A stretch of 64,000 nt of DNA from Psilocybe cubensis (taxonomy: Eukaryota): NCBI GenBank assembly GCA_017499595.2, contig CM039005.1, positions 620,001 to 684,000 on the forward strand, given 5' to 3'. The number at the start of each line of letters is the position of its first letter. Position 1 is the stretch's first letter. Positions 1 to 64,000 of this stretch are shown here, piece by piece. The notes under the pieces are model-generated. The model was not told where the DNA came from and did not search any database. It saw nothing but the letters and a program-made list of their open reading frames with translations. Position numbers and translations under genes: made by a program.

Positions 1-927
1 GCATCAAGACCTGCGCCTGCTCAGCGAGCTTGAGGACGGAGTAAGTAAACAAGCTATTCAACATGGAACACTGCTGACTGACCTGGACACGCAGAACGAC
101 CTTGAATCCGTGTTCCCGAGCGGCGGAAACGCTGTCGAAAGTGAGTGCATGCTTTGTTCGTCAGACCGCCCGTGATTGACCACCCAATACCAAGGCCGTA
201 TCGATTGGGGGGCAGGGAACAATGAGACCTATGCAAAAGTAAGTTGTCGTGTCGTTCACCGTGAACCAGCCTGAACTAACCTGACCTAGACACACAGAGC
301 ACCCCCAATCTATTCAAAGGCCTACATCCGTTCAACCGGTGCAGCTCGACACATGCGCTCCGCTCGTTGTGAATCGCCCCTTGACAGCCCGCCTTGCTGC
401 GGATTCCAGTACGCGATTGGGGAATGGACTGGACGCGGTGGTGATGTGGTGGATGTGTGAGTACGCTGAGATGTTAGTAGGGAATGACTTGGAATGACCA
501 CACACAAGTACAGGTTGTGGTGTTGCCGTGGTTTCGCATCGGCCGCATATACCGTGGAGATGTGGAGGGAGGTGCCTAGTCGGTGTCCTAAGGATGCCAT
601 TGCAGGTTAGTTGACCCGTTGTTCAACGCGAGTCATGTCAAACTTACCTGAGATGTACATTGCAGGTCTGCGCTACCCTAAAATCTGGCTCTCCAATATC
701 CCAGGCGGCACTCCTGTTGAATGCGAGTCGGGAACGCCGCAGCAAGGTACGTGACTCGTGTTCTGAACAGTTGTGACTGGGGTATAACGCGTTGTTGATA
801 GGGTGGTGCTGATGGAAAGGATAACAGCAGGCAAGGGCATTCGTATCGACGCGTATGTCCCATATACGGGCAATGTCGATTCATAGCGGGAGCCGCTGCC
901 TGATTGCCTGCTCCCGTGCATTCGCCT

Positions 928-1532
928 TCAAACACGCTGAGACGCAGCTCCGCCCGCGTGCTGTCCCTCCATCGGCTCCCCTCCCTCCCCCGCCTGCTCT
1001 CCCTCATTCTCCCCCAACCCCCCCTCCTCCGGATCCAACCAACTCTCCTCAACCGTCACCTTGACCCTCCTCACATACTCCTTCATATTTTCCCTATACA
1101 ACTGCGCCGCCTCCGCATTCGCCGGGCTATTCGGGTTCGGATCATGCAGCAAGCTCTGTATACTCGTCAATATCGCCGCGACGTCGTATGTGGGCGACCA
1201 CCGGTTTTGCAGGATGTCGAGGCAGAGCTCGCTGTTCGCGTAGACGTTGGGGTGGAACATCCGCGAGAGGAATTTGACGGTGGGCGGTTTGTTGGGGTAG
1301 GACTCGTCGAATGTGAGGAGGAGCTTGAATGTGCCGTCTTCGAAGGGGGTGTCGCCTGTTGATAGGTGAGTGGCTGGGGGTGAGTGGGGAGAGGAAACGC
1401 ACCTGGCCCGAAGATGACAGCGTTCCAGAGCATAATATTGTCGGGGAGCGGACTGCCCGAGATCCCGCCTGGCGGGTCGGACGAGAGGCGCTTGAAGTCC
1501 CGGATGAGCCGTTTCTTGCAGTTCGTCGACAT
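928..1532 (-). CDS. RAD6: Ubiquitin-conjugating enzyme E2 Rad6/Ubc2, copy 1 (exons 1532-1403 and 1355-928; 185 aa; G85S variant)
   Basis: [16 protein letters not shown]...[20 protein letters not shown]...[25 protein letters not shown], with catalytic Cys at residue 88 as in Rad6. 47-nt GTGCGT..CAG intron at 1356-1402; acidic tail. Confidence 0.96.
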
Positions 1533-2719
1533 TGTTTGCTGAGTAAGATTGGGTCAAGTAATTCGGGTGGCTTTGGTTAAAGCGAGAGAGGGAGGTGTGG
1601 TCGTGTCTGAATCGCGTGCTGTTAATGAGGGCACTGCGACTGTCGTCGTACACGTCGTCTCGTATGTGGTATGCGGTATTCTAATGATGGTATGCGATAT
1701 GGATTGTAAAACCTGCAAACCCAACTTTAATTGTATCTTCCCCTACCAAACCACCCTCAAAACATACCTTTGTACGTGCGTATATGCAAGCGTAAAGTCG
1801 TCTCAGGCGGCTGGTATGAAGAAACAAGCAAGTCAGTCTAACTCAGAAGCAGTGGCAGTGGCAGGCCTCCTCATGTCACGCCCACTGACCGTGACCTGAC
1901 TCCGCCGCATCTAATCTGGAAACAAACAATAGCAACAACAATCACTCTGCCGAAATGCCGCAAGTTGACTTTGTCGTTGTAAGTATTTCATTCATCCACA
2001 ACGGTTGCCCTGAACGATGAGGACGCTCTTTCACTCGCAACGGCGCTTGTTCGATTCCCCGCACCCATTGCGCTGTGTCCTGATTGCCCCCGCCGCCTGC
2101 TACAATCTTCAAAGTAGTCAACGTATCACTGTGATTTGACTTTGCCCTCGCCTACGGTCTGGTAAGCATACCACACACTGCAAAGTGCAAAGTGCGGACC
2201 ACCGGACCCGACGCGCTCGTGCCTGTTTGGCCTCTACCGTGTCCGCGTCCATCAGCCCACACATGCACACACGCGCTATGCAAACATCACACCGGCACCC
2301 CTGACTCAACCCAACTCCCGCGTTCCAATGCGTTGAGATTTGCACTGTGTAGCGTATCTCGAGAACCACAGGGTATAGCACAACGACTCTCGATGTCTCA
2401 GGGATGCTTACTCTGAGCGCAACAATTCTCAATGACAGAGACAAAGCAGGACATTTTTTGTATTTTAAGAACACACTTTTGTAAAATTCTAACCAAAAAA
2501 GGCAAAATCTATTTATAACTGAAAAAAAGAGCCTTGTCCACAATGTCCAACCCTCTTCTGGTAACAAACTTCAAGGGTTTCCCCTCCCCCGAAGGGCAGA
2601 GAAACAAAGTGACGGGGTGAGGTCCCCCGACACATGGTGGGTTAGTAGCAGAAACAGCGGGAAGGGGCATAAAAAGTCAGTGGGGCAAGTCCATAGCCCT
2701 ACCGTAAAGCTCCGAAAAC

Positions 2720-4180
2720 ATACCTAAGCAGGTTTCTAGATAAATACAAGTCTGCGAGAGATTCAGAATACAACTTACTTGGTAAAGTTTTTGTCATTCA
2801 ATGGATGCAACGGCAGCAGGCGGCATCGGTGTCAACTACAATCAAAGTCAGTCACAGTCTATTCAAAGTACAATTCTACAGACTTACCATTCCGAATCTC
2901 GCTCGACGGACGGAAATACATAGCGTCGAGGGTTTTTGCTTGTAAGAAATTTCTAGAGTCAAAGTTAGCAGTAGTTTAGGGAAAGTAAAATCAAGCCCAC
3001 GTACCAACTATCGTGTCAAAGCACTCGTGCAGATGCCCCATCCTGCTCGTCGGACGTCGATATATGGTCTCAAGGTAAATCTAGAGCCAAGGTCAGTAAA
3101 AATCCAATAAATGAATGCCATACATACATACCTCAACGGGCACACAGCTAACAACGCCTGCTCGGCGGACGGCGATACGTCGTGTCAAGGCAAAATCTAG
3201 GGTCACGGGTCAGTGATAATTAATGCAAACCAAGTTGAAGTACACTTACCACTTGGTGTAGATCCTCACACTCGGTCGGCGGACGTCGATACATCATGTC
3301 AAAGCAAAATCTAGGGTCACGGTCAGCTTTAATTAATGCAAAGCATGTCGAAGTACACATACCACGGGTTTTAGATCCCCACACTCGGTCGGCGGACGTC
3401 GATACATTGTGTCAAAGCGAATCTAGGGTCAAGGTCAGTCTTTGTACATTAAATAAAACTAAAACACACATACCTATGCACCAGAGGTCCAATCCCGGTC
3501 AGCGGACGGCGATACGTCGTGTCAAAGTCTAGAGTCAGAGTCAGTCTCTGTACATTAAATAAAAGTAAACCACACATACCTGTACACCAGAGGTCCAACC
3601 CCGCTTGGCGGACGTCGATACGTCATGTCAGAGCAAATCGGGGTCACCCAGACATCCAATCCCACTCGGCGGACGTCGATACGTTGTGTCAGAGCAAATC
3701 TGAGGTCAAGGTCAGTGTGAGTACATATCATAAAAGTAATACACACATACCTGAAGACCAGAGGTCCAATCCCGCTCGCCGGACGTCGATACGTCGTGTC
3801 AGAGCAATATCTAAGGCCAGGGTTAGTCACAACTTGTTCAACGAATGCTACAGCACACTTACCACAATAGTGAGGAGGCAGGTAACAGGCGCGCTCGGCG
3901 GACGGCGATACGTCGTGTCAGGACTAAATCTTGGGATAAAATCAGTCTCCGTTTGGTAAATAAATGATACACAACTTACCAGCTCGCCGGAACGCGATAC
4001 ATAGCGTCGGGCTATGTTAACAGGGCATAAATCCTTGGATCAAAGTCAGTCTCACTTCTTCAACAAACATCACAGCACATACCAGGTCGGCGGAACACGA
4101 TATATAGTGTCGAAGCAATTCCATGTCGAGAGGGGTAGCACACCACCATACTGACAGCATGGGTACAAAGTAGATGGATA
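2720..4180 (-). ncRNA. Putative multi-intron non-coding transcript built from repeated motif exons (copy 1)
   Basis: 12 copies of a motif like TGACACGACGTATCGACGTCCGCCGA at ~110 bp spacing. They are separated by ~50-nt introns with GTATGT/GTAAGT/GTACGT donors, CTGAC/CTAAC branch points and YAG/AAG acceptors. There is an upstream TATAAA and no open frame after splicing. Confidence 0.6.
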
Positions 4181-4205
4181 AAAAAAACCCAATATCAGAG
4201 TTCTC

Positions 4206-4211
4206 TTTATA
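4206..4211 (-). promoter_or_regulatory. TATA box of the repeated-exon unit
   Basis: Minus strand GTATAAAGAG ~130 bp upstream of the first donor; conserved in copy 4. Confidence 0.5.
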
Positions 4212-4658
4212 CCTTTTTCACCCCAAACTTTTTCAAAGCCCGCTCTCAGTCACGTAGCAACACTTCTTTCTAGCTTCATCATTTTTACTAGCTTCGCTTC
4301 CGAATATTTCCTCATGCCATAACTTTGCATAATAGGAGACCTTTACATCCCTTTCTCCACTCCCTCAAACGTGGAATATCAAGCCACAGTGCACCACAAG
4401 GCACAAAACTCACTCGCCAAGTCGCAATTGGCTCAAATTCATGTCCCGTGCAGTAAAAAACCTCACTCCTATCAAGTGAAAATTGTTACGCCATTTTGTA
4501 ATACCACGTACTAATCTTTGGTAAAGGTCCTCGTTTCAATTTCTACAGCACATCTAGCTCTGATTTCAATGCAGTAATAGCGTTATCTTCTCCCCAAAGT
4601 ATTTTTTGGGATTACTTGCTGCAGACCGGTCAATTCGAAAGCTATGTCATCACATTCA

Positions 4659-4812
4659 GACACTCTGCACAGGATGCGCTGACGCTGATGCTGCAGACTC
4701 TGCGCAAACGATGTGCTTACGCTAACGCTACAGAGTCTGCGCACACAATGCGCTGACGCTGACTCTGTGCACAGGATGCGCTGCCGCTGACTCTGTACAC
4801 ACGATGCGCTGG
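4659..4812. repeat. Minisatellite, ~5 units of 28-38 bp (GACTCTGYRCACAVGATGCGCTGACGCT-like); present in each full unit
   Basis: Direct inspection; also at ~13135, ~21611 and ~29830. Confidence 0.8.
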
Positions 4813-7800
4813 CACTTGGTATTACAACATCGGCTCGCCGGCGTTCACAAGCCCAGGAACGAGATCACAACTTCCGACGCTCTAGCCTCGTTTAACTAAT
4901 CGTTAAATCTACGACAAATCGCCCACAGGATCACGATCTACGCGTGTTCATTAGGACCCTGCCCTAATTCCCCACAGGTGCGTCATCATTCCACTCTAGG
5001 TTTAGTTTGCATCTCAGGAACACAAATTCGACTGTAAAGTCTATTTTTCACCTCCGTTCCGAGTCGACGTCATTCACGACAACAACAGTTGGTTCGACTT
5101 TGCGAGAGATGTTGGTATTTCGGATATGTTTACAACAGTACGTCCTTTGAGTCCTGGTTACTAATCTCACGGGTGACGGAATCATTCGAAAATTAGACAC
5201 TTCCTTCAAACGCAGGTGCGTGCCAAAGCCGACATCCCACTCTATCGATACATCTCGTCTTACTCGTAACCCACTATTTTGAAGTGTTCCGTTCCATTTG
5301 ACTTTGAGACTAGCGCGTCAGATAATCGGGAGTTGCTATATTCGAGTGCGCCCGAAAACACATCTATGCAACAACGTCAAGGCCAGTACTCTGACGTACC
5401 GCATTTGTTATCTCACCTTTTGCTTGTGTAGACGTGCTATGACCTCAACGTAGACATTCAGGAGGTGATTTACGGTGACAACTCACCTTCATTCCAACAT
5501 TTCCCCAGTTCAAATTCGCATGTCAACCACGGCGCGGATACCTCCTCGTCTCCCGATTCGTCATTCTAGCGCGTTGCAACCGTCTCATATACCTCGCTTC
5601 CAAGAATAGGCTAGTCTAGACTAGTCGGTAACGACAGCCGGAAGCTCGCAAAACTGAGCAACCAATATGAATGTGCTGCAGAACACACATACGTGGCAGC
5701 CGTTCCCGCGCCGTTTATCACTTTTTCGAGGTTTCAGGGCTTTCTGGGTACTGTATAATGTAGTATATCCCACGCCAAGCGTGTTTGTAGGTCCTTTGGC
5801 AGCGTGAAGTTGAGATAATCAAAAATACATCCGGGGCATCTCAGGAGAGATTCAAACACAAAAACAAGCGTTTGCGAGGCTTTGAAATCACCGTGAAGAT
5901 CGATAATGACTACCTAGATAATCTATAATGTGTATACGTCATGACGAATGCAGTAAACTAAGAGTACGGGTAACATTTCAAGCCACAGATGTTAAGCGCC
6001 CAAGCAAACAGCTTCACGCAGACTGTAAATTAGCAAAACACATCGATTCCAATGCTCTATAGACACACCTCGCATACCATACATATCTCAGAGTACACTA
6101 TAAGACATACATACACTCACATATCTCGTCAACGAACCGTCAAGTCCACAACCTCACACTCACGTACCTCCTCCGGCCCCCAATCCGCATTCCAGCCCAT
6201 TTCCACTGCTTCCTTTCATTTCGGGGCATCATCCCCACTAGCATAAGACTACTCGGCTGCGGCACGGAGCGTTCCGAGACCTAGAAGCAGGACAGAAATG
6301 AGTTGCAGTGTAATGCGTCTCGAGGGAGGATATGTACGTGGCATGCGATTCTGCGTCGTTTGCGCGTTTTAAGCGGGTTGGGGTGCTTTTACTGGGTGAT
6401 ATGGGTTAGGTGTGTATGGGGTAAAGCTTGAAAGTACATCAGGGAACCTACAATTGAGTTTATGCGTGTATGTGATGTCGTTGTTCAAATTCGCTTTAGG
6501 AAACGTACATTTGCGAATTGGGCCGTTTTGAGGTATTCAGATGCTACAGTACTGTTTAAAATAGGGGTATATATTCATATTTATGCTTACCTGAGTAAGT
6601 ACAAAGTGGAAATTTCAAAGATTTGCAGCGATGAACCCTTAAGCGCCGAAAGCGTTGAATCGCAAATACAACAAATAAACGCACCAAACACACGATGGTG
6701 GACCACTAACACGCATGATACACTCACCCCTATACCATACAGCCCATTCTTCGACTCCAAAACTCCAACATCGCAAACCCAACTCACCGGACACAACACT
6801 CCTCCTCCTCGTCCGAATCTCCATTCAACCTCATTCCAACCACCTTCTTTCTCTTCACCCCTGCACGCCCACTAGCTCCAGACCCCTCGGCTATCCTAAC
6901 GTAACGTACTAACGGCGATTACTGAATTTTTTCTGCCAGTAGAAGAAGAAGCATTCTGTAGAGTCCGAGAGACGTTATACGTTGTTTTAATGCAAATTCG
7001 ATGGAATACGTACATTGGGGGGGTTGTAATGGTGCATAGGAGCCCCTGAGTAATCGAACTGAAAGTGAGTGAACGTTGGAACCAAGTCTGAACGTCGACG
7101 AAAGTTTGTGCAAGTCGGATTTCACATCAAGACAAGAAAACACAGAAACGCACAAAAGTACTATTACCATCTTCAACAAACGGACACCAGCATTGCTCTG
7201 CACCACTAACATTGTCTTAAAGTACATTCTTCACGAAACAAAATCCTAGATATTCCACACACAAAGACAGAGCGTTGACCCGATACACACCCAAGAACCC
7301 CCTCCTCCTCCCCAAAATCGCAAAATCACCTCATCCCAATACGTTTTCCTGGCTCTTCGGCTCCGGAACGGTATTCAAATCCAAATTGCGTAAACCAACT
7401 AAAAAGCGGCGTCTCATTTGAGAAGAATTAGAATGCCTGTGTTGCAACGCGAAATCAGAACAAACCATTGGAGAGATAACGGGTATGCGTACGTACGTTT
7501 GCTGTTCCCGAGTCAATTACTAGTTTATGCAATTCGATTAATGCATGGGTGAATGTGTGTTGACGATCTACGATACGAGTTGGAATTCACTTGATGCAAG
7601 GTAGATGATACTCGAGTCTAAAGTTCTGTGAGCCGCAAACCAAAAACGATTTGAATTTGAATCTCACATCTCGGACACCAATGTAAATTCAAAGCAACAC
7701 AACAATACCTCCAACACGAAACAGATAACAAACCCATTCGATCAATAGCACATTGCGTAAACGCACTAGCAACTATACCGATGAACCGCGAACCGAGAGA

Positions 7801-7861
7801 AAGACACAAAAAAAAAACATTGCAAAGACGTAACGTTATGGACGTACAGGGGCAGCAGGTG

Positions 7862-7868
7862 TATAAAA
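7862..7868 (+). promoter_or_regulatory. TATA box followed by a CT-rich tract (also at 16338, 24825, 33038)
   Basis: GTATAAAAAGG followed by a pyrimidine-rich tract at 7890-7945, a typical fungal core promoter; invariant in the diverged copies. Confidence 0.65.
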
Positions 7869-7889
7869 AGGACACGGACTAACGGGCTT

Positions 7890-9423
7890 TTTTCCTCATC
7901 CCCTCTCCTCTCCTCTTCTCACATTCTCTTCTCCCGCTCTCCGCTCAATGCCCTTGTCAGCCCGCCCCTCTCCAACATCCTACACTCGCACTGCACTGCC
8001 AATGGACGGGAACGCACCGGTACGAGTCAACGTGCCCACGACGCCGTGAGTATTCCCCATCCCTCCCCTGAGCTGCGCCACGTCTGACCCTCCCTTCGCA
8101 GGAACACGTTTGACGACGAGTAGAGGATCTGGGAGGTAGAGGTCGGAGTCGGCGACGCGCCATAAATGCCACGCTGGCATGTCGACCGGGGCATCGAGGG
8201 CAGCGCACGGTGAGCCTCTAACATTTGTTTTCGCATCACACTCCGCCAAACCGCCTTTCTCTGCAGGTTGCCACGCCATCGAGACGACGCGGGACTCGAA
8301 TGCGCGTGCTCAGCGAGCTTGAGGACGGGGTAAGTAAATGCATTATTCGACGGGTATCATTGTTGACTGACCTGGACACGCAGAACCTTGCATGTGTGTT
8401 CCCAAGAGTCGGACACGTCGTCGAAACTGTAAGTCAGTCCACACTCGTCAGCAACCGCCTGTGATTGACAACCGCTGCATCAAGACCTGCGCCTGCTCAG
8501 CGAGCTTGAGGACGGAGTAAGTAAACAAGCTATTCAACATGGAACACTGCTGACTGACCTGGACACGCAGAACGACCTTGAATCCGTGTTCCCGAGCGGC
8601 GGAAACGCTGTCGAAAGTGAGTGCATGCTTTGTTCGTCAGACCGCCCGTGATTGACCACCCAATACCAAGGCCGTATCGATTGGGGGGCAGGGAACAATG
8701 AGACCTATGCAAAAGTAAGTTGTCGTGTCGTTCACCGTGAACCAGCCTGAACTAACCTGACCTAGACACACAGAGCACCCCCAATCTATTCAAAGGCCTA
8801 CATCCGTTCAACCGGTGCAGCTCGACACATGCGCTCCGCTCGTTGTGAATCGCCCCTTGACAGCCCGCCTTGCTGCGGATTCCAGTACGCGATTGGGGAA
8901 TGGACTGGACGCGGTGGTGATGTGGTGGATGTGTGAGTACGCTGAGATGTTAGTAGGGAATGACTTGGAATGACCACACACAAGTACAGGTTGTGGTGTT
9001 GCCGTGGTTTCGCATCGGCCGCATATACCGTGGAGATGTGGAGGGAGGTGCCTAGTCGGTGTCCTAAGGATGCCATTGCAGGTTAGTTGACCCGTTGTTC
9101 AACGCGAGTCATGTCAAACTTACCTGAGATGTACATTGCAGGTCTGCGCTACCCTAAAATCTGGCTCTCCAATATCCCAGGCGGCACTCCTGTTGAATGC
9201 GAGTCGGGAACGCCGCAGCAAGGTACGTGACTCGTGTTCTGAACAGTTGTGACTGGGGTATAACGCGTTGTTGATAGGGTGGTGCTGATGGAAAGGATAA
9301 CAGCAGGCAAGGGCATTCGTATCGACGCGTATGTCCCATATACGGGCAATGTCGATTCATAGCGGGAGCCGCTGCCTGATTGCCTGCTCCCGTGCATTCG
9401 CCTTCAAACACGCTGAGACGCAG
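7890..9423 (+). ncRNA. Putative ~11-intron micro-exon transcript converging on or overlapping the RAD6 3' end (also 1-947 partial, 16366-17899, ~24850-26370, ~33065-34640)
   Basis: Introns at 8046-8101, 8210-8266, 8330-8383, 8429-8484 and 8517-8570, with further donors at ~8617, 8715, 8933, 9082, 9223 and 9329. Most have branch and acceptor signals. The reading frame is not conserved between copies. Confidence 0.55.
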
Positions 9424-10008
9424 CTCCGCCCGCGTGCTGTCCCTCCATCGGCTCCCCTCCCTCCCCCGCCTGCTCTCCCTCATTCTCCCCCAACCCCCCC
9501 TCCTCCGGATCCAACCAACTCTCCTCAACCGTCACCTTGACCCTCCTCACATACTCCTTCATATTTTCCCTATACAACTGCGCCGCCTCCGCATTCGCCG
9601 GGCTATTCGGGTTCGGATCATGCAGCAAGCTCTGTATACTCGTCAATATCGCCGCGACGTCGTATGTGGGCGACCACCGGTTTTGCAGGATGTCGAGGCA
9701 GAGCTCGCTGTTCGCGTAGACGTTGGGGTGGAACATCCGCGAGAGGAATTTGACGGTGGGCGGTTTGTTGGGGTAGGACTCGTCGAATGTGAGGAGGAGC
9801 TTGAATGTGCCGTCTTCGAAGGGGGTGTCGCCTGTTGATAGGTGAGTGGCTGGGGGTGAGTGGGGAGAGGAAACGCACCTGGCCCGAAGATGACAGCGTT
9901 CCAGAGCATAATATTGTCGGGGAGCGGACTGCCCGAGATCCCGCCTGGCGGGTCGGACGAGAGGCGCTTGAAGTCCCGGATGAGCCGTTTCTTGCAGTTC
10001 GTCGACAT
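9404..10008 (-). CDS. RAD6: Rad6/Ubc2 copy 2 (same as copy 1; intron 9832-9878)
   Basis: Identical translation at +8476 offset. Confidence 0.96.
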
Positions 10009-11195
10009 TGTTTGCTGAGTAAGATTGGGTCAAGTAATTCGGGTGGCTTTGGTTAAAGCGAGAGAGGGAGGTGTGGTCGTGTCTGAATCGCGTGCTGTTA
10101 ATGAGGGCACTGCGACTGTCGTCGTACACGTCGTCTCGTATGTGGTATGCGGTATTCTAATGATGGTATGCGATATGGATTGTAAAACCTGCAAACCCAA
10201 CTTTAATTGTATCTTCCCCTACCAAACCACCCTCAAAACATACCTTTGTACGTGCGTATATGCAAGCGTAAAGTCGTCTCAGGCGGCTGGTATGAAGAAA
10301 CAAGCAAGTCAGTCTAACTCAGAAGCAGTGGCAGTGGCAGGCCTCCTCATGTCACGCCCACTGACCGTGACCTGACTCCGCCGCATCTAATCTGGAAACA
10401 AACAATAGCAACAACAATCACTCTGCCGAAATGCCGCAAGTTGACTTTGTCGTTGTAAGTATTTCATTCATCCACAACGGTTGCCCTGAACGATGAGGAC
10501 GCTCTTTCACTCGCAACGGCGCTTGTTCGATTCCCCGCACCCATTGCGCTGTGTCCTGATTGCCCCCGCCGCCTGCTACAATCTTCAAAGTAGTCAACGT
10601 ATCACTGTGATTTGACTTTGCCCTCGCCTACGGTCTGGTAAGCATACCACACACTGCAAAGTGCAAAGTGCGGACCACCGGACCCGACGCGCTCGTGCCT
10701 GTTTGGCCTCTACCGTGTCCGCGTCCATCAGCCCACACATGCACACACGCGCTATGCAAACATCACACCGGCACCCCTGACTCAACCCAACTCCCGCGTT
10801 CCAATGCGTTGAGATTTGCACTGTGTAGCGTATCTCGAGAACCACAGGGTATAGCACAACGACTCTCGATGTCTCAGGGATGCTTACTCTGAGCGCAACA
10901 ATTCTCAATGACAGAGACAAAGCAGGACATTTTTTGTATTTTAAGAACACACTTTTGTAAAATTCTAACCAAAAAAGGCAAAATCTATTTATAACTGAAA
11001 AAAAGAGCCTTGTCCACAATGTCCAACCCTCTTCTGGTAACAAACTTCAAGGGTTTCCCCTCCCCCGAAGGGCAGAGAAACAAAGTGACGGGGTGAGGTC
11101 CCCCGACACATGGTGGGTTAGTAGCAGAAACAGCGGGAAGGGGCATAAAAAGTCAGTGGGGCAAGTCCATAGCCCTACCGTAAAGCTCCGAAAAC

Positions 11196-12656
11196 ATACC
11201 TAAGCAGGTTTCTAGATAAATACAAGTCTGCGAGAGATTCAGAATACAACTTACTTGGTAAAGTTTTTGTCATTCAATGGATGCAACGGCAGCAGGCGGC
11301 ATCGGTGTCAACTACAATCAAAGTCAGTCACAGTCTATTCAAAGTACAATTCTACAGACTTACCATTCCGAATCTCGCTCGACGGACGGAAATACATAGC
11401 GTCGAGGGTTTTTGCTTGTAAGAAATTTCTAGAGTCAAAGTTAGCAGTAGTTTAGGGAAAGTAAAATCAAGCCCACGTACCAACTATCGTGTCAAAGCAC
11501 TCGTGCAGATGCCCCATCCTGCTCGTCGGACGTCGATATATGGTCTCAAGGTAAATCTAGAGCCAAGGTCAGTAAAAATCCAATAAATGAATGCCATACA
11601 TACATACCTCAACGGGCACACAGCTAACAACGCCTGCTCGGCGGACGGCGATACGTCGTGTCAAGGCAAAATCTAGGGTCACGGGTCAGTGATAATTAAT
11701 GCAAACCAAGTTGAAGTACACTTACCACTTGGTGTAGATCCTCACACTCGGTCGGCGGACGTCGATACATCATGTCAAAGCAAAATCTAGGGTCACGGTC
11801 AGCTTTAATTAATGCAAAGCATGTCGAAGTACACATACCACGGGTTTTAGATCCCCACACTCGGTCGGCGGACGTCGATACATTGTGTCAAAGCGAATCT
11901 AGGGTCAAGGTCAGTCTTTGTACATTAAATAAAACTAAAACACACATACCTATGCACCAGAGGTCCAATCCCGGTCAGCGGACGGCGATACGTCGTGTCA
12001 AAGTCTAGAGTCAGAGTCAGTCTCTGTACATTAAATAAAAGTAAACCACACATACCTGTACACCAGAGGTCCAACCCCGCTTGGCGGACGTCGATACGTC
12101 ATGTCAGAGCAAATCGGGGTCACCCAGACATCCAATCCCACTCGGCGGACGTCGATACGTTGTGTCAGAGCAAATCTGAGGTCAAGGTCAGTGTGAGTAC
12201 ATATCATAAAAGTAATACACACATACCTGAAGACCAGAGGTCCAATCCCGCTCGCCGGACGTCGATACGTCGTGTCAGAGCAATATCTAAGGCCAGGGTT
12301 AGTCACAACTTGTTCAACGAATGCTACAGCACACTTACCACAATAGTGAGGAGGCAGGTAACAGGCGCGCTCGGCGGACGGCGATACGTCGTGTCAGGAC
12401 TAAATCTTGGGATAAAATCAGTCTCCGTTTGGTAAATAAATGATACACAACTTACCAGCTCGCCGGAACGCGATACATAGCGTCGGGCTATGTTAACAGG
12501 GCATAAATCCTTGGATCAAAGTCAGTCTCACTTCTTCAACAAACATCACAGCACATACCAGGTCGGCGGAACACGATATATAGTGTCGAAGCAATTCCAT
12601 GTCGAGAGGGGTAGCACACCACCATACTGACAGCATGGGTACAAAGTAGATGGATA
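11196..12656 (-). ncRNA. Repeated-exon spliced unit, copy 2
   Basis: Same sequence as copy 1 at +8476. Confidence 0.6.
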
Positions 12657-15600
12657 AAAAAAACCCAATATCAGAGTTCTCTTTATACCTTTTTCACCCC
12701 AAACTTTTTCAAAGCCCGCTCTCAGTCACGTAGCAACACTTCTTTCTAGCTTCATCATTTTTACTAGCTTCGCTTCCGAATATTTCCTCATGCCATAACT
12801 TTGCATAATAGGAGACCTTTACATCCCTTTCTCCACTCCCTCAAACGTGGAATATCAAGCCACAGTGCACCACAAGGCACAAAACTCACTCGCCAAGTCG
12901 CAATTGGCTCAAATTCATGTCCCGTGCAGTAAAAAACCTCACTCCTATCAAGTGAAAATTGTTACGCCATTTTGTAATACCACGTACTAATCTTTGGTAA
13001 AGGTCCTCGTTTCAATTTCTACAGCACATCTAGCTCTGATTTCAATGCAGTAATAGCGTTATCTTCTCCCCAAAGTATTTTTTGGGATTACTTGCTGCAG
13101 ACCGGTCAATTCGAAAGCTATGTCATCACATTCAGACACTCTGCACAGGATGCGCTGACGCTGATGCTGCAGACTCTGCGCAAACGATGTGCTTACGCTA
13201 ACGCTACAGAGTCTGCGCACACAATGCGCTGACGCTGACTCTGTGCACAGGATGCGCTGCCGCTGACTCTGTACACACGATGCGCTGGCACTTGGTATTA
13301 CAACATCGGCTCGCCGGCGTTCACAAGCCCAGGAACGAGATCACAACTTCCGACGCTCTAGCCTCGTTTAACTAATCGTTAAATCTACGACAAATCGCCC
13401 ACAGGATCACGATCTACGCGTGTTCATTAGGACCCTGCCCTAATTCCCCACAGGTGCGTCATCATTCCACTCTAGGTTTAGTTTGCATCTCAGGAACACA
13501 AATTCGACTGTAAAGTCTATTTTTCACCTCCGTTCCGAGTCGACGTCATTCACGACAACAACAGTTGGTTCGACTTTGCGAGAGATGTTGGTATTTCGGA
13601 TATGTTTACAACAGTACGTCCTTTGAGTCCTGGTTACTAATCTCACGGGTGACGGAATCATTCGAAAATTAGACACTTCCTTCAAACGCAGGTGCGTGCC
13701 AAAGCCGACATCCCACTCTATCGATACATCTCGTCTTACTCGTAACCCACTATTTTGAAGTGTTCCGTTCCATTTGACTTTGAGACTAGCGCGTCAGATA
13801 ATCGGGAGTTGCTATATTCGAGTGCGCCCGAAAACACATCTATGCAACAACGTCAAGGCCAGTACTCTGACGTACCGCATTTGTTATCTCACCTTTTGCT
13901 TGTGTAGACGTGCTATGACCTCAACGTAGACATTCAGGAGGTGATTTACGGTGACAACTCACCTTCATTCCAACATTTCCCCAGTTCAAATTCGCATGTC
14001 AACCACGGCGCGGATACCTCCTCGTCTCCCGATTCGTCATTCTAGCGCGTTGCAACCGTCTCATATACCTCGCTTCCAAGAATAGGCTAGTCTAGACTAG
14101 TCGGTAACGACAGCCGGAAGCTCGCAAAACTGAGCAACCAATATGAATGTGCTGCAGAACACACATACGTGGCAGCCGTTCCCGCGCCGTTTATCACTTT
14201 TTCGAGGTTTCAGGGCTTTCTGGGTACTGTATAATGTAGTATATCCCACGCCAAGCGTGTTTGTAGGTCCTTTGGCAGCGTGAAGTTGAGATAATCAAAA
14301 ATACATCCGGGGCATCTCAGGAGAGATTCAAACACAAAAACAAGCGTTTGCGAGGCTTTGAAATCACCGTGAAGATCGATAATGACTACCTAGATAATCT
14401 ATAATGTGTATACGTCATGACGAATGCAGTAAACTAAGAGTACGGGTAACATTTCAAGCCACAGATGTTAAGCGCCCAAGCAAACAGCTTCACGCAGACT
14501 GTAAATTAGCAAAACACATCGATTCCAATGCTCTATAGACACACCTCGCATACCATACATATCTCAGAGTACACTATAAGACATACATACACTCACATAT
14601 CTCGTCAACGAACCGTCAAGTCCACAACCTCACACTCACGTACCTCCTCCGGCCCCCAATCCGCATTCCAGCCCATTTCCACTGCTTCCTTTCATTTCGG
14701 GGCATCATCCCCACTAGCATAAGACTACTCGGCTGCGGCACGGAGCGTTCCGAGACCTAGAAGCAGGACAGAAATGAGTTGCAGTGTAATGCGTCTCGAG
14801 GGAGGATATGTACGTGGCATGCGATTCTGCGTCGTTTGCGCGTTTTAAGCGGGTTGGGGTGCTTTTACTGGGTGATATGGGTTAGGTGTGTATGGGGTAA
14901 AGCTTGAAAGTACATCAGGGAACCTACAATTGAGTTTATGCGTGTATGTGATGTCGTTGTTCAAATTCGCTTTAGGAAACGTACATTTGCGAATTGGGCC
15001 GTTTTGAGGTATTCAGATGCTACAGTACTGTTTAAAATAGGGGTATATATTCATATTTATGCTTACCTGAGTAAGTACAAAGTGGAAATTTCAAAGATTT
15101 GCAGCGATGAACCCTTAAGCGCCGAAAGCGTTGAATCGCAAATACAACAAATAAACGCACCAAACACACGATGGTGGACCACTAACACGCATGATACACT
15201 CACCCCTATACCATACAGCCCATTCTTCGACTCCAAAACTCCAACATCGCAAACCCAACTCACCGGACACAACACTCCTCCTCCTCGTCCGAATCTCCAT
15301 TCAACCTCATTCCAACCACCTTCTTTCTCTTCACCCCTGCACGCCCACTAGCTCCAGACCCCTCGGCTATCCTAACGTAACGTACTAACGGCGATTACTG
15401 AATTTTTTCTGCCAGTAGAAGAAGAAGCATTCTGTAGAGTCCGAGAGACGTTATACGTTGTTTTAATGCAAATTCGATGGAATACGTACATTGGGGGGGT
15501 TGTAATGGTGCATAGGAGCCCCTGAGTAATCGAACTGAAAGTGAGTGAACGTTGGAACCAAGTCTGAACGTCGACGAAAGTTTGTGCAAGTCGGATTTCA

Positions 15601-17879
15601 CATCAAGACAAGAAAACACAGAAACGCACAAAAGTACTATTACCATCTTCAACAAACGGACACCAGCATTGCTCTGCACCACTAACATTGTCTTAAAGTA
15701 CATTCTTCACGAAACAAAATCCTAGATATTCCACACACAAAGACAGAGCGTTGACCCGATACACACCCAAGAACCCCCTCCTCCTCCCCAAAATCGCAAA
15801 ATCACCTCATCCCAATACGTTTTCCTGGCTCTTCGGCTCCGGAACGGTATTCAAATCCAAATTGCGTAAACCAACTAAAAAGCGGCGTCTCATTTGAGAA
15901 GAATTAGAATGCCTGTGTTGCAACGCGAAATCAGAACAAACCATTGGAGAGATAACGGGTATGCGTACGTACGTTTGCTGTTCCCGAGTCAATTACTAGT
16001 TTATGCAATTCGATTAATGCATGGGTGAATGTGTGTTGACGATCTACGATACGAGTTGGAATTCACTTGATGCAAGGTAGATGATACTCGAGTCTAAAGT
16101 TCTGTGAGCCGCAAACCAAAAACGATTTGAATTTGAATCTCACATCTCGGACACCAATGTAAATTCAAAGCAACACAACAATACCTCCAACACGAAACAG
16201 ATAACAAACCCATTCGATCAATAGCACATTGCGTAAACGCACTAGCAACTATACCGATGAACCGCGAACCGAGAGAAAGACACAAAAAAAAAACATTGCA
16301 AAGACGTAACGTTATGGACGTACAGGGGCAGCAGGTGTATAAAAAGGACACGGACTAACGGGCTTTTTTCCTCATCCCCTCTCCTCTCCTCTTCTCACAT
16401 TCTCTTCTCCCGCTCTCCGCTCAATGCCCTTGTCAGCCCGCCCCTCTCCAACATCCTACACTCGCACTGCACTGCCAATGGACGGGAACGCACCGGTACG
16501 AGTCAACGTGCCCACGACGCCGTGAGTATTCCCCATCCCTCCCCTGAGCTGCGCCACGTCTGACCCTCCCTTCGCAGGAACACGTTTGACGACGAGTAGA
16601 GGATCTGGGAGGTAGAGGTCGGAGTCGGCGACGCGCCATAAATGCCACGCTGGCATGTCGACCGGGGCATCGAGGGCAGCGCACGGTGAGCCTCTAACAT
16701 TTGTTTTCGCATCACACTCCGCCAAACCGCCTTTCTCTGCAGGTTGCCACGCCATCGAGACGACGCGGGACTCGAATGCGCGTGCTCAGCGAGCTTGAGG
16801 ACGGGGTAAGTAAATGCATTATTCGACGGGTATCATTGTTGACTGACCTGGACACGCAGAACCTTGCATGTGTGTTCCCAAGAGTCGGACACGTCGTCGA
16901 AACTGTAAGTCAGTCCACACTCGTCAGCAACCGCCTGTGATTGACAACCGCTGCATCAAGACCTGCGCCTGCTCAGCGAGCTTGAGGACGGAGTAAGTAA
17001 ACAAGCTATTCAACATGGAACACTGCTGACTGACCTGGACACGCAGAACGACCTTGAATCCGTGTTCCCGAGCGGCGGAAACGCTGTCGAAAGTGAGTGC
17101 ATGCTTTGTTCGTCAGACCGCCCGTGATTGACCACCCAATACCAAGGCCGTATCGATTGGGGGGCAGGGAACAATGAGACCTATGCAAAAGTAAGTTGTC
17201 GTGTCGTTCACCGTGAACCAGCCTGAACTAACCTGACCTAGACACACAGAGCACCCCCAATCTATTCAAAGGCCTACATCCGTTCAACCGGTGCAGCTCG
17301 ACACATGCGCTCCGCTCGTTGTGAATCGCCCCTTGACAGCCCGCCTTGCTGCGGATTCCAGTACGCGATTGGGGAATGGACTGGACGCGGTGGTGATGTG
17401 GTGGATGTGTGAGTACGCTGAGATGTTAGTAGGGAATGACTTGGAATGACCACACACAAGTACAGGTTGTGGTGTTGCCGTGGTTTCGCATCGGCCGCAT
17501 ATACCGTGGAGATGTGGAGGGAGGTGCCTAGTCGGTGTCCTAAGGATGCCATTGCAGGTTAGTTGACCCGTTGTTCAACGCGAGTCATGTCAAACTTACC
17601 TGAGATGTACATTGCAGGTCTGCGCTACCCTAAAATCTGGCTCTCCAATATCCCAGGCGGCACTCCTGTTGAATGCGAGTCGGGAACGCCGCAGCAAGGT
17701 ACGTGACTCGTGTTCTGAACAGTTGTGACTGGGGTATAACGCGTTGTTGATAGGGTGGTGCTGATGGAAAGGATAACAGCAGGCAAGGGCATTCGTATCG
17801 ACGCGTATGTCCCATATACGGGCAATGTCGATTCATAGCGGGAGCCGCTGCCTGATTGCCTGCTCCCGTGCATTCGCCT

Positions 17880-18484
17880 TCAAACACGCTGAGACGCAGC
17901 TCCGCCCGCGTGCTGTCCCTCCATCGGCTCCCCTCCCTCCCCCGCCTGCTCTCCCTCATTCTCCCCCAACCCCCCCTCCTCCGGATCCAACCAACTCTCC
18001 TCAACCGTCACCTTGACCCTCCTCACATACTCCTTCATATTTTCCCTATACAACTGCGCCGCCTCCGCATTCGCCGGGCTATTCGGGTTCGGATCATGCA
18101 GCAAGCTCTGTATACTCGTCAATATCGCCGCGACGTCGTATGTGGGCGACCACCGGTTTTGCAGGATGTCGAGGCAGAGCTCGCTGTTCGCGTAGACGTT
18201 GGGGTGGAACATCCGCGAGAGGAATTTGACGGTGGGCGGTTTGTTGGGGTAGGACTCGTCGAATGTGAGGAGGAGCTTGAATGTGCCGTCTTCGAAGGGG
18301 GTGTCGCCTGTTGATAGGTGAGTGGCTGGGGGTGAGTGGGGAGAGGAAACGCACCTGGCCCGAAGATGACAGCGTTCCAGAGCATAATATTGTCGGGGAG
18401 CGGACTGCCCGAGATCCCGCCTGGCGGGTCGGACGAGAGGCGCTTGAAGTCCCGGATGAGCCGTTTCTTGCAGTTCGTCGACAT
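17880..18484 (-). CDS. RAD6: Rad6/Ubc2 copy 3 (same as copy 1; intron 18308-18354)
   Basis: Identical translation at +16952 offset. Confidence 0.96.
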
Positions 18485-19671
18485 TGTTTGCTGAGTAAGA
18501 TTGGGTCAAGTAATTCGGGTGGCTTTGGTTAAAGCGAGAGAGGGAGGTGTGGTCGTGTCTGAATCGCGTGCTGTTAATGAGGGCACTGCGACTGTCGTCG
18601 TACACGTCGTCTCGTATGTGGTATGCGGTATTCTAATGATGGTATGCGATATGGATTGTAAAACCTGCAAACCCAACTTTAATTGTATCTTCCCCTACCA
18701 AACCACCCTCAAAACATACCTTTGTACGTGCGTATATGCAAGCGTAAAGTCGTCTCAGGCGGCTGGTATGAAGAAACAAGCAAGTCAGTCTAACTCAGAA
18801 GCAGTGGCAGTGGCAGGCCTCCTCATGTCACGCCCACTGACCGTGACCTGACTCCGCCGCATCTAATCTGGAAACAAACAATAGCAACAACAATCACTCT
18901 GCCGAAATGCCGCAAGTTGACTTTGTCGTTGTAAGTATTTCATTCATCCACAACGGTTGCCCTGAACGATGAGGACGCTCTTTCACTCGCAACGGCGCTT
19001 GTTCGATTCCCCGCACCCATTGCGCTGTGTCCTGATTGCCCCCGCCGCCTGCTACAATCTTCAAAGTAGTCAACGTATCACTGTGATTTGACTTTGCCCT
19101 CGCCTACGGTCTGGTAAGCATACCACACACTGCAAAGTGCAAAGTGCGGACCACCGGACCCGACGCGCTCGTGCCTGTTTGGCCTCTACCGTGTCCGCGT
19201 CCATCAGCCCACACATGCACACACGCGCTATGCAAACATCACACCGGCACCCCTGACTCAACCCAACTCCCGCGTTCCAATGCGTTGAGATTTGCACTGT
19301 GTAGCGTATCTCGAGAACCACAGGGTATAGCACAACGACTCTCGATGTCTCAGGGATGCTTACTCTGAGCGCAACAATTCTCAATGACAGAGACAAAGCA
19401 GGACATTTTTTGTATTTTAAGAACACACTTTTGTAAAATTCTAACCAAAAAAGGCAAAATCTATTTATAACTGAAAAAAAGAGCCTTGTCCACAATGTCC
19501 AACCCTCTTCTGGTAACAAACTTCAAGGGTTTCCCCTCCCCCGAAGGGCAGAGAAACAAAGTGACGGGGTGAGGTCCCCCGACACATGGTGGGTTAGTAG
19601 CAGAAACAGCGGGAAGGGGCATAAAAAGTCAGTGGGGCAAGTCCATAGCCCTACCGTAAAGCTCCGAAAAC

Positions 19672-21132
19672 ATACCTAAGCAGGTTTCTAGATAAATACA
19701 AGTCTGCGAGAGATTCAGAATACAACTTACTTGGTAAAGTTTTTGTCATTCAATGGATGCAACGGCAGCAGGCGGCATCGGTGTCAACTACAATCAAAGT
19801 CAGTCACAGTCTATTCAAAGTACAATTCTACAGACTTACCATTCCGAATCTCGCTCGACGGACGGAAATACATAGCGTCGAGGGTTTTTGCTTGTAAGAA
19901 ATTTCTAGAGTCAAAGTTAGCAGTAGTTTAGGGAAAGTAAAATCAAGCCCACGTACCAACTATCGTGTCAAAGCACTCGTGCAGATGCCCCATCCTGCTC
20001 GTCGGACGTCGATATATGGTCTCAAGGTAAATCTAGAGCCAAGGTCAGTAAAAATCCAATAAATGAATGCCATACATACATACCTCAACGGGCACACAGC
20101 TAACAACGCCTGCTCGGCGGACGGCGATACGTCGTGTCAAGGCAAAATCTAGGGTCACGGGTCAGTGATAATTAATGCAAACCAAGTTGAAGTACACTTA
20201 CCACTTGGTGTAGATCCTCACACTCGGTCGGCGGACGTCGATACATCATGTCAAAGCAAAATCTAGGGTCACGGTCAGCTTTAATTAATGCAAAGCATGT
20301 CGAAGTACACATACCACGGGTTTTAGATCCCCACACTCGGTCGGCGGACGTCGATACATTGTGTCAAAGCGAATCTAGGGTCAAGGTCAGTCTTTGTACA
20401 TTAAATAAAACTAAAACACACATACCTATGCACCAGAGGTCCAATCCCGGTCAGCGGACGGCGATACGTCGTGTCAAAGTCTAGAGTCAGAGTCAGTCTC
20501 TGTACATTAAATAAAAGTAAACCACACATACCTGTACACCAGAGGTCCAACCCCGCTTGGCGGACGTCGATACGTCATGTCAGAGCAAATCGGGGTCACC
20601 CAGACATCCAATCCCACTCGGCGGACGTCGATACGTTGTGTCAGAGCAAATCTGAGGTCAAGGTCAGTGTGAGTACATATCATAAAAGTAATACACACAT
20701 ACCTGAAGACCAGAGGTCCAATCCCGCTCGCCGGACGTCGATACGTCGTGTCAGAGCAATATCTAAGGCCAGGGTTAGTCACAACTTGTTCAACGAATGC
20801 TACAGCACACTTACCACAATAGTGAGGAGGCAGGTAACAGGCGCGCTCGGCGGACGGCGATACGTCGTGTCAGGACTAAATCTTGGGATAAAATCAGTCT
20901 CCGTTTGGTAAATAAATGATACACAACTTACCAGCTCGCCGGAACGCGATACATAGCGTCGGGCTATGTTAACAGGGCATAAATCCTTGGATCAAAGTCA
21001 GTCTCACTTCTTCAACAAACATCACAGCACATACCAGGTCGGCGGAACACGATATATAGTGTCGAAGCAATTCCATGTCGAGAGGGGTAGCACACCACCA
21101 TACTGACAGCATGGGTACAAAGTAGATGGATA
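19672..21132 (-). ncRNA. Repeated-exon spliced unit, copy 3
   Basis: Same sequence as copy 1 at +16952. Confidence 0.6.
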
Positions 21133-24100
21133 AAAAAAACCCAATATCAGAGTTCTCTTTATACCTTTTTCACCCCAAACTTTTTCAAAGCCCGCTCTCA
21201 GTCACGTAGCAACACTTCTTTCTAGCTTCATCATTTTTACTAGCTTCGCTTCCGAATATTTCCTCATGCCATAACTTTGCATAATAGGAGACCTTTACAT
21301 CCCTTTCTCCACTCCCTCAAACGTGGAATATCAAGCCACAGTGCACCACAAGGCACAAAACTCACTCGCCAAGTCGCAATTGGCTCAAATTCATGTCCCG
21401 TGCAGTAAAAAACCTCACTCCTATCAAGTGAAAATTGTTACGCCATTTTGTAATACCACGTACTAATCTTTGGTAAAGGTCCTCGTTTCAATTTCTACAG
21501 CACATCTAGCTCTGATTTCAATGCAGTAATAGCGTTATCTTCTCCCCAAAGTATTTTTTGGGATTACTTGCTGCAGACCGGTCAATTCGAAAGCTATGTC
21601 ATCACATTCAGACACTCTGCACAGGATGCGCTGACGCTGATGCTGCAGACTCTGCGCAAACGATGTGCTTACGCTAACGCTACAGAGTCTGCGCACACAA
21701 TGCGCTGACGCTGACTCTGTGCACAGGATGCGCTGCCGCTGACTCTGTACACACGATGCGCTGGCACTTGGTATTACAACATCGGCTCGCCGGCGTTCAC
21801 AAGCCCAGGAACGAGATCACAACTTCCGACGCTCTAGCCTCGTTTAACTAATCGTTAAATCTACGACAAATCGCCCACAGGATCACGATCTACGCGTGTT
21901 CATTAGGACCCTGCCCTAATTCCCCACAGGTGCGTCATCATTCCACTCTAGGTTTAGTTTGCATCTCAGGAACACAAAGTCGACTGTAAAGTCTAATTTT
22001 CACCTCCGTTCCGAGTCGACGTCATTCACGACAACAACAATTGGTTCGACTTTGCGAGAGATGTTGGAATTTCGGATATATTTATCACAGTACGTCCTGC
22101 GAGTTCTTGTTGCCGCTATTCTCACGGGTTACGAAATCACTCGAAAATTAGACACTTCCTTCAAACGCAGGTGCGTGTCGAAGCCGACAACCCACTGGAC
22201 CGACACATCTCGTCTTGCCCGTAAGCCGCTCCTTTGTAGTCTTCCGTTCCCGTTGACTTTGAATGAAACGGACTAGCGCAGAGTTGCTAGATTCGAGTGC
22301 GCCCGAAAACACATCTATGCGACAACGTCAAGGCAAGTAATCTGACGCACCGCATTCGTTATCTCACCTTTTGCTTGTGTAGACGTGCTATGACCTCAAC
22401 GTAGACATTCAGGAGGTGATTTACGGTGAGAACTCACCTTCATTCCAACATATCCCCAGTTCAAATTCGCATAAACCACGGCGCGGATACCTCCTCGTCT
22501 CCCGATTCGTCATTCCAGCGCGTTGGAACCGTCTCATTTACCTCGCTTCCAAGAATAGGCTAGTCCAAATTGCCTAGACTAGTCGGTAACGACAGCCGGA
22601 AGCTCGCACAACTGAGCAACCATCTGCAGAACACACATACGTGGCAGCCGTTCCCGCGCCGTTTATCACTTTTTTGAGGTTTCAGGGCTTTCTGGGTACT
22701 GTCTAATGTAGTGTATCCCACGCCAAGCGTGTTTGTAGGTCGTTTGGCAGCGTGAAGTTGAGATAATCAAAAATACATCCGGGGCATCTCAGGAGAGATT
22801 CAAACACAAAAACAAGCGTTTGCGAGGCTTTGAAATCACCGTGAATATAGATAATGGCTACCTAGATAATATACACTGTGTAATTATGATGACAAATGAA
22901 GTAAACTAAGAGGATGGGTAACCACAGATGTTAAGCGCCCAAGCAAACAGCTTCACGCATACTGTAAATGAGCAAAATACATCGATTCCAATGCTCTACA
23001 GACACACCTCGCATACCATACATATCTCAGAGTACACTATAAGACATACATAAACTCACATATCTCGTCAACGAACCACCAACTCCACAACCTCACACTC
23101 ACGTACCTCCTCCGGCCCCAAATCCGCATTCCAGCCCATTTCCACTGCTTCCTTTCATTTCGGGGCATCATCCCCACTAGCATAAGACTACTCGGCTGCG
23201 GCACGGAGCGTTCCGAGGCCTAGAAGCAGGACAGAAATGAGTTGCAGTGTAATGCGTCTCGAGGGAGGATACGTACGTGGCATGCGATTCTGCGTCGTTT
23301 GCGCGTTTTAAGCGGGTTGGGGTGCTTTTACTGGGTGATATGGGTTAGATGTGTATGGGGTAAAGCTTGAGAGTACGTCAGGGAGCCTACAATTCAGTGT
23401 ATGCGTGTATGTGATGTCGTTGTTCAAATTCGCTTTAGGAAACGTACATTTGCGAATTGGGCCGTTTTGAGGTATTCAGATGCTACAGTACTGTTTAAAA
23501 TAGGGGTATATATTCATATTTATGCTTACCAGAGTAAGTACGAAGTGGAAATTTCAAAGATTCGTAGTGATACCTCTTAAGCGCCGAAAGCGTTGAATCA
23601 CAAATACCACGAATAAACGCACCAAGCACACAACGGTGGATCAATAACAGGCTTAACACACTCACCCCTATACCATACAGCCCATTCTTCGACTCCAAAA
23701 CTCCAACATTGCAAACCCAACTCACCGGACACAACACTGCTCCTCCTCATCCGAATCTCCATTCAACCTCATTCCAAACGTCTTCTTTCTCTATCCCTGC
23801 ACGACCACTAGCTCCAGACCCCTCGGCTATCCTAACGTAACGTACTAACGGCGATTACTGAATTTTTCTTTTTTTTTGCCAGTAGAAGAAGAAGCATTCT
23901 GTAGAGTCCGAGAGACGTTATACGTTGTTTTAATGCAAATTCGATGGAATACGTACATTGGGGGGGTTGGAATGGTGCATAGGAGCCCCTGAGTAATCGA
24001 ACTGAAAGTGAGTGAACGTTTGAGCCAAGTCTGAACGTCAAGGAAAGTTTGTGCAAGTCGGATTTCACATCAAGACAAGAAAACACAGAAACGCACGAAA

Positions 24101-26349
24101 GTACCATTACCATCTTCAACAAAAAGACACCGGCATCGCTCTGCACCACTAACATTATCTTAAAGTACATCCTTCAGGAGACCAAACCCTCGATATTCCA
24201 CACACAAAGACAGAGCGTTGACCCGATACACACCAAGAACCCCCTCCTCCTCCCCAAAATCGTAAAATCACCTCATCCCAATACGTTTTCCTGGCTCTTC
24301 GGCTCCGGAACGGGTCTCCACCGCCTATCCTATTCAAATCCAAATTGCGTAAACCAACTAAAAAGCGGCGTCTCATTTGAGAAGAATTAGAATGCCTGTG
24401 TTGCAATGCGAAATCAGAACAAACCATTGGAGAGATAACGGGTATGCGTACGTACGTTTGCTGTTCCCGAGTCGATTACTAGTTTATGCAATTCAGTTAA
24501 CACATGAGTGAATGTGTGTTGACGATCTACGATACGGGTTGGAATGCACTTGATGCAAGAGTGGATGATACTCGAGTCTTAAGATCTGTGAGCCGCAAAC
24601 CAAAAACGATTTGAATTTGGATCTCACATCTCGGACACCAATGTAAATTCAAAGTACCACTGCATTACCAGTCAAAAACGAAACAAATAACAAACCCGTT
24701 CGATCAATAGCACATTGCGTAACTGCACTAGCAACTATACCGATGAACCGCGAACCGAGAGAAAGACACGAAAAAAAAAACCTTGCAAAGACGTAACGTT
24801 ATGGACGTACAGGGGCAGCAGGTGTATAAAAAGGACACGGACTAACGGGCTTTTTTCCTCATCCCCTCTCCTCTCCTCTTCTCACATTCTCTTCTCCCGC
24901 TCTCCGCTCAACGCCCTTGTCAGCCCGCCCCTCCCCGATATCCTACACTTGCACTGCACTGCCAATGGACGGGAACGCACCGGTACGAGTCAACGTGCCC
25001 ACGACGCCGTGAGTATTCCCCATCCCTCCCCTAGCTGCGCCACGTCTGACCCTTCCCTTCGCAGGAACACGTTTGACGACGAGTAGAGGATCTGGGAGGT
25101 AGAGGTCGAAGTCAGCGACGCACCATAAATGCCACGTTGGCATGTCGCCCGGGGTATTGAGGGCAGCGCACGGTGAGCTTCCAACATTCATTTTCGCATC
25201 ACACTCCACAACTCCGCCTTTTTCTACAGGTTGCCACGCCATCGAGACGACGCGGGACTCGAATGCGCCTGCTCAGCGAGCTTGAGGACGAGGTAAGTAA
25301 ATGCATTATTCAACGTGTATCATTGTTGACTGATCTGGACACGCAGAACCTTGAATCCGTGTTCCCGAGCGGCGGACACGCTGTCGAAAGTGAGTCCGCG
25401 CTTTATTCGTCATACCGCCCGTGATTGACCACCCCTACATCAAGACCTGGGCCTGCTCAGCGAGCTTGAGGACGGAGTAAGTAAACAAGCTATTCAACAT
25501 GGAACACCGCTGACTGACCTGGACACGCAGAACGACCTTGAATCCGTGTTCCCGAGCGGCGGACACGCTGTCGAAAGGGTGAGTCCATGTTTTGTTCGTC
25601 AGACCGCCCGTGATTGACCACCTCTACCACAGGGCTGAATTGATTCGCTGTCAGAGAACACCCGAACCTATGCAAAAGTAAGTTGACGTACCGCTCACCG
25701 TGAATCAGGCTGAACTGACCTGGACACGCAGAGTATCTGTGCTAGACCAGCTGCCCTCAATCCAGTCCAAGCAATCCGTTGTTGACCGATGGAATCGAAA
25801 CGCGCGCTCGGTTCGCTGTGAACCCCGCCTTGTCATCCCGCCTTGCTGCTGATTCCAGTACGCGATCGGGGAATGGACTGGACGCGGTGGTGATGTGATG
25901 GATGCGTGAGTACACTGGAATGTTAGTCGGGAATGGCTTGGACTGACCATGCCGTCGTCGCCAGAGACTACAGCCGTGGTGTAGGCATCGTTTCGCATCG
26001 GAGGCAGGGGCCTAGTCAACGTCCTTGGGGATATCAATGCTGGTAAGTCGACCCATTGCTCGATGCGAGTCATGTCAAACTTACCTGAGATGTACATTGC
26101 AGGTCTGCGCTACCCTAAAATCTGGCTCTCCAATATCCCAGGCGGCACTCCTGTTGAATACAAGTCGGGAACGCCGCAGCAAGGTACGTGACTCGTGTTC
26201 TGAACAGTTGTGACTGGGGGAATAACGCGTTGTTGATAGGGTGGTGCTGATGGAAAGGGGATCGACGGGCAAGGGCATTCGTATCGACGCGTATGTCCCA
26301 TATACGGGCAATGTCGATTCATAGCGGGAGCCGCTGCCTGCATTCGCCT

Positions 26350-26978
26350 TCAAACACGCTGAGACGCAGCTCCGCCCGCGTGCTGTCCCTCCATCGGCTC
26401 TCCTCCCTCCCTATCAACCTCGTCCATCTCCACCTCCCCTCCCTCCCCCTCACCCTCGCCCAAACCCCCCTCCTCCGGATCCAACCAACTCTCCTCAACC
26501 GTCACCTTGACCCTCCTCACATACTCCTTCATATTCTCCCTATACAACTGTGCCGCCTCCGCATTCGCCGGGCTATTCGGGTTCGGATCATGCAGCAAGC
26601 TCTGTATACTCGTCAGTATCGCCGCGACGTCGTACGTCGGCGACCACCGGTTCTGCAGGATGTCGAGGCAGAGCTCGCCGTTCGCGTAGACGTTGGGGTG
26701 GAACATCCGCGAGAGGAATTTGACGGTGGGGGGTTTGTTTGGGTAGGACTCGTCGAATGTGAGGAGGAGCTTGAATGTGCCGTCTTCGAAGGGGGTGTCG
26801 CCTGTTGATAGGTGAGTGGCTGGGGGTGAGTGGGGAGAGGAAACGCACCTGGGCCGAAGATGACAGCGTTCCAGAGCATAATATTGTCGGGGAGCGGACT
26901 GCCCGAGATCCCGCCTGGCGGGTCGGACGAGAGGCGCTTAAAGTCCCGGATCAGCCGTTTCTTGCAGTTCGTCGACAT
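26350..26978 (-). CDS. RAD6: Rad6/Ubc2 copy 4 (intron 26802-26848; 193 aa; canonical NGELC)
   Basis: [15 protein letters not shown]; several synonymous changes versus copy 1; different acidic tail ([18 protein letters not shown]). Confidence 0.96.
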
Positions 26979-28079
26979 TGCTTGCTGAGTAAGATGGGTC
27001 AAGTAAGTCGGTGTGCTGGTGTAGTGGTGTGGTATGCGGTATGCTAATGCCAATGGGTATGTTATGATGCGATATGGATTGTAGAACCTGCGTTAATTGT
27101 ATCTTCCTGTACCAAACCACCTTTGTACGTGCGTATATGCAAGCGTAAAGTCGTCTCAGGCGGCTGGTATGAAGAAACAAGCAAGTCAGTCCAACTCAGA
27201 AGCAGTGGCAGTGGCAGGCCTCCTCATGTCACGCCCACTGACCGTGACCTGACTCCGCTGCATCTAATCTGGAAACAAACAATAGCAACAACAATCACTC
27301 TGCCGAAATGCCGCAAGTTGACTTTGTCGTTGTAAGTATTTCATTCATCCACAACGGTTGCCCTGAACGATGAGGACGCTCTTTCACTCGCAACTGCGCT
27401 TGTTTGATTCCCCGCCCCTGCCCCGCCGAGTCCTTCCGCTCCCGGGTAATCGCGCTCGTCGCATACTGTAACCACGATCGACAAGTCATCAACATACAGT
27501 CGCCCGTCGCCGCTCAACTATGACAACACGCATCACACGCTATACACTACCAGTTCTATGTAGACCACCCGACGCGGACGCAATCGCAATTGCGCCTCCA
27601 ACTACATCCATTTACCACCGTACTCATGAGTTTACCGCAGCTTTGCAATATATTTTTGTTGTGCCTATTGTGTACTTGAAATATTGTTTACCCCAGTGCC
27701 TTCAAGGTTTGTCATGATGCTGCGTGTTTACTATTTACTGATCGACGGGACAATTCTCGTGATATCATGGTTTATTCAATGCACTCTATTCGTCATGATT
27801 GTAATGAATTTCGTAAAATTCTAACCAAAACAGGCAAAATCTATTTATAACTGAAAAAAACAGCCTTGTTCAAAACTTCCAACCCTCTTCTGGTAACAAA
27901 CTTCAAGGGTTTCCCCTCCCCCGAAGGGCAGAGAAACAAAGTGACGGGGTGAGGTACCCCGACACAAGGTGGGTTAGTAGCATACAAGGTGAGAAATACA
28001 AGTCGGCGAGAGAATACTCGTGTAGTGAAAACAACGGATGGTGTTTTCGGACCGCCGAGTCAAATGGATACAGATGGCG

Positions 28080-29350
28080 TTAAATCATGCCAACTACAAT
28101 CAAAGTCAGTCAGAGTCTATTCAAAGTACAATTCTACAGACTTACCATTCCGAATCTCGCTCGACGGACGGAAATACATAGCGTCGAGGGTTTTTGCTTG
28201 TAATAAATTTCTAGAGTAAAAGTTATCAGTAGTTTAGGGAAAGTAAAATCAAGCCCACGTACCAACTATCGTGTCAAAGCACTCGTGCAGATGCCTCATC
28301 CTGCTCGGCGGACGTCGATATATGGTCTCAAGTTAAATCTAGAGCCAAGGTCAGTAAAAATCCGATGAATGAATGTCATACATACATACCTCAACGCAGC
28401 TCAACGGGCACACAGGCTGGCGAGGCACCTAACACCCCCACTCGGCGGACGGCGATACATCATGTCAAGGCAAAATCTAGGGTCATGGTCAGCATTAATT
28501 AATGCAAAGCAAGTTGAAGTACACTTACCACTTGGTGTAGATCCCCACACTCGGTCGGCGGACGTCAATACGTCGTGTCAAAGCAAAATCTAGGGTCACG
28601 GTCAGCTTTAATTAATGCAAAGCATGTTAAAGTACACATACCACGGGTTTTAGATCCTCACACTTGGTCGGCGGACGTCGATACATTGTGTTAAAGCGAA
28701 TCTAGGGTCAAGGTCAGTCTCTGTACATTAAATAAAAGTAAACCACACATACCTGTACACCAGAGGTCCAACCCCGCTCGGCGGACGTCGATACGTCATG
28801 TCAGAGCAAATCGGGGTCACCCAGACGTCCAATCCCACTCGGCGGACGTTGATACGTTGTGGCAGAGCAAATCTGGACTAAAGGTCAGTCTGTGTACATT
28901 AAATAAAACTAAAACACACATACCTGAAGACCAGAGGTTCGATCCCGCTCGGCGGACGGAGATACGTCGTGTCAGAGCAATATCTAAGGCCAGGGTTAGT
29001 CACAACTCATTCACCGAATGCTACAGCACACTTACCACAACATTGTGAAGGCAGGTAACAGGCGCGCTCGGCGGACGGCGATACGTCGTGTCAGGACAAA
29101 ATCTTAGGATAAAATCAGTCTCCGTGTAGTAAATGAATGGTACACAACTTACCAGCTCGCCGGAACGCGATACATAGCGTCGGGCTATGTTAACAGGGCA
29201 TAAATCCTTGGATCAAAGTCAGTCTCACTTCTTCAACAAACATCACAGCACATACCAGGTCGGCGGAACACGATATATAGTGTCGAAGCAATTCCATGTC
29301 GAGAAGCGTAGCACACCACCATACTGACAGCATGGATACAAAGTAGACGG
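28080..29350 (-). ncRNA. Repeated-exon spliced unit, diverged copy 4
   Basis: Motif, donors, branch points and acceptors are retained despite substitutions; one repeat fewer than copy 1; TATA at 29379-29384. Confidence 0.58.
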
Positions 29351-32300
29351 ATAAAAAACCCCCAATATCAGAGCTCTCTTTATACCTTTTTCACCCCAAA
29401 CTTTTTCAAAGCCCGCTCTCAGTCACGTAGCAACACTTCTTTCTAGCTTCATCATTTTTACTAGCTTCGCTTCCGAATATTTCCTCATGCCATAACTTTG
29501 CATAATAGGAGACCTTTACATCCCTTTCTCCACTCCCTCAAACGTGGAATATCAAGCCACAGTGCACCACAAGGTCCAAATCTCACTCGCCAAGTCGCAA
29601 TTGGCTCAAATTCATGTCCCGTGCAGTAAAAAACCTCACTCCTATCAAGTGAAAATTGTTACGCCATTTTGTAATGGCACGTACTCATCTTTGGTAAAGG
29701 TCCTCGTTTCAATTTCTACAGCACATCTAGCTCTGATTTCAATGTAGTAATAGCGTTATTTTCTCCCCAAAGTATTTTTTGGGATTACTTGCTGCAGACC
29801 GGTCAATTCGAAAGCTATGTCATCACATTCAGACACTCTGCACAGGATGCGCTGACGCTGACGCTGCAGACTCTGCGCAAACGATGTGCTTACGCTAACG
29901 CTACAGAGTCTGCGCACACAATGCGCTGACGCTGACTCTGTGCACAGGATGCGCTGCCGCTGACTCTGTACACACGATGCGCTGGCACTTGGTATTACAA
30001 CATCGGCTCGCCGGCGTTCACAAGCCTAGGAACGAGATCACAACTTCCGACGCTCTAGCCTCGTTTAACTAATCGTTAAATCTACGACAAATCGCCCACA
30101 GGATCGCGATCTACGCGTGTTCATTAGGACCCTGCCCTAATTCCCCACAAGTGCGTCATCATTCCACTCTAGGTTTAGTTTGCATCTCAGGAACACAAAT
30201 TCGACTGTAAAGTCTATTTCTCACCTCCGTTCCGAGTCGACGTCATTCACGACAACAACAATTGGTTCGACTTTGCGAGAGATGTTGGTATTTTGGATAT
30301 ATTTATCACAGTACGTCCTGCAAGTTCTTGTTGCCGCTAATCTCACGGGTTACGAAATCACTCAAAAGTAGTTGAAACTAGACACTTCCTTCAAACGCAG
30401 GTGCGTGCCAAAGCCGACATCCCACTCTATCGATACATCTCGTCTTACTCGTAACCCACTATTTTGAAGTCTTCCGTTCCCGTTGGCTTTGAGACTAGCG
30501 CGTTGGATAATCGGGAGTCGTTAGATTCGAGTATACCCGAAACCATATTTATGCGACAACGTCAAGGCCAGTACTCTGACGTACCGCATTCATTATCTCA
30601 CCTTTTGCTTGTGTAGACGTACTATGACCTCAACGTAGACATTCAGGAGGTGATTTACGGTGAGAACTCACCTTCATTCCAACATTTCCCCAGTTCAAAT
30701 TCGCATGTCAACTACGGCGCGGATACCTCCTCGTCTCCCGATTCGTCATTCCAGCGCGTTGGAACCGTCTCATTTACCTCGCTTCCAAGAATAGGCTAGT
30801 CCAAATTGCCTAGACTAGTCGGTAACGACAGCCGGAAGCTCGCACAACTGAGCAACCATCTGCAGAACACACATACGTGGCAGCCGTTCCCGCGCCGTTT
30901 ATCACTTTTTCGAGGTTTCAGGGCTTTCTGGGTACTGTCTAATGTAGTATATCCCACGCCAAGCGTGTTTGTAGGTCGTTTGGCAGCGTGAAGTTGAGAT
31001 AATCAAAAATACATCCGGGGCATCTCAGGAGAGATTCAAACACAAAAACAAGCGTTTGCGAGGCTTTGAAATCATCGTGAATATAGATAATGGCTACCTA
31101 GATAATATACACTGTGTAATTATGATGACAAATGAAGTAAACTAAGAGGATGGGTAACCACAGATGTTAAGCGCCCAAGCAAACAGCTTCACGCATACTG
31201 TAAATGAGCAAAATACATCGATTCCAATGCTCTACAGACACACCTCGCATATCATATATACCTCAGAGTACACTATAAGACATACATACACTCACATATC
31301 TCGTCAACGAACCACCAACTCCACAACCTCACACTCACGTACCTCCTCCGGCCCCCAATCCGCATTCCAGCCCAATTCCACCGCTTCCTTTCATTTCGGG
31401 GCATCATTCCCACTAGCATAAGACTACTCGGCTGCGGCACGGAGCGTTCCGAGGCCTAGAAGCAGGACAGAAATGAGTTGCAGTGTAATGCGTCTCGAGG
31501 GAGGATACGTACGTGGCATGCGATTCTGCGTCGTTTGCGCGTTTTACGCGGGTTTTGGGGCTTTAACTACGTGATATGGGTTAGGTGTGTATGGGGTAAA
31601 GCTTGAGAGTACATCAGGGAACCTACAATTGAGTTTATGCGTGTATGTGATGTCGTTGTTCAAATTCGCTTTAGGAAACGTACATTTGCGAATTGGGCCG
31701 TTTTGAGGTATTCAGATGCTACAGTACCGTTTATAATAGGGGTATATATTCATATTTATGCTAATGAGTAAGTACAAAGTGGAAATTTCAAAGATTTGCA
31801 GCGATACCTCTTAAGCGCCGAAAGCGTTGAATCACAAATACCACGAATAAACGCACCAAGCACACAACGGTGGATCAATAACAGGCTTAACACACTCACC
31901 CCTATACCATACAGCCCATTCTTCGACTCCAAAACTCCAACATTGCAAACCCAACTCACCGGACACAACACTGCTCCTCCTCATCCGAATCTCCATTCAA
32001 CCTCATTCCAACCACCTTCTTTCTCTTCACCCCTGCACGACCACTAGCTCCAGACCCCTCGGCTATCCTAACGTAACGTACTAACGGCGATTACTGAATT
32101 TTTTCTGACAGTAGAAGAAGAAGCATTCTGTAGAGTCCGAGAGACGTTATACGTCGGTTTAGTGTAAATTCGATGGAATACGTACATTGGGGGGTTGGAA
32201 TGGTGCATAGGAGCCCCTGAGTAATCGAACTGAAAGTGAGTGAACGTTTGAGCCAAGTCTGAACGTCAAGGAAAGTTTGTGCAAGTCGGATTTCACATCA

Positions 32301-34619
32301 AAACAAGAAAACACAGAAACGCACGAAAGTACTATTACCATCTTCAACAAACGGACACCAGCATTGCTCTGCACCACTAACATTATCTTAAAGTACATCC
32401 TTCACGAGACAATTTCCTAGATATTCCACACACAGAGACAATGCATTGACCCGATGCACAATTCAAGAACCCCCTCCTCCTCCCCGAAATCGCAAAATCA
32501 CCTCATCCCAATACGTTTTCCTGGCTCTTCGGCTCCGGAACGGTATTCAAATCCAAATTGCGTAAACCAACTAAAAAGCGGCGTCTCATTTGAGAAGAAT
32601 TAGAATGCCTGTGTTGCAATGCGAAATCAGAACAAACCATTGGAGAGATAACGAGTATGCGTACGTACGTTTGTTGTTCCCGAGTCGATTACTAGTTTAT
32701 GCAATTCAGTTAACACATGAGTGAATGTGTGTTGACGATCTACGATACGAGTTGGAATTCACTTGATGCAAGAGTGGATGATATTCGAGTCTAAAATTTA
32801 ACTGTGAGCCGTGAACTCACAACAACAACGATTTGAATCTTACATCTCGAACACCATTCCAAATTCAAGCTACCACTGCATTACCAGTCCAACACGAAAC
32901 AAACAACAAACCCGTTCGATCAATAGCACATTGCGTAACCGCACTAGCAACTATACCAAAGGACCGCGAACCAAGAAAAGATACAAAACAAAACCTTGCA
33001 AAGACGTAACGTTATGGACGTACAGGGGCAGCAGGTGTATAAAAAGGACACGGACTAACGGGCTTTTTCCCTCATCCCCTCTCCTCTCCTCTCCTCTTCT
33101 CACATTCTCTTCTCCCGCTCCCCGCTCAATGCCCTTGTCAGCCCGCCCCTCTCCAACATCCTACACTCGCACTGCACTGCCAATGGACGGGAACGCGCTG
33201 CGACGAGTCAACGAGCCCGCGACGCCGTGAGTACTACCCATCCCTCCCCTAGCTGCGCCACGTCTCACCCTCCCCTTCGCAGGAACACGTGCGACGACGA
33301 GTAGAGGATCTGGGAGGTAGAGGCCGAGGTTGGCGACGCACCATAAATGCCACGTTGGCATGTCGCCCGGGGTGTTGAGGGCAGCGCACGGTGAGCCTCC
33401 AACATTCGTCTTCGCATCACACTCCGCACATCCGCCTTTTACTACAGGGTACCACGCCATCGAGACGACGCGGGACTCGAATGCGCCTGCTCAGCGAGCT
33501 TGAGGACGAGGTAAGTAAATGCATTATTCAACGTGTATCATTGTTGACTGATCTGGACACGCAGAACCTTGAATCCGTGTTCCCGAGCGGCGGACACGCT
33601 GTCGAAAGTGAGTCCGCGCTTTATTCGTCATACCGCCCGTGATTGACCACCCCTACATCAAGACCTGGGCCTGCTCAGCGAGCTTGAGGACGGAGTAAGT
33701 AAACAAGCTATTCAACATGGAACACCGCTGACTGACCTGGACACGCAGAACAACCTTGAATCCGTGTTCCCGAGCGGCGGACACGCTGTCGAAAGGGTGA
33801 GTCCATGTTTTGTTCGTCAGACCGCCCGTGATTGACCACCTCTACCACAGGGCTGAATTGATTCGCTGTCAGAGAACACCCGAACCTATGCAAAAGTAAG
33901 TCATCGTGCCGTTCACCGTGAATCAACCTGAACTAACCTGAACATGCAGATTATCTGCGATAGCCCATCTGCCCCCCAATGCAGTCCAAGCCCTACATCC
34001 GTCGTCAACCGATGCAACTCGAAACGCGTGCTCCGCTCACTGTGGACCGCCCGCCTTGCTGCTGATTCCAGTACGCGACTGACGCTCTTGTGAGCAACGG
34101 ACTGGACGCGGTGATGATGTGATGGATGCGTGAGTACACCGGAATGTTAGTCGGGAATAGCTTGGACTGACCATGCCGTCGTCGTTACTAAACCCCACAG
34201 AGACTACAGCCGGAGAGTCGGCATCGTTTCGCATCGGAAGCAGGGGCCTAGTTAACATCTTAAGGATGTTATTGCAGGTAAGTTGGCCTGTTGTTCAACG
34301 CGAGGCATAGCAAACTTACCTAAGATGCACATTGCAGGTCTGCGCTACCCTAAAACCTGGCTCTCCATCATTCCATGCGGCACTCTCATCGTCCGCGGAA
34401 TGCAAGGCGGGAACCGCCCCGCAGCAAGGTACGTGACTCGTTCTGAACAGTTATGAGTGGGGTATAACGCGTGTTTGATAGAGTGGTGCCGATGGAAAGG
34501 ATAACGGCAGGCCAGGGTATTCGTATCGACGCGTATGTCCCATATACGGGCAATGTCGATTCATAGCGGGAGCCGCTGCCTGATTGCCCGCTCCCGTGCA
34601 TTCGCCTTCACATTCATAT

Positions 34620-35278
34620 TCAAACACGTTCAGACGCAGCTCCGCCCGCGTGCTGTCCCTCCATCGGGTCCCCTCCCTCCCTACCAACCTCGTCCATCTC
34701 CACCTCCCCTCCCTCCCCCTCCTGCTCCTCCTCATTCTCCCCCTCCCCCTCATTCTCCCCCAACCCCCCCTCCTCCGGATCCAACCAACTCTCCTCAACC
34801 GTCACCTTGACCCTCCTCACATACTCCTTCATATTCTCCCGATACAACTGCGCCGCCTCCGCATTCGCCGGGCTATTCGGGTTCGGATCATGCAGCAAGC
34901 TCTGTATACTCGTCAATATCGCCGCGACGTCGTATGTCGGCGACCACCGGTTCTGCAGGATGTCGAGGCAGAGCTCGCCGTTCGCGTACACGTTGGGGTG
35001 GAACATCCGCGAGAGGAATTTGACGGTGGGGGGTTTGTTTGGGTAGGACTCGTCGAATGTGAGGAGGAGCTTGAATGTGCCGTCTTCGAAGGGGGTGTCG
35101 CCTGTTGATAGGTGAGTGGCTGGGGGTGAGTGGGGAGAGGAAACGCACCTGGCCCGAAGATGACAGCGTTCCAGAGCATAATATTGTCGGGGAGCGGACT
35201 GCCCGAGATCCCGCCTGGCGGGTCGGACGAGAGGCGCTTGAAGTCCCGGATCAGCCGTTTCTTGCAGTTTGTCGACAT
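34620..35278 (-). CDS. RAD6: Rad6/Ubc2 copy 5 (intron 35102-35148; 203 aa; longest acidic tail)
   Basis: [15 protein letters not shown]; tail [27 protein letters not shown]. Confidence 0.96.
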
Positions 35279-36668
35279 TGCTTGCTGAGTAAGATTGGGT
35301 CAAGTAATTCGGGTGGCTTTGGTTAAAGCGAGAGAGGGAGGTCTGGTCGTGTCTGAATCGCGTGCTGTTAATGAGGGCACTGCGACTGTCGTCGTACACG
35401 TCGTCTCGTATGTGGTATGCGCTATGCTAATGATGGTATGCGATATGGATTGTAGAGCCTGCAGACCCAACGTTAATTGTATCTTTCTCTACCAAACCAC
35501 CCACAAAACATACCTTCGTACGTGCGTATATGCAAGCGTAAAGTCGTCTCAGGCGGCTGGTATGAAGAAACAAGCAAGTCAGTCCAACTCAGAAGCAGTG
35601 GCAGTGGCAGGCCTCCTCATGCTTCCTCATGTCACACCCACTGACCGTGACCAGTGTGATAGCTGACTGCGCTGCATGACATAACATCTAATCTGAGACC
35701 TACGGCCCTGGAAACAAACAATAGCAACAACAATCACTCTCAATTCATTTTTATTCCCACACGCCGACTGCCGAAATGCCGCAGGTTGACTTTGTCGTTG
35801 TAAGTACTTCATGATTCATGAACCATGCATCATCCACAACGGTTGCCCTGAACGATGTGCATGCTCTTTCACTCAGACGGCGCTTGTTCAATTCCCCGCC
35901 CCCTCCCCTGCCCCGCCGTATCCTTCCGTCCCCTGGCAATGATCGCGCTCGCCGCCTATTACTATAACCTACTACTTACAGACTCTGCCCTCGTAGGCGC
36001 TCCGGCGGGCGCCAAGTTGACGCTCGGTAGTGGGGCTCTCTAGGACGGCGCTGCAGTAGATATCTAATATGTCCTCCTTGCAAACAAAAGCAGTATAATG
36101 CCTTATTAACAGCGCAAAATGAATGTTCCAACAAAAGTCATACCAGGCTGCATTACACTGACACAAAAGAGACCCATTTCCACCCACTGGTGTTGTAGGA
36201 ACGACCTATTAATAGCCCTCTACTGGCTGACTAAGTAATTCATGATTTATGAACCATGCATCATCGTTTCATCCACAACGGTTGCCCTGCATATTAAACA
36301 CTGCAAATTGTGAAGTGCGGACTACCGGGCCCGACGCGCTCGTGCCTCCATCTCTATCGCTATCACCAGACAATGAAGCCAAACGGCACCGTGTCCTCGT
36401 CCACATCTGTTGGTGCACACGCGCGCTATGTAAACATCCTACCCCGACTCCCAATACATCAATATCAACGCCGTTAAGAGTGAGATTCGCAGCCTATCTC
36501 GTCCGTCGTCTGTGTCATTCAACATTCTTATTTCAGGCCACGGAGTACAAGCGCTCTTATCTCAACGACTCTCAATATCTCCCATTGTCTCGACTCTCAA
36601 CGACTTAATCTTACGGCCTGAACTTCGTTCTGCATTTCTACGGTTCTGCGGTTCTGCATCCACATAGT

Positions 36669-36819
36669 GTTGTAACATTGTACTGTACCATACCATACAA
36701 TGAACGTAAATATTTGATCATATCATATGGGTTCGACGAATACATTGAGACAGTGAATAATACACATATAAAACAGGGAATCAATATTGTATCATATGGT
36801 ATGGATTCGTTGAATCATT
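36669..36819 (+). repeat. Left imperfect terminal inverted repeat of the KDZ element
   Basis: Blocks TGGGTTCGACGAATACATTGAGACAGTGAA and GTATCATATGGTATGGATTCGTTGAATCATT, 31 nt apart. Confidence 0.7.
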
Positions 36820-37281
36820 GTCCACTTCACTATACGTAGGGTAATACAAATGACTTATACATTAACTCCCAAGTTGCGGGAATGCAGTCGGTACACAAGG
36901 AAGGCCAGACCCCGACTGAAACCGCGGGATTTCAAGATTTCTCAAAGATCCCCAAACACAACCCCGTCACATTGGCGCACACAGCCTGAGTTGAGCAACA
37001 TAGCTAGACCGGCACTAGCACATCAAATAAAACATATTTGAAGTCATAAATTCTTAGTCACTGGGATTATATACAATGGGTAAAATAGCTAATATACTGC
37101 TCGTCTCACTTCCGTCGGTCAAAGTTTCGGGATACAATTCATTTCATTGAAGTCATTGTTCGGCAATGATTCCGAGTCGGATATTTGAAACTTATTGATC
37201 TTGAACTTTGTTATAATTCGTAGTCACTTATATATCAAATTCAAACTTCAAGGCCAAGGCAAGTTTATTAACAAAATTAAT

Positions 37282-37881
37282 CTACTGCAACTTAGTGTTG
37301 CTACCAGTTTCCTTCCCCTCAATCACGCTATGGCGCTCCGCAATAAATTGTAAAGACTTTCGTACGTGCCTATCCAACGCACCCAAAGCCTTGCGATGAA
37401 CATTTGCCAGTTTTATTTTCTCCACCTCAGCGAGGTACAGTCTATGGGCGGCATCTATGTAGGAAATGCCCAAGCGCTGCTGCAGGCTGCAAACTTCCGC
37501 GTGAAGGGACAGTCGTTCTTGATCGGTCAACGGCTGTTTGAAGTGTCAAAACATGGAACCGAAGTAAATCAACACAGGAAACTCACAGGTTCTGGAGGTA
37601 CATGGAGATTACCTCCTAAGGTATTATAGATTTGAGCATTCTTAGCTGAAGGGTCCTAACACATGTTTATCATCAGGTATTCAGTGATTGCTGAGCATAA
37701 CAGAACAACTTACAATTCCCGAAGCTTTGGCAACGCCGATATTTGATTTAGTGCGCTGAATGGCAAATGCTTGCTCCAAAGATGGCACCATGAACTCCGG
37801 AACAATGTAATCACGATCGTCTGGGCCAAGTACAAATATGTAGCCGTCTGGGAGGTCGTACTTGACTGTATTGTCTGCCAT
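37282..37881 (-). CDS. Small hypothetical protein in the KDZ element (exons 37881-37714, 37655-37587, 37533-37282; 162 aa)
   Basis: Two phase-0 canonical introns join MADNTVKYDLPDGYIF...SGI|DPSAKNAQIYNTLGGNLHVPPEP|PLTDQERLSLHAEV...LGISYIDAAHRLYLAE. Confidence 0.75.
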
Positions 37882-38141
37882 GGGTATGAGTAGGGGAATG
37901 ATAAAATGGAGTAGGAAGAGGTAGGACCATGCAGGCAAGCAAATTTATATGTTGTCGGCACATTTAATAGGAGTCGCGTAGATTTTGAAATTAATGAGAA
38001 CACGTGATCGTTTGCGCGTCTGATTAGATCAAGTTCAAGCTTCAAGCTTGAAGCACCAGCCTCTGCTGAAATTCATTCCTGCTTTTGTCCATCACAACCT
38101 CCTGTGTATCTGCCCTACTCTGCTTTTGAAACACTGAACCT

Positions 38142-41100
38142 ATGGCTTCCCCGTTCCCAAATGCTGCTGCTTTGCGTCTTCAATTGGCCGAAATCGATGC
38201 TGGAGTGAAGAATGCCGTCAAAAGTGGGGGCATTGAAGAATATGTCAAATCGGTGAAGGGCAAAGTCGTGCGTGAATTGATTTTTTTTTTTCAATTTCAT
38301 CCTGAATCACCGTGTATACCTCAGAAACAACTCTTTGAAGCTCAAAGACTCGGTATTTTTCGCGATGTCTTCGAAGAATTTGGAACCTTCCTTTGGAGTG
38401 TCATTGTGGAATACAGAACGGCTCACAAGCAGAAGACGTTTGACCGCGACGAATTTTTGGGAAAATATCGGTTGAAACTTCAAGTACTTGAGGCTGCCTC
38501 CGAGGGATTATCTGGCCGGTTGAAGGAGCCCCAAGTTTCCGCCGTTTCTAGTGTTCCCGCCGCATCTCATGTTCAACCCGCTGCCGCCCAAGCTACTGCC
38601 ACTCGCACTGCTACCCGTGTTTCCTCCGATGCACAAGCCGCCGCATCTCGTGTTCCCGCCGCATCTCGTGTTCCCGCCGCATCTCGTGTTCCCGCCGCAT
38701 CTCGTGTTCCTGCCGCTGCTGAAGGTCCCGCCTCATCTCGTGTTGCCGCCACTGCTGAAGGTCCCGCTGCATCTCGTGTTCCCGACGCTGTTGAAGGTTC
38801 CGCAACATCTCGTGCATCCGCCGCTGCTCAAGCTCCCGCCACTAATCAAGCTCCCACTGCTGCAACAAATGCTCAAAAATCCGGCGGAAATGGTGAGTTC
38901 AAAATTAATTTTTATATTGGAATGTGTACTGAAATCAATTGTTTTCAAAGCCTCCAAATCCCGATCTGCGCCTGTCAAGAAGGCTGACCCTCCTGCTGAG
39001 CGTCATTCAGCCTCTAAAGTGCCTGGCTCGTTGGCTAATGCTATCAAACCCTTAACAAATCTCGCTGATATGGTAGATCACCTGGAAAAGTCCGTTGGCG
39101 AAAAATCCGGCAAGAAAAAAAAAGGCAAGTCCAAAGCTTCCGACTTGAAACTGAATTCGCTCGGAGAGAAATATCATGTGTTGGCACTAAAAGCTATGGA
39201 TGAACCAGACTCACCTATCCACGACTTTCAAAAAAAGAAGGCTTCCAAACAGGCGGAATCGGAGACAAGGGATGAGTGGAATGACTCCGCGTCGGAGTGG
39301 AAAGACACTGGTGCATCAGACGATGAAGACCTCGCCAATGTCTCCAAGAAAAAGAGGAAACGCCAGTCAAACGATGATTCAAGGTGCAAGCGTTGCATAC
39401 AGACAGATTTTGAATGCAAGCAGCGGGATAGTGTTTGGAAGAAGGGCGGTTTAAAAGCATGTTTTGAGTGTTGGAGAGATAAAAAAAAGTGTTCATTTCG
39501 GGTAAGTTACATTGTATACTGCATTCATTTGCTAATTCATAGTACAACTCAAGGAATCGGAAAACGCCAATGAAGACACTGTCGGGGTCGGCAAATTGGC
39601 AAAGACCAAGCCCACTAAACAGCCCTCTAAAAACTCTTCATCGTCGAAGGCGCATGCAACCACTGGCAAATTCAAGTCAGCAAAGTACGTTGAATCAAGC
39701 GACAACGAAGGTACATCCAAACCCCCCAAGAAGAAGAATAAGACTTCGGAAGACGCACCTCGCACAACTTTGAAGGGCAAGGCCAGAGGCTCGCCAACGC
39801 CAGAGGTCATTGAAATTGACTCCGACAGGTCCGACAATGATGTTCAATCTGTACAAGTCTTGCAAAAAGCAAAGGTCCGCAAAGGTCAACCTGATGACGA
39901 CAAGATTTATAAGAAGGTCAGAAGGGATGAGAGCGGGGTGGATTCAGGTTTGTATTTTCATGTTTTATCTTAGATTATGTGTCTAATTTTTTTCAGTTTC
40001 TAAACTTCATACTCTCAAAGAGATCTCCGACGTTTCCATGGAGAAAAGCAAATCTATTGCAGGTAAGCCCCATCTTGGTTTTATTTCAAAGTTCATTCTT
40101 ACGATTTAAACGTAGAGAAACAAGTTGTATTGACACCTCCGACGACTACGTTACCGACACCTCAAGATGCTCAAATTCTACATGCTCTCGCCAACCACCC
40201 ATTTGTTCTTAAGATGGAGAAGCGACTTGTTGCCCTCGAAAACAAGCAAAGCTCCTACGAAGAACATTGCGCGGATATCTTCACACAAATTGAGGAATTG
40301 AAAAACGAATTCGAAGAACTCGAAAAATCCTCGGGGTTCCAACAAGTCAAGCTTTGGAATCAAGACGAGCAGCTCAATTCGATGGAGCGTTCCATTGCGC
40401 ACCACAAAGAACTGGCTGACGGAACATCGTCGTCGGTGAATCTTGCCATAGAACACTTAAAGACGGTTCGGAAGGAAGTTGCAAGACTTCAAGGGCGGAT
40501 AGATGGAGTTGTGGAAAGGTTAGAGAGTGTGGAGGGCCGTTGGGTTGATTTTCCCGACTCGGACTTTGGATCCGCACCCAAACATGGTGGGTTTGGTGCA
40601 TCAAACTACATTGAAGCCAGTGGACCCAGTGGCTACAACAGGGCCACCTCCGACACCTCCGACACCTCCGACACCTCCGACACCTCCAATGCAGACACTG
40701 AGGACCGTCATACCGAGACAGAAGACATGACTGCCCCTGGCAGCCCCATTGAAAAGGATGCCAACGCCCACACCAAAGCTAATGCCTACGCCCAGGCTGA
40801 TGATGCTGATGCTGATGCTGACTCGGATACCGATGCTGATGCTGACAGCAAAGCTGATTCTAGTGACACCGACGCCGACGCTGATGCCGACACCGATGTT
40901 GATGCCAATGCGGCCGATACTGACATTCAAGTTGTCCCAAAGGATAAACCCGACGCCTCAGCTTCTCAGTCCAGCGGTATCATCTCAGAGAAGTCTAGCG
41001 CTGGTGAGGATGTCAGCCCAGCCAAAAAATCGAACATAGGTGAAGCTTCCAAACCCAACGCCGACAATAATGAACATGCCGCAGAGTCGGGCTCGAATAT

Positions 41101-41254
41101 GAGCCTTGATTCAGAGTCTTCCAATCTCAATTCTGAGATTGTTCCACCAAAGGCAAGTATTCTGCCTGACTACAAGTCGGATAATTCACCACTTTCAATG
41201 CCACAGTCGGATATGGTTGTAAAAGACTTGGGTTCAGGGTCGGGTAACGCTTAG
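38142..41254 (+). CDS. Six-exon protein with a Zn2Cys6-like cluster, a probable coiled coil, Ala-rich repeats and an acidic tail (KDZ cargo)
   Basis: CKRCIQTDFECKQRDSVWKKGGLKACFECWRDKKKC. Canonical introns link ORFs 38142, 38551, 39596 and 40130. VPAASR repeats and DADADA tracts. Confidence 0.75.
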
Positions 41255-41331
41255 GATACTATTTTCAATGCATGTAGTCGGCCTCTATTATTTTTAAATA
41301 TCAATCACAATGTCTATGTACTCATGAATAT

Positions 41332-43661
41332 CTAACTGGTTCTTTCTCTCACACGACGAATCCTTTTACCAGAGATAATGAGTGATTCTTCAACTTCTGA
41401 CCTCTTTCTGCGGTTTCCTTTGGGTTGTTCCGATTCAACGGGTGGATCTCCAGTGCGTGAAGGGGATCTTACAGTGGCACTGCCATTTGCTAGAAGATCC
41501 TTTTCTATGCTTCGTGCCTCTTCCAATAAGCGCTGGTTTTCTTCGGCCTGAGCAATTTCCTCAGCGGTAACTGGCTTGCGTCGGGGACGGGGTTTAGGTC
41601 GTGGCTTCGGCACATTGTTTGGTTCGGTGGGCAAATTAGCTGGTTGTGGTGTAGTTGGTTGAGTAGTGGGCAGGTTGGTTAGCGGTATGGCACTACTAGT
41701 ATAATTTATTGCGGCTGATTCGGGGGGGGGATATATAAATGTCTGCAAGTGAGAAAGAGCAGGGTTGCTGATATCAATGTTCGGAGCTGGAACAGTTTCC
41801 AGACTGAACTGGCTGGTTTCCGACATTTCTTGAGGTGCAATTGAATTCTGTGTATGATTCTGGTCTTGAAGTCCAGCCAAAATCGGAGGAATATCTGGGA
41901 TGGTTGGGTTTGAGTTGATAATTTCTGTGTGGACTCCATGTCCAAGAAGCTGTGGGTCAATCGGCACATAGTCAATGCTAGCTTGTGTTGATGGCTCTCT
42001 GTCAAACGAGAGGAGGTTAGATGCACCTGGCATTTCCTCTATGCGTGTGGGTTGAATTTCGACTCGAGTCGGTTTTGGCAACTTTGATTTTGATACCTTT
42101 TTTCTGCGATGGCTTTTTTTGGCAGCGGGAATAGGACGTTTCGGCTCTTCAAGTCTAATTTCTTCATCGGGATACTGGCTTGAAATCATTTCTTCTCCTT
42201 TGCGATGTTTCTTAACCTTGTGAAATCTGAAAACCTGACTAAGTGGAAATGTTTCCTGTCGTTGGCGCAGATGAGTCAACAAAAGACGGATATCTTCCAT
42301 GTTCATGTTTCGAGGTGGTGCCAGCTTTAGTCCCCGAGGTAAGTAGTTGGGAGATATAAATGCCGATTGTTTTTTTTCAATGTAATCGTAAGGGGGATGT
42401 TTGCTTCGGCCATTTGTTGCAAGACCTATGGAACAATTATGGAAGTTGTAAATTATAAGAAAGATTACGCTAAACATAAATAATAACTCACTGTAATGTT
42501 GACTGAAGTATAAACCCATAAGAGTTTCAAGTTGTCGTTTATTCAATTTGTCGGGCTCAAAATCCCGCGGTAACTTAGGAAAACCGTGTTCATCCTGGTC
42601 AAGCATTGAAATGGATCCATCTCCATCACCTCCACCATCCTTTGCTCGATCCCTGGCATTCAGAAGTCCGCGTACATAAACACCAATAAACCTTTTCATT
42701 TGTTTAACTTCGGCGGACTTTTGGTCCTCAAATGATGTTGACGAGACTCCAAGAATATTTGCAATTTGGTCATGACTGAGTGAGGGAATCAGACATAGCA
42801 CAGAAAATAAACAGAAATAACTCACACTCGGACAGCTAGTTGTCCTGACTCCGTAAGTCGAGTGACAAATGTGATATTCATAAGACCCATTTCTGCCCAA
42901 TCCCGCTTTGAAGCCTCGTCCAATTTCCGAAATGCATGCTTGTCGGCATTACTAAAAGAGAACCAGTTAGTTATACATAAGGTAGTTAAAAATAAAAACG
43001 TACGCTCGCTTTTGCTCATCCGTATACTCAACAGTTTCTAAAGCTTTCCCGTCGAGATCAAGTTGCTTGAGTTCGGCATCGGACATGCGTGCAAGAATAT
43101 TCCCCATAGCTTTCATTCGGTTCTCAAATATTCCTGGAGTGCCAGCAGTGACCGAATCAACACCCAATATGGCGGCTATCTCTTTGTAGACATCCTCCTT
43201 TCTAGTACGCCAAAGAATTGTTGTCCTTTTTTTCGGGTGGCCGGTGAGTTCCGCTTCTGTCGGCTTTGCTGAGCGCCAATTATTTCTTATCCATTTTAGT
43301 AATTTCTAAAGCCGATCAACAAAGTTAAATTGGGCGCTAACATGTCGGCGCCAATATCCTGTCGGCACTTGAAATTCCGAACAGATGGACATACCTTTGC
43401 TTCCTGCTGGGTGAAATCCTCTGTTTGGGAAACAGCTCTACTCCCAGTCTCAACCCAATAGTTGAAGAGGACTGGAAGGATGCAGCATACAACCTCCTTT
43501 CTCCCACGGTTGCTCCCAGCCTCCATATATTGTTGCCTGAATTCTTCGATTTTCTCGCGTTCTTGATGATTATACACCTTTCTTCTCCTGTCATGAGTAC
43601 GAAAGACGTCATCAAGTAAGAGATTTTTGTAATCCTCTGTCAGAGAACCAGTAGCATCCAT
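41332..43661 (-). CDS. Five-exon hypothetical protein divergent from the transposase (exons 43661-43395, 43305-43004, 42951-42826, 42775-42492, 42425-41332)
   Basis: Canonical introns give a continuous frame [11 protein letters not shown]...[14 protein letters not shown]...; Pro/basic low-complexity C-terminus. Confidence 0.75.
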
Positions 43662-43927
43662 ATTGTCCTGTGTACAGTTGGGTTTAGTAGCAGAAAATCA
43701 AAGCTTATGAAATCACCAGTTAGCGTACTCACTTTGAAAGTCTACCAACGTGTATAGAGAATAATGTCAAGGAAGGGTTAAAAAGGGAAACATGAAAGTT
43801 CCTACCAGCACATATATACTCTCCCCGGCTATGTAATTTGAATTTGCCTAAAATTTTGGGGTTCCATCAGATTATCCGATATCACTAGCCACATAGCACC
43901 TTCATTCTCTCTCTTTCTGCTACCACC

Positions 43928-46900
43928 ATGACAAAAACCTCTCGCAAGTCAAAGAAAAAGATACTTTATGAAGACGACGCGGATGCAGCAGATATCATCA
44001 CATACGAAACACAAACCAGGACTACACGTACTGGGAGAAAAGTCAATGAGTTGGTTGAAGTTCCATTAACCATCGCAGAGCGATATCACGTTCAAGAGGG
44101 TCAACTGCCCTCAGTCTCTGTAGATGACGATGGAGATGATGTAGGGCCAGCGCCAATGGACTATAATGATATGGATATGGATACTACAGTGGACCCAAAA
44201 CCACGAAAGGCATGAGTTTGGAATATATTTGCATTGAATGGAAGTACTCACAGAAATATTAGACACAAAGAGATTATATCCTGCAGTTTGTTGAGAGGGT
44301 GGACGATCTGCTTGGAGCTTTATTGAGTAGAGAAGCTCTTAAAGTGCCAGTGGAGCAATCCATTTGTACACACTGCGAGGCCAACAATATTGCAACTTGG
44401 CGCTGTCGTGACTGCAGTCTCCCGGTTGTTATGTGTCGAAAGTGCATGCGAGAAAGCCATAAATCCAATCCCATGCACAGGATTGAGCAATGGATAGGTA
44501 CTCATTTCCGATCCGCGGAACTGTGGGAGGTAGGCATGTATCTATTAATTCCCCACCACTCTGGAGAGGCCATATGCCCGTCTTTAAAAGCTCGGATACA
44601 GTTTTTGGAATACCTCGAGGAACCCAAAGACAGGTCAGAGCAAGCCCAGCTCAGGACTGTTGACCTTAGTCAAGCTCCCTGGAGGTCTGAGGAGCAAACA
44701 CCGACCGGCGGTGAGAATTCCGACAATCCGCTTGACAATGTCGAACCAGAAGCAGAGCCTGGAAATCATGGCCCATCCGATGCAGAATTTGAGCAGCTAT
44801 TGGACGGCCTACTTGAAGACCCATCTATGGAGTTACCGCCTGATGTTTTGGATGAAGATGACGAGGATACGGCCGTTTTAAATGGGGACTCCAATGTCAG
44901 GAATATTCCTCAATATCTGCAATATCCGACAGGCCCGATACCAAATGCTTCGATGCACGCTGGTCAAGTACCTACAGCAGATGGTCTTAACAACTCCTAT
45001 GTTCGTGTTGTTCACACCAATGGTTTACATCACCTAGCTATGGTATCTTGCGTTTGCCATGGCTCCAATACATTACCGCTTGACCTTATGGCAAGCCGAC
45101 TGTTACCCACGAGTTTTTACCACACCCGCACATTGTTCTCTGCTCACCTGCTGGACTACTTTCGGTTATCAAACTTGGAACTCAAAGCATCTGCATACCA
45201 GTTTTACTCATTGCTCAAGCGCATAACAAATCCCATGGCACCATCTAGTGTTGTTGATCTCTATAATGAATTCCGCAGAATGTCGCGGTTATGGAGATGG
45301 ATGAAGAGGTTAAAGTGGGCGGGATTTGCAGGTCATAATGGTAAAAGTGCCCTCAATGTCGGAAAAGGTGAATTGGCAAACTATTGCCCTACCTGCCCCC
45401 AGCCAGGCGTCAATATCGACCCTAACTGGAAAGATGACCCTAATCGATGGGTCTATAAACGCATTTTTGTTGCCGATGGAAACTTTAAAGCCGACCATGT
45501 ACGATCGGAAAAGCCGTCTCGGGATATTTGGTTGTCGGAAGGTGGGGGTATGATGCCTCCAAGGGAGGAGTACCATGAATTCTTAAGGACCGCTATTGAA
45601 GCCTTGACTGTAAGTATGCCATATATACAAACCTGACCTTATATTAACATTTTATAGGGCGCACCCTGCGAAAACACCTTTCGTGCTATTCAAAACTCGC
45701 TGTTATCATCCTCGTCATGCGATGTTACAGGCATTGTCGGAGTTGCGTGTGCCCGACATGGTTGTTATGCCCCTAATGCTCTTGTCAACCTCTTTAAAGG
45801 TGAACAGCAAAAAAATGTGGACTTCGCCTTTCTTGCGGCCCTTCGCTCTACTGGTGTTCACCCCGACCAGGGAACAATGATGATCTACGATATTATTTGC
45901 CAGTATATCATCCACCTCTTGAAGCGGATTAAGCATCATCTCCCAGATGGATTCAAAATTGATCGAGCCATTGGTATGTTTCATGTGCATGCTCATAAAG
46001 ACGAATGCTTCTTCCGATATGCACCAACCTTTATTCCCGGGGCGGCTTGTGTTTGTGGTGAAATTCTGGAGTCGCTCTGGGCGGACTTGAACTCCATCTC
46101 CCCAGCTGCGCGTACAGCAACATTAGCACATCGGACTGAAATTCTTGATGACCATGCATCGGACTCTAACCACAAGAAGGCTCTGGGAATTACAAAGTAT
46201 CTTTGCAGGCGACATCTAGAATCGGTAAAAGCACGAGAAACATATCGGATCTCTTTTTCCAACTTGACGAAGGCTGCCGATCCCGATGCCCTTAAACTTT
46301 GGACGAAGCAGATTGAAGATGCCGAAGCTCGAAGATTGGAGGATGCGACAGTCATGGACATATATGCTGCAAAGCGCCCAGGACGCACTAGTTCAACAAA
46401 TCAAGAATCGGACTGTTCCACGGAATCATTGACTCCAATACAGTCATGGATACAATTTGCATTGCTAATTGAGGAGCGACAGTATGTTTACAGATTTTTC
46501 AAACGGAATATTTGATATCCAATGCTAATGCCGATTGACAGACTTGATATTCGCGTCCGTGCAAGGAGACTTGTGAATCATGATCGACTTACAGACCGAG
46601 TCAAATTACAAAAGCTTCGGGATGCACTAAAACCCCTTTTATCCCAACTTGCGCTGCTTCAAGCCAATGCCGGAGTGGTTACAACCGCGGTGCATGGACG
46701 TGGATTTTCCGAGCAACTCTTTGTTGATTGGGAGGATGATGAAGATGTTCTTGCTCCAGGATCAGCTCCGCCAGTATATGAAGCCATTGACAAGCAAATA
46801 TTATGCTTACCATCTAATGGAACAGCGGATAATGTCTATGTGCCATATGAACTTCAAGCACGAATTTTACAAGCGCGAAGCCTCCTCAATCAGCTTCGTG

Positions 46901-47617
46901 AACGCATAGCGGAGAGATCTTTCCAATACTCCGATGTTATCCGACATGCACCCAGAAAAGGTGTCCGTACAAGGGGTTATACAGCGGCAAAAGAGCTCAG
47001 AGACCAGATCTCTTTGCATGCACAAGCGTATTCGCATTGTAGAAGCTGTCTTGTACAGCTTGGTGCCGATGAAAGTACTCTTCGGGAATTTCGAGTTTTA
47101 ACAAAAGAAGACGTTAGATCTAGCACAGCAGTAATCAATCCAAATATTGTTGGATCAACAAAGTTCCGCTTGTCCTGGATTTGGTACTCGGTCAACCAGC
47201 GTCTTGGACCAAGATGGACACTTGACCCTAATGCCGACACCGCCGCAGATCCCTATAGTATCGGAGAAGATGCCGATCCCGCTACTGTTCTTGAATGTAA
47301 GTTTTGCAAGTTATGACATTCTTTGGGCGCTTATTTTTTTTTTGTTAGTTAAGCGTGTACATTGGCTACGAGCAAGAGCATTGTACAACCGCTGGCTTGA
47401 AGAAGAAACATTGGTTCGCTATGAAATGAGGTGGACTGTGTTATTCTTTCTTCATAAGTCTAAGTGGTGGAAGGAAACCATTAATCAGGAAACACCTTTA
47501 ACGCCAGGTGCTCAGGCGTATGCACATCGGCAGTCACAAATGTATAAACGCTTGGCATTGATTGGGGATCATTGCTTTAAGCAGACAAATGTAAATTACA
47601 TATCTATCCTACCATAA
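43928..47617 (+). CDS. KDZ transposase with CxC2-like Cys cluster (exons 43928-44209, 44263-45609, 45658-46481, 46542-47296, 47349-47617)
   Basis: CTHC..WRCRDC..CRKC..H..NPMHRIEQW; CPTCPQPGVN; DGNFK; ACARHGC; KGEQ; YDIIC; FHVHAH; GEILESLW; C-terminal HWLRARA...EE...EM. No internal stop seen. Confidence 0.92.
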
Positions 47618-47656
47618 TTTCAAATATGCTTCATTCTCTTTTGTTCTCGTACTTCC

Positions 47657-49428
47657 ATGAGTGAAAACACCCCAACCATGCGCATCTTCCGTCAACCGTC
47701 TGTCCTTGCAATGGACAAAGCGCCTACAATTCGACCATTCCGTGCCTTTGACCTTCAGTACGGAGCAAACCCGCAACACCACGAGTTTTTGCAATCAGTC
47801 GTTTTTTGCGCCGGATCTAGGTTTCGTGAGGCCTTGATCCATGTCTTGCAGAGCTCTGGTCAGAGGCAAAAACGGTGGATGCAACAGGCCCTTCAACGGG
47901 AATTAGTATGTAATTTTTACGGAGTGATTGCCGGTCACATGATATCCAATACTGATGCGCGTTCATTTTTAGAACTGGGTCTTGCGATGCATTGGTCGGG
48001 CATATGCCATCGGATTTAACATAGAGATCCCGCTCGTAATTCGCTGTCTGGCGGACACTTTGGGGTCGGTTTCGGCAGACCACCTCCCTCTGGATATCGA
48101 CATGTCCTTTGCCGAATTCCTCGCTAGCGGAACTCGGGATTGGGCATTTGACAAGCGCGTTGAATCTTACAGTCACGACTGGTGGAATCGTAATAGTGCC
48201 CCACAGCCATCGGAGCACTTGGGTACTGCAACCGTCAGTGAAATCCTCACCCGTCACAAAGCAGAATTTTACAAGACATTTGATCCCGAGCCGACGACCA
48301 CTTTTGACGAGTTACTCAAGACGCATATTGGCACCGGCAAGGTTACCAACGTCCCGCCCAACATGCCTCTCATTCACCCAGTTCAAGTTATTCTCAATAA
48401 CATCGGAGATACGTGTAACGCCTGCGATGCCTTCCAAAATCTTTCTATTGAAAGTATTCAACAGTTGAGCAGTTTTAAAAACCACACTTCCATTATGTTC
48501 AGTACTGCCGACAACACCCTTGACCTTATTTCTCGGCGTGCGATTGGATTCTTTGAATTGTATGAAGCTGCTAAACGTGCGGCGGACTTGACTCAAGGCC
48601 CCGACACAATGGACTCCGAAAATCCCGCTTCAAAATGGACCTGGGGTAGACAACTGACCACCAAGGAGGTCTGCTTACTTGGGGCGGGAAAGAAGGCATC
48701 CCACTCTGGATATGCGGAGAGTCTTCGTGATGGCAAGTTACCTTCGCGGTCTGTTCATGAAGCTTCTCACTCCGCCCACGCATCCGACACCTTTGAATCC
48801 GTCCCCTCTGTGGTGATGGAAACTCATGATTCTAAGGATCCGATCAAGCACCCTCAATACTTTGAAGACGGTACAGACACTGGGTCGATTGCCAGCATCA
48901 TCGAAAGGGCGGCAACTACATATGAATCCGATTCCGATGACTCCGATGCTGGAAATGCAGGTATTGCTAACAATGATGCAATGGCTCAGGCTCCTCAGAC
49001 AGTAGCAGAGCTACTGGCGCAAGCGGAATACATCAGCTCCGACGACGACGACAATGAAGACATGCATGGGGAAGAGGATGGGGACAAGGGCAAGGACACA
49101 GATACAGGGTTGAAGAGGCAGAATGCCGATAACAATGGTGCCGATAGGAGGACTAAACCCCGCAGGTCAGACGCTCCGACCGTCGAAGATACAGGTAATT
49201 CCAACATTACCTTTATTTCTTGTTTACTTACTCAATGCAGACACATCTCAGATGACTGCGTACTTCACTAAGAACTTTTTCTCTAATCAACTCGATGAGG
49301 GTCTTTTTGAAATGGATGCGGAAGAGGATGAAGATGCCGACGACGTTGAGGATACCGATACCGACGAGGACAAAGACGCAGATACCGACGAGGAAAGTGT
49401 TAGTGAGGATAGGGCTATGGAAGAGTAG
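47657..49428 (+). CDS. Three-exon hypothetical protein with acidic C-terminus (exons 47657-47905, 47973-49194, 49241-49428)
   Basis: GTATGT..TAG and GTAATT..CAG introns join ORFs 47657, 47982 and 49123 in frame; starts 40 bp after the transposase stop. Confidence 0.75.
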
Positions 49429-49721
49429 TAGTACTTTCTAAGATTGTGTTGCGCGCGTCTCAAATTGAATTTTTGTTTCTATCTCTACACAAAGAGTGTA
49501 GAAAGCCTACTTCACTGAAAATCCGACATAGGTAACCAATAGGATATCGGAGATCCATTGTGACTGCAGTGCATCGGGCGGTAACCAGTTTCTGGTTACC
49601 GCCATTTGCTATTTGTTTGCATATACTATGCAGACAAATAGCAAACTTTACAGGCCGATCAGTATTCAGTAAACTACACAGGTGGAATATTACGTGGGGT
49701 TGAGGCATTGGGGCATAGTTA

Positions 49722-49833
49722 GAGCTGCTGTTGGGAACTGGGCACTGTTGTCGGGGACTGGGCACTGCTGTCGGGAATTGGGCACTGCTGTCGGGAATTG
49801 GGCACTGCTGTCGGGAACTGGGTTTTGCTGTCG
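49722..49833. repeat. 20-bp tandem repeat (GGGCACTGCTGTCGGGAAYT), about 5 units
   Basis: Direct inspection. Confidence 0.9.
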
Positions 49834-50246
49834 GCGTTGGGCGTCAATATTCATTACTTTGCGATCAAGGCGTTACAGCCTCTTGCATTGTACGTTACTG
49901 CTCTAACTATACATAAATGAAGGTCTACATCTCCTCATAATTTACATATTTGCACTCATCTGTGCGGACAAGTATTTACTTCATTGGCTGTATGCACAAA
50001 CCACGAGATCGGATACTGGAAGGTGCCAAGAGTACCGACAACATGCCGATATCCCCCGCCTGCGCACGGACAAAAATCTACCTGTATCAGCGGGATTGCA
50101 TAAGAATCTCAGGTTCATAAGCGCTTGGACCATGCTGATGGATACTGTCGGCGTTTGGGAGTGAATGATAATGGTCGGTATCTACTAATGCCTATGGGCC
50201 ATTTCTATTAACTGAGATACTTGAACTAGATCAATAAACCCATTTG

Positions 50247-50362
50247 AATTATTCATTGAATCCATACGACATGCTACATGTGGTGTTTCCTTTGCGAGAA
50301 ACTTGCGGTTCAATGGTCCAATGGCTTCATTGAACCCACATAATGTGGTACAATGTTATAAC
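50247..50362 (-). repeat. Right imperfect terminal inverted repeat of the KDZ element
   Basis: The reverse complement has TGGGTTCAATGAAGCCATTGGACCATTGAA and GTAGCATGTCGTATGGATTCAATGAATAATT, also 31 nt apart. Confidence 0.7.
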
Positions 50363-50844
50363 CATTCTTACATATGGTAAGTTACAATGTTGCATGTTAC
50401 CCTGCTGCATCCTGCATCGTGTGTTTCTGTGTTCTCTCCTGTTGTCACTCCAATCACCACCGGAACGCGCCGCGCATCGCAAAGTAAGCCTCCTGTCACG
50501 TCGCGTCGTGTCGCCCGAATGCAAATACAACACAAATACCAACCCCCCAAGGCCAAATCTCGAAGCGCGCATACATACATACCTCCTCTGCGCGCGTTTG
50601 TGTGTTTGTGTGCTTGTATGTTCGTGTATCTGTATCTGTGTGCTTGTGCTTGCGCTTGTGTGAAGATTAAAGAGTGATCAGTACGAAAGAGTGAAAAAGA
50701 AGTCTTGATCAACATATCCAGGTGTATCAAGATACCCAAGCCAAGTCATCCATTTCACAATCAAACGCGAGGCGTCGTGTCATAGTATATTATTACTATG
50801 ACTATAACCATCCCATCTACGCGCCCGTACTTGGTAGTACTTGT

Positions 50845-53258
50845 TCAAGCTTCTGCAATAAGCTGGCGGATCCCAGGGATACGCGGATGGAAGGCGCATT
50901 CGAACGGCTGCTTATGGCTTTGTGGGCAATTACCACCCAAACCCAAACCCAAAGTTTAGATTTCGATTGAATAGATTTGATTTCACTCACGTCATAATCC
51001 CAATACTCAAGAATTGGTCGTTCACTTGCACATCGTTGCCGTCTTCGTCTTTGGCTTTTGTGATGGTGAAGGCGTAGAGGATGGATACCATCATCAGCCA
51101 GACCTGCTCGCACATTATACAACGGGTAAGAAATATCACAATGGAAAGGAGGAGGAGCGTTTATAATTACCGTATTGCTAGCCATAGGTCTACCCACACA
51201 TCCCCTGCGATTCTGGTAAGTACACTCGACGAGCTTGAGAAAGAAGGTACACTTTCCTCCGCCCAAATCCGTACGCTAGTGCTTTCTCATCCATTAATTG
51301 TCCGTTAGTGAAGTGTCTTTCGGGGTCGAATCGAGAGGGGTCTGGATAATCTCGTTCATTACGCGACATTGCCCTATAACATGCGTCATACTACATCATA
51401 GTCTCATAGAATCATTACAACGAATTAGACTAACCATATATTCGTAAACACCGTCGTTCCTAGTTAACCCCAAACCACACCCAATTAACAACAAGCATCC
51501 ACCAAATAAAATAAAATAAAAAGTATCAACTCACCTTTCGGAATAAAATACCCATCATACACATCATCCTCGGACGTAGCGCGCGGCAATCCAAGCGGGA
51601 GCGGCGGGTAAAGCCTCAAAACCTCTCTATACACCGCTTCGACGTACGGCAGCGCCTTGCGGTCTGCTAGAGCAGGTAACCGGCTCGAGCCGACAACTCT
51701 GTCGATTTCCTCTTGGGCTTTACGTTGGATTGAGGGATGGACGGTCATTAGATATACAAATGTGTATGTGAGAGAGGCTGTCTGTAGATAGGATTATGGT
51801 CATTGTTAAGCCTGACAGAGAGTAAGTCGAGTATCGACTCGCCGTGTCAGATCCCGCTGTGTGGTTGGGATTTATGGGTTAGTGTTAACGTAGTTGGCTC
51901 CCGGTTCAGAACTAAAAAATAAATAAATACCTCCATACACCGTATACGCAACGTTCTTGATAACCATCTCTTCCTCCTCGGATGCTCCAACCGCAAGCTT
52001 TCTCTCATAGAAATTCGTAACCAAAGACGGCGAAACAGTACCTCTTTCCTAAAAAAAAAACGCAGCAGCATATCACAGTCAATTCAACGCCCCCAACACC
52101 ACAGCCCCAACCAACCAACCAACCAACCAACCGCCCAAGCAAAAAGAAAAACTCACAAAGTTCCTCTTAACATGCTCCAACGGGATCCTCAAAATCTCCT
52201 CAGTCATCGCCTTCGCCTTCTCCGCCGTCCTCTTCGAATATGCAAAAGGGAACCACGCAGGAACGTGTCGGAGCGCCGGGATAACGTTGATGATGCTCCC
52301 ACCGGGCGTGATAAGCTGGGATGTGAGCCGCAGTGCCTCGTCTGCTAGCGTCACGCAGGGATCGTCGATGGATTTGACTTCGTAGCCGTACATCGCTGAT
52401 AGCGTGATCGCTGCTGAGTACCTATTAACCCGCAACAAAGAAAAAACACGCTCAAGCTCAACAAATTAACAGCTAAAAGGAAGGAGGAGAGAAAGAGAAG
52501 GACAGGAATTTGATACATACAATTTATTGTGATCGTGGAACCGTGCAGGGCTATCGAGGATATTCTGTAGTAGATTCCTGACGTGTTTCGCTTGGACGGG
52601 TTCGTACTGCAGCGCAGCCTGGATATTAAAATTCTGATGGCTGACCCTCCTATGCTTTCTCCAATGTTCACCATAAGGCATCATACCAACGTTAATATCC
52701 ATCCCCATCCTTACATTTCCAATCCAAATCCAAATCCAAATCGAAAGCCAAATCAAAAGAATAACGACTGATTAACTATATCACCTACGCATATATAAGA
52801 AGAGGGACGTACATGTCAAGAACAGGGAACTCCGGTTTGTCAGAGTATATTCTTGCCCTCTCCGGTCTTTCGAATAACGCAATTGCATCATCCAGACTGT
52901 TCACAATGAGGATATGCCTCCCGAATACTTCAGCGTGCAGCAACGGGCCTATATTGCCATAAAACCATTGATATTTAGGTGATATGATGCATTAATTTGT
53001 ATTAGGTGCCAGTGAGATGAACTAGGTAGACAACGACGTACTGTTATACTTCTTCTCCCATTCCGCGAACGCCATGGGTGAAATGACAGACGGCAAGTCG
53101 AGTAAATTCCCAATCAGAAATTTTGGGCGTGGGCCTGGTGGATAAAGCTCTCGCTTCCTAGCAGTGAAAGCTTTCAGCAGCTTCGCAGCCAACCACAATG
53201 CTACAGCAGCTGCAGCAAGCGTAGTCGGTTGAAAACTAGTAGCGAATCTTGTCTCCAT
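50845..53258 (-). CDS. Cytochrome P450 (CYP64-clan-like), multi-exon
   Basis: Hydrophobic N-terminal anchor, PPGP, WRKHRR, AQEEIDRVVG, REVLR (ExxR), FDPERH and YGFGRR|GCVG heme motif; ends HKQPFECAFHPR...IAEA*. One donor is non-canonical. Confidence 0.9.
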
Positions 53259-54468
53259 ATTCACGGTATCCGATTCGCATGAACTGGCGAAAGAGATAAA
53301 GGATCAATAACACCGTTGTGCGCCATCCGAAATCTCGGTATTTATGACGGGATAAAAGACAGATGACCCCTTGTTTCTCACCAATTGTTGTGGCCACGGC
53401 AACCTTGGCTTCGAGTTCACTGCTCCACGGCAGGAAAATCGAAGCACGAACATTTCCAATTCCAAACTTGACGTGAGAGCCTTTTGAGACAAGTAAGGTA
53501 CAATAGTGATAAGTAAGCGGGATTGTGCCTACATTTTGAATGCGGTACTAGTACGACTGTAGCAATAGATTAGATGGATGAAGAGGCCTGAGCGTGGAAA
53601 GAAAAAGTACCATTTTCCCAGAAAAACCTTGAAGGTAATGCGCACCCATTTGGGCTTAAACCCAGTACGCCACAAATTGCGGGGAACAACAGATCTTGAG
53701 TAAGACCAACAGCGGACATTTGGTGGACATGGAAAGAATGAGAGCTATGGGCGATAACTTGGTTTTGGAGCGGCAGATTACTCTTCTGAAACAGAGCAAC
53801 CATAGAAGCAGACCAGAGGTACAATCGAGAAGACGGTACACACTTGAAGTTGGAGCCAGCAGAATGCAGAGAAGCCTGAGACGGCATCTAGCCGTTTGAC
53901 TGCCATTCGTATAATCTATCGGCCATATCCAAACAAGTAAACGTCGGAGGTGCAAGCCACCGACGTCGAAGAGGACAGCTAAACATATCTTGTACGGACG
54001 ATAGATGGCTGACCTTGGGCTAACCTAGAGGTTCTACAAAACTAAGCTGGATATTTCAGGTCAACTAGGACATTCTTGGTATTTTAAGAACACTTACCGT
54101 GTACTCCACTGTGTGTGGTCAACCAACGAACTCTGAAAACTATTGCTTGACATTGTTAGAATCATATGGTGATCAGCTCCATTGTTTAGAATCCGTGGGG
54201 CCCTAGCTTAGTCGCAGTGAACGGTTAATTCCAGTCATGCCTACGACAACTAAGAAAAACTAAAGAAAATAGGTCACCACGATGGAGATACCATCTCGCT
54301 TCATCTACTATAAAATGCGAAGAGATTGTAAGTGCATACCCCAGTCCTTACCTCAAGTACTACCAACTTCGGTGAGTACATCTTACATTCAAATTTCCAT
54401 CTTTAACACGATGCTTCTGCTGACCCTCTTGTCGCAGATTGTTGAAAATCGACATTTCAAAAACAAAA

Positions 54469-54774
54469 ATGAAATACTCAGCCATCTTCACTGCAGTTGT
54501 TATTGGCGCTTCCACCACAGTTCTTGGTTCTTCGGAGGCCACCGGAGTTTGCACACTGGAGTGTAATTTTTCCCCACCCACCTGCCCTGCGGGTTTGGCT
54601 CCCGTTGGCGGCCCTGGATGCTGGGCGAATGTGGGATGCTGCAAAGTCCCTGACCCCGAGCGCAAAATGGCGTGCACACGAATTTGTGCCTCTGGCCCAC
54701 CTAAATGCAGCGGCGATAGGTTCGCGTTTGCAGCAAAGGAAGGGGGCTGCTGGAGCTGCTGCTGGTACCTGTGA
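54469..54774 (+). CDS. Small secreted cysteine-rich protein, 101 aa, 12 Cys in two repeats
   Basis: Signal-like MKYSAIFTAVVIGASTTVLG; TATAAAA at ~54308; 5'UTR intron at ~54372-54437. Confidence 0.85.
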   Translation: MKYSAIFTAVVIGASTTVLGSSEATGVCTLECNFSPPTCPAGLAPVGGPGCWANVGCCKVPDPERKMACTRICASGPPKCSGDRFAFAAKEGGCWSCCWYL

Positions 54775-55076
54775 TGATTGGCAAGTCATCGAGGCGGAAG
54801 GTTTTAGTAGTTTGACGCAGAGGAAACTCTTTAAATTTGCGACACTATGACAAAAAATGCAATTTGTTGTTTTCACCAAAAATGCGGACGGCTTTGAATC
54901 GTCTCCTGAATAAGCGCGCCCAAAATTGCCTCTTATTCACACAACATAATTCAGACCTTGAGAACGGCAGTGCCTACAAACCCCAAATTTGCGCAGATTC
55001 AGATGATGATAATGATATCGATGAAAAAACAAAAGTAAACCACACACCAAAACATAGAATACACCATTATTTAGTA

Positions 55077-58000
55077 TTACAAGTAATCGAATATGCACAC
55101 TTGAATCGCATCATTCTGGCTTCCGTTTGCACATTGCCTGCCCCAAGAACAGCAGCGCCCAGTAACCAGACAAAAGCTTATTCTGTGCGATGAAAAGTCG
55201 CCCAGGGAAATGAGAGTACGCTTGGGCAAATTACTCCCGGCACGCTCGGGTTGGCGGATGGCTGCAAGTCGGGTACTGGGATGCTCACGAATTCGACGCT
55301 CGTTGCCTCGGAAGTGTCTTGCAGAGCGATTCTTTGGTGACAGAGTTGCAGGGGGCTTGTCTTCAGCGCTGACACACGGTCAGCGTAAGAACTGCTTTCC
55401 CAATCGAGCCTGGCACAGACGGGCATACAGAAATCAGCGTGGCTGCTCGCGTGCGTGCGTTTTTGCGTGTGCCTGCGTGACACGCATTTTTGCGCAACAA
55501 CTATGTTCTGCACGCATATTGCTGTGTTCTGCACGCAATGTCACAACGGTGTCACACATAGGGTTGTATCATTTCTCTTTAGTACTCTTTTATTTCGTGC
55601 GTAAGGATGATGGTGGATGCTGTTGTACTGTATTGTTTCAAATGCAATTGATATATCTTTAATGCGCTGCGGCCACACTTGCCTAATTCTTGCCGTGATT
55701 GCATTTGGATTAATTAGTAGTCATCTATTCAGCAATCTATGACACACAGAGGTCATTCCTGTGTTCTTTTGACTCCGGTATTAATAAACTGCAATAAAGC
55801 ATTACTAGTACTGCTGGCACGTCCTAAAACACAAGATGGCTTGGCATGCCGTTTTTCTCGGCGTGTCCCCCGAACCAATCTCCGACAGACAAAGCAACTG
55901 TCGGCATTGCAAGTTGTAACCGGCAACCGTTTATGTTCGGTGATGTCCGATCACGTCACCAAGCCTGTGAACTTGGGCGAAAAAAAAAAACTGGACATAT
56001 ACATTTTGCGTCAGTAAACAACAAAGAGCGTGACAACACAGCACGCTAATCGCACTCAGATGTACGCATCCGACACGCAAGCAGCACGCGACCTACTTTC
56101 CCACGTGCACGCGAGGACGCGCGATGACACGCGATGACACGCGACCTTATTAAATGCGTGTAATTGACACGCAAACACTTGTAGTTTGCACGCAATGGTC
56201 CCGCAGGTAAGTTCTTCTCGCACGCCAGTACGAACTTAGGCGTTTTCGAGTTGAACCACTTTTGTAAAATATATTCAATCAAAATCTCACTGCAGGTCCC
56301 AGAGATGTTTGCGAAGAGACAATGTTAGAGCGGCTTTCACCCACGTAATGTATCAATGGTGTAGTTTAGTTGGACAACAATTTATATCCACAAAACATTA
56401 AATATTGCAGATTTCGAACGTCACCGATTGAGTTTGTGGTTTGGTGTGAGACTTTCCCATACTCAAACCTTGGATGGAGTGGTGGTGGCACCCTTTATAA
56501 CTGTGTTAATGCTGTTTGAATCCAAATGTGTTATGGGTGTCCACATGAAATAATATATTCCAGAATTAAATGAGAAGGGATCAACTATACGACGCCTGTC
56601 TATGATGTTGTTTCATCAGGCCCTTAAAAATCTGCACAAAGCTCGTGAGGAGGGAGTTCACTCCCTCCCCAGGAACTCATATTATTATCCAGAAGACCAC
56701 TATTGACAATTAAACCTGTTATCAAGTATGAGAAGCAAATTTTAATTGACGAGTATAGTACCTTAATAAACTCTAAACGACTTTAGAACAAAGTCCCAAC
56801 CCAATGCTTATTATAACTAGATAGGTAATATGTAATACTCCTGGCAGTACTTAGTATACCATGCTAGATGTGAAATTTATGCTGAAATATGCACGCAAAG
56901 AACACGCTACATCAATGACGCTGCACGTATTTCAATTACATGCACACGCAAGGTTTGACAACTTGCACGCAAACTCAAAAGAAAGTCACGCAAATTTACC
57001 GAATGCCATTTATGCGTGCCACGCAAAAATAGGTCGCACGCGGGCAAGCCACGCTCTTTTCCTGGTGCCCCGCACAGACAGAGGCCGCGCCGCGGGATGT
57101 TTCATTGTTATTGAATTTTGAGACGATCATTTCATCGATGCCGGAATCAGTGCCATACAGGGAGAGCAGGCGTTGAGGGGCCTGTTGATCAGCACCAGAC
57201 CACCCCCGTGGCAGCTCCTGCGTTTTGACGCCCTTTACGATCCGATCTAGTGCGCCTGCAAACGGAAGCAGCTGAGTGCTAGTCGGTGGGGTGGGAGGGG
57301 TGTTACGCCTAAAGAACAACGTTTGCTTCCATTTCTCCCGTTCCGGGAGATCCCACAGGAAGGTCTCGTTGGTGCCAAAGCGCGTACCTATAACACAGTC
57401 GTCCTTGATAATACACTATGCAAAGTTAGTGATTTGGTTTAATCGCAAGAACATGGTACTAGAACACGCACTGCACCAATGATAATTTTTCCTGTATGTA
57501 TAGTCGCCGTCTTCTCCTCGATAAAGTCCCAGACAACAATGTGACCAACACCGGGTGACGTATACTCGTCAAAATAACGGAACCGGGGTTGAATCACCAG
57601 GCGCGAGATGGAGATAGAGAGGACAATTTGGTTTCCATGAATGCCAACAAACTTGAAATTGCACTCCTCCGAATTGCCATCCGTGTCGATGTCCAGACAG
57701 GTGACGTACTCGAATTTAGGATTCGGGGATTCGGGATAGATTTCCAAAATGACGATTCTAGGTTGGTCAAAATCTGACCACTAAAATTGCCAATTTGGGT
57801 ACCTACTGCCACGTAGAAATGACCAAAAATCTGATACCGCGCCCGTCCGCTGTGGGCGCGATTTTGTGTCTGCAGACATATTTGTGTTCATAGATGTACT
57901 CTGCCAATATGACCTGAGCCTCCGCGCCGCCGGGTCTCCCAAGGTCCCATAGCTTGATATATGTCCGGTTGTCGTGATACATTGGAGACACCGTAAACAG

Positions 58001-58469
58001 ATACCTTCCTCCCGGCACCAAAGTAATGTCAGAGAATTCTGGCTGATCATACCCGAATATATGCGCATCCATCAATTGTTTGCTTTGAATTTCGTTGTTT
58101 GACATTGGTCCTTGGAGGACGCGATTCCGACTGGGCACCAAAGGCTTTGTAGGCGAGCTATCAGACAAAAACATAGAGGGAAACAAGGAGAAGCGCTCCA
58201 AGTCCAAGGTAGACATTGAATCCTGGTCGAACGGAAAGCTAAACAAGCCCTCTTCTCGGACGCGTTTGGCGAGAGTGTTGTACCAAACACTCCGGTGCTT
58301 GGATGCAAGATAAGCCTTTTTATTTGTCTTTCACAACTGTTAGTCTTTCTTTTATTGTAAAAAGGGGGTCATGCACCATTCTGACGCTCATAATGTCCCT
58401 TGGGGCCAAGAAGAGAAGGATATTGACGGTGTCTTCTTGACTGAGTTTGGAGAACGAACCCCTGGCCAT
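55077..58469 (-). pseudogene. F-box-like gene A, interrupted by the 55421-57071 element
   Basis: MARGSFSKLSQEDTVNILLFLAPRDIMSVRM|TNKKAY...LVPGGRYLF...KLWDLG. Resumes past the insertion as ASVCARLDW...LQLCHQ and ends FCLVTGRC...IFDYL* in a shifted frame. Confidence 0.75.
55421..57071. mobile_element. Non-autonomous TIR DNA element (~1.65 kb) inserted in an F-box gene
   Basis: Direct repeat GCACAGAC at 55413-55420 and 57072-57079. Imperfect TIRs GGGCATACAGAAATCAGCGTGGCTGCTCGCGTGCG / GGGGCACCAGGAAAAGAGCGTGGCTTGCCCGCGTGCG. Many internal CACGC motifs. Removing the element restores the host reading frame. Confidence 0.85.
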
Positions 58470-58929
58470 TATCATTGGCCTGCAGCTGGGATTCTTCTAG
58501 TTTAGATGACTCACATTTTGAGAAGTACCGTTAGGTAGCTTGTATACAAAATGGTACATACATCGAACTTGGGTAGCATTGAAGTATCTGGGACCTGTAA
58601 CCAACTTTTTTTTACTCCGCTGCAACTCCGCTGACGCTTTCTGTATCAATCACGTGGCATTTACCCCCTATGTTTTACTGAACGCGAAACTAACTCCTCT
58701 GTCCTGCAGGCTCAAAATATTTTGAGGCCCTGGGAGTCTAGCAAGAAGTAATTTTCACCGTTGTAAAGATCTCTTAAGGGTCAAAATTAACTTATGTAAT
58801 TTTCATTGTTGTCTTAATGATTGTGATCAAGCATTTAACTACTCCGTCGCAAATCAGATTCAAGCAAAGTGTATATTTTTGGGTTTAAACAGACGTAGGC
58901 AAATGACAAGAAAATGATTAACATAGTAT

Positions 58930-60597
58930 CTACATATCGAAAATCCAAACTTTGTCTGGAAAAACCCTGTTTCCCTTAGTAATACGACGTCTCCTCCAGG
59001 CCAGGCAGCGTCCAGTCGCCAGACAAAATCTCACTATACATCTGGTTTGAACCCATCCATCGAAAACGATATGATATTCGGGACGATAACCTTGGCTGAT
59101 GGTTGGTCGGGTATAGGTATTCCAGCAAGATGGACATAACCCGGAGATGTAGCTTGCAGTGTAATAATATTCTGATGGCATAATTGCAGCGTGTCCGAAA
59201 TTTGCATACGAGGATGATTACCCCAAACGATCTTTGCATGGATGAGCGGGGATGTGGTCGAGTCGTCGTTAATTGTAAACAGTGCCGTTCCAGTTGTAGC
59301 AGCGTCGACTTCCCATGTCCGCAGTTGGAGAACTTTGGGATCAGAATACCACCCCTGATCTGGAGATAGTGTTATGATATCTTGTCTCACATCAAAAGGG
59401 GGTCTCCTTTCATCAGAATGAGAGTGGATAAACAGGGGAATGGTTATTGGCTCAGTGAGGCTGAGATCGAAACCGGTTACTGGTTGCAATTCTGGGATAC
59501 CCCACACATACACCCGATCCTCCTGCAACGAAATAACCGAGTTGCCTCTGATGGCACACTGCACGTTTTGTAAGTTAAACGGAATCTGCAATCTGCAAAT
59601 TATATCAGACTACGCACTGCTTTATGGAACTCGCTTCCGGTATGGATCACTCCAACTTGATCTTCAATGAAGTCCCAGACAAATATATAGCCCAGATACC
59701 GTACAGGCGGGCTAGGCTTAAATGTGAGGAGTTTGACAGAAACCGAGCTGACAATACGATCTCCATGGATTCCGATAAATTCTACGTCGCTCTCGCTGCC
59801 ATATATAAGGCTAATGGACCTTTTGAGCTCGAAGGCGGGATTCAAATTTTCAGGATATATTTCAAAAACAAAAATACTTGTCCGGCTTGTCAACGTTCCA
59901 TAATATATTTAACGAATACGCAAACTTACTACCAAGTACAGGCCATCGCAAGCCTGATTCCCCGTCCATCCTCAATTGGCGCAGTTTTGACTTCCCAAAT
60001 ATCTAACTCGTAATGGATATACTGTGCCAAAAGCTTGATTTGAGTGTCTTGAGTACCGGGTCTTCCAATGTCCCATAGCTTGACATAAATTTGTTTGTCC
60101 GGATACATTGGGGAGACACTGAAGATAAATCGTCCTCCAGGCACCACTGCTATATGTTGGAACCATTTTCCAAAATCTTCATCATCTTCCGAAATTTCCT
60201 CCCTACTTTCCATTTCTTCATCACCCACTGGGCCATCAAAGACTCATTTTAAAGAAGGAACTTTAGGCGGCTGCGTGAGACCCGTGGGTTCACAAAGAAG
60301 CGCTTGTGGAAAAACAGATGCGCTCTCCAGATCGGCGGTAGACATCGCATCACGGTCATAGGGGAAACCAAGTATTTTCTCTTCGCGTGTACGATTTCCG
60401 AGTGCCTCATACCAAACTACTCGGTACTTAGACGCGAGATACGCGGTTTTATTCGTCTATTGTCAACTTAGTCTTAATAAAATTGCATTAGAGGGATTAC
60501 ACACCAATCTGAGGCTGATTATGTCTTTGGGAGCCAGATATAAAAGAATATTGGCGATGACATCTTCGTTGAGTTCAGAGAACGACCCCCTTGACAT
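58930..60597 (-). pseudogene. F-box-like gene B (tandem paralog of A) with an in-frame stop
   Basis: MSRGSFSELNEDVIANILLYLAPKDIISLRL|TNKTAY...; TGA at 60244-60246; VVPGGRFIF, KLWDIG, LQLCHQ, FCLATGRC. Confidence 0.75.
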
Positions 60598-60712
60598 GGT
60601 TGGTAAGGAGTCGATGGCAGATTTGAGGGCAAACAACGACTTGCCTCTCTGAAAATTTAGCAGGTCACTGTCACCGCTGGCGCTCATGCATATTTTCAAG
60701 GAAAATATGACC

Positions 60713-60844
60713 CAGTAATTATGTTTCCTAAATTTTTTTGACGTATTTTATTGGAATATAGGCTTCGGGCTTCCCTAATTGGGTAACCCCGGGCTCTATA
60801 TACAAGAAAAATACGTCAAAAACCAACAGGAAACATAATTACCG
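60713..60844. repeat. ~130-bp imperfect foldback (MITE-like hairpin)
   Basis: Arm GTAATTATGTTTCCT..TTTTTGACGTATTTT..TATAG..CCC pairs with its imperfect reverse complement around a TAATT loop. Confidence 0.75.
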
Positions 60845-61400
60845 ATACATATTTTTCTATCAAATATGTATCAGCGCCAGCAGTGTGTGACGCTGCTAAT
60901 GATCGCGCACCCGCGTATGTCACGTCATATGATAGGGTGACCGTGGCGTCCACCATCATGGGACCACGCTGCCCATCCAACTTTGGTGTCTGTTTGTCAT
61001 GTGGAACCATGTAGGTTTTCTATCTATCAAGTACGACGGCTATACTAGTAGTTTATTACACGTATCATTTCTACCAATTACGCACCTTGGGTTCCCTTCC
61101 TCCCGAAAAAAGTGTAGGTTATTCTACCTCGGCCATCCATAAAATAAGTAGCGAAATCTCTAGAATACAATCGAGACCATGTAAAGAATCTAACAACTCT
61201 AAGAAAATAACCAAACTAGTGGCGGAATAGTTCATAGAGGTAGCGCGAAATGCGTGTGTGTGTGAAAGAGAAGACAGCTCTTCCACTTCTACATAAAATT
61301 ACGAACAAATAGAACAAGTACCGACAAAACTAAGGGGAATCAACGAATAGAGTAGAAAAAATGAACAGTTAAAAAAACCCGATTAAACACCAGAGAGGTT

Positions 61401-64000
61401 TCAAATGCGAGCACTAGAAGCCGTAACGTCCGACGTGTAGAACGAATCACCTCCAATACAGCTACTATCATTATCCTTGTTCTCGTTCTCGTTCTCGACA
61501 TCATCATACGACATCATTGACATGATCGACATCGACATCGACACGGACGGCGATATCCTCGACCCCAGGCCATTAATTCCAGTGTTACGACGCCCTCCTA
61601 GAAGAGATGCAGGCAGGAGATTCCGCCCCACAGTAGACCTATGAACAGGAACACTATCTTCATAGCCACCACCAGCAGCAGCAGCAGATCGAGACGGCGG
61701 AACCAGCCTCAGCGTCGAATCAGGCGCCCACATCCGGAAATCCAAATCCAGCTCAAGGTTTTTGGGAATACTGATGTTGACCTCTTCTGGGCAGTCCTCG
61801 TCGTCGTCGTCGTCGTCGTGAGAAACACCGCGTTCGTGGTGTTGCTGGGGCCCCTTATCATGCTCTCCATCATGTTCGTTTTCATGTTGCCGTTTTGCCC
61901 CAGCAACACGTTGTCCATGACCACGCACGCTGCCGTTATTACCCTTCACATTCCCAACCCCATTGCTCTCCACACTAACCAGTGTAGCAGGAGTAAAAGG
62001 CCCCGATGAATCTGGGCTAGCCTCTGAGTGGTTTTCCTGGTCACGGTGTGCATTTCGACCCATATGAATACCCTCACGTACACCACGACACTCTCGATTC
62101 CTTCCATCCTCCATCGAAGGTGAATTTGAACACGAATTCACAGGGTTGGGATTGACCAATGCCATCGGAGACGGGAGGCTATCAGGCGGGGAAAATATCC
62201 AGCTAGGAGAGCGATACATATCGCGAATGAACGTCGCATTCCCAACCTCTCTCGCTCTTGGCGTCGGCATTGATAACACAGTAGGTGTCCCCTGGGACGC
62301 TGGGGCCTCCAAAGATCCGTGCTGAGGATTTGACAAAGACATCACAGAACAGCCCCCCGACGACTCCTGTTTCGCACCTCCATTCTTCGCCTTCAACCCC
62401 ACCCTCTGTGCCTGCCCCAGCCCAAGTCCACGATTTAAATTCAGACTCAGAGCATTCGTAATCCCCCCATGGAAAAATTGATTACAACTTGGTGCAAACG
62501 ACCTCACCGACACCTTGGATGGCACGCCCGATGGGATATTATACGTGAACCCAATCCCGCTCCCGCTTTGCTGTATCCCCATTGGTAGATCATCGATCCT
62601 CTCTGCATGGCGAGATTTTGAACCTCCTTGTCCTTGTCCTTCATGTCCTTGTCCTTGCCCATGGCCATGTCCCTGTCTCAAAGCCCCACTCGACTTCGGC
62701 TTTTGCTTCAACCTCTTTTGAAACGACGCCGTGCTCAGACTAAACAACCTCTGCGCATGGATCGCCGAGCGATACTTCCTCAGCTTCGGCACCTTGCCAT
62801 GCGTAAACGGGATATTATTGCTCGAGCCGCCAAACTCCTGCTCCGTCACAATAGACACGGACGACTGCTGTTCCTCTTGGTCAAGCTCTGCCCAAAATCG
62901 CGATACTTTGTCCGTTGGCCGAATCTGCGCATGCACAGGAGGAGGTTGCTGGCGTTGCTCTACGCCCAAGGACACGGTCGCGGAAAGAGACATCGAGGTT
63001 TCATCGCGCTCAGATTCCACATGTCCTGTACTCGCAGACAACGAAACAGGTTCATCGTCCTCGTGCAAAGCCTCTGCAATTGTTGAGATAGAAAGCGGCC
63101 TAAAGATCTCAGATGCGTTCGCTAGTTCCGAAATAGTAATCCGGCTCCTCGCGTTCGAAGTACCCGTCGGCGTCGTCGCAGGGTGGATCAGATTCCTTGA
63201 GAACGCAGGAGGGAATGCCACCTCATTCACAGATGGCGCATCCCGTTGATGTGAATCAGATTGGGTCTGAAAAACTGCACGGTCGACTTCCATTGCTGTT
63301 CGTCGAAACGAGGGTGCTAGACACGGATCAGCTATTGCCACACAGAAGATCAAACTATAGACAAACCATCAACTTGTTTAGCAGCGACCTGGTCCCAGTC
63401 ACTATCCTCAGATTAATTTGACATTGAGTTCAAAATGCGAAATGAAGCAACGCACACAAGCGCAAAATAACCATGAGATTTGATCTTCTCCATGGACCAC
63501 CTAAGAGACGGATTTCGTTGCAAACACTATTCGTTATGTAGCAATCAGATTTATCCTTATACACGCCAAAATATCTCACCTTTGTTATCAAATCTCTAGC
63601 CATGGGATGGACGAGTCTCAAAGATTCTGTAGGGACCGAAAATACCACCACGCGATCATACAACCAGCGAGGATCATCAGCAACGTCCCGCTCTCCGTAC
63701 GGATGCTACATAGCCGTCACGCCACCCATAAACATCCGCGTAGGAGACAGAAAAGAGGCTCACGCACCGTGCCAAACATCATAAAATAACACAACATCCC
63801 AAAGGACCAGCAGTCCACCGCCGAATCCAGCTCCCACCCAAGGAAAATCTCTGGTGCGCGGAACTCGCTCATCGTATCTCCAAAGCCGACATTGCACGAC
63901 ACGCCATGTGGGCGGGTGGTCTGGGGGAACGACTCGGCGCGGGAGAAGTGGGTGATCACGATGTGGCCGTCGGTGTCGAGAGAAACGGAGCGAGGGTCGA
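61401..64000 (-). CDS. 3' part of an AGC-like protein kinase-fold gene (probable pseudokinase) with a long low-complexity C-terminal exon; starts beyond the window
   Basis: DPRSVSLDTDGHIVITHFSRAE...RAPEIFLG...AVDCWSFG...|HPYG...ARDLITK|CLQRNPSLR...IKSHGYF|DWDQV|APSF, then the 61401-63353 ORF. Confidence 0.8.

Follow-up and report, generated by a model that had tools for sequence, protein, structure and literature searches.

On contig CM039005.1 of Psilocybe cubensis, the minus strand of the window (the whole 64-kb stretch of DNA that was analyzed, with positions counted from its first letter) carries a TATA box and, behind it, an array of 13 exons with 12 copies of a short motif; the 12 introns between the exons have canonical signals and lengths of 49-55 nt. 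The gene model combines splice signals with contigs assembled from sequencing runs, where X1 and X2, from one study, are probable RNA runs (a status that is guessed and not on record), and X3 and X4 are DNA runs. In order of transcription, the features are as follows.

4205-4211, minus strand: TATA box TATAAAG (sequence; the same in a diverged fourth array)
4083-4180, minus strand: exon 1 with motif 4085-4112 (X1 contig cover in bin 4075-4205; 4180 is a modeling choice for the 5' end)
4034-4082, minus strand: intron 1, 49 nt (signals, without a joint among those listed; candidate alternative acceptor 4012)
3980-4033, minus strand: exon 2, 54 nt, motif 3982-4009 (splice model)
3930-3979, minus strand: intron 2, 50 nt (splice signals; candidate alternative acceptor 3924)
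3863-3929, minus strand: exon 3, 67 nt, motif 3893-3920 (splice model)
3811-3862, minus strand: intron 3, 52 nt (signals and joint 3810>3863 in X1 and X2; not in X3 or X4)
3751-3810, minus strand: exon 4, 60 nt, motif 3774-3801 (splice model)
3700-3750, minus strand: intron 4, 51 nt (signals; a contig piece beginning at exactly 3699 implies the boundary)
3580-3699, minus strand: exon 5, 120 nt, motifs 3664-3691 and 3603-3630 (exact cover within a 378-nt X1 contig, 0 other letters)
3529-3579, minus strand: intron 5, 51 nt (signals; a contig piece stopping at exactly 3580 implies the boundary)
3474-3528, minus strand: exon 6, 55 nt, motif 3497-3524 (splice model; unit missing in the fourth array)
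3423-3473, minus strand: intron 6, 51 nt (splice signals)
3363-3422, minus strand: exon 7, 60 nt, motif 3387-3414 (splice model)
3311-3362, minus strand: intron 7, 52 nt (splice signals)
3250-3310, minus strand: exon 8, 61 nt, motif 3274-3301 (splice model)
3197-3249, minus strand: intron 8, 53 nt (signals; X1 loose ends at 3197 and 3250 with letters of the adjoining exon ends)
3132-3196, minus strand: exon 9, 65 nt, motif 3160-3187 (splice model)
3081-3131, minus strand: intron 9, 51 nt (splice signals)
3005-3080, minus strand: exon 10, 76 nt, motif 3045-3072 (splice model)
2953-3004, minus strand: intron 10, 52 nt (splice signals)
2888-2952, minus strand: exon 11, 65 nt, motif 2901-2928, the most diverged copy (splice model)
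2836-2887, minus strand: intron 11, 52 nt (signals and joint 2835>2888 in X1 and X2 only)
2779-2835, minus strand: exon 12, 57 nt, without motif (RNA joints)
2724-2778, minus strand: intron 12, 55 nt (joint 2720>2776, 'cut +3', in X1 and X2 only; GT/AG)
2594-2723, minus strand: last exon seen, 3' end unmapped (X1 contig piece over 2594-2720, 0 other letters)

The original prediction, made from the sequence alone, had placed a minus-strand TATA box ahead of about a dozen introns of ~50 nt with textbook signals, and both are present, the box reading TATAAAG at 4211-4205 and the introns numbering 12, at 49-55 nt. Introns 1-11 are GT..AG introns of 49-53 nt, with the donor GTRNGT, the branch site CTRAY and a YAG or AAG acceptor, and intron 12 (2778-2724, 55 nt) was set by an RNA joint, with GT at 2778-2777 and AG at 2725-2724 in the sequence. 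The predicted exon lengths of 54, 67, 60, 120, 55, 60 and 61 nt recur in the splice model as exons 2-8, and are followed by 65, 76 and 65 nt for exons 9-11. TRF returned periods of 106-113 over the array, with matches of 80-86%, and in an alignment of 11 units the donors, branch sites and acceptors are homologous, which makes the introns copies of one another. Exon 5 consists of two fused units: a deletion removed the donor together with the greater part of an intron and spared a branch-site remnant; this fusion is a 61-nt-unit deletion made without regard to frame.

The array sits in an 8476-bp tandem segmental duplication. Its sequence occurs three times without change, at offsets of 0, +8476 and +16952, and 25 kb from the first array there is a fourth that has diverged.

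11312-12687, minus strand: second array, identical to the first (offset +8476; sequence comparison)
19788-21163, minus strand: third array, identical to the first (offset +16952; sequence comparison)
28094-29384, minus strand: fourth array, diverged, with 10 introns, one unit fewer and another 3' end

Since arrays 1-3 are identical, the comparison of paralogues is effectively that of one pair, the first array and the fourth. A search with a unit profile (nhmmer) gave 47 matches, all within the four arrays. UQ_con is the only Pfam family among the ORFs of the 8.5-kb unit, with KDZ and CxC2 transposase domains further on, and the 68 ORFs of the whole window add only a weak B-box to UQ_con (the RAD6 copies), KDZ and CxC2. 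A RAD6 copy lies downstream of the array on the same strand, and Pfam over the window ORFs found no processing or tailoring genes (e.g. DUF3328) near the array.

The locus is transcribed and spliced on the minus strand, and the removal of introns 3, 11 and 12 is seen directly in joints. The joints 3810>3863, 2835>2888 and 2720>2776 (CT..AC on the plus strand) occur in X1 and X2 contigs and in none from X3 or X4, and adjoining exons are joined in the RNA contigs from 3 to 4, from 8 to 9 and from 11 to 12. The RNA nature of X1 and X2 is supported by RAD6 joints without introns, which these runs also contain and which the DNA runs X3 and X4 lack. With these joints, and with exon 5 exactly bounded, minus-strand splicing takes place at sites that had been predicted; the RNA evidence consists of assembled contigs, with no full-length isoform among them. 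On the plus strand, another spliced transcript, which has no long ORF, begins ~35-45 nt from the TATA box on its upstream side, at ~4245-4256. X1/X2 cover is absent from, e.g., bins 1848-2502, between the array and RAD6, and such gaps were not counted as evidence for separate transcripts. In contigs of the DNA runs X3 and X4, motif blocks stand only 31-38 nt apart and are separated by other spacers, an arrangement with no counterpart within the 64-kb window; this spacing would fit intron-less, possibly retro-copied, paralogues in the same genome.

The motif is 26-28 nt long and CpG-rich, and it occurs in a single orientation at a fixed place in the exons. Twelve copies had been noted at ~2905 to ~4115, and a repeat search recovered 12 true copies, from 2901-2928 to 4085-4112, together with one spurious 64% match at 2587. 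Allowing up to 3 mismatches, the 25-mer consensus has 31 matches in the 64-kb window vs 0.00 expected (100 shuffles). Within the array, the motif and the splice signals are selectively conserved. Among 11 units (55 pairs), identity amounts to 78% without gaps in the motif, 80% in the donor, 86% in the branch site and 84% in the acceptor, compared with 51% in the variable part, 52.5% at other intron positions and 51.5% in the exon leader of the same units. Between the first and fourth arrays, none of 90 splice-signal positions has changed vs 4.8 expected at the non-CpG rate (P = 0.009), so that the persistence of splice signals in the diverged copy, which had been claimed on inspection, holds without exception. 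CpG sites changed at 8/120 in the motif and 9/44 elsewhere, and non-CpG sites at 6/188 and 45/776, respectively; this signal of recent motif constraint comprises 14 substitutions, and its CpG reference rate of 9/44 is noisy.

The spliced product is non-coding as it stands. It had been claimed to be broken in frame, and the modeled 968-nt product does contain stops in 3/3 frames, its longest ATG ORF having 47 codons and its longest stop-to-stop frame 87. The alternative acceptors of introns 1, 2 and 10 restore no frame (manual check), and neither a signal peptide nor a continuous start-to-stop ORF over the repeats is present in the spliced product. In the 45-codon ORF that opens at the first ATG, one residue and the position of the stop are altered in the fourth array.

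Neither a 120-aa minus-strand ORF at 3555-3917 nor a 168-aa antisense ORF gave a match in searches for homologous proteins, made for the former at near and at longer lengths. A scan of 1.84 billion protein representatives produced 4 weak matches (E 2.8e-06 to 7.7e-04), which we rejected as unrelated repeat proteins in which the motif is absent. Homologues with an intact ORF encoding DTTYRRPP, named at the outset as refutation of the non-coding claim, did not appear in the protein searches. In metagenome DNA, a 25-nt motif pattern had 0 matches, and a looser 26-nt IUPAC pattern matched 2 loci, once each and without a second core motif; we read both as chance matches in GC-rich, bacteria-like sequence. 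Protein and metagenome searches thus gave no relatives outside P. cubensis, an absence that is weak evidence given that fungal genome collections lay outside their scope. A full-text literature search found no description of a fungal exon-intron array of this type, which is not proof of absence. The variable segments, described at the outset as superficially repeat-spacer-like, have no significant match in the window outside the arrays (best match 16/17 nt, E = 0.011).

At the level of RNA structure, the tetraloop hairpin that had been proposed for the motif core did not hold up: its 5-bp stem has 0 pairs changed on both sides, 75.3% of its cells are paired vs 74.4% in shuffles (114/500 shuffles equal or better), and two of its five pairs are unpaired in 8/17 copies. 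RNAalifold, which had been proposed as a check on the motif copies, predicted 0 pairs. Single-exon folds (n = 10) have z from -1.25 to +1.57, and the modeled 968-nt spliced RNA is less stable than its 60 dinucleotide shuffles (z = +1.9). The expectation that no described RNA family would match was correct, with 0 Rfam matches at gathering score over the whole 64-kb window; with E up to 1, positions 1-9000 gave SNORD45 as the sole match (23.7 bits vs a gathering score of 42, E = 0.57).

Overall, the locus looks like a lineage-restricted non-coding RNA gene, and not like a folded RNA or a protein gene. The reading that we favor, at something short of even chances, is a young, lineage-restricted spliced lncRNA gene that presents a reiterated unstructured motif, possibly as a multivalent binding platform. 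A module of ~111 bp (an exon of ~60 nt and an intron of ~51 nt) would have been tandemly duplicated to form the array, transcription would begin behind the TATA box, and the twelve short introns would be removed. The expected product is an RNA of ~1 kb with the 26-28-nt motif 12 times at intervals of ~55-75 nt, and with unrelated variable stretches between. The motif would be held constant at the nucleotide level, and a poorly structured RNA would offer its copies as putative single-stranded sites for a sequence-specific factor; by analogy with repeat-bearing lncRNAs, it may serve as a decoy or scaffold. Cross-species conservation gives this reading no support, because no relative was found outside the P. 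cubensis genome. A wider version, which we consider doubtful, has a modular lncRNA family in which each unstructured 26-nt motif occupies its own mini-exon, unequal crossing-over of exon-intron modules tunes the length of the array, splicing is needed to set the 55-75-nt working spacing, and further members exist in the genome.

The best surviving alternative, though a rather unlikely one, is that the locus is the transcribed relic of a repeat-peptide gene, with modules of ~20 residues, one per exon, that lost its frame and is still spliced but functionless. The module would have read [F/C]xD-T-T-Y-R-R-P-P-S followed by a variable tail, and its frame would have been lost by 1-2-nt indels at exon starts, partial intron deletion and stops. 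Several observations speak for such an origin: the DTTYRRPP frame is the only one open in 12/12 motif copies (of the other frames, one gains a TGA in ATG-bearing copies and the other begins with TGA), most exons are open throughout in it, two exons have exactly 60 nt, and the differences in exon length are located in T-runs at exon starts. The contrast between 78% identity in the motif and 51% in the spacer needs an older phase of selection, which selection at the peptide level would supply, and the recent changes lack coding constraint, as a pseudogene would show. Between the first and fourth arrays, the DTTYRRPP frame has 3 synonymous and 24 non-synonymous changes, the other two frames have 6:21 each, and in the fourth array the frames are equally broken, with one motif carrying a TGA in the DTTYRRPP frame. 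Against such an origin stands the variation in the motif itself. Non-consensus cells number 11, 24 and 23 by codon position, without an excess at the third; the Tyr codon and the first Pro codon have the same third base in 17/17 copies, and the second Pro codon shows all four bases at its first position. In exon 1 the motif frame lacks an opening ATG, the protein searches found no such repeat protein beyond the four weak unrelated matches, processing or tailoring genes were not seen among the Pfam-searched ORFs, and splice signals unchanged at 0/90 positions are unexpected for a functionless relic (P = 0.009).

An unlikely alternative, too, is that the array is a neutral by-product, i.e., a young, splice-competent minisatellite behind an active and possibly bidirectional promoter, without RNA function, in which youth, gene conversion and mutational heterogeneity would account for the apparent conservation. 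Divergence between the first and fourth arrays, per 250-nt bin, is 3-7% in the array, 4-8% in flanking intergenic DNA and 1-3% in the neighboring 4000-5000, and its place within the intergenic range is also a point against the lncRNA reading. Units have been freely lost, fused and expanded, with one unit gone and 22 nt inserted in the fourth array (12+10 nt, within one variable segment) and two units fused in exon 5, and the spliced plus-strand transcript upstream suggests generally permissive transcription. Relatives were not found in the metagenome scans, and in human genes the birth of exons and introns from internal tandem repeats is documented (PMC2812944). Uniform decay, on the other hand, does not explain 78% identity in a CpG-rich 27-nt block vs 51-52% in the same units, and gene conversion would homogenize contiguous tracts, not one block per unit. 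The unchanged splice signals also argue against neutrality, as do the four CpGs of the motif 3' half, which are retained in 14-17 of 17 copies.

Two further readings move the function elsewhere. It is improbable that the motif acts in DNA, as the binding site of a DNA-binding protein, e.g., a zinc-cluster factor reading CGG/CCG, serving the divergent promoter or the RAD6 copy further downstream as a cis-regulatory or chromatin element, with transcription and splicing being incidental. Zinc-cluster factors read CGG/CCG triplets, the motif core contains such triplets together with retained CpGs, the array lies between the divergent promoter and the same-strand RAD6 copy downstream, and RNA structure is absent. 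A role in DNA only, however, does not account for splice signals whose conservation equals that of the motif, and the motif occurs in one orientation and at one fixed exon place. A structured RNA, whose motif hairpins would form a scaffold or whose variable parts would act as guides in a small-RNA precursor, is very improbable: the constant-plus-variable layout is real, and the consensus allows a stem of 5 bp closed by a loop of 4 nt, which appears in the minimum-energy fold of exon 4 and in the second half of exon 5, but we rejected the hairpin on the lack of covariation, of any RNAalifold pair and of folding better than that of shuffles, and it likewise lacks an Rfam match at gathering score and a significant target in the window for its variable segments.

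Should the motif work as an RNA element, the locus would, on the favored lncRNA reading, encode a functional lncRNA assembled from repeats, a rarity among filamentous fungi. With one motif per mini-exon and a copy number set by module duplication, the number of binding sites would be simple to change in evolution and simple to test, and the locus would also give a clear case, from outside the animals, of a tandem array that produced many introns at once. For a relic or by-product, the lesson is one of caution: an RNA is not structured just because its gene has textbook splice signals, is really spliced and contains a conserved block.

Among known systems, snoRNA host genes share with the array an ORF-less spliced transcript with many introns, and were rejected as a model in view of introns that are too short at 49-55 nt, of Rfam results without a snoRNA at gathering score, and of conservation that lies in the exons and not in the introns. 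Dscam-type clusters contain mutually exclusive alternative exons, and resemble the array in their tandem similar exons with introns on both sides; mutually exclusive use was rejected here, since consecutive exons are joined in the RNA contigs, and the array has neither an ORF nor coding exons on its flanks. The precursors of fungal repeat-type RiPPs, such as ustiloxin and phomopsin, and the repeat proteins processed by Kex2 present a short peptide-like motif with dibasic RR in tandem and variable linkers, much as the array would, but the array is without an ORF, signal peptide, nearby tailoring genes such as DUF3328, coding signature or protein relatives in the searches made.

A parallel in origin is offered by introns born from tandem repeats. 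Zhuo et al., in PNAS in 2007, reportedly described introns and exons from internal tandem repeats. In human protein-coding genes, according to PMC2812944, introns and exons have been born from such repeats and are often alternatively spliced. As there, the unit of the array carries splice signals, which yields many similar short introns, and the array is young and varies in copy number between paralogues. Unlike the human cases, the array makes up the whole body of the transcript, is non-coding and fungal, and has an exon sub-block that is conserved on a par with the splice signals.

In function, the favored lncRNA reading would bring the locus near to repeat-bearing lncRNAs. NORAD carries repeated Pumilio-site units, and fission-yeast meiRNA carries DSR motifs. 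In the lncRNA Gomafu/MIAT, tandem UACUAAC repeats bind SF1 (PMC3116199). A branch-site decoy of the Gomafu/SF1 type was considered and rejected for the array, since the branch-like word CTGAC opens only 4/12 motif copies. What the array shares with Gomafu, NORAD and meiRNA is a non-coding transcript of pol II type with a short motif repeated ~12 times and no conserved fold required; it differs from them in a motif that is a 26-nt CpG-rich block and not a known protein-binding consensus, and in placing each motif in its own mini-exon, with introns of ~50 nt between, an architecture that the literature consulted does not describe.

On the minus strand of the array, a locus at about 2594-4211, short exons and short introns alternate regularly 3' of a TATAAAG box. 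A scan requiring a GTRNGT donor, a CTRAY branch site and a YAG/AAG acceptor returned 11 introns of 49-53 nt each, and with a twelfth located by an RNA joint the original prediction of a TATA box ahead of about a dozen ~50-nt introns is borne out (12 introns, 49-55 nt). Internal exons measure 54, 67, 60, 120, 55, 60, 61, 65, 76, 65 and 57 nt, the first seven being the frame-breaking lengths already predicted. Close to the exon 5' end lies the motif, a 26-28-nt block near TGACACGACGTATCGACGTCCGCCGAG, present once per exon in exons 1-11 and twice in exon 5; repeat-family detection places copies from 4085-4112 down to 2901-2928, in agreement with the 12 said to open almost every exon, and also lists one spurious match at 2587 (64%). 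Periods detected by Tandem Repeats Finder are 106-113 nt, with 80-86% matches; given the exon-intron alternation, the repeat unit is therefore a single exon with a single intron. Exon 5 arose by fusion: the donor and most of one intron were deleted and a branch-site remnant kept, resulting in a 61-nt unit.

Elements of the array locus
4211-4205, minus strand: TATA box TATAAAG, from sequence reading
2778-2724, minus strand: twelfth intron, 55 nt, from an RNA joint

A 25-mer motif consensus, allowing up to 3 mismatches, has 31 matches in the window against 0.00 expected, and these form four groups, as the locus is part of an 8476-bp tandem segmental duplication. The duplication spans window positions 1-35900 and comprises four to five units. 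Between copies 1 and 2 there is no difference anywhere, copy 3 departs only from unit position 5027 onward, and the arrays of all three are identical; complete identity over more than 13 kb could alternatively be an assembly artefact. The fourth copy stands at ~86% identity by sensitive and ~91% by strict alignment, and its array (c4) is without one unit, carries 12 + 10 additional nt within one variable segment and ends differently on its 3' side. Downstream of the array in each unit, on the same strand, lies a RAD6/UBC2-type E2 gene (UQ_con, E = 3.4e-39). This ubiquitin-conjugating enzyme gene is normally single copy; here there are up to five copies, one per unit, of which one has clearly diverged (87% over 1.6 kb), and variant letters in RNA contigs over RAD6 suggest that more than one is expressed. 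Among 68 ORFs scanned, no Pfam family besides UQ_con was found in the duplicated unit, and elsewhere in the window a KDZ/CxC2 set was the one further group of protein domains that could be recognised. The KDZ element, together with the shortness of the introns, would point to a basidiomycete.

Duplicated and neighbouring features
28094-29333, minus strand: fourth array (c4), a few per cent diverged
928-1900, 9404-10376, 17880-18852, about 26400-27000 and 34743-35621, minus strand: RAD6/UBC2-type gene copies
44263-46512, plus strand: KDZ (Kyakuja-Dileera-Zisupton) transposase and CxC2 cysteine cluster (E = 2.5e-38 and 4.4e-15)

Four sequencing runs matched the window, and their contigs were placed on 800-4700. 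X3 and X4 look like DNA assemblies, in which 0.98 and 0.96 of the words are present; X1 and X2 are smaller, come from another study and are putatively RNA. Joints that remove RAD6 introns (1354>1402, CT..AC) are present in X1 and X2 and absent from X3 and X4, which supports the RNA nature of the former. The array joints 3810>3863, 2835>2888 and 2720>2776 (CT..AC on the plus strand, GT..AG on the minus strand) are likewise found in X1 and X2 contigs and not in X3 or X4. Exon 5 (3699-3580) sits in the middle of a 378-nt X1 contig with exact bounds and 0 other letters, and two X1 loose ends, at 3197 and 3250, match the neighbouring exons letter for letter on manual comparison with the sequence, so that at least 6 of the 12 introns have direct or boundary support among the joints listed. 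Splicing at the predicted minus-strand sites is thus seen in assembled contigs of one study, with no full-length isoform among them. In both DNA runs, depth over 2503-2633 is two to three times that of the flanks, which probably marks a dispersed repeat; this stretch falls at the array transcript's 3' end and adjoins a TATAAATA box at ~2517, upstream of RAD6. A spliced plus-strand transcript (GT..AG intron, 4476-4526) starts at ~4245-4256, some 35-45 nt upstream of the array TATA box; no long ORF was found in it (window 4245-5400), and it contains a GCTGACGCTGAC-rich minisatellite at 4673-4811 with periods of 37 and 28.

As far as the tests reach, the array product is not coding. When the supported splice sites are used, none of the three frames is free of interruption in either the first array (c1) or c4, as expected from the stops earlier met in every spliced frame, and the longest ATG ORF of the modelled 968-nt spliced product has 47 codons. 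Every one of the 12 motif copies is open in the DTTYRRPP frame; exon 1 holds no start codon, exon lengths repeatedly throw the frame out of register, and one c4 motif has a TGA in it. Changes between c1 and c4 are 3 synonymous to 24 non-synonymous in this frame vs 6:21 in each other frame, and variation by codon position over 17 motif copies is 11, 24 and 23, with no third-position excess. Intact-ORF homologues encoding DTTYRRPP repeats had been named as the mark of a decayed protein gene; word-indexed protein searches found no such repeat protein, and HMMER, run in full over 1.84 billion representatives, gave 4 weak matches, all unrelated repeat proteins. The main rival is that the locus is the relic of a repeat-peptide gene, still transcribed. 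This would account for the old conservation of the motif; it fits poorly with the absent codon-position structure and the kept splice signals, and its likelihood is limited.

Across the 11 units with introns (55 pairs), pairwise identity is 78% for the motif, without gaps, 80% for the donor, 86% for the branch site and 84% for the acceptor, vs 51% for the variable exon part, 52.5% for other intron positions and 51.5% for the exon leader. Uniform neutral decay could not give rise to such a pattern, above all not in a motif block that has six CpGs. Signs of recent constraint between c1 and c4 are modest: the splice signals show 0 changes in 90 positions vs 4.8 expected (P = 0.009), CpG sites changed at 8/120 in the motif vs 9/44 elsewhere, and non-CpG sites at 6/188 vs 45/776. 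The whole array diverges by 3-7% per 250-nt bin, a level of conservation no higher than in the unit's intergenic DNA (4-8%) and lower than over 4000-5000 around the divergent promoter, the best-conserved non-RAD6 stretch of the unit (1-3% between copies 1 and 4). We also weighed a neutral by-product of a splice-competent minisatellite behind an active promoter, and regard it as unlikely; the phenomenon as such has precedents in human genes (PMC2812944). An array of sites acting at the DNA level seems quite improbable.

The predicted tetraloop hairpin GACGT-ATCG-ACGTC found no support: compensatory change occurs in 0 of 5 pairs, two pairs are unpaired in 8 of the 17 motif copies, the paired fraction of the stem is 75.3% vs 74.4% with shuffled partners (114 of 500 shuffles do equally well), and RNAalifold predicts not a single pair. 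For ten exons, folding is no more stable than that of dinucleotide shuffles (z from -1.25 to +1.57), and the spliced RNA folds worse than its own shuffles (z = +1.9). A hairpin or small-RNA role is hardly credible. Rfam gave no match at gathering score, consistent with the claim that no described RNA family fits, and below threshold only a SNORD45-like match (E = 0.57).

No relatives were found in protein databases or in two metagenome scans, and literature searches brought up no account of such an array. Contigs of X1-X4 touching 3771-3807, 3974-4117 and 3398-3417 share the leader-plus-motif block and then continue unlike the window, one of these RNA contigs at high depth, and some DNA contigs have two motif blocks only 31-38 nt apart; together, these contigs suggest further family members elsewhere in the genome, possibly intron-less.

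Taken together, the data agree with a lineage-restricted gene for a spliced non-coding RNA, built up from exon-intron modules, with the motif and the capacity for splicing as its maintained features. Tentatively, the mature, poorly structured RNA may display the motif as reiterated putative binding sites, much as repeat-bearing decoy lncRNAs such as NORAD and meiRNA do. Gomafu offers a further example of such a decoy (PMC3116199).
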